A stretch of 64,000 nucleotides of DNA, from assembly GCA_043228905.1 (NCBI GenBank), contig JBHGNT010000009.1:6386001-6450000 (forward strand), written 5' to 3'. This DNA is from Azolla caroliniana (Eukaryota; Plantae; Polypodiophyta). Shown piece by piece: positions 1 through 64,000 of the stretch. Each line of letters begins with the position of its first letter. Positions within the stretch are counted from its first letter, which is position 1. The translations under genes were made by a program, and so were the position numbers. The notes below the pieces were generated by a model, which saw only the letters and a program-made list of their open reading frames with translations, did no database searches and had not been told where the DNA came from.

Positions 1-552
1 TGTTTCCATACTCTCTTCTTTAATCCCACGGACGACAATGTTCTTTGATCGTCGTTCGCGTTCTTTCAATTCTCGGACATCTATGCTTTCTATATTCTTC
101 TCTTGGTGCATCACATGCATATTAGATGAGTTTGATAACACATCCCCACCACATACATCGGCCCATGACTTCGTTGTACATACATTTTTCATCTCACTTA
201 CATCCCGCCTCATCGTATCCAATTTTTCTTCTTTTAATGCTTCCTTTAACTCAATCTTGTTAAGGCGCTCATTTGTTTCAAATGAAGCTCTTTTACATTC
301 TTGAATCTCTTCTTGAAGTTTTGCAACCACTTGTTTAAGACTTTCATTCTCAATGACAACACTTTGGAGCTTAGTATTCTCTTTCATTAACATCCTAATC
401 TCTTCACCTTGCTTGTTTATGGTTTCTTGAAGAGAAATCAAGTGACTCATAAGCATTTTGTCCATTGCATTAGAATCGAGATTTGTTGGTGATCTCGGCT
501 CATTATCAATCATACCCCCAAACTTTGCGGCGGTTTTACGAGTATTTGCCAT
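1..552 (-). CDS. LINE ORF1-like protein, N-terminal part (runs off the window's left edge; not in the ORF track)
   Basis: Manual translation from ATG at 552 gives 184 open codons: MANTRKTAAK...coiled-coil (LQETINKQGEEIRMLMKENTKLQSVVIENESLKQVVAKLQEEI)...KSWADVC...ELKERERRSKNIVVRGIKEESMET. The ERxRRxxNIVVxGIxE motif after a coiled coil is typical of non-LTR ORF1 proteins. Confidence 0.65.
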   Translation of the reverse strand, partial: MANTRKTAAKFGGMIDNEPRSPTNLDSNAMDKMLMSHLISLQETINKQGEEIRMLMKENTKLQSVVIENESLKQVVAKLQEEIQECKRASFETNERLNKIELKEALKEEKLDTMRRDVSEMKNVCTTKSWADVCGGDVLSNSSNMHVMHQEKNIESIDVRELKERERRSKNIVVRGIKEESMET

Positions 553-758
553 TATAGGGACAAACCGTACGGGAAAAGAGAGACAAAGAGGGAAGGAGAG
601 AGAATGTACCTTTCACTCGATTTAGGGCTTCAAAATCTACCTTCCGTTTGAGGAACCGTGGGGCAAAGATGGCTGCGGATGAAAATGCTCATAACTTCTC
701 GCCACGGTAACGGAATTCAGTAAATGAACATTCTTTAGAAAGCTCTCTCAAAGAGCTT

Positions 759-943
759 GAGAGAGAGAGACAAGGAGTAAGACACAGAGAATACGCAAGG
801 TAAGGTGTATTAACAAAGGAGAAAGACTCAACATTATACAAGGTGGGAGAATTGGTTGTGTGGAACACTTACATGTGTTTCATTGTTGTAAAGAATCAAG
901 AGATGGATTCTGTGCAGCGGAATAGATATGAACTATGTGTGTG

Positions 944-979
<36 letters not shown>

Positions 980-1157
980 ACACACAAGGAGTAAGACACA
1001 GAGAATACGCAAGGTAAGGTGTATTAACAAAGGAGAAAGACTCAACATTATACAAGGTGGGAGAATTGGTTGTGTGGAACACTTACATGTGTTTCATTGT
1101 TGTAAAGAATCAAGAGATGGATTCTGTGCAGCGGAATAGATATGAACTATGTGTGTG

Positions 1158-1198
<41 letters not shown>

Positions 1199-1270
1199 AG
1201 GAGTAAGACACAAAGAATACACAAGGTAAGGTGTATTAACAAAGGAGAAAGTCTCACAAGGTGGGAGGAG
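759..1270. repeat. ~214-bp tandem duplication of the host-flank/copia-B LTR junction (about 2.5 units, with (GA)n tracts)
   Basis: ATTGGTTGTGTGGAACACTTACATGTGTTTCATTGT followed by TGTAAAGAATCAAG occurs twice, with LTR starts at 887 and 1101. A partial unit lies at 759-850. Confidence 0.85.
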
Positions 1271-1347
1271 GGTGCTTTATATAGTCACCCTCTCTCTTCA
1301 TTAACTACAAGACTCATGGAGGATGGGGAATGTGAAAGCTCATAAGT
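1101..1347 (-). repeat. Copia B 3' LTR, interrupted by chromovirus C
   Basis: Matches the LTR starting at 12078 up to GCTCATAAGT, then switches to the TGTCATGA start of LTR C. Confidence 0.85.
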
Positions 1348-1352
1348 TGTCA

Positions 1353-1424
1353 TGATGTGGCAAGACTCGAACCCATGACCTTATGCTACATGGGTCGAGC
1401 TCTTGACCATTACACCATACATTG
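1353..1424 (-). other. tRNA-like Pol III A/B-box module inside LTR C (degenerate, not a functional tRNA)
   Basis: Minus strand: A-box TGGTGTAATGG (1417-1407) and B-box GGTTCGAGTCT (1373-1363). The 44-nt offset equals tRNA positions 8 to 52. Confidence 0.6.
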
Positions 1425-1493
1425 TAATTCATAAAATATTGTTTTCATTTATATTTTATTATAGAAAATTGATGTATATTCCAGATTTCTCTG

Positions 1494-1538
1494 GAACATT
1501 CTAGAAACTTCAGGAGTATTCCTCAGAACACTATAAAA
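1494..1538 (+). promoter_or_regulatory. Heat-shock element (4 alternating units) and TATA box in LTR C
   Basis: GAAcaTTCtaGAAacTTC at 1494-1511; TATAAAA at 1532-1538. Confidence 0.6.
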
Positions 1539-1643
1539 GGAGGCACAAGGCATTATTTCGAACCAAATCAGTTCAACGCCAGTCTTAAGCCTCCTAGCTA
1601 TTACTGTAGATTCTCTTCACATAATATATATATTTTCTTATCA

Positions 1644-1687
<44 letters not shown>

Positions 1688-1756
1688 CACCTCTCTTAGT
1701 ACTAATACTTCTTTTAGTACTAATTCCTTCTCTGTCTTAGTACTGTTCATGACAAT

Positions 1757-1768
1757 TTGAACCGATTT
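1757..1768 (+). other. Non-tRNA (self-priming type) PBS of chromovirus C
   Basis: TTGAACCGATTT lies 2 nt after the LTR. It is the reverse complement of the LTR 12-mer AAATC(A/G)GTTCAA at 1565-1576 (1 mismatch) and 49860-49871 (exact). Confidence 0.7.
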
Positions 1769-1848
1769 TGCCTCATTCTTCCTTCCGTATCTTCCTTTCC
1801 TCCTCTTCCTTTTATCTTCTTATTAATCCTCTTATCCTCCCTAGTAAA

Positions 1849-2621
1849 ATGGAAATTGTTAGCGCTCAGGAATACCAATCTGTTTTCTCAGAGCTCTAGT
1901 GGTTAAAAGAGAAATTTATAGCACTAGAACAAGAAAATCATCGTTTGTTGGGGGATCTTCAACAAATAACGTTGGAAAAACAACAACAACATGGGGAGCT
2001 GATGTTACGTGTACAACAACTCGAAGCGACTATCGTATCATTACAACAACAAGGATCAAGCACTCAAGGGATTCACAAAGAACCCAAGATCAGTCTTCCT
2101 GCAAAATTTGATGGGACCCGATCATAGTTTAGAGGGTTTTTGAATCATGTACGTTTAGTGATACAAATGCATCCTTCTCGATATCCCACCAATGCATCAC
2201 GAGTTGGACTAGTAGGCACTGTCCTTAGTGGCTCAGCGTTAGCATGGTTTGCTCCATTGTTGGAAAAGGAATCTCCATTACTATACAGTTTTGAAGAATT
2301 TATAAGTGAGTTTAAGGCATGTTTTGGAGATACTAACAGCATAAGGACTGCAATCAACAAATTTCGGCGATTACACCAAGGTGACCGTCCAGCCTCCGCA
2401 TACACTGCAATTTCCGCCTACTCAATGCTGATATCCCTTGGGATGATCACGCATTGATGGAGCAATTTCGTTATGGTTTACGCAATGATGTCAAGGATTT
2501 ACTCTTGACCTTCCCCGAAGAGCCAAAGTCATTAACAGAAGCAATCAGTCGCGCGGTGAGATGCGACAACCGCCTCTTCGAACGACGTTCGGAACGACAA
2601 TTCCAGATTCTGAGGGCAAGA
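1849..2621 (+). pseudogene. Chromovirus C gag, N-terminal part (stops and frameshift)
   Basis: ORF-track fragments 1945-2127 and 2140-2457 are homologous to D gag 59630-60022 (retrotransposon gag domain). Confidence 0.8.
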
Positions 2622-3283
2622 TGTTAGGAATTCGACGCTTTCAAAACCTTCACCTCTCGGCCACAACCGAGGAAACACGAATCAATGCAGAAGTAAATCA
2701 AAACACAGAGAGAGACTCGAATGCACAGGGTTTAGCGTGGAAAACCCTAGACGGGAAAAACCACGGGAGTGCAAGACTCCAACTATCACTATACGCAGGG
2801 AATGTACAATGGCGAGCTGCAAGGCGACGACCTTGAGCTCGCTGTCCTCGCCACAGGCGGCGGTATTACACAGAGGCGTCGACCTCTTCCTTTCTCTCTC
2901 TCTCACTCTCTCTCTCGGTTGCTCTCACTTCACTCCCTCTAAGTGGAAAACAGAAAAATGAGCAACAACAACAAAACTGTTTGCCCTAAGTCATATTTAT
3001 ACACATATGACTTTCGGGCTATTTACAAATATAGCCTAGAGGGCCCTTGGAAAGCATATTCACAAATATGTCCCCGCATCTGGATCTCTCTCCGGGTACA
3101 TTCGTCATCCGGCTCCGTAGCCGGGGTCTTCATCATCCGGCTCCGAAACCGGGTCTTCGTCATCCGGCTCCGTAGCCGGGGTCTTCATCATCCGGTTCCG
3201 ATACCGGGTACTCCTCATTCAGGTCTTCATTCCCGATTCCCGGACATCTGACCATCCCATCCGGAGGGACCATAATCCCAACA
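2622..3283 (-). repeat. Copia A 3' LTR (662 bp)
   Basis: TGTTAGG...CCCAACA termini; direct repeat of 7399-8087; abuts PPT AGGGGGAGTT. Confidence 0.95.
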
Positions 3284-3293
3284 AACTCCCCCT

Positions 3294-6200
3294 TCACTTC
3301 GGCATGGGATGTCTTTCCAGTCCGACCCTCTTCCGGCACGCTTCCAGCTTGTCGGGTGTGAGCACTTTGGTCAGCATATCTGACCCGTTCTCGTCCGTGT
3401 GGATCTTCGTCAGCACGAACTCCTGGTCTTCTATCCTTTCCCGGATCCAGTGATATCTTCGCTGGATGTGCTTCGTCCGTGAGTGATAGGCCGCGTTCTT
3501 CGCAAGGTGGATGGCACTCTGACTGTCGCAGTAGAGTCGGTACTCCTCCTGCCGGATACCGAGCTCTCTAATGAAGTCCTTCATCCATATTATTTCCTTG
3601 CCGGCTTCAACAGCCGCCATGTACTCCGCCTCCGTGGTCGACAACGCAACCGTCTTCTGCAGCCTCGACTGCCACGAAACAGCTCCCCCTGCATACGTCA
3701 TCACATACCCTGATGTGGACCGGCTGGTATCTGCATCAGCCGACATATCCGAATCGGTAAAGCCATCGAGTTCGGGCTTACCGGAGCCGAATCGGAGGCA
3801 CACGTTTGCCGTGCCCTTCAGGTATCGGAGTATCCACTTGGCCGCGTTCCAGTGCTCTTTGCCGGGATTGCTCATGTACCGGCTCACCACTCCGACTGCA
3901 TATCCTATGTCCGGTCTTGTACACACCATTGCGTACATCAAGCTTCCGACGGCAGAGGCATATGGTACTTTCATCATGTCCTCCTTCTCAGCCTTTGTCT
4001 TGGGGCTTTGCTTGCTGGACAACCTGCAGTTTGCCGGGAGGGTTGACAAGACCGGTCTTGCTTCCGACATGTTGAACCGGTGAAGCACCTTTGTCACGTA
4101 CTTCTCCTGTGACAGCCACAACTGCTTCTTCTTCCGGTCCCGGATGATGTGCATCCCTAGTATTTGCCTTGCCGGACCCAGGTCCTTCATTGAGAAGGTT
4201 CGGTGAAGCGCTTTCTTCAGCATCCGTATCTTGACCTGGTCCCGTCCGACGATCAACATGTCGTCCACGTACAGGAGGAGTATTAGAAAGTCTCCTCCTT
4301 CGAACTTCTTCACAAACACGCAGTGATCGGACTGCGTTTTGTGGTACCCTTCGTCGGTCATGAAAGAGTCGAACTTCCGGTACCATTGCCGGGGAGCCTG
4401 CTTCAGTCCGTAAAGGCTCTTCTTCAACCGGCATACCAGGTGCTCCTTCCCTTTCTTCTCGAATCCTTCCGGTTGCTGCATGTAGATCTCTTCTTCGAGG
4501 TCACCGTGAAGGAATGCCGTCTTCACGTCCATCTGTTCTACCTCGAGGTCCATGCTTGCCGCTATGCTCAGCACCGTCCGGATGGAGGTCATCTTCACTA
4601 CCGGGGCAAATATCTCGTCGAAGTCGACGCCCTTCTTCTGCTGGAACCCCTTCACCACGATCCTGGCTTTGTATCTCGGGGGGTTTCCGGCATCTCCCGG
4701 TTTCAGCTTGAACACCCACTTGTTTCGAAGTGCCCGCTTTCCTTTCGGCAACTCCACAAGTTCATATGTGTGGTTCTCATGCAGGGAATCCATCTCCTCC
4801 TGCATGGCACTTAACCACCTGCGGCTATGGGTGTCAAGCTTTGCTTCTTCAAAACTCTCCGGCTCCCCCTCGTCGGTTAGTAGCACGTGCTCTGGTTCCG
4901 GAAATCTCCGGGGGGCCCTTCTCTCTCTTAGAGGATATCTCCGTTTCGGAGCTTCGGTAACCGGCTCCTCCGTTTCCTCTTCATCCGAATCCATTTCGGG
5001 ATCGGGGCCGGTTCCGGTATCAGTTTCATCTTCCTCGGCCGGTTCTGTTTCTTCACCGTCTTCGGCCGGATCCTCGAGTGCTAACCGGTCCCTTGCCGGT
5101 CGGGACTGCTCCTCGTAGAGTTGATCCTCACCGGTCGACTTGGAGGTCTTCATCTTCTTCTCCGACTCCCTGTCGGCGAGTGTCTTGTCCTCCATGAAGA
5201 TGATATCACGACTCCGGAATATCTTTTTGTCGACCGGGTCCCATACTCGGTAGCCGAACTCGTCATCGCCGTAACCGAGGAATATGCATGGCCGGGTCTT
5301 TGGATCTAGCTTTCCTCTCCGGTCCTTTGCCACATGCACATATGCGAGACACCCGAACACCTTCAGATGCCGGTAGGATACTTCCCTGCCGGTCCACACT
5401 CTCTGCGGCGTGTCTCCGTCCAAAGGTACTGAGGGTGATCTGTTTATCACGTATGTCGCCGTCGACATTGCCTCAGCCCAAAACCCCTTGGGTAATTTCG
5501 CATGCGCCAGCATACTCCGGACCCTCTCCATTATGGTCCAGTTCATCCTCTCGGCCAGCCCGTTCAGTTCCGGCGTCTTCGGCACAGTAAACTCGAGCCG
5601 GATTCCCTTCGAGCGACAGTACTCCTCGAACTGCCCCCGGTATTCCCCTCCGTTGTCCGCTCGTATCGCTTTCAGCTTCTTGCCGGATTCCCTTTCCACT
5701 CTCGCGTGGAGTTCTTTGAAAACGCACAACACTTGGTCCTTTTTCTTCAACGGTGCCGTCCATAGCTTCCGGCTGTGGTCATCAATGAATGTCACGAAGT
5801 GCTGGGCTCCGCCATGTGACTTCGTTTCTACTTGACACACGTCAGTGTGCACCAACTCCAATGGTGCGCTACGTCTTGTCGGTGGCCTTGAGTGGAAGGA
5901 GGTTCGGTTCTGCTTACCGGCCAGGCAATCGGTGCACTTCTCCAGGTGCACATGCTTCACTGGAATAAGGTTGTCTTCTGCAAGCCTCTTCATCCCCTTC
6001 TCACTCATGTGGCACAGTCTCTTGTGCCACAGCTCACCGGCAGTATCGGCTGCCACGTTCAACTCCTCCGGACACAACCAGGCATTCATAAGGTACAGTG
6101 TGTTGACTTTCCGGGCCCGAGCCACTATCAGGCTCCCCTTGCTGAACTTCATTACGCAGTTCCAGATGCTACCTGTGTAGCCTTCATTGTCTAGCCTCCC

Positions 6201-7367
6201 GGCCGAAATCAGGTTCAATCGAACCTCCGGAACGTGTCGGACATCCTTCAGCAACATTTTGCATCCGGTCGAGGTTGTCAACCACACGTCTCCTATGCCG
6301 GCAATCCGGCACGTACCTTCGTTTCCCATCCGAACGCAGCCATGCTCACCGGCTGTATAGGATGAGAAGTATCTTCTTTCCGGGGTCAGGTGGAACAACG
6401 CTCCGGAATCGACCACCCAAGTAGTCTCATCGCCGGCAATGTTTAGTTCACCTTCTTCGGTGATGAGCATGATCTCCTCTTCACTTGCCGCGAGTGCCGT
6501 CGTTCCTTTCCGGTCCTGCCCTCGCCGATCCGAACCATTCCGGTCCGTGGCTCCCCGGTAAGCACCGTTCCGTTCCGAAGACTTCTTCGAATCGGTGTCG
6601 TCGGCTCCGTTGTCTTTTCGGTAATGCCGACAATTCTTTCGGAAGTGCCCCGGCTTCCCACAGTGGAAGCATGTGGGCCTTCCTCTTGACTGCGACCGGG
6701 TCCCCGACTTCTCCCGTCTTTGCGGACTCCGGTTCCGTTGTCTTCCCCGATCCGATTCGGTAAGCAGCATCTTCGGATCGGAGGCCGGTTCTTTATCTCT
6801 CCGACGCGCTTCTTCGTTCAAAATGCTTGTCTTTACCGTTTGTAAGGACAAGTTATCTTCGGTGCAGGAGGTGCTGAGAGTCACCACCAAGTTCTCCCAG
6901 CTTTCCGGCAATGTACACATCAGCATGATGGCTTGCATTGCATCCTCCAACGAGAACTTGATCGTCGCAAGCTGGTTCACGAATCCCATGAACGTGCTTA
7001 CGTGTTCCACCATACTCTCGCCGTCCCGGTACTTGAGGTTCACTATCTTCCTCATCAGGGAGGTCCGGTTCAACGCATTCTTCCTCTCGTAGAGGCCCGA
7101 CAGCTTCTGCCACATCTCATATGCGTTGGTGTCGTTCGCCACATGTTGTAGAACGCTCACGTCGACGTATTGCCGAATGGTTGCAACGGCTTTCCGGTTC
7201 AGAAGCCTCCATTCCGTCTCAAGTACCCCCTTGGGTATTTCCGACCTGTCGATCGGTTCATACAGGTCCCGAACAATGAGCAGATCCTCCATCTTTATCT
7301 TCCAGTCGGCGTAGTTCTGCGCATTCAGCACCATCATCCCCGGCTGCCCGCTGCTGCCGCCTTCCAT
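3294..7367 (-). CDS. Copia gag-pol polyprotein (gag, CCHC, protease, integrase, RT, RNase H)
   Basis: 1360-aa ORF (track start 7376; first ATG at 7367). Motifs: CFHCGKPGHFRKNC, WVVDSGA, WHKRLCH, ELVHTDVC, FIDDHSR, RADNGGEY, NGLAERMN, QMDVKTAFLHG, LYGLKQAPRQW, YVDDML, TDSD, TEAEYMA, CDSQSAI. Confidence 0.96.
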   Translation of the reverse strand: MEGGSSGQPGMMVLNAQNYADWKIKMEDLLIVRDLYEPIDRSEIPKGVLETEWRLLNRKAVATIRQYVDVSVLQHVANDTNAYEMWQKLSGLYERKNALNRTSLMRKIVNLKYRDGESMVEHVSTFMGFVNQLATIKFSLEDAMQAIMLMCTLPESWENLVVTLSTSCTEDNLSLQTVKTSILNEEARRRDKEPASDPKMLLTESDRGRQRNRSPQRREKSGTRSQSRGRPTCFHCGKPGHFRKNCRHYRKDNGADDTDSKKSSERNGAYRGATDRNGSDRRGQDRKGTTALAASEEEIMLITEEGELNIAGDETTWVVDSGALFHLTPERRYFSSYTAGEHGCVRMGNEGTCRIAGIGDVWLTTSTGCKMLLKDVRHVPEVRLNLISAGRLDNEGYTGSIWNCVMKFSKGSLIVARARKVNTLYLMNAWLCPEELNVAADTAGELWHKRLCHMSEKGMKRLAEDNLIPVKHVHLEKCTDCLAGKQNRTSFHSRPPTRRSAPLELVHTDVCQVETKSHGGAQHFVTFIDDHSRKLWTAPLKKKDQVLCVFKELHARVERESGKKLKAIRADNGGEYRGQFEEYCRSKGIRLEFTVPKTPELNGLAERMNWTIMERVRSMLAHAKLPKGFWAEAMSTATYVINRSPSVPLDGDTPQRVWTGREVSYRHLKVFGCLAYVHVAKDRRGKLDPKTRPCIFLGYGDDEFGYRVWDPVDKKIFRSRDIIFMEDKTLADRESEKKMKTSKSTGEDQLYEEQSRPARDRLALEDPAEDGEETEPAEEDETDTGTGPDPEMDSDEEETEEPVTEAPKRRYPLRERRAPRRFPEPEHVLLTDEGEPESFEEAKLDTHSRRWLSAMQEEMDSLHENHTYELVELPKGKRALRNKWVFKLKPGDAGNPPRYKARIVVKGFQQKKGVDFDEIFAPVVKMTSIRTVLSIAASMDLEVEQMDVKTAFLHGDLEEEIYMQQPEGFEKKGKEHLVCRLKKSLYGLKQAPRQWYRKFDSFMTDEGYHKTQSDHCVFVKKFEGGDFLILLLYVDDMLIVGRDQVKIRMLKKALHRTFSMKDLGPARQILGMHIIRDRKKKQLWLSQEKYVTKVLHRFNMSEARPVLSTLPANCRLSSKQSPKTKAEKEDMMKVPYASAVGSLMYAMVCTRPDIGYAVGVVSRYMSNPGKEHWNAAKWILRYLKGTANVCLRFGSGKPELDGFTDSDMSADADTSRSTSGYVMTYAGGAVSWQSRLQKTVALSTTEAEYMAAVEAGKEIIWMKDFIRELGIRQEEYRLYCDSQSAIHLAKNAAYHSRTKHIQRRYHWIRERIEDQEFVLTKIHTDENGSDMLTKVLTPDKLEACRKRVGLERHPMPK

Positions 7368-7398
7368 TTTCTGCACTGCAGTCGCTCTGATACCAGAT

Positions 7399-8087
7399 TG
7401 TTAGGAATTCGACGCTTTCAAAACCTTCACCTCTCGGCCACAACCGAGGAAACACGAATCAATGCAGAAGTAAATCAAAACACAGAGAGAGACTCGAATG
7501 CACAGGGTTTAGCGTGGAAAACCCTAGACGGGAAAAACCACGGGAGTGCAAGACTCCAACTATCACTATACGCAGGGAATGTACAATGGCGAGCTGCAAG
7601 GCGACGACCTTGAGCTCGCTGTCCTCGCCACAGGCAGCGGTATTACACAAAGGCGTCGACCTCTTCCTTTCTCTCTCTCTCACTCTCTCTCTCGGCTGCT
7701 CTCACTTCGCTCCCTCTAAGTGGAAAACAGAAAAATGAGCAACAACAACAAAACTGTTTGCCCTAAGTCATATTTATACACATATGACTTTCGGGCTATT
7801 TACAAATATAGCCTAGAGGGCCCTTGGCAAGCATATTCACAAATATGTCCCCGCATCCGGATCTCTCTCCGGGTACATTCGTCATCCGGCTCCGTAGCCG
7901 GGGTCTTCATCATCCGGCTCCAAAACCGGGTCTTCGTCATCCGGCTCCGTAGCCGGGGTCTTCATCATCCGGCTCCGGAACCGGGTCTTCATCATCCGGT
8001 TCCGATACCGGGTACTCCTCATTCGGGTCTTCATTCCCGATTCCCGGACATCTGACCATCCCATCCGGAGGGACCGTAATCCCAACA
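7399..8087 (-). repeat. Copia A 5' LTR (689 bp)
   Basis: Adjacent to the tRNA-iMet PBS; carries one extra 27-bp unit relative to the 3' LTR. Confidence 0.95.
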
Positions 8088-8771
8088 CCTCAGTGGTAGC
8101 AAAACCTTTTCCGAGGGAGTCATATAATGCGCCTCCAGTAAGTACTCCAACTCCGATGGAAATTGACACTACATGTCGTCGTGGACCACTATCGGAAGAA
8201 GAAAAGCAACGACGTCGAGCAAACCGACTATGTCTTTATTGCAGTGGACCAGGGCATATCACGGTAAACTGTCCCCATAGGCCAAGAAGGCAGGTAAACC
8301 AAATAGTTGCTAGTTCTGATTGTACTAAACCCGAGCCTATTTCAGTAGGGATATTTGATAGTCCTAATAGTACTAATTGCCCAAATCTAGATAACAAATT
8401 TGATTTCCTTAGTCAGTTAGAAGAAGAGTTAAACGACTAAGTCCAGCCAAAATAGGAGTCGTTTGGTTGGACAACCCTAGATTTGTGTAGCCCATTAGTG
8501 GTTCCATTCCCTCTAAGCAAGTTAGCAATGTGTTCGTAGCCCAAGTAACAGTTAGTACTAAAAGTACCCCTCTAGTACATGTCTCAGCACTTCTAGATTC
8601 CAGAGCTAATTCTTACTTCATGGATAGGAACTTTGCCCAAGCTCATCAAATATCACTCAGAAAACTCCCGTGTCCAGCCTCTGTAGTAGTCATTGATGGT
8701 CATCCCATTGCTTCCGGAAATATCATAGAAGAGTCAGAGCCCATTAATATTGTCCTAGATAATCTAGCATA
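8088..8771 (+). pseudogene. Chromovirus C gag C-terminus (zinc knuckle) and aspartic protease
   Basis: PTPMEID...RLCLYCSGPGHITVNC, stop at 8440; protease in the -1 frame (8530-8772). Confidence 0.85.
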
Positions 8772-11700
8772 GTGTAGAAAGGTGTTCTTGATGTCCATTT
8801 GATGGAGGTGCCACCCTTTCGCCGCGGCAAGCGCAATTACGATCTGTACTGTCGTCATCTTTGCCACCGAGGCAAAGGTCTCTTTGTAGTCAACTCCGTG
8901 CGTTTGTGTGTAGCCTTTCGCTACGAGTCGTACTTTGTAGCGGTTGACAGAATCTTCGACGTTGTACTTCACTTTGTAAATCCATCTGCATCTGATCGCC
9001 TTTTTGTGTGGTGAGGTGGGAACGAGATCCCATGTCTCGTTCTTGCGTAGTGCCAGCATCTCCTCATTCATGGCTTCGATCCATCGCAGATCCTTGGCTG
9101 CTTCGGAAAATGTTTCCGGCTCGCATACTATCGCCACCTTCATCATAAAGGCATAGTGATATGCCATGTAGTCGTTGTAGCCGAATCGGTTGACCGGATT
9201 CTTTTCACGGGTGGAGCGACGGAGCTTTTCATTTGCAGAGATGAGGGATTTCTTAACTCCGATTGGTACATCGAAGCCACCGAACTCACTGTCGAGTGAG
9301 TGAGTCGACTCATCGTCGTCGAAGCATTTGTCTTCGTATTCCGACATTTTCGCCTTGCCTTTATCCATCTTCGGGTTAGGCTGTGATGTGCTTTGATCGC
9401 TCAAAGGCTCTTGTGGTCCCCTCAGTTGGGTCATGATCGGACTTTCTTCGAACCTGCGCGTAAGGCGATCTTCATCCTCTATCTCTTGTTCGGCGGATTC
9501 TGGGTCGAGCAAAGTCGGAGTCGAAGTTGTCTCTGGTGCATACCGGGATGCGGACTCGTCAAACACGACGTCTTGACTTACTCGAGATTTTCGAGTTGAG
9601 GGGTTGTAGCACATATACCCCTTTTGCTCCAGTGAATATCCTACGAGGATACATTTCTCCGACTTCGGGTCAAGCTTTTGACGCTTCTCATCGGGGATGT
9701 GCACGTACGCTATCGCGCCGAATATCCGGGTGTGCAATTATTCCGGCTTCTTTCCGAAGTATTTTTCGTGCGTAGTGACCTCGTGCACTCCGGATGTTGT
9801 GCACCGGTTCATTAGGTAGACTGCCGTATTTGCAGCTTCGGCCCAATATGACTTGGGCATATGCTTCTCGTTCATCATGGCCCGCGCTACTTCGAGGATG
9901 TGCTGATTTTTGCGCTCGGCTACTCCGTTTTGTTGCGGAGTGTGTCGGCAAGTGAATTCTCGCCGAATTCCTTCCTTTCGGAGATACGTCGTGAAATCGT
10001 CCGAGAAGTACTCCTTGCCGCCATCCGATCGAAGGCATCGTACATGACGACTAGTGGCTTTTTCGACTTCGTTTTTAAACCTTTGGAAGTGTCCGAACAC
10101 TTCACTCTTTTGCCGCATCGGATAGAGCCACGTGTGCCTGGAGAAGTTGTCGATGAAGAGCACGTAATATTGGCATCCACTGAATGTAGCCGTCTGCGCT
10201 AGTCCCCATACGTCGGAAGGGACTACGTCGAGTAGACCATTGCTCACATTCCGCTCTTTCGGGAATGGGTGTCGGTGTTGCTTGCCGAATTGGCACACTT
10301 TGCGTACACCTTCAATCTCCTTCTCTTTGAATGTCGGGAGTTCGATGACAACTCCTTTTGATTTCATTGCTTTGAGTTTATTGAGATTGATGTGACCGAT
10401 TCGCTTGTACCATAGCTCTATGTCGGAGTCGGCTTTCGTGTTTTTTGCGAACATGGCGGATTTCATCTCGTGTGAATCAAGAATGAACATCCGGCCCTCT
10501 CTTCTTCCATGCGCGATGATTCGGCCGTCTTTTTCGATGAAGCACCCTTCTTGGTCGAATCGTACTTGCATCACTTGCTCAACCATTTGGCCGACCGAGA
10601 CCAAATTCTTCGTGATGGTGGGAACATGCAAGACATTTTTAATGTATGTTTGCTTACCTCTTTCGCCGAACGGAACATGCAAGACATTTTTAATGTATGT
10701 TTGCTTACCTCTTTCGCCGAACGGAACATTGCTGATGTGCTGAATCGGATGTGTAGTATCATCTCCGGTTTCGACATAACCGGGTCGCTCCGGCTCTCGA
10801 AGTTCGAGAAACCATTCTTTATGAGATGTCATATGGTTTGAGGCTCCAGAGTCAACAAACCATAAGTCCTCCAGATTGAGGGTACTAGTTGAGGTAGAAG
10901 CCGACATAGAGTTTGCTCTATGTTTCATCATGAACATTCCACCACGGTCGGAGTTGTGTGCATACATTCCGCCATGATCTTCGTAGTCGGAGTTGTGCCC
11001 GTACATTCCTCTATACTCTTCGTAGTCAGAATTGTGCACGTAATTCGTGAGTTGTCGGCTTGTGGAGACCGATTCGCGCATCTTCTTTCGGCACTCTTCT
11101 TCGTGGTGGCCGAGCTTTCCACAATATCCGCATTCGGTTGCGTTTTGACGGCTTGGGCTGGAGTGGAAGCTCCCCGTTCTTGCGAACGTTCCTCGTTGGC
11201 TTCCATTTTGCGGCCGAAATTGGGAGTTGTTGTCGTAGGTCGGACCTCGTCCGCCTTGTCCTTGGCTGAATCGGCCTCTCATTCGTCCGCGTCCTCTTCC
11301 TCCGTTCGAGTGCGTGTAGAGCATGTGACCTTCCGACTCATTGCTCCTTGTACACACATGGTTTTCTTCGACCAATAGCATTGATTGGAGCTCGAAGAAA
11401 GAGGGAGATTTCTCCCTTGCTAGAACGGCGGTTCGCATCATGCCGAACCGTGGTGCGAGGCCGCCGAGGCATATTTGAACCATCTCATCATCATCGATAT
11501 TTACGCTTATCGAGCCGAGCAAGTCACAAAGCTCCTTGATCTTCAAGGTGTATGTCGTGATGGACATGTCCCTTTGTTGAATGTTGTTCAACACTTGGCG
11601 GAGTTGAAGCCTTCTTGCGGTTGTGTTAGCCGCGAAAATATTTCGTAGATTTTCCCATGCCTCCTTCAGCGTCTTGGCTTCGCGAATGTAACCGAGCATG

Positions 11701-11924
11701 TGATCGTGAACACATGTCGCTAAGCAATACATCACACGGCTTGCAGCTTGCTCCCATGTCGCGTATCCGAGAGCCATTTCGATGGGTCGGTCTTCGTGTG
11801 CTCCTTTGATGTAGCTCCAATAGCCTTATCCGACAAGGTATTGGTGCATCTTGTACTCCCAAGATGCGAAGTTGTTTTGATCCAACTTCTCGGTAGGGAG
11901 AGCACTCCCCATTTGAGTATTCAT
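8772..11924 (-). pseudogene. Copia B gag-pol (gag, protease, integrase, N-terminal RT; frameshift and stop; truncated)
   Basis: ORFs 9738-11777 and 8700-9737: CGYCGKLGHHEEEC, WFVDSGASNHM, RSDGGKEY, NGVAERKN, KLDPKSEKCILVGY, QMDIKNTFLH, then fused to C. Confidence 0.9.
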
Positions 11925-12077
11925 TATGTCGATTCTTCTTCTTCTTCTTCTGCTCTCTTCGAATTCGAGCTATGTAGTCGCACTACAATAGCGATGAGCC
12001 GGTTCTTCTTGAACGCCGGTGTAGAGCTCAACACACACGGATGGGCTAGATGGAGCTACCAAACCGCTCTGATACCA

Positions 12078-12472
12078 TGTAAAGAATCAAGAGATGGATT
12101 CTGTGCAGCAGAATAGATATGAACTATGTGTGTGTATGAGAGAGAGAGTGTGTGTGTGAGAGAGAGACAAGGAGTAAGACACAGAGAATACGCAAGGTAA
12201 GGTATATTAACAAAGGAGAAAGACTCAACATTATACAAGGTGGGAGGAGGGTGCTTTATATAGTCACCCTCTCTCTTCATTAACTACAAGACTCATGGAG
12301 CATGGGGAATGTGAAAGCTCATAAGTTATGTGTCATAGAATATGATTCTATGACTCATACTAAATGCTAGAATACAAAGTGGTGACATAATGGTGACTCT
12401 TGACCGTTGGAGTGTCTATTCACTCTCAAGGTGAGTTCACACACTAGACCAAGTTGAGCTTGATTCTCAACA
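12078..12472 (-). repeat. Copia B 5' LTR (395 bp)
   Basis: TG..CA termini; adjacent PBS; followed by TSD ATTGT. Confidence 0.9.
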
Positions 12473-15400
12473 ATTGTCATGACTTGTATCACATTGAGAT
12501 ATTGTGCCAACCTTTGTATAGTAATGTGTATGCACTATGTTGTCATGCTTGGTTCTGTTTTTCATGTCAAGGTAGGTCATAATGGACTTTAGGCTTTGTT
12601 GGCCTATATAGGCACATTATCCTCATTATTTCATAACGTGCATAATTTCAAGTGTATAACCTTGGTTTCATTTTCACTCCACATATAAGCCCTAGTTTTA
12701 GGAGCAAAATGATGCATGATGAGGAAATCTCATTCAAAGCCATTTTTTAGGAAAGAATTGTTAGTTTGCAAGATTTCAAACTAAAATGAGGAATATCTCC
12801 CATGACCAACACAACACCAAACCCACTTTTGAAAGACTTGAATCAACGTCCTTAACAATTTGGATACCCCTATCATTTACCCAATGCCTCAATTAAATTT
12901 TGAAAGCCTATCAACTTCACTTGTTAGGTCTATATAGATGTTGGCCCCACTATTGAAGCCCAACTATTAGATATTAGGTCTCATCAAGTTTTAAAAACAC
13001 TTTAAGATCTTCTCTACTTGTGTTTCCATTAGTGAATACCTCTCTGACATATCCCCCATGGTTCCAACAGTTACATGGGTCAAAAGCTACCCTAACATCA
13101 TATATTATTGTCGCTTAAAGGACATGAGCACACTTTATCAGTTGAGTCAGGACATTCTTTTAAAACATATGTGATTTCAAACCAGAATATAATCAATCAA
13201 TTACCTTACTAATAACAAAAAGTTGGGCACAATACCTTGATGTTGATGTTAAAGGAAAATGCAGGGCACATTTAAATACGATGAGAACCGAAAATGCTAG
13301 CCCACTATCGAATCGAATTTACTTTTTATGAGTGAGCTAATGTCTTTAAAGGTAATCGATTATGCGTGAAGTTGACCAAATGGAAACGAATCTAAGTTGA
13401 ATGCTCGCGGCTCCAAAGTAAGACATATATGAATTGTTTTATTTGAAACAATGCACAAGTTTGTTGTGTTAATTTGTAATAGAAGGCTTCACAACTTGGA
13501 CAAAGATTTATTTTGATGCAATAAGGATACAATAAAGTTACGATTGAGAATAAAGATGTCATAGGTTTCCTACAATTTGCTAAGTGCAAATAGTAGATAG
13601 AATTATGCAAATGAGTGAAGCTTTTTAAGTCGAATATAACAAATTCGACATATGTTTGTATATTTGGGATGTGGATGCCCAACAAATGTCTTCGATGACT
13701 TTGTTAACTAAAGAATAATAGAAGTGCAAAGTTAATAGTGTGGAGGTATTCAAAATTTTGATCGAGGATGGACTTGGGTGGGGGGCCTAGATGGCATGGG
13801 TTAAAATAAAGAATGAAGAATATTTTGATGTTGCAAAAGCACGATAATTTGGATAGAAGTATTCAAAAAGAAAAGGTTAGAATGTAAAAGGAATGAGGCA
13901 TATGGTCCCTTAATAAAAACTAATGTAAAAGATAGAAAAAGAAGGAATATCTAGGGATCGATAAAGGATGGAATATGTGCAAAACAAAAAGAGTGTCTTG
14001 TGTGCGCGCTCTAAAAAGCCCATATGTGACTTATCTAAACTAAGAATACATTTAGTTATCAAGAGTTTTTTTTCCCAAGATATCCATTGATAATGATAAC
14101 ATCAACTTAGATAATATAAAACTTCTGAAAATATGTTATAATGAAACTTTGGACAATATAATCTAAGGCATGTATTGTCACCATCATTTATCCATTTAGT
14201 ATCAAATGTAATGGTATTCATCAACACTCGTCCCATTATCTTGATATGAGGTCTCACGAACATGGGATTTTAACATTTTCCATAATATTGTATAAGTCTT
14301 CAAATGCGAGGGATGATAATGTAAGAAAATGAATGATAAACCCCATCATTATAGATAAAAATTCGACTTTCCTTTGACATAACCAAGTATCCTTACAATG
14401 GCATATTATCATGGAACTGTGTGAAATTTTATCGCAATGAAATATTCAAGGCTACATGGCACTACCTTGCCATGAATGTAGCTAGAACAAAAGCTACTCA
14501 AAGAGAATTTTTAATTAGCTTTTCCTCCATCATGATGGAAGGCTTAAGATACCTAGTCAATTGCACAACACTTTACTTGAGTCAACGAGATCATCCCTTA
14601 ACATAATATAAGTTCGATCTCTTTTTGTCGCAAACCCTTTATATACGAACACTATAGTAATTCTAGCCATGATAATGGAAAAAATATCATTCAGCATCGT
14701 AGGAACTTCTTCGGAAAAAATCAATGGTATATAAATGGATGGTTTCAACATGGCACATATACCACACCAAGCAAGCATACCTAGTGGATGACATGTAATT
14801 ACAAACATAGACCTTTTAGAAACTTTTTCGTGCAAAGAGTGATTGCGCATACACATACATTGCCTTTCAAAATATGTGTATATTTACATACATATTGAAC
14901 TTGAGTCTTTTTAGGAAAAATATCACATTTGTAGACCTAGCATTTTGCATTAGGTTGTGCATATGAGGGGGTATGTCATATGTATGTGTTTATAAGAAAC
15001 ACATTGCCTTAAAAAGGTTATACATAGATTATCATTACTTTCGGACATTGAAAGGTGAAAACATAAAGAAAAATATTCTATTATGGAAGTCTTAGGAAGA
15101 TATAGAAACAATGTGGCCTATATTCTATAGCATTATTCAGCTCATGCACCAACACAACAAACTCAAATTAGAACAAATTACACGTGCAAACTACGAAAAT
15201 TAAACCACCCAAGATATTTAGTAACTCTCCAAGTTGTATACATTTTGTCTCGAAAGTAGTTACGTAATTTCAATCTTTGTAGCATTATCTTTCTATGTTA
15301 AAATTAAGTCTCCAAATCAATGGAGATTTGTTTATTGCCATCTAGTGTATGCAACTAAAATTTTGTTAATTGCTTGTATTGTGAGGGGGGGGTTTAGATA

Positions 15401-17713
15401 TTGATGCAACAAACATCAAGAAGCGGTTATTCAAAAGTGTCGCAACGTGTAGCTTGGGCCATCCATCCTATATAAAGAGTTTGTTTCATCATCATTGCAA
15501 GTCTTTAAGTGTACCAACGCAACTTTTTTTCATGACCTATAGTCATACCAAATTCCTAGCATAAGATTTTAAAGATGACCTTAGCATTATAACTATTTAC
15601 CTTGTGTAAAGCTATGCTAATTATGTTTTTTGTATGTGAGGTTTGCAAAGAGTTGCATACAATACCATAGTTTAGTTACTAGTATATGTTGGGTTGCTTT
15701 TGGATATGATGGATTTAGGACAATGATATCAAATTTCTTTCACAAAGACGACTATCTCAAATATATTCCTAACATAAATCCTCTTCAACAAGTTGTCACA
15801 CATAAAAATGGTATAGGTTGAAAGTTGATACACCCCATTTTCAAGTGAAAAAGATTTGTACCAAAACATAAAAAATCGGAGTGAAAAAGACACCAAACGC
15901 TCAAGTGGTCGCTAATACCTTACAGTAGTGTTTTATCGAGACAATGGAGATATTGCATATCATTGTTTTAGACACCGGATAATTCCAAACTCAATGGATA
16001 TGAGCCTTTACCCCCACAACACACCTATAATACTACAAGTTTATTAATGTTAGATAAAGTCATAGATATTATCGGATGACCTTTGCCTTTGCCATGGTCA
16101 TCATGGGGATGGTATGAACGTGAATACAAGAATTTGTGAGTATATTATGGTCTAGCTACCCTTGAATGAATTTCCTCTCTAGATATTACTACATCTCTAA
16201 ACTAAGGACCAACTTCATATATTACCCATAGACTAAATCTAGCCATCCAAATCACATGCACCAAATGCAAGGTATAAGCTAACTTTTTTCCCATAGATAC
16301 TATGGGATGTGTCCAATGTTTTTTGCCAAAAAACAACCCTAGAATTTCTATAAAGCAAGCATGTTATTGCATTAATTATAAAATTATAAGTTGTTTTCAT
16401 GCTAAACAAATGGGTTTTCATAAATAAATTTATGAGTTTGATATTTTTATTCCAAACAATATAATTCTTGGAGCCCATTATTCAGCATGCGACCCTAATG
16501 CTCTACAACTAGATGATTCAAGTGTCCACAATGTCGACCTTAAATCCTTATAACAAACCTTCATATCAAATCTATGTAAAAATTTCAAGACATATTGGTG
16601 CCCATGATAACACAATTCAAGCTCCACACTACATTTCTTGTACATCTCATCATACATTTGCATATAGAAAATTCTCGATTATTACCATAACCAATACACC
16701 ACATATTCTCAAATTTGGTGGTGTTACATTAAGAATCAACATTATACTATAAAACTACTCTATATGCAGCAAAAGGCCAACCTCATTTCATCTACAATCT
16801 TTAAATTTTCAAACCAACATTTGATGCACATTAATAACTTATGAGCCCAATTATTGTTCAATCCAAATTGTATATTACATCTATTTGTGTAGCAAAACCC
16901 AACCTCATATAGTGCACATTCTTCAAACCAAATTTTTGTCATCCTATGTCTACACACTAACCATATTGATCCTCTAAACTTCCTATAAAACTTTTTGCAA
17001 AACAATCAAGAATATTATATTTTAACCATATGAATGCCCCTCTATTTCCACAAGACTTGTAGACATCTAGGATTTCATCATGGGTTACCTTTAAGATTAC
17101 AACTATGATGTATTGTAACCTCCTAAGAACAACAAATCATTTGTTGTGTGAGTCATCCCTTGCCCATAAAGAACTCATGTAAGAACAAAATGTTAGTGTT
17201 TCAAGGAGCCACAATCAACATTTGAGACAAATTATGATTCAAAATGCAAGTAGATTATGGTTATCAATGTTGCAACAAAAGTTATATGAGAAAGATTTAA
17301 TTATCTATAGTAATCGTTGAGATATAATGGGTATAGATTGTGGAATAGAGTAGCACACCTAGCATCAACATGCCTTCTATCCATCAATCCTTTGTGACCA
17401 TATTTTGCATGCAACAATACGTTAGATGAAGAACCAAGGTGGACATCTTGTAATTAGGATATCCTTGGGCATTATTTTGACTAGATATATGTCAATCCTC
17501 ATCCTTTTCCCGAAAACTAGACACCCCTTAGATTAGCAATACTTTGATGTAGAAGTTTCACTCTAGTTGAAGATCTTTTGGTCCAAACTTCGTCTTCACA
17601 ATTTATTTCCATTTTTGTTGACAAGTAAACAATTAACTCAAGATTCTTGTGCATATTTATGTAAGTCACCTTATGCTTCTTTTAAATTTAACCATCATTT
17701 ATGCTGTTTTAGG

Positions 17714-17796
17714 CCACTTCAATAAGAAACATTTACATGCAATTCCACTTCGATAAGAAACATTTACATGCAATTCCACTTCAATAAGAAACATTT
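17714..17796. repeat. 31-bp tandem repeat (~2.7 copies)
   Basis: CCACTTC(A/G)ATAAGAAACATTTACATGCAATT repeated at 17714, 17745 and 17776. Confidence 0.85.
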
Positions 17797-20059
17797 TAAC
17801 CTGAAAAGAACATGCAAAGAAAAGTCATTACTTGAATACAACACACTTTCTAACATCACAATAGTGAGATCATTTATTTGATTGGCTTTTGTGGGCAATG
17901 TTCTTGCTTTTCTTTACATATTTGGTGACCTTTAATTTTGCCAAAATGGGTTCCATAAGTTTCTTATTTGAGAGTCTAGTTCTTCCTACCCCAATATTTT
18001 TATGGCATTCTTTGCACTCTCCTTGTCACAAGAGTGCAAAGAAGAATTAAGATAATAGGGTAGCAAATAAAAATTTAGGGTACCCTAACATTTCTCATAT
18101 TCCTCGAAGAAACTCAAGGATGCTTGATAGGAAGAACTCACTAACTCAATCATGTTCAAGGATGTTATGTAGAGTTCCAAGTAAGGTGATCAAATTATTG
18201 TCAAACTAGATGTCCATACAATGTATCCATAGAAGATGCCAACTCATGTGCCCACAATGTGACAGCAAACGGTGCGCCCTACTCACTACATGTTTATTCT
18301 GCATCCCACTCTACAAATACAACCTTGCCATTTATGTTAAGCTAATAAGTTTAGTATGATGTAAGTGATAACTTGTATGTGGGCACTAAAATCCATATGA
18401 TAGTTATGCTACCTACCACCTTGACAATGTAATTGTTTGTCAATGATTACATAACATTTGTTGACATTCTTGGTTTGGAAATAGACACTTATTACATGTT
18501 GAAGCGTCACACTACTCAACAAGATAGTTGAAGATAAATTCACATTATTAAAAAATGTTTGTTTATGATCAGAAGCAAACATAAATTAATTACCACATTT
18601 CCATAATCCATTGTAAGTTTACAATTTTCGCACATGATACTAGGGATCTTACAAAGTTTCAAAAGGCTACCTTTAAAACATCACATCTAACCATGGAAGC
18701 ATTTATCCACTACAACCATTGGACTCTCTTCTCCATCTATCATTAGATTGCATTTAGATATCCATAATTGTTTCAATTTTGCATGCAAACCTAACTTAAA
18801 GATGAAATATGTATGTATCTTTGCATAAAAGAAAAATAAAATCGCATATTCCTTCACATACTTGTGTTTGGATGGTGGTGGTGACCAAGACAATTCTTCA
18901 CAACAAAGGATCTACCTACACAATCGATGGGCTATATACAGTAAGTGTAAATTGCTTGTATAACTGAACTAGCCATTGGGGATGTGATTATTTTGCAAAC
19001 GTGGGGTAGAACAACAATTCGAATTCGAGTACAAGATACGTACATTTTTCAAGTTTATAAAAGCCAAAACAGCTAGCTACCTTTTCATGATAAACCTTGG
19101 TAAACAAAACTCTCTTTCACCATACAACTATGCATGCATCAATATGTGTGAAAAATGCACATGATGAACCCTCTCAACCAAAACCAAAACTAATGTAACC
19201 ACATGACAATACATTTGGCCCATGCGCTAATTAGGTCAAGACCGAAAAAACACTCCCAAACACTTCACATTTAAGAGAATAACTCATAGGAAACACATTT
19301 ACTACTAAACCATACCAAAATGCACACCGCACACACACACACACACACATTTGCACACCAACACCTATATCTACATACAAATCCGTGTTTGCATTCCCAT
19401 CCACATCCGCATCCGCATCCGCATCCTATTTCCCATCTACAAGCACATGCAAATGAATGGTCCTGTATATTGTCTCTAACTACAACGAAAATAGGACAAG
19501 CATGCTCATAATGATGATGTGAAGTGGGAAAGGTAACTTCAAAACATTCATTCCCACATAGCACCATGGAGGGTTGCACAGTAAGTCTGTGCCGGAAAGA
19601 AAACATTGGAATCGCTACCACCAAAGTATCATGATGACTAGCCATAAAAAGGGCTACGTTTTTGAATAAGCATTCCAAGTTCTAATATGCTTGGAATAAA
19701 AGTTTTCGAAAAAAAGAAAAGAGAAAGAAAAATCAATATGAATAATATTTGAAATCTTGGTAGTGCCAACAGAGGGGGGAGAAGGGCTAAATCTTCTATT
19801 ACAGTGTGGAGGGGGGCAAAGAAAGAGGCCTAGTGGATTACAGTGTCCTCGGAAACAAAAGTGACACTTTGTCAGGAGGCACTCAAGAAAAAGGTACCCT
19901 TTCAAGGGGGATGGGGAGGATAAGGCATGCCTTTTTTCATCGTCGGTGTGTTGTAGGAGTTGTTATTGTGAAGCTACAAAAAGGCAGAGGAATGTGCCCA
20001 ACACAAATCATTCGTTGTAAGAGGAACTTGTAAGAATCAAGCAACCAATACATAGATAA

Positions 20060-20405
20060 TACATATATACAAATACAAATACATACGCATACATACAAAT
20101 TCATACATACATACATACATACATACATACATACATACATACAAATATATATGTACATACATACAAATACATATGTACATACAAACAAATTCATACATAC
20201 ATACATACAAATTCATACATACATACATATCCATGCATACATATAAATACATACACACATACATATTACATTACATACATACATACATACATACACACAT
20301 ACATACATACATACTTACACATACATATTACATTACATACATACTTACACATACATATTACATTACATACATACATACATACAGACAGACAGACAAGACA
20401 TACAT
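20060..20405. repeat. Compound (TACA)n microsatellite
   Basis: Long imperfect ATAC/TACA array. Confidence 0.9.
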
Positions 20406-20730
20406 ATAAACATTCCAAATTGCTAGATATCAAAGTACTGAAAATGGAGAGTGCATGTGAGAAAGTTGTAAGAAGAAAGAAAACTGCCCCAAAAAGCAAA
20501 CAAAGAAGAAAAACATTCCTGATGCTAATCAGTGAGAGTGTATAAGAAGAGAGGCTTTTGCTTTTGCTTTTTGCTTTCCTGTGTCTGACTCTAGTAGAAA
20601 CAGAGTGCTTCTTTTTTTTTGTTTGTTTTGCTTTTGCCAATTTATGTGTATATGTAGTTTTTGTTTTTTTTGTTTTTTTTTTGTCTGGTAGCCACAGAAC
20701 AGAGTATCCACAATTTGCTGCCACATCTCT

Positions 20731-20762
20731 GGGGGGGAAGGGGGGAGGAGTGAAGTATAAAA
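20731..20762 (+). promoter_or_regulatory. Putative core promoter of the LRR-RLK gene (G-rich tract and TATA box)
   Basis: GGGGGGGAAGGGGGGAGGAG then TATAAAA at 20756-20762, about 70 nt upstream of ATG 20828. Confidence 0.5.
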
Positions 20763-20827
20763 AGGAACCCAAAATTCTACTCAACATTCCTCCCAACATT
20801 CCTTTTCTGTAAATTCCCATTCCTTCA

Positions 20828-23800
20828 ATGCAGCAGCAGCAGCAGCATCAGCACGGATTGAGTTCCATGAAGAAGAAGAAGAAGCTGCAGAGCTCTCACA
20901 TTCTCTCTCTTTCTCCAGCAGAAGAAGAAGAAGAAGAAGGAGAAGGAGAAGGAGAAGGAGAAGGAGAAGGAAACAGCAGCAATGGAAGCTTACTTCAAAC
21001 AGTGAAGAACACCACCAAGGAACAGAGCATACCTGTCTCGCGGCATTCCCCTCATGTTGCCTCGATCGGGTTATTATCATCCGATTCACCCTTCCTTTGC
21101 CTCCTCCTAATTTTGAGCTCCTTCCTTAGCGTCTGCTGCGCCTCCGACAGCCTCCTCCTCTTCGACGCCTCGGCTCTTCTCGAAGCTAAATCTTCACTCT
21201 CCGACCCTCTCGGCATTCTCTCTTCTTGGTCCCAGCAATCCATCTCTTCAGTCTGTTCTTCTTGGTATGGTGTTTCCTGCTCTCCTAGTTTCTCATCATC
21301 ATCATCATCATCATCATCTTCTTCTTCTTCTTCTTCATCATCATCATCATCTCCATCGCCTTCTTCTTCGTCTTCTTCACGAATTACATCTCTGCATCTC
21401 CCTAACTCTACCCTGTCTGGCACACTACCCCTCTCATTTACCTCTCTATCCTCGCTAACATCGCTCGATCTCTCATCGAACTCTCTCTCCGGACCCATCC
21501 CTGCCTCGCTCTCTCGCCTCTCCGATCTCCGATCCCTCTTGCTCTTCTCCAACCAATTCTCCGGCTCTCTCCCGCCGTCTCTCTCCCTCCTCTCTTCGCT
21601 CTCCATACTCCGAATCGGAGACAACCCCCACCTCTCAGGTTCCATTCCACCTTCTTTCTCTAATCTCCAAGGCCTGCGAATCCTCGGCCTCGCCTCCTGT
21701 AACCTCACAGGGTCCATCCCACCTCAGCTTGGCTTCCTCTCCAATCTCACTATCCTCCGATTAGATGGCAATTCTCTCTCCGGACATATCCCGGTCGAGC
21801 TTTCCTTCCTTTCTTCCCTAACCGTCCTTCAGCTTGAAAACAACAACCTTAGTGGCCACATACCTCTCCAACTAGGGAAGCTTACTCAGCTGGAGGACCT
21901 CTCCCTTTACACTAATTCTCTCTCCGGCGCCATACCGAAGGAGCTTTCTAAACTAACACTGCTCACTAATCTTAACCTCAAGGAGAATCACCTCAGTGGC
22001 CCTATACCTCCAGAGCTAGGAGGCTTAAGTAGCCTCACTATTCTTGACCTTTCTGTTAATAACCTCTCTGGTACCATCCCGGCTTCCCTCGGAAACCTCT
22101 CTAAGCTAGAGTTCCTCGTGCTGCGAAACAATAGCTTGTCGGGGACAATACCGAAGAGCCTGTTCAATATCCCTTCTCTCACACACCTGTTTGCATCCAA
22201 TAACTCTCTCTCCGGCAGCATACCAAGTGAAATTGGGAAATGCGTATCGCTCGAGCAAATCGCTATAGACACAAATCTGTTGAGGGGGAACATACCAACA
22301 GAGATCGGCTATCTCACTAACCTTACAGATTTGATACTGTTCAACAACACCCTTGCAGGAAGCATTCCGTCTTCATTAGGTAATACAAGCTTAAGAGTGC
22401 TTGCTCTTAATGGCAATGGTCTCTCCGGACCTATACCACCAGAGATAGGTCAGCTAACTCATCTCAAGTATTTCTATCTGTTCAGCAATAACCTCACGGG
22501 TCCCATCCCACTGCAAATCGGCAATTGCGCAGCGTTAGAAGAGATTGATTTTTTCTCTAACCATCTCTCGGGGCCTATTCCATCCACCCTTGGCCAATTG
22601 AAGTCTTTAAAATGGCTCCACCTCCGGGAGAATAGTTTATCAGGCGAAATACCTTCCTCCTTGGGGAATTGCAGTAGCTTAATGATGCTAAATTTAGCGT
22701 CTAATTCATTAATAGGTGGAATTCCGACCACATTTGGATTGCTGTCCCACCTCACCATCTTGATGCTCTATCAGAATCAACTCAGTGGTTCTATCCCATC
22801 TGAATTGATGAATTGCAAGAGACTCGAGAGAGTGAATATGTACAACAATGAATTAAATGGTGTGATTCCGGGGTTAGGATGGAGCGGAAGCCTAGTTTTA
22901 CTTGATTTAACTAATAATTCGCTTGTCGGGCCGATACCCAAAGAGCTTGGAAACTCAAGAGGCATATTTAGACTAAGGCTCGGTCATAATAACCTCAATG
23001 GCAGTATCCCACCTGAATTAGGGAACATATCTAGCTTGGGTCTTCTGGATTTTAGCTCCAATAATCTCTCAGGTGAAATCCCATCTCAGCTTAGTCAATG
23101 TGGTGTCTTAATGCAGCTTTTTCTTGACCATAACCAGCTTTCGGGACCAATTCCTTCCAGCTTCCAATATCTAACCCTCTTAACGAGGCTTGACCTGTCA
23201 TTCAACGGGTTCATCAATGGTAGTATACCACAGGAAATAGGTAATTTATCAAAACTTGAACTTCTCCAACTAAGTGGCAATCAACTTTCTGGTTTCATAC
23301 CAGTGCAATTGGGACGCCTTTCTCAACTCACAGTTCTAGACTTGGATAGCAATCAATTGAGTGGATCGATACCATCATCGATTGGTTACATGGGCAATTT
23401 ATTGGAGCTTCGATTATCTCAAAACTTCTTGTCTGGGCCAATCCCATCAGAATTGGGAGAATTATCTAGCCTCCAAGTCATATTGGATCTTAGTTTCAAT
23501 AAACTCAATGGATCTATTCCACCTTCCTTTGCCAATCTTCGAGTGTTACAAGGTCTGAACTTGTCGAATAATGAGTTATCTGGAGACATTGGAGACTCTG
23601 CCATTGCATCACTACCGAGTTTGATTACGTTAAATATTTCCAGCAACATGCTTAGCGGATCAATTCCAGAGTCGATTTCAAGGTTCCCAATAAGTACATT
23701 CATGGGAAATATAAGACTTTGTGGTATGCCTCTGCAACAATGTGGATTAACAAAAACTCCAGGGGCTGAAAACCTATCGAATGGGCAATTGGCAGGCATT

Positions 23801-25699
23801 ATATCGGCTGCAGCTTTGCTCATGATGGTTTTTATTCTCTTCATAATCACTCTGGTTGAGAGAAGAAAAAGATGGGGAACAAAATCACCATCGATCGTTA
23901 AGGAACATAGCTTTCCGAGCAATAGGGGATTCAGTTGGACATTTAATGAGATAATGCAAGCAACTGACGAGTTAAGCGATAATAATATCATCGGATCGGG
24001 TGGATTTGGCACCATTTACAAAGCTGTGATGAAATCGGGCCAAGTCTTGGCCGTCAAGAAAGCATGTATAGATGATGAGGAGTCTATATACGACAAGAGT
24101 TTCATGAGAGAAGTTGATACATTAGGGAAGGTGCGGCATCGGCATTTGGTCAAACTTATTGGATTTTGTTCACACAAGGGTCTAAATTTGCTAGTCTATG
24201 AGTACATGCCCAATGGCAGCTTATGGGATAGGTTGCATGGTCAACTTGCCAAGAAACTTTCATGGGAGGATAGATTTAAGATAGCAGTCGGCATAGCAGA
24301 GGGTATTGCTTATTTGCACCACGATTGCCAACCAAAGATTATTCACCGAGATATTAAATCAAGTAATATTCTACTTGATTCCGAAGGAGAAGCTCATGTT
24401 GGTGATTTTGGACTTGCAAAGCAAGTTGATGCATCGAAGGTGACACAATCAGTCTCGATGATCTTCGCAGGCTCTTATGGCTACATTGCTCCAGGTAAAA
24501 AAACAATCACTGAATCTTTCAACACTTACATCGTTGCATAATGGAGGGTAAAATAATGCCGGTAAAATAAAAAGGAACATAATGGACTTGCTATATATAA
24601 ATGGCTGGCTGATGCAAATTAATAGACTAGGAAAACCCAACAAATTCAAGTATTTCGGGTTTTCATCATTCAAAATTTCACAATATTTCAAAACTACCTA
24701 TAAAAGGAAACTTGGTCATAAAATTAGGCAAACATTTCCAAAATATGTCTGAGAAATAGCACATTTGGTGATAAATGTTCTTCTTTACACACATGTTCTA
24801 TGAATTTTCTTTTTCCTTTTTTTCTCATTTCAGCAAGATCAATCTTTTGACATTGGTTTTGTTTCGGTTGTGAATTTGGTCAATTTCGCGCAGAATATGC
24901 TTATAGTATGAAGGCTACAGAGAAAAGTGATGTTTACAGTTTTGGTGTAGTTCTTATGGAACTAGTGTCTGGAAAATTACCTGTGGATCCTAGCTTCCCT
25001 GAGGGCATGGATATGGTCGCATGGGTAAGATCACATTTGGCAGGAAATGAAAATGTGAAACCAGTGGTTGATCCAAGGATTGGGATCCTCACAGAAGGCG
25101 AGGCTTCCGAAGTGTTATCGGTAATGCAGCTCGCTCTACAGTGCACTAGTTCGCAACAGGTATTAAATAGGACTTTCAAGTTTTTATGTGCTCATGTGTG
25201 ATATTGCATTGTATCTATGTATTTCCACCATGCTCACATGCTCATGTATGTATTTCATGCATTCATGCACAAGAAACAAAATAAAAGGCAACTTTCATAG
25301 AATTAAATTTCACTAATTGTCATCGTATTTTGGGCATGAACTTACTATGAATTAGAGGAATTGCATTACATTTCACAAAAACTTCATGATATTTTAGGGA
25401 TTTTGGGCATATCGTCTAGTATCATGAATACATGTTACTACGTTAATAGGAGTTAAATATACCACTACATAATTATCCTACCAATGTCGTCTTGATTTTA
25501 CGTGCATGATCAGCACAAACATTGTGAGTTAATAGTTCTTTTTTGGGTTTTCTTTTCACAGAGTGAGCGGCCAAGCATGAGAGAAGCTGCCGACAAGCTA
25601 GACAGAGCAAAGAGGCAAGGCAGGTGCTTCAGTTTTGATGAAAGCATATCAAAAGCTTTCATATCCCCCTCTTGTAAAGAGATGATAATGAAACGGTAG
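20828..25699 (+). CDS. GSO1: GSO1/SGN3-like LRR-XI receptor kinase; join(20828..24494,24894..25159,25562..25699), 1356 aa
   Basis: Hydrophobic signal segment, LRRNT C-x-W-xGVxC, about 30 plant LRRs, TM segment, RD kinase (IGSGGFG, HRDIKSSN, DFG, GSYGYIAPE). GSO-like motifs as recalled: LRIGDN...LASC, HLRENSL, RLRLG, RHRHLVKL...GLNLLVYEYM. Both introns are GT-AG and splice in frame (4071 nt in total). Orthology is not tested. Confidence 0.88.
24894..25159 (+). CDS. GSO1: LRR-RLK exon 2 (kinase subdomains VIII-XI)
   Basis: Acceptor CGCGCAG|AA restores [23 protein letters not shown]; donor CAG|GTATTA at 25160. Confidence 0.9.
25562..25699 (+). CDS. GSO1: LRR-RLK exon 3 (ERPSM motif and C-terminal tail)
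   Basis: Polypyrimidine tract and CACAG acceptor; supplies the invariant subdomain-XI Arg (SERPSMRE); TAG at 25697-25699. Confidence 0.82.
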   Translation, partial: SERPSMREAADKLDRAKRQGRCFSFDESISKAFISPSCKEMIMKR

Positions 25700-27059
25700 A
25701 AACACATTGAATTACAATAGGTATTTCAGTCTCAAAGAATTTCCAAGAACATGGCAAACCTTAATGACATGAACCTGGGGTATGCATCCATGGATGCGTG
25801 TATAACATTGTATATATACAAACATCTATGTTATTAAAAGTAATGAATGTTTACATGAAAATTCAGCTCAAATATGGAAGTTCTCAAAGCCCACCCTTGA
25901 TTGCCTTTGGTCAAGAATTTGAAAAATATAGCTAGCTAGTCTTACAGAATAGCATTTCTCAAGTCATTTTTCTCGTTCAATGTACATATTTTAAAAACAA
26001 TACCTTAAATTTCTATATTTTTCCTGAAAAAAGTTTGGAGAGGCTATAAAAATATTGTGATGGGCACGAATGGGCTTTACATAATGGGATGAGTAAGTAA
26101 GTAAAACTCAAGCCACATTCTAGAAACATTAACGAACTCGAATGTACTTTACAAAACAGAATCTATCAAACAATTCCTAAGTTCATTTCTATGAAACTAG
26201 GGATAGAAATTTTAATAGTATGATTCTTTCTATGTAATATACATATGTATATACATATATTCATATACATATACATATATATGTGTGTATGTAAATATTC
26301 GTAATTTCAAGATTATCAAACATGTCCATTTTCTCGGGTTTATGATTAAGTATCATCCTTAGAGTAAATAAAAAAGAGTTAGTCTTTAGACGTTTAGCAA
26401 TCAAGGAATCAACCCTTAAAGACAAGCATAATGCATCTTAAATTCAAAGGTCGATGTCTTAATATGTAAATCAGAAATGGTATTTAGATTTAACAATGAT
26501 TGAGCTCAAACTAGAAGTTTCAAAGCCCTAGATGACGACGACATAAATAACTAGATAAAGTTTTGGGCATTTGAGTCAGCTTAAACTTAGCCATGAATCA
26601 ACACAAAACGTAAAAGATCGATGTCCCATTGTGAAAATTATGCAAATAGTTAGTGATAAAGTTTTGATCATTGAGTAGATTTCAGGTTAAACCCAAGTTA
26701 CCTTAGCTGTTAATATTTTTAAAAAACAGATACGTAATGACGGCTAACATTTCGCACATTGAGTACCTTTAGCTTAACTTTGAGGATAGTTCGACCAAGG
26801 TGCAAGCACATAATAAGGATATAAAGTCTTTAACAATTGAGTGGTTTTACATCATTAGGCCAGCATTCACAGTACCTCCTAAACTTCTACTTGATTTTTC
26901 CGAATCATTGGTTCTTTTCTCATAATTATCAATGCATGACAAAGAAACTTGGGCAATCAATAAAGAAAATAATGCTGGAAACTGGGTTTCAGACGAACAT
27001 ATATGCAACTTTACATGAAACTTTATTCAGCTGAATAAATCTACAATGCATTCTGTCAT

Positions 27060-27670
27060 GATGGACCCAAAATTTCAAAGTTCAAAGACCTATGTGAATG
27101 AGAAACAAGCCATGATGAGTGCCATATTGGAAGTTTTGACATGATTGATCTTAGATCTAACTATGGGACGCTCTAAGTTCATCCAACAGTATATACAATG
27201 CCCAAAGTCCCAAAAAAATGAGTAATTGTTTACATGCTTTACGCTAAGTAAGATCTATCACTAAACTATATATAGCAGGAAAGTAGGCCAATATCCCAAA
27301 GAATGAGTGGTTTTGGACATGATTCAAATTTCAGCTTACATCAAATAATGTAGATTGAAACGCAATGTCCCAAAAATATGACTGATTTTGTACATGTTTC
27401 AAATTCCAGCTTACATCTAACATTCTAGGAATGAGACTCAAATCCCAATGTCCTATAAAATGAGTACTTTTTACATGATTGAGTTTATGTAGGATGAGGC
27501 CCTATGTTCCTAATGATGAATAATTTTACATTTTAATTCGAATTTCAGCATTTGTCTAAGCTGTAACAATGTAGAATGAAACCCAAAATCCCCCCAAAAA
27601 TGGCTAGTATTTTTCCATAATTTCAGCTATAACCTAAGTTTTTAGCAATGCAAACTGAATCCCAAAAAAC
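27060..27670. repeat. Degenerate ~75-85-bp tandem array
   Basis: Recurrent blocks CAATGTCCCAAAAAATGAGT...TTTTACATG..AAATTTCAGCTT. Confidence 0.55.
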
Positions 27671-28586
27671 AAGCAAAAATCGTCATCATAACCCACATTC
27701 GGGAGGGAGAGGAGGTATGATGGATATTGTACTCCGACGTGAAGAAAATCCATTGAAATGTGTATAAAAGGCATACAAAGAAAAAGAATGGTTATTATAG
27801 AAAAACGAGAAATATTATTGCAAAAATAATATGACGAAAGGAGAGATTATTAATATCTCTGTTTTTTCTGGAATCCTCTCAATATTCTGATACAGAACGC
27901 TTGAGATTGTGTACAAAGTAATACATAAACAAAAACAAATTACAGATTTATAAAGAAATACAGAAAGAAGGGGACTATTATAAAAAAAAATACATGAAAA
28001 AAGAAGAAGAATTGCTGCAGCAATACATGAAAAAAGGAGAGATATTTCTGCTAAGAAGAGAGACGTGATTAAATAAACTTATAACAAATCTTTTTCTTTT
28101 TTTCTTCCAAAAAAACTTATAACAAATCTTAGGTGGAAAACCCAAAAGAAATTTTGATTTTTCAAAATACTTATTTATTACCCAAAATTCTCTCAACACA
28201 TTCTGTCATTCTGATTCAGAAAGCTCACTTACCTCAGTGGTCATGATCATTGTGGGCAGAGAAATCGAGGACTCTGTTAAGACAAAATAAAAGAAAGCTC
28301 TCAAAACGAGGAAAAGGAAACAAAAGTTGTGTGTGTGAGAGAGACAGAGACAGAGACAGAGACAGAGAGAGAGTGAGAAACACTTTGCTTGTATTAGAGA
28401 TCACTAGGAAAATATAGTGTGTATATAGCTTCCATAGGATATCCTAGAGCTCTGAATTCTCTGACAGAAAAGATCGAGTAAATTTATAGACATAAATATA
28501 AGAATTCAGAGGAATTCAGAGAAAGAATAATATCTCTGTCACTCTACTCTGTCTTACCGCCCGCGTGCTCTGTTTTTTGATAAGGA

Positions 28587-28617
<31 letters not shown>

Positions 28618-28795
28618 AAGAGAAGCTCTATCTTTTCCTCTGTACCTTTCCTTCTGTTCTTCTCGATTTCTGCGTTGAAAAGATAACCATTTCTTCTCCT
28701 TCTTCCGCCTCCTCTTTCCTCTGCTTCTTCTTCTCTGTTCTTCTCTCTCTCTGTTTCTCTGTCTCAGATTTATCCTTCATCTGCCATGCCTCACT

Positions 28796-29108
28796 CATAC
28801 ATACATACATACATACATACATACATACATACATACATACATACATACATTACATACATACATTACATACATACATTACATACATACATACATACATACA
28901 TACTAATACATACATAATAATACATACATAATAATATGTACAAGCATACATGCACACATACTAATACATGCATAGTAATACATACATAATAATACATGCA
29001 TACATGCACAAATACTAATACATACATACATGCATACATGCACAAATACTAATACATACATACATGCACACATACATACATGCACAAATACTAATACATA
29101 CATACATA
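28796..29108. repeat. (TACA)n microsatellite and derived minisatellite
   Basis: Perfect ATAC run, then CATACATGCACAAATACTAATA variants. Confidence 0.9.
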
Positions 29109-32049
29109 AGAGTGAGTGAGTGAGTGTCTGGTATGCTCTCTCTTGTTCTCACACCGCGCGTCACCTATTGTCGTAATCCTCGTTGTCCTTGCCGTCACTT
29201 GATCGCAATCCCATCAACTACTGGAGTACTATAGTAACTCCAAATTACCTAGATTAGTCACGTTCTTTTGTTAGGACGTTGAATCGCGATCAAATGACTC
29301 CGAAGCCCACAAGACTCACTCACATTATTTTTACCCATTCCCTTTCCCACTATCGACCATGTCAAGTGGGATGCCATGTTGACAACAATTTGAAATCCTA
29401 GGACCAGGACTTCCACGAAACCTCTTTTCCTTGAATTTTTTGATCTACTGCAATACAATAGGTTTCTATGCACTATTAGCATGGCAGAACGTGGTTGGCC
29501 CCTTGAAACATGATGGTATGAGGAATGGCATACTAAGGACCCATCAATAGATTGTTGCCCACTCACTTCCATGATCTGTTAGAAGGAACACATATTAGTC
29601 ATTCACTTCCGTCATGTGTTAGAGGGCACACACACATTAGTCATTTCCTTCCATCACATGTTAAAGGATTCACACATTACCATGCACATGACATTTTATG
29701 AGGGACCGACATGTAATTACACAGAGAGTGTTTGGTACAAAAGGTGCTATCTCCTTAGTAAACCCAAAAGCGAGGGGATGTTATATATGTAAAAGATTAT
29801 AACCGTCTACTTGCCCAAGCCTCTAGGTTGTAACAAGAGGCATCACAAAGTATGTTTGATTGTGAACCAAATTGTACATGATTGGGTTTGTGAGCATCAA
29901 TGGGTTACAAATGACCTCCACTTCACCCCCCATTTGTTGTGGTTATTGAAGGTGTCTCGCAAACATACGGATTATAAAACTCAACATGTCCCGAGGCTTA
30001 ATGGGGCTATAAGTCTACGATAACTTGTAGAGTTATCCAAGCATCCTAACAATAATGGATTTGCATGTAGCAAGCTTGGTGCAACCATTTTGAGTTATTT
30101 GTTTGATGGAGGAAAAAGTGAAGATTATTTTCATCGTGTTGTAAATCCTTATTATGTAGATCTATATAAAGAACCCAAAATGTGACATAATGGTGGATAA
30201 CCCATCCATGTTGAGCTCAATAGATGACAAACCTTGGACCACAACTTTTGGTCATGATTCACCACACAAGATGCAATGATCAAACCCCAAGTCATAATCT
30301 CATAAGTTGAAAACTTGGTATTTAATTAGGAGTCTCTCTTTAATTTGAGGTTTGAAGGGATTAAACAAACATTGAAATAAATATCTATATATACATCTTT
30401 TATATTTGTTGTATAAGTAACAATACTTTATTAGCATAAAAAGTTGCATTGTTAAGCCTAGCAACATAGTGGTGCTCTTCACCCTACATTGAAAATCATC
30501 TTGTATGAAGGGGGCCATAAGGAATTTAAATGTTCTTTCACTCAATTGCAATCTCACCCAAGGGCCAAATTTATTGATTTATTCTTTCAACGACTCACCA
30601 TTATGTTATTTTATGATATGTATATATTACTCGAACAAATCAATAGTAACATGTTTTCTCGAATATCTTTTAGGATAGAATATAGCTATTAACGTCATGA
30701 TTTTGTTGACAAAGTACACATCTTTGAGCATACACAAACTCGATTACACATAAATATATTCATCTTTCTCTTCAAATTATTTCATGGCTTACGTTAGGAC
30801 ACCTAATCTTGTTACCGTTGGATTTGGATCGTTTAGTCATGTCAATAAGATAATCCTATTGTTACATGATCAACTGTCGCATCAATATGAATATTTTGCA
30901 TTAATGATAACAACCATTTAGGTTGGGTATTCGGGAATAAGGATAAATGTTGAAACTCTAACCTAAGCAATTCTATCTTGAAAGAATGACTTTTTGATCC
31001 CAACACGGTATTGTATGAAAGATTGCGTATGGAAAGACAAATAAGCATGCCTAAAGAATTTATCTCGGGATGGATGATCACAAGAATTGGGGTTGCTTTA
31101 AAAAACTATTTGCACTACTTTTAAAACAACAAATATTTGTTTATTTCTCCAAGGTTAGCCATTGCCAAACTTGATGTGATTGGTTACTCCAAACAACTCC
31201 AAGAAAAGCAAATCTTTGAAGACATTATTCACAAAAACACCATGTGAAATTTAAATTTGACCTCATATGGCAATAATAACATCTCTCCACATATTATGCA
31301 CAAGACACTTTTTCTACTATTTGCTGCTAATTAATAATTCTAATACATCCAATCTCTCTTGGCAATACCCATGAGCTTATTATATTGTTTTCTATCCTAT
31401 TATTGTTGCCTCTACTGTAGGTAGGATACATCCTAGCTTTAGATTCCTCATAAACTAATCTAGTTATTCTCCATTATTGGGTTATATGTGGCTCATGTTC
31501 TCCCTTGATATTATCCTCTTTTGTTCCCTTCCATCTCTCAACTTACATGTAATGAATGTATATAAGTTTTGTCAAGGATCTTGCTACAACATACGGTCAA
31601 GTACTTCCAATCTACTTCATTTCCTTAGATTCCAAAGTCAAGGTGGTGGATATTGGTGCCCAAGAGAAGACAATAAGTGTGGTACAAGGAAAAAGAAGCA
31701 GTAGAGATGACAACCAAAGAAATAAGACTTAAGCCTTGGGAGTGAAAAGGCCCAAGGGCAACATAATAGACTAGGTTTAAGGTCTTTTTCGAAAAGCTTC
31801 TTGATCTTTTGTAAACTAAACTAGAGCTTAGGTATTCTAATCCCTCTATCTCACTCCATTTCATTTGACCAATCTCATAGAGTCATATGAGCGCCCAAGT
31901 CTTAAGTTTCAGTTAAGTACTTGGGGTCCTTGTATCAATTTTGGTGATTGAAGATATTTAATTGAATTGCGCGTTTTTCTTTCATGTCTTTCGAGCCCTT
32001 TTATTGCTCAAGTAATAAGGTTTATTAACAACATTTCTGGTTTAGATAA

Positions 32050-32720
32050 GTGCAAAGAATATGTAAGTTTTTTTGCTTAGTGGTTAACACCAACACTAGT
32101 GGGTTTTAGAATGAGTGACATTCATTCCTAGTTGTGCCATCTACAATAGAGTGGATTATGACCATACAACCAATGGAGATGCCCTACTACCAAAGCCTTT
32201 GTTTGCATGAATGTTGATTTAGCTTTTACCTTGCCGTAGTTAGCAACTCAATATCTTATTCATTGTATTCATGATGTGGGGCACACAATTGGTGACACCT
32301 TGCCATAATGTGCAGATGTATACCAGTTTGCATGACTAGTTGGACTTGGGTATAACTTATGTAGAGATATCCAATTGAATAGATAGACCTCCATACAAAA
32401 GCTTCAAGGCCAAGTTATCATCTTATTGAGAGGTTGAAGATCTTCAATTAAGTGTAGAAAACCAATATTTTTCGGTATAGTTAACCAACTATTTGAATAT
32501 GACACATTTGAGGACTCTAGAATTCCCATGCGAATCTCCTCTTTCAGCAATTCGATGAACTTTGTTATATGGTCCATTTTACACAAGAATAAACTTTAAC
32601 ATTTTAAATATCACCATTAATCTCTTGTGGGGAAAAGGAAAACCCCTTTTGCATTTTTCAAGCATCTCATTGAACTTCAAATCCTTTTTAGGTAAAAGGA
32701 ACCCACCCTTACCAACTCAG
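32050..32720 (-). pseudogene. Highly decayed Ty3/gypsy RT fragment (same lineage as element L)
   Basis: 32404-32586 ELLKEEIRMGILESSNVSYSNSWLTIPK...EDLQPLNK aligns by eye with 62423-63229. Confidence 0.65.
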
Positions 32721-32899
32721 AGCTTCCCTTGTGCTTCGTTGATGAAGGTGTGTCTAATTCATCTTGGATTCCTTAGAGAAGGATTAGCCACTACTTCTTT
32801 CATCCATCATCAACCACCCTCTGGCAAGGGAGAAGCTACGAGCATCATTTTCCTATCTGCCATATTAACTTTGCTTGTGTCTGCCACAATAAAGTTGAC

Positions 32900-33560
32900 G
32901 GGATGACCAATGATGATTGGGAAGAGCTCGATCTCTTGCAATGTCATTATAAGATTAGATTTAGCAAATAATATAACGTATATTTCATGGACTTGGAATG
33001 TGACTTGATCAAGAAATTATGGATAAAATTATGTAGTACTAATGAGAAGGAGACTACATCGAACAAATTTTACTTGATAAGAAAACTTTATGATCTTTGC
33101 ATGAAGGACACCAATAGTGTCTCGTTCCATTTGAATGACCTTCATTGCTTATGGTCTCAATTGCAGGCACAAAAAATGACCATGGATGATGAATGAAATG
33201 TGCCTTCTTAGCATGCACATTGCATGCCTTGTGGGATACATTTTGCATTGTTGTGAGTAATAGTACACTAAATGGGAAGGTGGTTTATGATGACATATGT
33301 GAAACTTTGATGAGTGAAGAAATTCATAGAAATCTATGACTACCTCACATAATGGATATGCATATAATGTATATGAGGTTGTCTCACAAAGAACCAACAA
33401 CATGGTAGAAGTCAAACTAGAAAAAATAATGGAAACCACATGAGTAGAAGTAAATCTATGAAGAAGTACGTTGAATGCATTATTCTCATAAGAAGGGCAT
33501 TTTAGGAAAAAATATTATTCCTTAAAGAATAAAGAAAAGGAAAATATTAAAGCCAAGGGT
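32900..33560 (+). pseudogene. Decayed copia gag remnant
   Basis: SNKFYLIRKLYDLCMKD...HLND...LWDTFCIVVSNS...LMSEE, followed by a degenerate CCHC. Confidence 0.65.
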
Positions 33561-33580
33561 TCCCCATATTTAGTGGAGAT

Positions 33581-33979
33581 TGTCAAAGTTAATATGCGGA
33601 AGCTTTGACAAACCGGTTTATCCGGTCAACAACAGAAAATAGAGGAAGAAGGTTTAATGGAAGCTTAGGACACACAGGAGAGACAGAGAGAGTAAAAAGC
33701 ATAAACTCAATTCAAAATAAAACACTATGTACATACAATGTGCTCAGTGAGCACATTTATACAAGTCCTTACACGGACTAATAGAAGTACTGACATGTAC
33801 TTCAATGCTCATATGAGCGACTGACACTGACTCCCAAAAATATGCCTATGAACTAGGCTAGATTCGTAGGCCTCTAACGGCCTACCGATTACAATCTGAT
33901 TCAGCTCCTGGTTCTGGATACCGATCCGGCTCTCGCTTATTCAGATGATCCGGATCTAGTTGAGCTTGTTCGTTCAACA
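33581..33979 (-). repeat. Copia G 3' LTR (399 bp)
   Basis: TGTCAAAG...TTCAACA termini; homologous to the sequence from 39027. Confidence 0.88.
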
Positions 33980-36900
33980 CTCCCCCTCAAACTCAACTTG
34001 AGGTCGGACCATTGTATTAGTGTCTGTCGGTCCATTCCTCCAGCTCCTCCGAGCATCTTCCCGCCTTGCTTGTGCTCCTCGACCCGTCCGGTTCCGCGCA
34101 CCTCGACCTTCTCGGTCGGTTTGTTTCCTCATAAGGCCCATCTTAGTTCCTTCACTGTTGTGGTCCCGACGCTTCTCGACTTGTCAGTTCCTCTGTGACG
34201 ATGTCGACTTCCGTTGCCTCCTCGTCCATTTGGACTTTAGTTGACTCAACTCATCCGAATCAAACACCTCTTCCGAATCGGGTGACTCTGTTTCGTTCCT
34301 GATCTTGTCTGAATTGGTTGTCTCCAATTTGTCTTCAGTCTTCAAGCCCTTCACCACATCGGACCACGTCCGGGTCTTGGCCTTCCAGTCGACTCTGTCC
34401 TTCTTGACTCTGCCACCGCCACCGCTTGTTCCGACTTTATCGGATGTGCCAACTTCTTCAGTTGGCTCGACTTCCTTTTCTTCTTCTTGTCTCCCCCTAT
34501 CTCTCCGGCTCTTTCACCCATTTTCCTAGTTTCCGTTTTGGTCCTCCCCATATCAGTCCCGGTTCTCCCCCTCAAGTGCGGCATGTCGAGATGCTGAAGA
34601 CCAAGCATCTTTGAAAAATGTTGCAACTTGTCAAGGGCAAGAGGTTTGGTGAAGATGTCGGCAACCTGCTAATCCATCCAGACATACCAGAGTTCTACTT
34701 CACCACTGAGGACCCACTCGTGCACAAAGTGATAATGCATGTCTATGTGCTTTGTCCGAGCATGGAACACAGGGTTCTTGGCGAGCTACATGCTGCTAAT
34801 GTTGTCACAGTAGATCGGGATTGGAGTTGAGACTTCGATCCGGAGGTCTTGCAATAGCCGCCGAAGCCAAATGGCTTCATAGGTGGCAACAATAGTGCCC
34901 CGATACTCCGCCTCACTGCTAGATAGAGCCACAATTGGCTGCTTTTTGCTGCTCCACGCAACAACCACGCTACCCAGAGAAAACATGAATCTGGAAGTGG
35001 ACCGTTGATCTGACGCAATTCCAGCCTAGTCGGGGATGTATAACCGACCAACTTTTCGGTTATACCACGTCGGTATAACAATCCCCGGTTGTTAGTGCCA
35101 CTAACCTCAATATTCGGTGCGCGCACTGAAGGTGCTCCATAGTCAGCTTCTGCATGAACTGAGTTATCGCTCCGACCGGATAGCTAATGTCGGGTCGGGT
35201 GATCGTCAAATAAATAAGGCTTTCGACAATTTGTCGGAACCGTTTCTCATCGTAGGCCAGTCCGGAGTTGGGACGAAGCTTGAAGTTCCGGTCCAAGAGT
35301 GTAGAGATCGGTCGACAATGCGTCATGTTGAACTTGTACAACACATTGAACACATAATGTCGATGGGACAACAATATGCTGTCTGGGGTATGGATCACTT
35401 CGATCCTGAGGAAGTAATGAAGGTTCCCCAAGTCCTTCATTTTGAATGCATCCGACATCTGGGACTTCACTCGGCCTTTTTTAGGAAGGCCAGTTCTAGC
35501 GATGACTAGATCATCGACATATAGCAGGATACATACACTAGACAATTGCTAGCGGCCCAACAAGAAAAGAAAAGAAGCGGATTGATGTGGCCGCAGTCAT
35601 TCAACCTCCCCATGCTACACCGTTTGGACCTTTCCGTATGAACAACGAAGAGTCTGACTTTGAGGCCGCAAACCCCATCTTAGGCAACTGGTGCATGATC
35701 TTCGAATTCCAAGCACGAGGGGCTTGCTTTAGAACGTAAAGTGACTTCTTGAATCGGCACAATGCCGACTTGTTCATCTCCGACTGAAATCCGGGGGGCT
35801 GGATCATGTAGACTTGTTCTTCAAGATCACCCTGAAGAAACACATTCTTCACATCCATTTGGTGAAGATCTCACCCCCTTGTTATAGCAACTGCCAGCAC
35901 CACACGGACCATTGTCATCTTCGCTACCAGAGTGAAGGTCTCATCATAATCGATTCCGTGGGTCTGCGCATATCCTTTTGTGACTAACCGGACCTTGTAC
36001 CGGTTGACCGAACCATCAACATTATACTTGACCTTGTACACCCACCTGCAATCGATTGGTTTGCAAGGTTGGGGAGGGTCAACTAGGTGCCATGTGTTGT
36101 TGACATCAAGTGCCCGCATATCTTCTTCCATAGCGGCATGCCATTGTGCTTCTTTTGCCACTTCTGCATAGCTCTCCGGCTCATGCACTTCCGCCACCTT
36201 CGTCATGTACGCATAGTGATGAGCCATGTACTCGTTATACCCATACCGTTTGACGGGGTTCTTCTAGTGGGTTGATCGACACAATTTCTGCTCTACCAAT
36301 TTCTTGGCCTTCTTGGCCGACTCAGACTTCTCTTCCGAAGTTCCGTCTTCGATCTGTCCGGAATTGGATTTGCTCTGATCTGACTCGTCTCTGCCGGTGC
36401 CATATTTCAACATCTTCTTCTTCCCCTTCTCTTTGTGTGTGAACCGTCTCCTCGATTCCTTGTGCGGGGAGAGCACGACCGAGTCTCCACTACTCGCCGA
36501 CTCTTCATCTGATTGGTCATGTCGACTCAGTCTCTCATTCGGCCCACTTAGCCAGAATGAGATCAGACTCTCATCCAGAGTACCGAATCCTGCTTCATCT
36601 TCTGCCCGGATCATTTCGGGCTCATTGGCCTCATCCTCTGGAATCAGGTCGGAGTCGGACATCAGAGCTGGTAGAGAGTACCATGATGGCAACTCATCAA
36701 ATTTGACATCTCGGCTCACTCGAACTTGTTTCGTTCGGGGGTTATAGCACTTATAACCCTTTTGCTCATGAGAGTGGCCGACAAGGATGCACTTCTCCAA
36801 CTTCAAATCCAGCTTTCTCCGCTTCTCATCTAGCACATGCACATATGCAATGCTACTGAAGATCTTAAGGTGCCTTAGATTTGACTTCTGCCTGAAATAC

Positions 36901-39026
36901 AGCTCGTGTGCTAACACCTTATCCCCGATCCGATTTTGGATGTAGACGACCGTCCGGACCACTTCGGCCCAGTAGAACTTGGGCATGCTCTTCTCCTCCA
37001 GCATTGCCCATGCCACCTCCACAATCGATTGGTTCTTCCTTTCAGCCACACTGTTTTGTTCTAGTGTGTATCTGCAACTGAATTTTCTCTGAATTCCCAT
37101 TTTTTGTAGATAACTATTGAATTGGCCGGAAATAGTATTCTTTTCCACCATTCGACCGCAGGCACTTGATCTTCATTTTTGTTTCTCGTTCGACCAATCT
37201 CTGCAAGTTCCGGAAACAATCAAAAACTTCACTTTTCTTCTCGATGAGATAGATCCATGTGTGCCGTCTTTAGTCGTTGATGAAGGGGACGAAATATCAA
37301 CTCCGGCTAAGACATAACGTTTTGTGTCAGCCCCCATACATCCAAATGTATTAGATCGAGCTTGTTACGGCTCCGGTTTCTTTCTGTGGGGAATGGAAGC
37401 CAGTGTTGTTTCCCAAGTTGGCAGGCTTGACAAATTTGGGCCTTCCGGCCATTGAATTTTGGCAATCCGAAAACAACTTGTTTCGATTGGAGGTTTTGAA
37501 GCCTCTGGTAATTGACGTGGCTGATCCGTTTGTGCCACAAGTCGATATCCAACTCGACTTTCTATCCTTTGGCAAACAACGCGGTGCCTACGTCGTTGCT
37601 GTCTAGGATGAACATCCTCACGTCCCGACGCCCTTGCGTGATGATCCAGGCCTCTTCCTCAATGAAGCAGATGAAGTGGGTAAACCACACCTGCATCCCC
37701 TGGTCAACGATCTGCCTGACCAACAACAGGTTCTTTGTGATTGTTGGAACATGAAACACGTTCATAAGCTTCCCTTTTTGTTCGACATGACTTAAGGGAA
37801 CTTCTCTAACATGCAAGATCGGGTGAGGAGTGTCATCTCCGGTCTCGAAAACTCCCGATTGCTACAACTTTTCCAGAAATGAGAACCACTCTTCATGGCT
37901 CGTCATGTGGTTTGATGCTCCGGAGTCAACATAACACAATTCCTCTGATCCAGAAGTGGTCTTCTTCATTGAGTTCGTCTTGTGTTTCATCACAAAGGCT
38001 GGCCCTTTTCCAGTCTTGCCAGTTCTGGATCCTTTCGATCCTTCTACGTAGTGCGAGCTTTGCCGGTTTCCTTGTCTGGCTTTGTCGTATTTGGATTTAT
38101 CTAAATCGGCACGCTTCTTCCAGCACTCGCTCTCTCGGTGGCCTTTCTTGCCACAATACCAACATTCCGTTTCGGTCTTTGATTGCCAGTTTCAAACGCC
38201 GCTTTGACTCCCCATGCTTGTGGAGGGTCCGGAACTACCATCGGCACTATCTCTGTGCCTCTGGTTCTACTCTTGTCGGCCGTCTGCATTGCGTGCCGAC
38301 TCACCATGTCCTCCACGCCCACGGGGCTGATCCACCTCTGTGTATAGCATCCTGTTGTCTGATTGAGTGGTCCTTGACCCACTGGCGTGGTTTTCTTTGA
38401 CCATGAGCATCGATTCCAGGTTGAAGAAAGACGGTGGCTTCTCCCGGGTGCAAATTGCCATCCGGATTGGCCCGTACCGGTGTGCTAGACCACTGAGGCA
38501 GATCTGGACCATCTTGTCCTTGTCCACCGTCACATTGATGAACCCGAGCGCGTTGCAGATCTCCTTGATCTTGGTGGTGTAGTCGGCGACTGACATGTCC
38601 CGTTGCCAAATGTTGTTGAGCTCTTGTCGGAGTTGCAACTTCCGGGCCGTGGTACTTGCGGTGAAAATATTCTGGAGATTTTCGTTGACCTCCTTTGGGG
38701 ATTTTGCATCTCTGATGTAGCCAAGCATCTAGTCGTGCACATAGGATGCAGGCCAAACCGGGAAGTCCTTGTGTGCCAAATCCGGCGCTGCTTTATTTTA
38801 TTCCTTCCACGTAGCTCTAGTATCCATGCCCTAACAGTTATTGGTGCATTTTATACAACCAGGACACATAGTTTCTCCGGTCGAGCTTTTCGGTCGGAGG
38901 CGACCTCGCCATGCTTCTATCTATACCTTGTCTTTTCGGTCTGTTCTTTTATCGGTGGTTAGGGTTTGTCTTGAGGAAAAACGCTTGTCAACAACAGAGG
39001 TTCTCAACCCTTGCGCTCTGATACCA

Positions 39027-39767
39027 TGTCAAAGTTAATATGCGGAAGCTTTGACAAACCGGTTTATCTGGTCAAAAACAGAAAACAAAGGAAGAAGGTT
39101 TAATGGAAGCTTAGGACACATAGGAGAGAAGGAGAGAGCAGCAAACATAAACTCAATTCAAAATAAAACACTTTGTACATACAATGTGCTTAGTGAGCAC
39201 TTTCATACAAGTCCTTACACGGACTGGCAGAAGTACTGACATGTACTTCAATGCTCATACGAGCGATTGACACTGACTCCCAAAAATATGCCTACGTACT
39301 AGGCTAGATTTGTAGGCCTCTAACGGCCTACCGGTTACAATCCGATCTGGCTCTTGGTTCACAACCGGCTCTACCGGATAACAACAGAAAATGAACTAAG
39401 GTTTAATGGAAGCTTCAAAGAACACACAAAGAGAGCGGGAGAGACAAAGAGAGCAGAACAACATAAACTCAAATTCAAAATATCACTCTATACATACAAA
39501 TGTCCTATAGAACACTCTTTATACAAGTCCTTAAAAAGGACTAATAGAAGTACTGACAAGTACTTCAATGCTCGTATGAGCAACTGTCACTAACTCCAAG
39601 AAATATGCCTACCTACTAGGCTAAGACTGTAGGCCTCTAACGGCTTACTAGTTACAATCCGATCTGGCTCTCCAATCCAACTTTTGGTTTATTTAACCGA
39701 TCCGGATATCGATCCGGCTCCGGCTTATTCAACTGGTTTGGATCTGGTTGAGCTTGTCCGCTCAACA
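39027..39767 (-). repeat. Copia G 5' LTR fused in tandem to a related LTR
   Basis: 39027-39360 matches the 3' LTR. 39361-39767 is a more divergent relative lacking its first ~27 bp and ending CTCAACA. Confidence 0.75.
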
Positions 39768-40263
39768 ATATGTTCTACATCCCATTCTAAAGCCTACCAT
39801 AGGCACATTTTAATAGTGCGAGTATAATAGTCAATATAATAACTTACCAATGATAGTGTCTTGTGGACGTGCATCAGATTCGTGTGTCCATATGGGCAAA
39901 ACCTCTAGGGTCTTGGACCACAAAGATGGATGAGACGGACAGAATTCAAGAAAAAGAATTTGGCTCAACAAAACAGAAATGGAAGATTAGGGCAAAGAGT
40001 GTAGCATAGGCTATAGGGGGATTTGAACCTAATACCTTTATGCATGAAGAAGATAGAATCTCACGAAAACAATATTATCTGATAGATAAAGAAAAAAAAG
40101 AATAAATAAAATGAACCCTTGGTTCTTCCGATATTAGAGTGCTTTGTTGCCTTTTCTTTTTCTCCTTTGCCAACCTCATCTAAAGTGCCTTTATATAGGG
40201 TTTTCCGTGTGGTTAGTGTTTAGAATCCCTTACCACTTTGTGTACATGGTTTAACCTTCAATA

Positions 40264-43200
40264 TGTAGAAGTGAAAGAATAGATACAGAGGAAACGACAA
40301 GACATAAAAAGAAAAGTTCAATGGATTAATTAATTAGTAAAGGAGGAACACACACGAACAATGAACCTAATCAACAATATGCTACTCAAGCTACAACAAA
40401 AATCCTAACTTACACAAGTCACTCAAGCTACTACAGACTCTAGAGCTTGCAGATACCATATGGGTATTTAACATAATACATACATAAACTATATCAAACC
40501 TTAAGCTACGACCAAACAACTAACAATAAATATGACTATCTGATACAAAAATGCTAACAACAGATGTGGCTATGAACCAAAAGGGGGCTCACTGCAGGAT
40601 GCATAGAGAGCATTTGCAAGACTCTGATTTCTGTCTGCATAAGCCACCCTTTTATACATTTTTGGAGCTTGGACATAAAAGGAAAGATGGGAGAAAAGCG
40701 TAATTGAGGGAGATAATTCAAGAAGGGGAGAAGATTTAGAATATGTGGTGGCACACCTTTAATCCTAGGAGGTAGGTCAAGTAGGTGATGCATCATCCAT
40801 GGTGTGAACGGTGCTTCAATCCCCCCCATGTGGAGGATGCTCAAGCATGTTGCGAGAGCTCATGCCCAACATGTCTCTACATTTTGCAAACTTAGGTGTA
40901 TCCAAGGCTTCGTAAATATGTCTACAACCATTTCTTTGCTTGAAGAATGTTCTAGTATGATGTCACCTTGCACAATGATATCCTTCACACAATGATACTT
41001 GATATCTACATGCGTAGCACGCTTTGCACTTCTTGAATTTGTGGCCATAAACACCGCAACTCAATTATCATTGAGTGTTGGAAAGGGTTTATTAACCTGT
41101 AGACCTGATTCATTGATTAGGTTGGATCCCCATAAACCTTCCTAACTCCATATGCTAATACCATATATTTTGCCTCTATTGTTGCCACACTATTTTGTTT
41201 CTTGCTTCCCCATAGATCTACCACATTGTTGATAAAAACACAATAGCTAGAAATAGATTTTCGATTGGTGGAATCACTTGCCCAATCAACATCCACATGC
41301 AATCTCATATCTGAGGAACTAGCGTGAAATGTAAGTCCCAAGTCACTTATCCCTTTTAAGTATTTTAAGATTCGTTTCGCAACTTTCCAATGAGTAGGGC
41401 TAGGGTTCTCTAAGAACTTAGTTTATTAGCTGCAAATGAAATATCTAGCCTTGTACAAATGCTACCATAGATAAAAGAACCAATTAATGACCTGTATGGA
41501 AAATTTACCATATTTCCTTTGTAATGAAGATTTGAAAGTTCTGATAATCTGTCCATAGGTGTGCTTGTTGGATAACAACTTACCGTATGAAACTTTTCCA
41601 ATATTTGTGAAATGTATCCTTGTTGGGAGAAGTGAATAATTCTTTTCCCTTGATTGTATAAAATGTCAATCCTTAAGCAAAAGGAGATAGCACCCATATC
41701 TTCCACGTTGAACTCCGCATTCAAGATGTCTTTCAAATATTGGGTAGCTAAAGATGTATTGGCCATGATGATTATATCATCAGCATATACCGCAACAATA
41801 ATATGCCTTTTATTGTTATAAAGAGCATAGATGCATTGATTTGATCTACAACAAGTGCAATTATTTCATAGAAAGAAATCATGGAACTGGATATACCAAC
41901 ATCTTCCTGCTTGCCTCAAGCCATAAAGTGACTTCTTAAGTGGACATGTTTGTGTTGGATCCTCCATCTTCATGTTTGGTAATGTCATATATATTTCTTC
42001 ATTTAATTCCCCACTAAGAAAAGCTATTTTTACATCCATTTGATGTCTTTCCCAACCTTATGCACATGCTTTCATTAATTCGACTCGAATGGAAGCGATG
42101 AGAGAAATTGGTGCATACGTTTCAGTGAAATCAATGCCATCAATTTGTTTGAAGGCTTGAACCACCAATTGAGCCTTGTATTTGATGGGAGTTCCATTTG
42201 ATCCTCTCTTGATTTTGAACACCCATTTGGAACCTATGGTTTGTTGTCTTTCACTTTCTTTTAAGAGTTCTCATGTACCATTCTTTTGATGATCTTCAAA
42301 CTCCAAATGTGTTGTCTCTTCCTACTTTGCTTTATGTGGTGAAAGTAACACTTCTTTTAAATTAGATGATTCTAACATTTCAGATTCTATGCTTACATTG
42401 CACACAAGTGAAGGATCTCTAAGGATGGAAGATGGTCTTCTAATTCTTTGACCTTGCCTCAAGTAAGACGATACAATTCCATTCCATTTGGTGATGTTTC
42501 TTCTCTTATTGTGGTTTCATCACATAGTTCTTCACCACTGAATTTGTCTTCATTTTCTTGCAAAATGCTATCAATAATCATGTGTGAACCTTTAACACTA
42601 GATTTTTTACCTTCTTGTTGCATTTTGCAAGGGAAATGATCTTCATCAAACAACACATTGCGAGTGACAAACACTCATTTTTGCGCTTCATTCCAAATTC
42701 TATATCCATAGACTAGATCCTCATATCCGACCATAATTCCTTGCTTGGCAGTTAGTTCCAACTTATGATGAAGTGGACGAGGTACATGGAAGTATGCTTT
42801 GCAACCAATTTAAGGATGAAGATGAGTTATACTAACCCTTTTGTGTTGTTAGATTTCCTCCGGGCATCCTCCATGTATGGGCTTTGTTGGAAGTTGATTT
42901 AGTATATATGTTGCACATTTGGATGCTTCTCCCCAAAAGTCTACTGATAGTTTACTATTTATCAAAATACAACTTACCATATCCATGATATTCCTATTTT
43001 TTCTTTCAGCCACACCATTTAGTTGAGGATTGTAGTTAAGGGTAAATTATTGTGTAAGGCCATGATTAAAACAAAAAGACCCAAAAAGATGTGACATGAA
43101 TTCTCCACCCCTATTTGATCTTACTTTGATTATAGAGAGCCCAAGTTTAGATTCTGTGAGTGCCTTAAATCTTCGAAAATACTCAAAAGTGTCAACTTTA

Positions 43201-44588
43201 CATGAAAGTAGATGTGCAAAAGTTTTTTGCGTATAATCATTTGTGAGGACATATAAGTATCTTGCTCCTCTTATTAATGGCACATGCATTGGTTCAGAAA
43301 GATCCATGTAAACTAATTCAAGAGGCCTAACAAGCTAAAATTCCCCTTTTTGTATTAAATGGACGTTGAGTAAACATGCTTAGTTGATAACTTTCACATA
43401 AATATTGTTGACTGACTTGGAGAACATCTTTATTTGGGAGATTGATGTCGTTGATTTTACTAAGTTTGTTAAAATTGGCATGGCCGAATCTTTTATGCCA
43501 TTTTAAGGCTTTCTTTCCCAAAGCTTCAACGGCAACATTAGCTGAATGATGATGAATGTTTTTGTCTAATATATATAATCCATGCTACTTTTTTGCTTCA
43601 GAGAGAACTGTCTCCTCACCATAATTTGCATAATCCTTTTGAGAAAACAACCTTTATACCAACAATATCTAGTGCATCAATAGATACTAAATTTTTCTTT
43701 ATGAGAGGAACATGCAAGACATTATGAATGATTCCTCCTCTAATCTTTACATTTCCAATTGTAATGGCCATTATGTGTGCATCATTCCCTAAAAATATTG
43801 TGCATGGATTATTGAAAACATGATATTCTATGAAAATTTCTTTGTTTTTACACATGATCTAATGTAGCAAAGTCTACATACCAAGTTAGTAGAGTTGTAT
43901 TTATGATTCCTTCATCACCATCATTGTCATGTAGTGATGCCACAAGCGCTACACTTTCTATGCTTTTGTTGTCTCTTCTCCTTTTGTAATTATTTGCTAC
44001 CTTCTTAGAACACCCATGTGCAATGTGCTCCTTTTCTTGGCAATAATGACATATCACTTGAGATGGATCCATTGGTCGAAAGGCACCTCCATTTCCCTCC
44101 CATCCTTTTTGCAAAGTTCTCTAAACTTTATCATGCCAATTCTTAACATAATCATGTCTCTTACCTGGATGTGATAGGAGGGCATGTTCATTAATAGAAA
44201 CCTCTTCCCTTTGTAAACTTTCTCATTGCTCCTCTTGTTCTAATATTGCCATAAGTTTGTCTAGGTCTTCAACTACATTTGAATCATGCATTGAAACCAC
44301 AAGATGCCCATATGAACAAGGCAAATTGTTATGTAAAATGTATGTTACCTCATCCTTGGGAAGTATATGGACAATTACTTGAAGTTGAGATGCAATATAA
44401 GTTTTTGAGCATGTTCACAAACTTTATCTCTTGGCTTAATTTTTGTTGTTAGAAATTCTCTTTTTAGTCGAAGGAGATTAGCCATCGGGCTTGATTCATT
44501 CAACTTCATCAATGTATCCCATGCCTCCTTGTTTTTGTGTGTCTTATCTCCTCAGCTTGTCCATTCCCTAAGTTGAGTCCAATAAATG
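40264..44588 (-). mobile_element. Old AT-rich Ty1/copia H (many stops; gag cut by element E)
   Basis: Fragments: CHYCQEKEHIAHGC, WHKRFGH, RSNRGGEF, RT/RNase H (DVDWASD, KKQNSVA, HVDIKYH). PPT-like GGGGGGGAT at 40819-40827. The left LTR boundary is uncertain. Confidence 0.75.
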
Positions 44589-47230
44589 TGTTGAGAATCA
44601 AGCTCAACATAGTGTAATGTGTGAACACACCTTTGAGAATCTATGTGCACTCAAAGGTCAAGACTCATACCACTCTCTACACATTAAACTATGTGTCATA
44701 GAATCATATTCTATGACACATAATTAATGAGTTACATATTCCTCATGACTATGAGTCTTCAGATTCCCCAAGAGAGAGAGTGGTTGTTGTAAGTTAATGA
44801 AGAGAGAGGGTGACTCTATATAAAGCACCCTCCTTATACTTCATACTAAGTCGGTTGTGACTCCTTGTAATGCTACATTTTGTATTTCCTATTCTACTTG
44901 TGAATATACACCTTCTTCTTGAGTATTCCTTTTTCTATCTATCTTGTGTTCTCTCTTCTCTCCTCTAATTCCTCTCACACATACACATAACACACATCTC
45001 TTCCACTACAAAAGAATCACCATCGATTCTTTACATGGTATCAGAGCGATTTGGTAACTCGACCTAGCCCACTCGCCTCATCGTGATCGTGTGTTGTACT
45101 CTACGCCGAAGTTCAAGAAGAACCGGTTCATCGCTATCGTAGTACCACTACATAGCTTGTGTTCGAGAGAGAAGAAAAAGAAGAAAGGAAGCTTAATTGA
45201 TAGTGAATACTCAAATTTGGAGCGCTCTCCCTAGCGAGAAGTTGAACCGAAACAACTTCGCATCTTGGGAGTACAAGATGCACCAATACCTTGTCGGCCA
45301 AGGCTATTGGGGTTACATCAAGGGAGCATAAGAAAACTGACCCGACTCGGAAGCCGCCGACTATGCAACGTGGGAGCAAGCGGCAAGTTGAGTGATGTAT
45401 TGCTTGGTGACATGTGTTCATGACCACATGCTTGGGTACATTCGAGAAGTCGAGATGCCGAAGGAAGTGTGGGAGAATCTACGAAAGATTTTCGCCGCCA
45501 ACACAACCGCGAGAAAGCTTCAACTCCGCCAAGAGTTGAACAACATCCAACAAAGGGATATGTCCATCACAAGCTACACCTTGAAGATCAAGGAGCTTTG
45601 CGACTCGCTTGGCTCGATAAGCGTCAATGTGGATGATGATGATGTTGGTAGACAGGTCCCTCCGGATGGGAAGGGAGAAGAACAGTGCCGACGAACAAAC
45701 TCGGCCGAGGCCTGTCGGCCTCGGCCGAAACGGTATGAACCGGATGGGGAGAACCCGACTTCGGAGAGTCGGATGGTGTAGGCCCGGTATGAACCGGATG
45801 AGGAGTACCCGACTGCGGAGAGTCGGATGGTGTAGGCCCGGTATGAACCGGATGAAGAGTACCCGACTGCGGAGAGCCGGATGGAGCCCATCGAGGCTAC
45901 ATTTGTAAATAGCCAAAAAGTCATATTAGTATAAATATGACTTAGGGCAAATTTGGTAGTGGTTGTCATTCTTGTTATTATTCTTTGTTGTTGGTGCAAG
46001 AAGAAATCAGAGCGTGTAACTGTACAGAGAGAGAGAGAGGTAGAGAGAGACGAGGTCGAAGCCTCTGTTGTAACCGCCGCCTGTGGCGAAGATCTGAGAG
46101 CACGAGGTCGTTGCCTCGGTGATCTCACTGTTGTATATTTCTGCATAGTGACAGTTTGCAGCTTGTGGGCTGCCGTGGTTTTTCCCCTATTTTGGGGTTT
46201 TCCACGTATACCTCCTGTGTACCATCTCTCCTCTTTTGCGTCGCGTTTCATTACCTGTTTTTTCTGTGTGTGAAAAGAATCTCGGTTGTGGCCGAGCGTC
46301 GGACATAAGGAACGTCGAGTTCTCAACAGATGAAATGGTGCAAATATGCCTTGACGGCCTTGAACCACGGTTTGGTGCAATGAGGACCGCCGTATTAGCA
46401 TGGGAGAATCCGCCCTCCTTCTTCGATCTTCAATCCATGTTGTTGGTTGAAGAAAACCATGTTCGAATGAGGAGCAACGCCTCGGAAGGCCACATGCTCT
46501 ACACGCATTCAGACGGAGGAAGAGGATGCGGCCGTGCAAGAAGAGGCCGATTCGGCCAAGGACGAGGCGGACGAGGCTCGAATTACGAAAACAACTCGCA
46601 ATTTCGGCATCAAGACGGAAGCCATCGAGGAACCTTCGGAAGAAGGGGGAGCTTCCATTCCAGTCCGAGCTAACAAAACTCGGTCGAATGTGGATATTGC
46701 GGAAAAATTGGCCACCGCGAAGAAGAGTGCCGAAAGAAGATGCGTGAGTCGGCTTCCACTAGTCGACAACTCACCAATTACACCGCCGACTCTGAGTACG
46801 ATGATTACGGTGGATTATTCGTAATGAGACATAGAGTGAATTCTATGTCGGCCTCTACTTCTACTAGTGCCTCCAGTCCGGAAGATGTATGGTTTGTCGA
46901 TTCCGGTGCCTCAAACCATATGATGTCGCATCAAGAATGGTTTTGAGAACTTTGAGAGCCAGACCGACCCGGCTATGTCGAAACTAGAGACGACACTACG
47001 CACCCAATTCGGCACATCGGCAATGTTCCGATCGGAAAAGAAGGTAAGCAAACTTACATTAAAAATGTCTTGCATGTACCAACTATCACGAAGAATTTGG
47101 TCTCCGTCGGCCAAATTGTAGAGCAAGGAATGCAAGTTCGATTTAATCAAGGTGGTTGCTTCATTGAAAAAGAGGGCCGAATGTTCATTCTCGACTCACA
47201 CGAGATGAAGTCGGCCATGTTCACAAAAGG
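44589..47230 (+). mobile_element. Ty1/copia E (B family; 5' LTR, PBS, gag, protease; 3' part lost)
   Basis: LTR 44589-45035 is homologous to the reverse complement of the B LTR; PBS TGGTATCAGAGC 45036-45047; gag and WFVDSGASNHM match B. Confidence 0.88.
45643..46328 (+). mobile_element. Solo LTR I (relative of the copia A LTR) inserted in E gag
   Basis: TG..CA termini; TSD GATGA at 45638-45642 and 46329-46333; removing it restores NVDDDEMVQ; shares GGTCCCTCCGGATGGG and ATATGACTTAGGGCAAA with the A LTR. Confidence 0.9.
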
Positions 47231-50051
47231 CCGGGAAAAGAGCCACCATGGGGACCAATCTACAATTTGTCACCAACCGAGCTAGAAGTGGTTCGAGCCT
47301 ATATAGAGGAGAATTTGGCAAATGGTTTCATTCGACATTCGAAATCTCCAGCCAACGCACCCATTTTCTTCGTTAAGAAAAAGGATGGATCACTTCGTCT
47401 CGTCATAGATTACCGTGGGTTGAATAAAGTCACCATCAGGAATAGGTATGCACTTCCCCTTATCTCAAGTTTGTTAGAACGGATCAATGGTGCAAGGTTC
47501 TTCACAAAGATCGACTTACGAGGAGCGTATAACCTCGTATGGATTCGTCCAGGAGATGAATGGAAGATTGCGTTTTGTGCCAGATATGGGCACTTCGAGT
47601 ATACGGACATTGATTTTGAGAGTCTTAAGAAGGCATTTACATCATCTCCTATTTTAGCTCATGTTGATCCAGAAAAATCATTCATCATTGAAGCAGACGC
47701 GTCAGATTTTGCCTTGTGTAGCATTCTGTCTCAACAAGGCGATGATGAAAAGCTACATCCTGTGGCTTTCCATTCACGCAAGTTTGACTCTGTGGAAATC
47801 AATTATGAAATTCATGATAAGGAGCTATGAGCAATAGTGAACTCTTTTACGCAATAGAGGCGTTTTCTAGAGGGGTCTTCTCATCAAGTCATCGTATTTA
47901 GTGATCACAAAAATCTTGCCTACTTTTAGAATGCTCGTGTGTTAAATCGACGTCAAGCTCGGTGGGCCCAATTCCTCACTCGTTTCGACTTCAAAATTAC
48001 ATATCATCCGGGGAAGCAACAAGGGAAGGCAGATGCATTATCATGACGTTCGTATCTAGCACTGCGTCCCGGTGAGCCTACTTTCGATAACCAAGTAACG
48101 CAGGTCTTCGGTATGCTCTTGGATTCCCACATTATCGATACCATACGTGGGGACTTGAAGACAGATGTTTTCGCTCAAGCCATTCTACCACAAATTGATC
48201 CCTCTCGAGCATCTTGTTCATAGTCGCAACAACCAGGTACGAACTATCGACAATTTGAATGTCATGATGGATTTCTATTCTTTAAGAAACTCTTGTATGT
48301 TCCTAATGGTACTTGTAGCCTTCAAGTAGTCCAAATTTGTCATGACACATATATAGCTGGGCATTTTGGTAGTACTAAAACATTAGATTTAGTACAACGA
48401 TCATTCTGGTGGTCCCATATGCGACAATTTGTCGAAGATTTTGTTCGGACTTGTGATACATGTTGCAGAGAAAAAATGTCAAGGCATCATCCATATGGTT
48501 TATTAGAACCATTACCAATTCCAAGCAAGCCATGGCAATCCATTGCCCTAGATTTCATCACAGATCTTCCAGTCTCTAAGGGATTCGATGCGAGATCTTA
48601 ACAGTAGTAGATCGATATACGAAGATGGCCCATTTCCTGCCATGTACTAAGGAAATCTCTAGTGAAGAAACCGCCGAAATTGTCATGCGTGAAGTATATC
48701 GGCATCATGGCCTTCCCGATAGTATCATCAACGACCGTGGACCCTAGTTCGTCTTGAAGTTCTGGAAGCATCTCTTTAAAATGCTTAAGGTCACTTGTAA
48801 CCTCTCCTCCGGCTACCACCCGCAAACAGACGACCAAGCAGAATGAACAAATCAAACGTTGGAGCAGTATCTTCGGTGCTTTTTAAGCTATCATCAAGAT
48901 GACTGGGCGGATATTCTCCACTTCGCCGAATTTGCATATAATAACTCTGTCCACTCATTGACAAAGGTGACACCATTTTATGCTTACATGGGCTGTCACC
49001 CCTGGTGGTGTGTATTTGAAACCCTAGAGTTACCTACAAATCCTTGTGCAGAGGATCGTTTGGAGCGGCTATGTAAGATACAAACAGATTTATCTACTCA
49101 TTTACAACAAGCTCAACAAACACACAAGGTTTACGCGGATCGTCATCGACTTCCATCAAGTTTTGACATTGGAGATTGGGTGTGGCTACTACGACGACAT
49201 ATCAAGACTACTCGCCGATGCGAGAAGTTGGATTAACGGCGATTAGGTCCATTCCGTATTATCGGAAAAATTAATGATGTCGCTTTTCGTCTCGATCTAC
49301 CTCCACAACTTCGGATACATCCGGTGTTTCATAGTTCTCTCCTCGAACCCTATCAAGATAGCACCATCCCAGGTCATATTAAACAACCTCCACCCCCAAT
49401 CGAGCTTGAAGATGGACTTGAGTACGAGGTTGCCGCCATCCTTGATTCCAAGATTGTTTGCAACAAGCTCTACTATTTAGTCGATTGGCTAGGATATAGT
49501 CCTAGTGAGCGTACTTGGGAACCAATAGAGAATGTGACCAATGCTCATGCTCTTCTTGAAGACTTCCATCGTCAATATCCAGACAAACCGGGTCCTCAAT
49601 CCAAAATAACTCGTGACACTCGTTGTTTTAAAGGGGAAATACTGTCATGATATGGCAAGACTCGAACCCATGACCTTATGTTACATAGGTCGAGCTCTTG
49701 ACCATTAGACTATATGTTGTAATACGAAGGATAATATTTTCATTTAAGTTTTACTATAGAAAACTGATGTATATTCCAGATTTCTCTAGAACATTCTAGA
49801 AACTTCAGGAGTACTCCTGAGAACACTATAAAAGGAGGCACAAGGCATTATTTCGAACCAAATCGGTTCAACGCCAGTCTTAAGCCTCCTAGCTACTGTT
49901 GTATATTCCCTTAACATAATATATATCTGTTGTTATCCTCATTCTCTCTCTCTCTCTCTCACTCACTCTTTCCTTCTCTCAAGAGTTCTACACCTCTGTT
50001 AGTACTAATCCTCATCTTTTAGTACTAATTCCTTCTCTATTTTAGTACTGT
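47231..50051 (+). mobile_element. Chromovirus J, 3' half (RT with internal deletion, RNase H, integrase, chromodomain, PPT, 3' LTR)
   Basis: [27 protein letters not shown], His/Cys integrase; chromodomain EYEVAAILDSK...YLVDWLGY...TWEP; PPT 49631-49642; LTR 49643-50051 lacking its last ~8 nt. Confidence 0.9.
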
Positions 50052-53000
50052 CCCTCGGCTTCTTCGGCGTCATGGTCTTTTCCGCTCCTTTCCTGCTCCC
50101 TTCCGTGGTCATCATGGACATCTCTCCCCCTCATGTTCGACACGTCGAGGTGACGCAACCCAAGAGCACCCGAGAATTGCCGCAACTTGTCCAGACCAAG
50201 AGGCTTGGTGAAGATGTCGGCGTTCTACTGATCCGTCGGAACATACTGAAGTTCGACTTCACCGGAGAGGACACGCTCATGGACGAAATGGTAGTGCACC
50301 TCAATGTGCTTAGTTTGGGTGTGTAAGACATGGTTCTTAGCTAGCTGGATGCTGCTGAGGTTGTCGCAGTAGATTGTCGTTGGATCGGATACATCCACCT
50401 ACAGATCCTTAAGTAGCCGTTTCAACCATATGGCTTCGCATGTCGCGACAACCGCTCCTCTATACTCGGCTTCAGTGCTCGATAGCGCAACTATCGGCTG
50501 CTTCTTGCTACTCCACGTGATCGCGGCACTCCTGAGAGAGAACGCGAAACCGGACGTGGATCGGCGATCGTCGGCGTTTCTGGCCCAATTAGCATCGGTG
50601 TAACCGACCAACTGCGCGACAGTATCGGTCTGATATAGTAGCCCCCGGTCCTTAGTGCCACTGACATACCGGAGTGCGCGTTGTGCGCACTGAAGGTGCT
50701 CCTCGGTCGGTCGGGTGATGGTCAAGTATATAAGGCTTCCGACTATCTATCTGAACCTCGTCGGGTCGCATACCTTTCCGTAACCGGGGCGAAGCTTGAC
50801 GGTTCTATCCAGAGGAGTCGAGACGGACTTACAGTCGGCCATCCCGAATTTGAAGAGCATACTCAGCACATAATGTCGTTGGCTGATCAGTATGCCTTCG
50901 GGGTTGCGGATCAGTTCGATCCCGAGGAAGTAATGAAGGTCCCCCAAATCCTTCATGTCGAATGATGCCGCAAGCTGGAGCTTCACGCGGTCAATCTTAC
51001 CTAGGTCGGCGTCGGTGATGACCAAGTCATCAACATAAAGTAAAATGCTAACCGGCCCGAGTCGACCTTTCCGGATGAACAATGAGGAGTTCGATTTTGA
51101 TGTCGCAAAGCCCATTCGATGCAATCACTGCGTGATCTTCGTGTTCCAGGCATGCGGGGCTTGCTTTAGTCCGTAAAGGGACTTCTTCAATCGGCACACC
51201 GCCGAAGTGTTCGTTCCGAAGTGAAATCCGGGGGCCTGTACCATGTACACCTGTTCCTAAAGCTCACCTTTCAGGAACGCATTCCTTACATCAATTTGGT
51301 GTAAGTGTCACCCCTTTGCCGTAGCGACCGTGAGCAAAACATGGACGGTCATCATCTTCGCGACTGGCGCAAATGTCTCATCGTAGTCGATGCCGTGTTT
51401 CTGCGCGTAGCATTTCGCTACTAACCGGGCCTTGTATTGGTTGACCGAGCCGTCAATGTTGTACTTGACCTTGTACACCCACCTACATCCGATCGGCTTC
51501 ACACCTTTCGGTGCGTCAACCAGGTTCCAGGTTTCATTCTCCGCCAATGCGCACATCTCTTCCTCCATTACGGCACGCCAATTCGCGTCCTTCGCCGCTT
51601 CTACATAGCTCTCCGGCTCACGCACTTACACTACACATGTCATGTACACATAGTGATGCGCCATGTACTCGTGGTAACTAAACCGCACAACAGGGTTCTT
51701 CTGGTGGGTTGATCGGCGTAATTGCTCATTAGCCGAAGTTGAGGCTTTCTTGGCCGACGCGGACTTTGGTCTCGAAGACCCGTTGTCACTTCCCTCGGAG
51801 TCGGACTCGCGTCGATCTGACTCGTTCCTATCCGTGCTGTAATCCGATACCTTCTTCTTCCCTTTTTCTTTGCGCGTAAGCCATCTCCTCGGCTTCCTGC
51901 GCGGGGTGTGCACGACCGAGTTTCTACTACTCGCCGGGTCTTCATCGGACTGGTCGAACCGATTCAGTCGTCCATTCGGTCCGCTTAACCGAAACGAAAT
52001 CAGACTTTCTTCGTGGGTCCTAATTTCAGGCTCATCCGGAGGCATCTCGGCCTCGCTGACCTCATCGTCAGAACTCGGATTGGAGGTGAGCTCCGGAGTC
52101 AAAGGCAAGTACCAGGACGCGGACTCATCAAACACAATGTCACGGCTCACGCGCGCTTGTTTGGTGTGAGGGTTGTAACACTTATAACCCTTCTGCTCGT
52201 CCGAGTAGCTGACCAACATACACTTCTTGGCTTTCGCGTCCAACTTCCTCCGTTTCTCCTTCGGCACATGCACATACGCAATGCTACCAAAAACTCTCAA
52301 GTGTCGTAGATTCGGCTTCCTTTCGAAATACTGCTCATGCGCCGACACTTTGTCTCCGATCCGATTCTGGATGTATACCGCGGTTCGTATCGCCTCGGCC
52401 CAATAGAACTTGGGCAAGCTCTTTTCCTCCAGCATTGCCTGTGCCGCTTCCACAATTGACCGGTTCTTCCTCTCGGCCATGCCGTTTTGCTCTAGTGTGT
52501 ATCTACAACTGAATTCGTGCCGAAATCCCATCTGTTGCAGATAGCCGTTGAATTGACCAGAAAAGTACTCTTTTCTGCCATTCGACCGCAAGCACTTGAT
52601 CTTTCTTCCTATTTCCCTTTTGACGAAACTCTTGAGGTCCCAGAAACAGTCGAAGACTTCACTCTTCTTCTCAATGAGGTAGATCCACGTGTGCCGCGTA
52701 TATTCGTCGATCAAGGAGACAAAATATCGACTCCTGCCAAGACTAACGTTCTGTGCCGGCCCCCATACATCGGAATGTATCAAGTCGAGCTTGTTCCGGC
52801 TCCGGTTACGCTCGTTAGGGAAAGAAAGCCGGTGTTGCTTCCCGAGTTGGCAGTCTTCACAAATTCGTGCCTTCTAGCCACTAAATTTGGGCAATCCGAA
52901 CACCACTTGTTTTGATTGCAGGTCCTGAAGTCGTTGATAGTTGACGTGGCCTATCCGCTTGTGCCATAAGTCAATATACGACTCGACTTTTTGTCCTTTT

Positions 53001-54652
53001 GCGAACATTGAGGTGCCACCATCACTAGAGTCGAGGATAAACATCCTCTGTCTCTGCGCCCTTGCGCAATAACTCGGCCTTCTTCTTCGATGAAGCACCC
53101 GAGATGCGTGAACCGGACTTGCATCCCCTGGTCAACGATCTGCCCGACCGGCACCAGATTCTTCGTGATTGTGGGGACGTGTAACACGTTCATGAGTTTC
53201 CCTTTCTGCCCGACATGGCTCAGGGGAACCTCACAGACATTCGCGATCGGATGTGGAGTGTCATCTCCGGTTGCGACTACTCCCGGTTGCATCGGTTTCT
53301 CAAGGTATGAGAACCACTCCTTGTGGCACGTCATGTGGTTTGACGCCCCGGAGTTAACGTACCACACCTCGTCCAATTTCGGGGTGGACATCTTCATCGA
53401 GTTTGCTTCATGTCTCATCACGAAGGCTGACCCTTTTCCGGCTTTTCCGGACCCTTCGGCGTAGTGCGATCGTTGCCGATTTCCTTTGTCGGTCTGTTCG
53501 GAACCTGATCCGGATCCGGTTCTCTCCAAATCGGCGCGCTTCTTCCAGCTCTCCTTGTTGCCTTTTTTGCCACAGTACCAACATTCCGTGACATCTTTCC
53601 CTTGCCGGTTCTCGTCACCTCAACTCCCCCTGTTTCCAGAGGGTCCAAGATTGCTGTTGGCATCACTTCGGTGCCTTCTTCCTTGATCCCGTCGGCCGCC
53701 TCCATTGCGCACCAACTCGCCTCGTCCGCCACGACCATGGGGCCTGTCTCCCTCCGTGTACAACATCTTGTTGTCGGCATGCGTGCTTGTCGACGCACCC
53801 GCGTGGTTCTCCTCTATAAGGAGCATCGACTGTAAGTTGAAAAACAACGACGTATTCTCCCGTGTACACACAGCAGTTTGGAATGCTTCGAACTTCAACG
53901 CTAGTTCCCCGAGACAGATCTGCACCATCTCGACTTCCTCGATGTTCACATTGATGGAGGCTAAGGAGTCACATATATCTTTGATCTTTGAGGTGTAATC
54001 AACCACTAACAAAACACGTTGTCGTAGGTTGCTCAGCTCCTGTCGGAGTTGAAGCTTTCTGGCTATAGTGCTTGCGACAAAAATCTTCTTCAGATTTCCC
54101 CAAGCATCTTTTAGCGTTTTTGCATCCTGAATGTAGCTTAGGAGTTGTTCGCCCACACAAGAAGCGAAGCAAGACAGTACTCTGCTCGCCGACTGTTCCC
54201 ACGCCGGGAAATCTCTGTGTGTCGATTCAGATGCTGTGTCATTTGCTCCATCGACGTAGCTTCAGTAACCGTGCCCGAGCAGGTACTAGAGCATCTTGTA
54301 GGACCAAGACGCGTAGTTGTTTTTGTCGAGCTTCTTGGTAGGAAGCGAGCTAGCCATGCCTCTATCCATTTTGTTTTTCCTGTTCTTCCTAGTTAGTTTT
54401 CTTTTCAAGCTATGTCGGCTGCAGAGGTTCTCAACCCTCACGCTCTGATACCATGAAAAAGATTATGTGCGGAAGTAATAGAGAACTGAACACGGAAAAT
54501 ATGCAGGTTTAATGGAGAGCTTGAATATACACAGTACGCGGGAGAGACAGGGAGAGAGAGAACACACCGAAACTCAATTCAAAAAATACTCACACTCTAT
54601 ATACACCGTGCTCAGTGAGCACTTTTTATACAACTCCTGACAATAGGGCTGA

Positions 54653-55100
54653 TGTTAGAACCAAGAGAGAAGGTAAAGTGATAGAAGAAAGATATAAAGA
54701 GATCACAAGGAGAGGAATGAAATGATAAGACAAGAATGAATGTATTAAAGTAGAATAAGAATGGATACAAGATAGGTGATGAGAGCTTAAGATTGGTGTT
54801 GATTCGAATTGGTTTTGAGAAGAATTGTATGTCCATATTTATAAGTTCCTATAGAATAACCTAGTGATTTCTATAATGTTCTAGAATGTTCTAGACCTAG
54901 AATATTCTAAGATGTTCTAGGATATTCTAGAATGTTCTAGGATGTTCTAGAACATTTACAATATTGGTCTATTACAAGAAGTAATTTTTATTATTTTATA
55001 TAATCATATGTTATCTTAATGTTTAGGTTCTTGATTATGTATTACAAGGTCTTGGGTTCAAGCCCAAGTGAAGTCACATAATGTTCACGGATTCATGACA
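54653..55100 (-). repeat. Chromovirus D 3' LTR (448 bp)
   Basis: Direct repeat of 60370-60790 with 27 extra bp (20 bp of TTCTAG units and AGGTGAT). Confidence 0.92.
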
Positions 55101-58100
55101 CTATCCCTCCTCTTAAAACGACGAGTGGAAGGAGTTGTTAACAATTCAGGGTCGGGTTTGTTGGGATAGTGACGATGGAAGTCGTCAATAAGATCTTGAG
55201 CATTACAAACATTATCGATGGGTTCCCATGTGCGATCGCTCAGAGTATAGCCTAGCCAATCAACTAGATGATACAACTTATTGTGCATAATCTTTGAATC
55301 TGGAATGGAGGCTACCTCATACTCTGGGCCATCGGCAAGTTGGAGAGGAGGCGGTGGTGGTACGACACGATTGGGAATCGAGCTGGTCTGGTAAGGTTCC
55401 AAAAGAGAGTTGTGAAAGATTGGATGAAGCCGCAAACTTGCAGGAAGATCAAGGCGGAATGTTGCATCATTAATCCACTTCGTGATGACAAAAGGACCCA
55501 CGCGTTTATAATCTAGTTTATCATACGGTCGAGTAGTCTTTATGTGACGACGTAACAACCATACCCGATCACCAACCTTGAATGGAGATGGAAGACGATG
55601 TCGATCTGCATGGGCCTTATGTTGGGCTTGAGCTTTCTGAAGATATGAAGACAACTCAGACTGAAGATTTTGTAGTCGGTGGAGGTGTTGCTCTGCACTA
55701 GGGTTTGGTGAGATCACTGGAATGCCCAAGACACACCATCGAGGATGGTTGCCAGTATAGGCATAGAAAGGTATGACCTTGGTAGAAGAGTGTATGGTGT
55801 TATTGTATGCAAACTCTGCAAGATGCAATATATGACTCCAATCATCTTGTTGATAACTGATGAAACATCAAAGATACTGCTCAAATGTTTGATTTGTGCG
55901 CTCTGTTTAGCCATCAGTTTCGGGATGATATACTGAAGAGAGTTTGTAAGAGATTTGGAGCACATCACATAGGTGCTTCCAAAAGTGAGAGATAAATTGC
56001 GGTCCACGATCACTAATTATGTCGTTTGGAAGATCATGATGGCGAAATACTTCACGCATAATGATATCTACTGTTTCTTGACTACTGATGCTTTTTACGC
56101 AAGGTAGAAAATGTGTCATCTTGGTAAACCGATCCACTACGGTTAAATTAACATCAAAACCTTGTGAAGGTGGAAGATCTGTAATGAAATCCATAATAAT
56201 TGACTACCATGGCTTGCTCAGAGTCGGCAATGGTTGTAACAACCCATAAGGATGATGCTTAGGCATTTTAGCTCGACAACATGTGTCACATGTGCGAACA
56301 TAATCTTCAACGAATTGTTGTAAATGAGGCCACCAAAATGATCACTTCACTAGCTCCATGGTCTTGGCAATACCAAAGTGTCCGGCCATATGGGTATCAT
56401 GACAGTGCTCCAACACTCGAAGGCTTGGTGATCCATCAGGGACATAAAGTAGATTCTTGTAGAAAAGTAAGTTATCTTGCCACTTGAACTCCTTATAGCG
56501 TCGAGATGTCCCTGGCAATGTGGAGCAAAATTCATGATTTGGATCAAGGTGGGTGAGGACATCCTTCGCAAAATCATCAGAGTTAAGTTGTTGTCGAATA
56601 GTATCAAGAAGACTTGAATCCAATGGCGTGGCACAAACCGTGGTTGCTTGTAGCTTTGTTGGACCAAGGAGAACTTGCTTTTGATTGTCGAAAGCTGGAT
56701 CTCTAGGGAGAAGTGCCAAATATGAGCGTCGAGATAGAGCATCTGCTTGCCCTTGTTGGTTCCTTGGGCGGAAAATTATCTTGAAATCAAAACGAGTTAA
56801 AAATTGTGCCCACCGAGCTTGTCTCATATTTAGCACTTGAGCTGTCTGAAAATATGTAAGATTTTTGTGGTCACTATAAATGATGATTTGATGAGGCGAA
56901 CCTTCTAGGAAATGTCGCCATTGCGCAAAAGAGTCGACCACAACTAGTAACTCTTTGTCATGCACCTCATAGTTGATCTCTGCAACATTAAACTTTCTTG
57001 AGTGAAACGCGATTGGATGTAAGTGCCCATCTTCACCTGGTTGTGATAGGATGATAAATGGCTTTTCTGGATCAACATGAGCTAAGACAAGAGCTGATGT
57101 GAATGCCTCTTTCAACTGAGTAAAGGCTTTGTCTGCTTCAGGAGTCCAAACAAATGCTTGATTTTTCTTGGTGAGTTGAGTAAGTGACAATACAATCTTC
57201 GAATAATTCCATATGAATTTGCGGTAGAAGTTGGCAAATCCAAGGAAACACTGGACATCACGAACGGAACTTGGAGTATGCCATTCCAATACTGTTTGAA
57301 CTTTCACTTGATCCATGAAGATACCTTTGGATGAAATGGTATAACGCAAGAACTCAACTTCTTTGCATCAAAACTGCACTTCTCTAGTTTGGCATAAAGA
57401 CCATACTCTCTTAAGCCTTGGAGTACCTTCCGGACATGTATATCATGCTCCGCTTGTGTTCTAGAGAAAATCAATAGATCATCTAAATAGATGATAAGAA
57501 AGATATCTAAAAAATCTTGGAAAATGTCATTTGCCATATGTTGAAACATGGCAGGAGCATTTGTGAGCCCAAAAGGCATAACTGTATACTCAAAATGGCC
57601 ATATCGAGTGCGAAATGCAGTCTTCCACTCGTCTCCCGGTTGAATATGGACAAGATTATATGCACCCCTTAGATCAATCTTGGTAAAATGCTTTGCCCCA
57701 CCAATGCACTCTAAATGACCGGAAATTAAAGGTAGAGCATACCTATTTCTTATTGTCAATTTATTTAATCCCCGATAATCCGCGACCAAACGAAGTGAGC
57801 CGTCCTTTTTCTTCACAAAAAAGATAGGAGCACCAGCTGGAGACTTTGAATGTCGAATAAATCCACTTGCAAGATTCTCGTCAATGTATGCTCGAAGAAC
57901 CCCAAGCTCCGTTGGTGATAGATTGTAGATCGAACCCCATAGTGGCTCTTTTCCTGGTTGTAGATCAATGGGACAATCGTATGGCCGATACTTTGGAAGT
58001 ACACTAGCTTTGACTTTGTCGAAGACATCAACATATTCTTGGTACTTTTTAGGAATGTAGACCTCTGACGTCCCTTGAGTGTCACTAGAAGGTGCAGTTG

Positions 58101-58555
58101 ATATGGCAAATAAGAATAAATCTTCTTTTGCTCCTTCTTGGCATAATTGTTCTAGGGTGATGGTTGAAATTTGATGAAGAGGAACAACATGTTTGGTAGA
58201 GGGTGAACTGGTAACACTATGTTTTTCAAGGGGAGGATCCTGGGTTCGACCCCTGACTACTATGTTTCTTTTTGAAGGGCACCTAATTTCTCATCGTCTC
58301 CAATCAATTCTTGGGCTACGGATTATGTTAAAGGAGACCAAACATCCTAAATCACCTAAGAGTATGTGTATCGGCTCAGACTCCTTGAATATCTTTCCAG
58401 AAGCTATGCGACATCCATCAATCACTACTACAGAAATTGGGCAAGGAAGTTTATGCAAGGCTATTTGATGTTTTTGTGCAAAATCTCTATCCATGAAACA
58501 AGAATTGGCTCCGGTATCTAAGAGAGCTGGGACATGAAGTTGACAACTTGGTGTC

Positions 58556-58981
58556 TGTCAAGATTCGAACTCTTGACATGACCATGTTATAATCGAGTGT
58601 TATGTGTTAACCACACATCTAGCATATAATCATGTATATACTTCCTCATTGTAGGTTTTAGCTAGCATCATGTGCATAATTTCTCCCTTGTATTATTTAC
58701 ACTTGGCACATGCATGCGTACCTATTGCCTACATGCTCTATTGTATCACATGCGTGCAACAGGTATGCATGCCACTTAGTATAAATAGTTGAGTTCACCT
58801 TGAAGGAATTCAAGGTGAACAACGCCAGTCATGGACATATCAATCTAGTATTCTCGTTTCGCCCATCTTCTCTCCTTAATCTTCATCTCTATCTTTATGC
58901 TCTTGTATCATTCCGTCATCGCTCCATCGTAGCCTCATCATCGGTGCTCCGTCTTAGTCCGTACTTGGTGTGTCCGTGACA
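58556..58981 (+). mobile_element. Solo LTR K (third chromovirus-type LTR family) inserted in D
   Basis: TGTCA...TGACA termini; TSD GTGTC at 58551-58555 and 58982-58986; TATAAATA at 58780; shares CAACGCCAGTC with the C/J LTRs. Confidence 0.88.
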
Positions 58982-60369
58982 GTGTCCTAACTTGTACTTG
59001 GCTTGAGAAAACTCTACTAACATGCTTGGAAGAGATGGAACCCACACTAGGTTGTACAGATCTAGGACTGTCCAACCAAACGGCTCCGATTTTGGACGGA
59101 CTTATTCGTTTGACTCCTCTTCTAATTGGCTTAGGACCTCAAACCTATTGGATAGAGTTGAATTACTAGAAACACTAGTTGGCACAATTTCAACAATGCT
59201 AGACTCATTTCTATTATCATAGTTAATGTGATGTACCTAACGTCTCGGTCTGTGTGGACAATGAATGGCAATATGTCCTGGACCTCCACAATATAAGCAT
59301 AGTCGATTTGTTCGATGACGTTGTTTCTCTTCATCTGATAAAGGACCTCCACAATATAAGCATAGTCGATTTGTTCGATGACGTTGTTTCTCTTCATCTG
59401 ATAAAGGTCCTCGTCGCCGGGTCATATCAATCTCCATCGGTGTCGGGCTATCCCTTGGTGTTGGGTTACATGCTTGCCATGGAGTTGGGATGGGCCTATA
59501 TTGTTTCCTTGGAGATTGAGCGATCATTGATGCATAAGTTGGCGTAAATCTTGATCTTGTTTGTTGTTGTTGTCGCTCGGACCGACGCTCAAAAAGCCGA
59601 TTATCACACCGTATTGCTCGGCTAATAGCTTATGTAAGGGATTTTGGATCCTTAGGGAAGGTAAGAAGTAAATCTTTTACATCTCCACGGAGGCCCAAAC
59701 GAAACTGCTCCATTAGAGCTTGTTCGTCCCAAGGAATATCACTTGCAATGAGACGAAAATTGACTGCATACGTTGATGTTGGTTGATCCCCTTGTCGCAA
59801 TGTGCGAATCTTGTTGATTGCCGTTCTTACACTATCTGTGTCTCTGAAGCAAGCCTTAAACTCTTTGATAAATTCTTCAAAGTTGTTGAGTAGAGGCGAA
59901 TTTGCTTCTAGCAATGGAGCAAACCATGACAATGCCGAGCCAGTCAATAAAGTGCCCACTAACCTGACTCGAGATGAATCCATCGGATAACGTGTGGGAT
60001 GCATCTGAATTACCAACCGCACTTGATTTATAAAACCCCGAAAATGTGCTCTTGACCCATCGAATTTAGCTGGGAGGCTGATTTTCCGCTCCTTAAGAAC
60101 TCCTTAACTTTCAACTTTTAGTTGTTGTAAAGCTACTATTGTTGACTCTAGTTGTTGAACCCTTCGTGTAAACTCGTCATGTATTTGTTGCTTCTCTACT
60201 GAAACCTTATGTAGGTCTTCAAGCAATCGTTGATTCTCCAACTCTAGTGATGCAAACTTGCTTTTGAGATGCAACAAGGGAGAAGTATTCTTGTGGGTTG
60301 CCAGCAGCCATGGGTACTTACTAGTGTTTGTGGAAGAGGCTAGACAAGAAGAAGAAATTCAAATCAAAT

Positions 60370-60790
60370 TGTCAGAACCAAGAGAGAAGGTAAAGTGATA
60401 GAAGAAAGATATAAAGAGATCACAAGGGGAGGAATGAAATGATAAGAGAAGAATGAATGTATTAAAGTAGAATAAGAATGGATACAAGATGAGAGCTTAA
60501 GATTGGTGTTGATTCGAATTGGTTTTGAGAAGAATTGTATGTCCATATTTATAAGTTCCTATAGAATAACCTAGTGATTTCTATAATGTTCTAGAACGTT
60601 CTAGACCTAGAATATTCTAAGATGTTCTAGGATGTTCTAGAACATTTACAATATCAGTCTATTACAAGAAGTAGCTTTTATTATTTCATATAATCATATG
60701 TTATCTTAATGGTTAGGTTCTTGATTATGTATTACAAGGTCTTGGGTTCAAGCCCAAATGAAGTCACATAATGTTCACGGATTCATGATA
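60370..60790 (-). repeat. Chromovirus D 5' LTR (421 bp)
   Basis: Followed in element orientation by the non-tRNA PBS TTGATTTGAATT (60367-60356) and gag. Confidence 0.92.
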
Positions 60791-60989
60791 GCTGACACCA
60801 GTACTTGACCACTCATAAATGAGCCTACTACAGTAACTCCCAAAATTATTCCTTACGAGGAATATCATACTAATGGCCTTCCGGTTTACGCACCGATATG
60901 GCCATGTTATGCATACCGATTTACGCACCCAGTCTACGCACTGGGTTACGCATCGTATTACGCACGAATGTTGAGCTTGTCTCTCAACA

Positions 60990-63900
60990 AAACTTGCATA
61001 CGGCCAACCTTCCACCCGGTTCATCAGATCTTCGCTCGCTAGCACTAGGTACCACATTTGTCCTACTCCCATCGGCATCGTCACCAAGTCGACCATCCAA
61101 TTGAAGACCATCCAATTGAAGTGTATGGTTGGCGGGTAGGTCGGGTGTTGAACCACCGAGTGCATTTGGCAGCTTTCGCACGTCGACACGAAGTGGTGCA
61201 CATCCTTGTACATTCCCGGCCACCAATACTTCTCCTTTAGCTTCTCGAGCGTGGCCCATGTACCCCGATGTTTGGACCAAGGGCTCTCGTGGAACTCTGT
61301 CATCAGCATTGTTTGGTCTTCAATGGTGCATCGTTCCACTTCTTTGGATGTCGCCAGATTTTCCCGCTTCGTAGGAAGAATTTGTACGCCTTCTTCCGGA
61401 GTCGATTCGCTTCCTCCCTTCTCCATCACGTGATCGCCATCATCGTGCTTAGGAATTGTCCGATTAGAAGCCACTCCCCGTCGTAGTCGTTCTCATCGAC
61501 CTCGTTTAGGGGCGGAGTGCTTTGCATGTTTACCTTCATCCGGGCTGATTTGAAGAAGTCTAGGCCGACTTCTTCATTTTCCGACACCATGCCGTGCTTG
61601 CTCTTGAAAGCATGTCGGCCATGGTGTTGTCCATTCCAGAAATATGTCGTATTTTCGGGTTCAGGGACTTGATGTATGCAATCCATCTGAGCATCACCAG
61701 ATCTTGGGTTGCGCATCCGGAAACCATACCGAGAATTGGCAGGCAGTCCGTCTCTATAATCACTTCTGTCTCGATTAAGTAGTCCTTGTCGACCTTAACC
61801 GCCGAAACGATACCCCATAGTTTGCGCTTGACCTGGGCTTATCCTCGTTGTCACTCGCTCAACACTTTTGCGTCGAACCAGATGGGAAAACGTGCGCCGT
61901 TCTCGTCTTCCTAATTTACGACCCATCCGATTTTGGTCGGGCTGGTGTCCACTGTGATGTAAACCAGAGTGTCTGGTTTGTATACGACTTTCCGTAGAGC
62001 CGGTGCAGCCGTCAACATTTCCTTTAGTCTCTGGACCGCCTCTCTGTGTTCTTCGCCCCATTCGTATTTCCTGCCTTTCTTTAGCAAGCCGTAGAGTGGC
62101 TTGGTGATATGTGCATAGTGCAGAATCCATATATGGTAGAAGGCGTATGCTCCCAAGAACCGCTGGACGTCCGTGACGGATCCACACTATTCTTTCATGG
62201 CCGGGATGGCCTCTACCTTTGCTAGGGACGTTTTTCGGCCAGATGGCCCGCACAGGTGGCCGACCACAAAGATCTCCAGTTGCCCAAAGGCCGAGTTCGC
62301 CCGGAGAAGGTAAGCCGAGCACCCTCAAGCTTCTGAAGTATCTTCTCGCAGTCGGAGATGTGGTCCGTGACAAACCTTCGACATCTGTTTGCTCTAATCG
62401 ACTCATCCTTTGTGTCCTCCGGTCACCCCTTGATAGGAATGTTGTCTAGGAATGGCATGGTGATGTCCTGGGTGCAGTCCCTCAATACTTTGTTCATCAC
62501 ATTCACCATGTGCGCCACCAAATTGGTCCCTCCTTGCGGTAGGGTACACATCCGAACTAGGCCAAGAGGAGTTCGCATCGTCGTTATGTCTTTGCTTTTG
62601 ACGGCTAATTGGAATTGGTTGTACCCCGAGTATAATTCTCCGACCGAGTATATGAACCTTCTGGCAAAGGCCTCCACGAATTCGTTGATTGACAGCCCGA
62701 CTCCCGTATTGTGAATGGTCACTTTATTGACCGGTTGCAAGTCTTGAATGAAGCGCAGTAAGCCGTTCTTCTTTTGTACTGTAAACCACCTATTTGAGTA
62801 AGGGGCACTCGACGGCTTGAGGATGCCCAACTCCATTTTTTGCTTAAGAAGCTCCATCAACTTCGGGAGGTGAGCTCTAGGTACCTGAATCGGATTGAGA
62901 CTCCATGGCACGTGCGGTACCATGAAGATTACCATTGGTTCGACAATGGTTGGGTCGACGCACTTGATCTCTCCCGGCGAGAATGCGAAGGCTTTTCCAT
63001 GCTTCTCGAGCATCCCCATGAACCGGTCCTCTTTCTCCGGTAGTAGGAAACCAACCCCACCGTTCTTCAGCTCTCGTAGCATCTTGTTAGTGAATCGGTG
63101 TCCTATGCCGACTGGATCTCGCAAGCTTGGGTCGGTAGTGACCCCCTTTATTCGTTCCCAGCTGCACTCCGGGAAGGGAGCCGCGACTGGCTTCACCTTC
63201 TGGTCCACAGACTTGTACTTTTTGTCCACGTGGGCGGTCTAATGCGCCCCGATTTCCCTCTGGAAGTTCATGATGACTTCGTACATCTCGACTGAATTAA
63301 TCGGTATGATCCGGTCTTCACTTAGACCCCTTTCGACTACCCTCTCGATCTCCCCAAGGGTGTCATCGAATGAGACTACCTCCACGACGTCGCCAATCTC
63401 CTCGTGGGGGCCCAAGGCTCCACACTCCTTCAAGCTCCCTTCGACTCGTTTCTTGTTCCGACCACTAATGCCAGTTATGGTACAACCTCCGTTGTCAAAG
63501 AACAAAATTTTCCTACCTATACTACAGGTGTGGGGTTTGTTCCGGTCGTCCAGACTATCGCGGCCCCACGCCTTGATAGCCCTTTTTAAAAATCCTCTTA
63601 GCTGTCCTTGTCGAGAGTGTCTCTATTGCGCTCATGGTTTTGTTGTATTGTCAGTAACTAAATGGAGTGACGAGCGTCTTGACTCTTCACCCTTGCATAG
63701 GCCGAACCATTGTGCAACACTTTGGTTTCCATTCGTGCGGCTGTGATATATGGCTCGCTGAGGATGACCGGATGAGAGGATTTCTCTTGCACGAAAAAGT
63801 GTTGGTCTATGTCAATGTCACCGACCCTTACTTGTACATTCAGGCAAGCCCCGTGTAGCTCCTCCGTGGCCCGCGTAGCCGCGCGTATCTTCCACCCGTG

Positions 63901-64000
63901 CTTGGTGTTGATTGGTCATTTGCCCTTTTTGAAGAAGTCAATGGACATTAGGTTAATTTCCGACCCATGGTCAATCAACGCCACCACTGGCTCCTTCACA
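60990..64000 (-). mobile_element. Ty3/gypsy L pol fragment (protease, RT, RNase H, N-terminal integrase; degenerate), interrupted by F
   Basis: LIDHGSEIN at the window end; KYKSVDQKVKPV, DLQPVNKVTI, LPQGGTN, FLDNIPIKG, VDTSP, HES...HRG...CESC. Confidence 0.85.

Follow-up and report, generated by a model that had tools for sequence, protein, structure and literature searches.

Many LTRs (long terminal repeats) of the protein-coding Ty3/gypsy chromoviruses analysed here carry a tRNA-type A and B box module at their tip, which is directed outwards and antisense to the element. A tRNA-type module in coding elements and in this reversed direction is novel relative to LTRs of the Helenus or Cassandra type. 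The initial annotation of this DNA had placed the module in protein-coding, chromodomain-bearing elements, and its distribution is broader than claimed, comprising 14 LTR types of two element lineages.

LTR-tip modules and their elements in the window

The window, i.e. the whole analysed stretch of 64,000 nucleotides, consists of nested copia and Ty3/gypsy retrotransposons surrounding an LRR receptor kinase gene. This receptor-like kinase has a 1242-codon open frame (20813-24541, + strand), and among its high-coverage matches listed an RGI-like protein of a liverwort comes closest (53% over the kinase region). The gag-protease region of element C holds a nested copia element (3294-7400, - strand), whose gag-pol frame runs uninterrupted over 1368 codons and whose LTRs agree by about 95%, and the copia LTR that received C contains tandem 214-bp duplications (752-1348). 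The following chromovirus features were identified:

1348-1754, + strand: 5' LTR of element C (TG...CA), a Ty3/gypsy chromovirus inserted into a copia LTR
1532-1538, + strand: TATA box of the putative Pol II promoter of the C LTR, facing away from the module
1565-1576, + strand: segment of the C LTR complementary to the primer-binding site, presumed RNA 5' end and self-primer; 11/12 in C, 12/12 with the copy of J
1757-1768, + strand: primer-binding site of C, self-priming type, self-complementary to the LTR rather than tRNA-complementary
1849-2608, + strand: decayed gag of C, broken by the copia insertion 2609-8087 and resuming to about 8777
47228-49642, + strand: decayed pol remnant of J (RT, RNase H, integrase, chromodomain) and polypurine tract
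49643-50051, + strand: 3' LTR of J, C family, right end truncated, preceded by chromodomain and polypurine tract
54653-60790, - strand: full-length element D with 5-bp target duplication and LTRs at 60370-60790 and 54653-55100; 6.1 kb including the 426-bp insertion of K
55169-55321, - strand: chromodomain of D with the aromatic-cage residues Y, W, Y
58556-58981, + strand: solo LTR K inside D, flanked by a 5-bp target duplication; resembles the LTR of a coding relative (L043) to 76%

Three different LTR families had been proposed for the module. Three types do exist (C/J, D and solo K, 54-58% pairwise over the first 300 nt), but C and J form one family since their LTRs are 89% identical over 299 nt. 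The domain order RT-RNase H-integrase-chromodomain is that of Ty3/gypsy elements and a feature of the Tcn1 clade, as is the aromatic cage Y, W, Y found in the chromodomains of D and J. Moreover, the primer site is complementary to the element's own LTR (11/12 in C, 12/12 against J, 11/12 in D), and by this sequence complementarity it is of the self-priming type that also characterizes the Tcn1 clade. The only named proteins among the 120 matches listed were two fungal ones. The module-bearing elements are probably Tcn1-like; they are likened to this clade by its described features. The kinase matches indicate a land plant as host, and the reported distribution of Tcn1-like elements (PMC6317226, PMC2864245) suggests a seed-free one. 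Their coding capacity comprises gag, RT, RNase H, integrase and chromodomain in a gag-pol of about 5-6 kb, and one relative (L001) has a 1235-codon open pol frame. A TATA box is located beyond the module on the opposite strand, its LTR position being 185 in C and within 149-270 for 10/12 family representatives.

All A/B box pairs that the initial annotation had described in C, J, D and K were found at their places and with their offsets. The module features of the window, including further ones, are:

1353-1424, - strand: tRNA-like module of C; A box 1417-1407, variable-loop motif 1381-1377, B box 1373-1363 (offset 44); score 17/17
1425-1464, - strand: AT-rich stretch (90% AT) upstream of the C module in Pol III sense, a putative TFIIIB site
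49648-49719, - strand: tRNA-like module of J; A box from 49712, B box from 49668 (offset 44); 17/17
60695-60765, + strand: tRNA-like module of the D 5' LTR, antisense to D; A box 60702, B box 60745 (offset 43); 16/17
55005-55075, + strand: tRNA-like module of the D 3' LTR; decayed A box with one G lost (55012/55055); 15/17
58556-58628, - strand: tRNA-like module of K; A box 58621, B box 58571 (offset 50); terminal 8-bp hairpin
58201-58257, + strand: second tRNA-like A/B module in the protease-RT linker of D, antisense to pol; E 0.019 to the tRNA profile

The boxes were scored against a fixed textbook A/B consensus with a maximum of 17 and allowed offsets of 40-55. The antisense strand reached 15-17 in 5/5 LTR tips of the window, and the sense strand of the same tips 11-13. 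All five tips exceeded their dinucleotide shuffles (p 0.01-0.02, 100 shuffles each). Among 852 window tiles of 150 nt a score of 17 was obtained in two (C and J), 16 in none and 15 in 14. The occurrence of the A/B boxes in the window by chance is excluded. In copia LTRs 6/6 window stretches scored 12-14, which is background; one copia LTR has a terminal hairpin with 8-bp arms and is without A/B boxes (33581-33610 and 39027-39056).

Across the families T8 of the A box is located 66-103 nt from the LTR start. The stems previously noticed in K and D are real but out of register with the tRNA T-arm, the loop of K including G53 and the stem of D closing a 6-nt loop. The terminus of the K LTR (58556-58578) matches an internal segment starting with TGTCA in another LTR type (L017, positions 23-45), and the pattern in K looks as if the LTR end had been reset inwards to a T-arm-like hairpin. 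The module of the C family (1353-1424) can also be read as a long hairpin in which the B box pairs with the stretch after the A box (z -5.1 versus mononucleotide shuffles). This hairpin is peculiar to the C family, the other 13 LTR types having z values of 1.0 to -2.3.

Distribution, ancestry and history of the module

Relatives were collected with an alignment of 45 integrase-chromodomain proteins as query, resulting in 79 metagenome loci, the best 79 of at least 558 confirmed. LTR starts were located by pattern; six of them were placed manually, and one false call was discarded. Without an LTR start or with less than 85 nt of LTR, 17/79 loci were excluded, and 62 were scorable. Twenty-two of the 62 tips belong to one contig series with near-identical copies of both D and C, and this series was taken as the host lineage. 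Among these best 79 of at least 558 loci, and with tips counted as positive at p up to 0.05, the module was present in 20/22 host-lineage tips versus 0/40 tips from other sources; the two negative host-lineage tips were L012 and L019. Position and orientation had been assumed to be conserved, and indeed the boxes face outwards, antisense to the element, in 25/25 positive tips. Positive tips score 14-17 of 17 and real tRNAs 16-17. The offset from A to B box is 43-44 in 18/20 positive tips, though 40-55 was allowed, and 43-45 in 11/11 real tRNAs. Because the families are related, the counts of carrier families do not represent independent events. The C family is abundant in 4/4 DNA runs, which are labelled as four organisms, and no relatives were found in the viral contigs searched. 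L012 (3255-3400), a member of the second lineage with 160x coverage, has a degenerate module (score 13) followed by tandem repeats and represents a natural case of loss.

A tRNA ancestry of the module, as proposed earlier, is supported by several sequence features. Positions 44-48, the variable-loop motif of tRNAs, did not enter the score, yet they are kept with a mean majority of 0.91 over the 14 LTR types. The columns invariant over all types (G18, A44, G46, T47, G53, T54 and T55) are tRNA invariants and box positions, the conservation of box columns being partly circular as the alignment rows were anchored on the boxes. Positions 44-48 contain GTC, which has been described as a signature of tRNA-internal B boxes (PMC3159450) and was present at 46-48 in 7/11 control tRNAs. 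These positive controls were 11 annotated tRNAs of E. coli, thus bacterial and not from the host; a degenerate tRNA pattern had matched none. Over 419 kb the profile of the E. coli tRNAs ranked module sites 1-11 with a best E of 6.6e-4, while the first other match had an E of 2.1. The eleven sites are nine LTR tips and two copies of the pol-linker module of D. A tRNA origin is also supported by the seven ARAGORN calls at the 80% threshold, as all of them are antisense and located in host-type tips.

The cloverleaf is lost. Neither the detection by tRNA models nor the covariance above shuffled sequence that one would expect from the initial annotation was found. ARAGORN in default mode called no tRNA in the window and none in 55/55 loci scanned; at 90% it called 0, at 80% 7 (all antisense, all in host-type tips) and at 70% 35 mixed sites, these counts being uncorrected for shuffles. 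The Rfam tRNA model gave no match to E 10 in the window, in 1330-1460 or in 10 loci. Stems were paired in 50.2% of cells versus 49.3% in shuffled alignments (acceptor 38.7%, anticodon 40%), and covariation was 0.238 versus 0.219 with no consensus fold across types. Double-change cells, one of five measures and unreliable for related rows, stood at 15 of 500 shuffles. A functional tRNA gene was rejected, as there was no tRNA-model match at normal thresholds and no covarying cloverleaf stem. The absence of cloverleaf covariance removes a role of tRNA structure and leaves a role of the boxes as DNA unaffected.

Conservation is concentrated in parts of the module. The identity between families is 0.61 in the module (0.47 shuffled) versus 0.56 in the next 60 nt of U3 (0.53 shuffled), the module being more conserved than neighbouring U3. 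Within the module the majority amounts to 0.43-0.47 in the acceptor strands, 0.91 at 44-48 and 0.81 at 52-62. A-box variants differ by family but remain near the box consensus. The CpG-containing core of the B box is intact in 8/9 high-coverage versus 5/13 low-coverage contigs (Fisher p 0.03), as expected if active lineages keep the core and dead copies decay; a collapsed assembly also retains ancestral bases. Variant tables within families, made from sequencing runs, list A-box variants at positions 9, 12 and 14 among others; the tables are blank within about 30 nt of the stretch end or LTR start and hide the B box.

It appears improbable that the module is a neutral, decaying relic, i.e. the head of a tRNA-derived SINE that became fixed in ancestral LTRs on one or two occasions or was distributed by exchange of LTRs. 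Single copies do decay freely, and the tight box spacing may reflect descent alone. However, the flanking U3 lies near the shuffle level and the module above it, conservation within the module is uneven and a B box with a CpG would not survive a uniform decay. Besides, no SINE tail or target duplication was seen by eye beside the module. A relic would also agree with the tRNA-like heads outside LTR tips (three in L070, one near 40020 and one in the pol linker of D), which make a SINE-like donor plausible. The three heads in L070 (270-560) do not all point in one direction; they lie next to a (GA)n run, outside recognised LTRs, and possibly belong to a free SINE-like donor family. The head at 40010-40043 (- strand) is degraded, B-box-like and located between elements (E 1 and 17 to the module and tRNA profiles). 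The protease-RT linker of D is 27 codons longer than in the sister family L003, and it is this linker that reads antisense as the second module; in L001 linker-module sites are found at about 1007-1059 (-) and near 6344 (-). In a related element with 80% protein identity the linker B box is kept, encoding RTQD, and the rest of the linker has diverged; two families were seen.

For the history of the module we used a pol tree of 984 columns and 33 loci and a tree of 80 rows, both calculated by a quick method. The carriers formed two groups on the pol tree, and the same pattern was seen in the 80-row tree. One carrier group is sister (SH-aLRT 99) to five loci from another source, four of them with scored LTRs and all four without the module. 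Forcing the host-lineage rows together was rejected (AU p 2.8e-5, the group having been named after the first tree). The carriers belong to two non-sister element lineages, with pol identities of 71-78% within the first carrier group and 50-60% between the groups. Profile matches across the groups are weak (best E 5e-4 and 1.3e-3), and common descent and shared tRNA likeness are inseparable thereby. The pattern may have arisen by two captures, by swapping of LTRs in the host or by a single old gain with later losses. The module is absent in 12 related loci with scored LTRs on the same 43-row branch, i.e. seven of the sister group of lineage 2, four of a neighbouring group and L019. Given these 12 loci and the degenerate module of L012, the module is dispensable for the clade.

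Possible roles of the module

Short non-coding TRIMs are known to contain small-RNA promoters in their LTRs, from which the element is transcribed (PMC10886601). Here, the module is fixed, reversed and present in coding families that keep a Pol II-type TATA box, which implies another role or an unusually persistent relic. Its layout has features of a type-2 Pol III promoter, namely the A/B consensus at workable spacing and an AT-rich upstream region. The 40 nt upstream in Pol III sense have a mean of 82% AT in 12 family representatives, as compared to 60% in deeper parts of the LTR and 54% in the corresponding stretch of 36 negative LTRs. These 40 nt fit the description of a TFIIIB site in PMC13578239; the AT-rich stretch could be part of the Pol II promoter instead.

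As the best explanation we tentatively favour, by analogy with known barriers, a tRNA- or SINE-derived TFIIIC site that is kept to protect the Pol II promoter of the LTR. An outward tRNA-type A and B box would have been captured from a tRNA gene or a tRNA-derived SINE into the U3 tip. TFIIIC would bind the module and place TFIIIB on the AT-rich stretch between module and TATA box, and this complex would limit silencing that spreads in from the flank, so that the neighbouring Pol II promoter would be held open in repeat-rich chromatin. As a part of U3, the module is restored at the 5' end of each new copy, where it lies between the host DNA and the promoter, and selection on the module would presumably act via the element's own replication. 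In fission yeast tDNA barriers require TFIIIC and Pol III, and their activity is orientation-independent (PMC2040200). Therefore, a barrier alone leaves the fixed outward direction unexplained. A further point against a TFIIIC site is that A44, G46 and T47 are invariant in 14/14 types yet lie outside the core B box, and pairing at the RNA level fits them at least equally well.

Such pairing would be Ty3-like: the U3 stretch after the polypurine tract would anneal to a host tRNA, at its T and D arms, and aid dimerisation, packaging or strand transfer. The precedent is the 3' half of the bipartite primer site of Ty3, where U3 pairs with tRNA-iMet through the T arm and D arm of the latter (PMC5371799). 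Pairing would account directly for the antisense orientation and the U3 position, and the best-kept block, which includes A44, G46 and T47, is contiguous (positions 44-61). Moreover, 23 of the 48 departures from the majority in 44-62 are G>A or T>C and thus wobble-compatible, and 8 are C>T or A>G. However, this bias is weak per column (1.9 versus 1.1) and not independent. The longest identical run in 44-62 has a median of 6 nt over 91 family pairs, transversions occur at 49, 50 and 59, and the AT-rich flank is left unexplained. Furthermore, a tRNA primer is not needed because the elements appear to be self-priming, with a complementarity of 11-12/12 in C, J and D. With regard to a bipartite site of the Ty3 type, U3 is tRNA-complementary in general and, by comparison within the element, the 5' site is self-complementary. 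All in all, we regard a role in tRNA pairing as unlikely. If true, it would extend the U3-tRNA interaction of Ty3 to self-priming elements.

The complete type-2 layout with its AT-rich upstream stretch would also suit an outward Pol III transcript as the selected product. If started in the 3' LTR it would be antisense to U3, polypurine tract and integrase end, and if started in the 5' LTR it would extend into the flank; its role would be to regulate the element or feed small RNAs. The LTR of foamy retroviruses gives rise to Pol III RNAs, which in the bovine virus come from U3 (PMC7693620, PMC3993851), and the long hairpin of the C-family module would fit such a product. This hairpin is not shared by the other 13 types, though, and there is neither a consensus fold nor a conserved poly-T terminator: a T4 run was found within 10 nt beyond the LTR start in 5/22 3' LTRs, none was present within 120 nt in 7/22 3' LTRs, and 4/14 types had one between B box and LTR end. 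We therefore consider a selected transcript improbable, to the same degree as the relic.

The boxes might also serve as a landing pad that draws Pol III-targeting retroelements, or the element's own integrase, into or beside the LTR. Ty3 and TRE5-A target TFIIIC/TFIIIB sites, and an isolated B box suffices for TRE5-A (PMC3159450). Nevertheless, none of the five module-bearing LTRs of the window is interrupted upstream of the boxes, and sufficiently long family copies align through. Five insertion flanks tested scored 11-13, which is background, and the share of contigs continuing into unlike sequence was 0 in 4/4 DNA runs. Such a landing pad is very improbable.

A more far-reaching and rather doubtful version of the favoured TFIIIC reading is that autonomous plant chromoviruses domesticated a tRNA promoter as a portable TFIIIC barrier, which would move along with each insertion and which the two non-sister lineages of one host would have acquired separately or swapped. 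If so, it would be the first Pol III barrier in plants and a counter-silencing device of coding LTR elements, and many TFIIIC sites dispersed over the host genome would derive from it.

Comparison with known systems

The Tcn1 clade is the closest match for the elements themselves. Shared features are the Ty3/gypsy order, an aromatic cage in the chromodomain, self-priming as predicted, LTRs of about 400-440 bp with TG...CA ends and a 5-bp target duplication (PMC6317226, PMC2864245). In contrast, a tRNA-like LTR segment is unmentioned in the available Tcn1 descriptions (PMC6317226, PMC2864245).

Helenus TRIMs (TRIMp3) resemble the module most. [quoted passage not shown] Their proposed origin is a SINE insertion into the LTR, with Selaginella as the one plant case in the available text (PMC10886601). 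However, Helenus elements are non-coding and non-autonomous, with 311-1263 bp (about 1.3 kb or shorter), and tRNA-primed (PMC10886601), whereas the elements described here encode gag-pol (D has 6.1 kb), keep a TATA box and have a self-priming look. Rather than to a tRNA, their primer site appears complementary to their own LTR (11-12/12 by comparison within the element). Moreover, the boxes of Helenus are proposed to transcribe the element itself (PMC10886601), and here they face out; the box orientation in Helenus is unstated in the available part of that source. With these three features differing, the elements are not Helenus. Autonomous partners of Helenus are expected to use Pol II and to be without such an LTR sequence (PMC10886601). 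Cassandra and Ajax TRIMs also have a small-RNA-gene promoter within the LTR, but it is 5S-derived, the elements are non-autonomous and the promoter of Cassandra drives its own RNA (PMC10886601).

In the open-access literature we found no description of tRNA-type boxes in LTRs of coding plant chromoviruses. According to Kojima not a few Repbase LTRs contain tRNA-like parts, of which only short TRIMs were analysed in the available text (PMC10886601), and database entries may therefore already hold similar cases. Modules of this kind can inflate tRNA gene counts, and Helenus has been described to do so in rust fungi (PMC10886601). For a fern, more than 7,500 annotated tRNA genes have been reported with no proven cause in the available text (PMC13578239); a link to the modules is a lead only, as ARAGORN in default mode called none of them. 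The available supplement of PMC6786969 contained nothing relevant to tRNA counts.

At the RNA level, the bipartite primer-binding site of Ty3 is comparable in that the T and D arms of a tRNA have their complement in U3 RNA. Ty3 is tRNA-primed and pairs with one tRNA (PMC5371799), whereas here the primer site looks self-directed and the tRNA-like stretch varies by family. The Pol III miRNA cassettes of foamy viruses likewise place A/B boxes in the LTR of an autonomous retroelement, but terminators and hairpin products were demonstrated by experiment in those viruses (PMC7693620, PMC3993851), and the module has no conserved terminator or fold.

The tDNA and TFIIIC barriers of yeasts are similar in that A/B-box DNA lies beside repeat-rich chromatin (PMC2040200, PMC3159450, PMC13578239), and their mode of action is what we propose for the module. 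These barriers are host-encoded, fixed and experimentally established in fungi (PMC2040200, PMC3159450, PMC13578239), whereas the module is a predicted site on a mobile element. [quoted passage not shown] If TFIIIC binds the module, these elements would offer a high-copy test of such barriers in plants.
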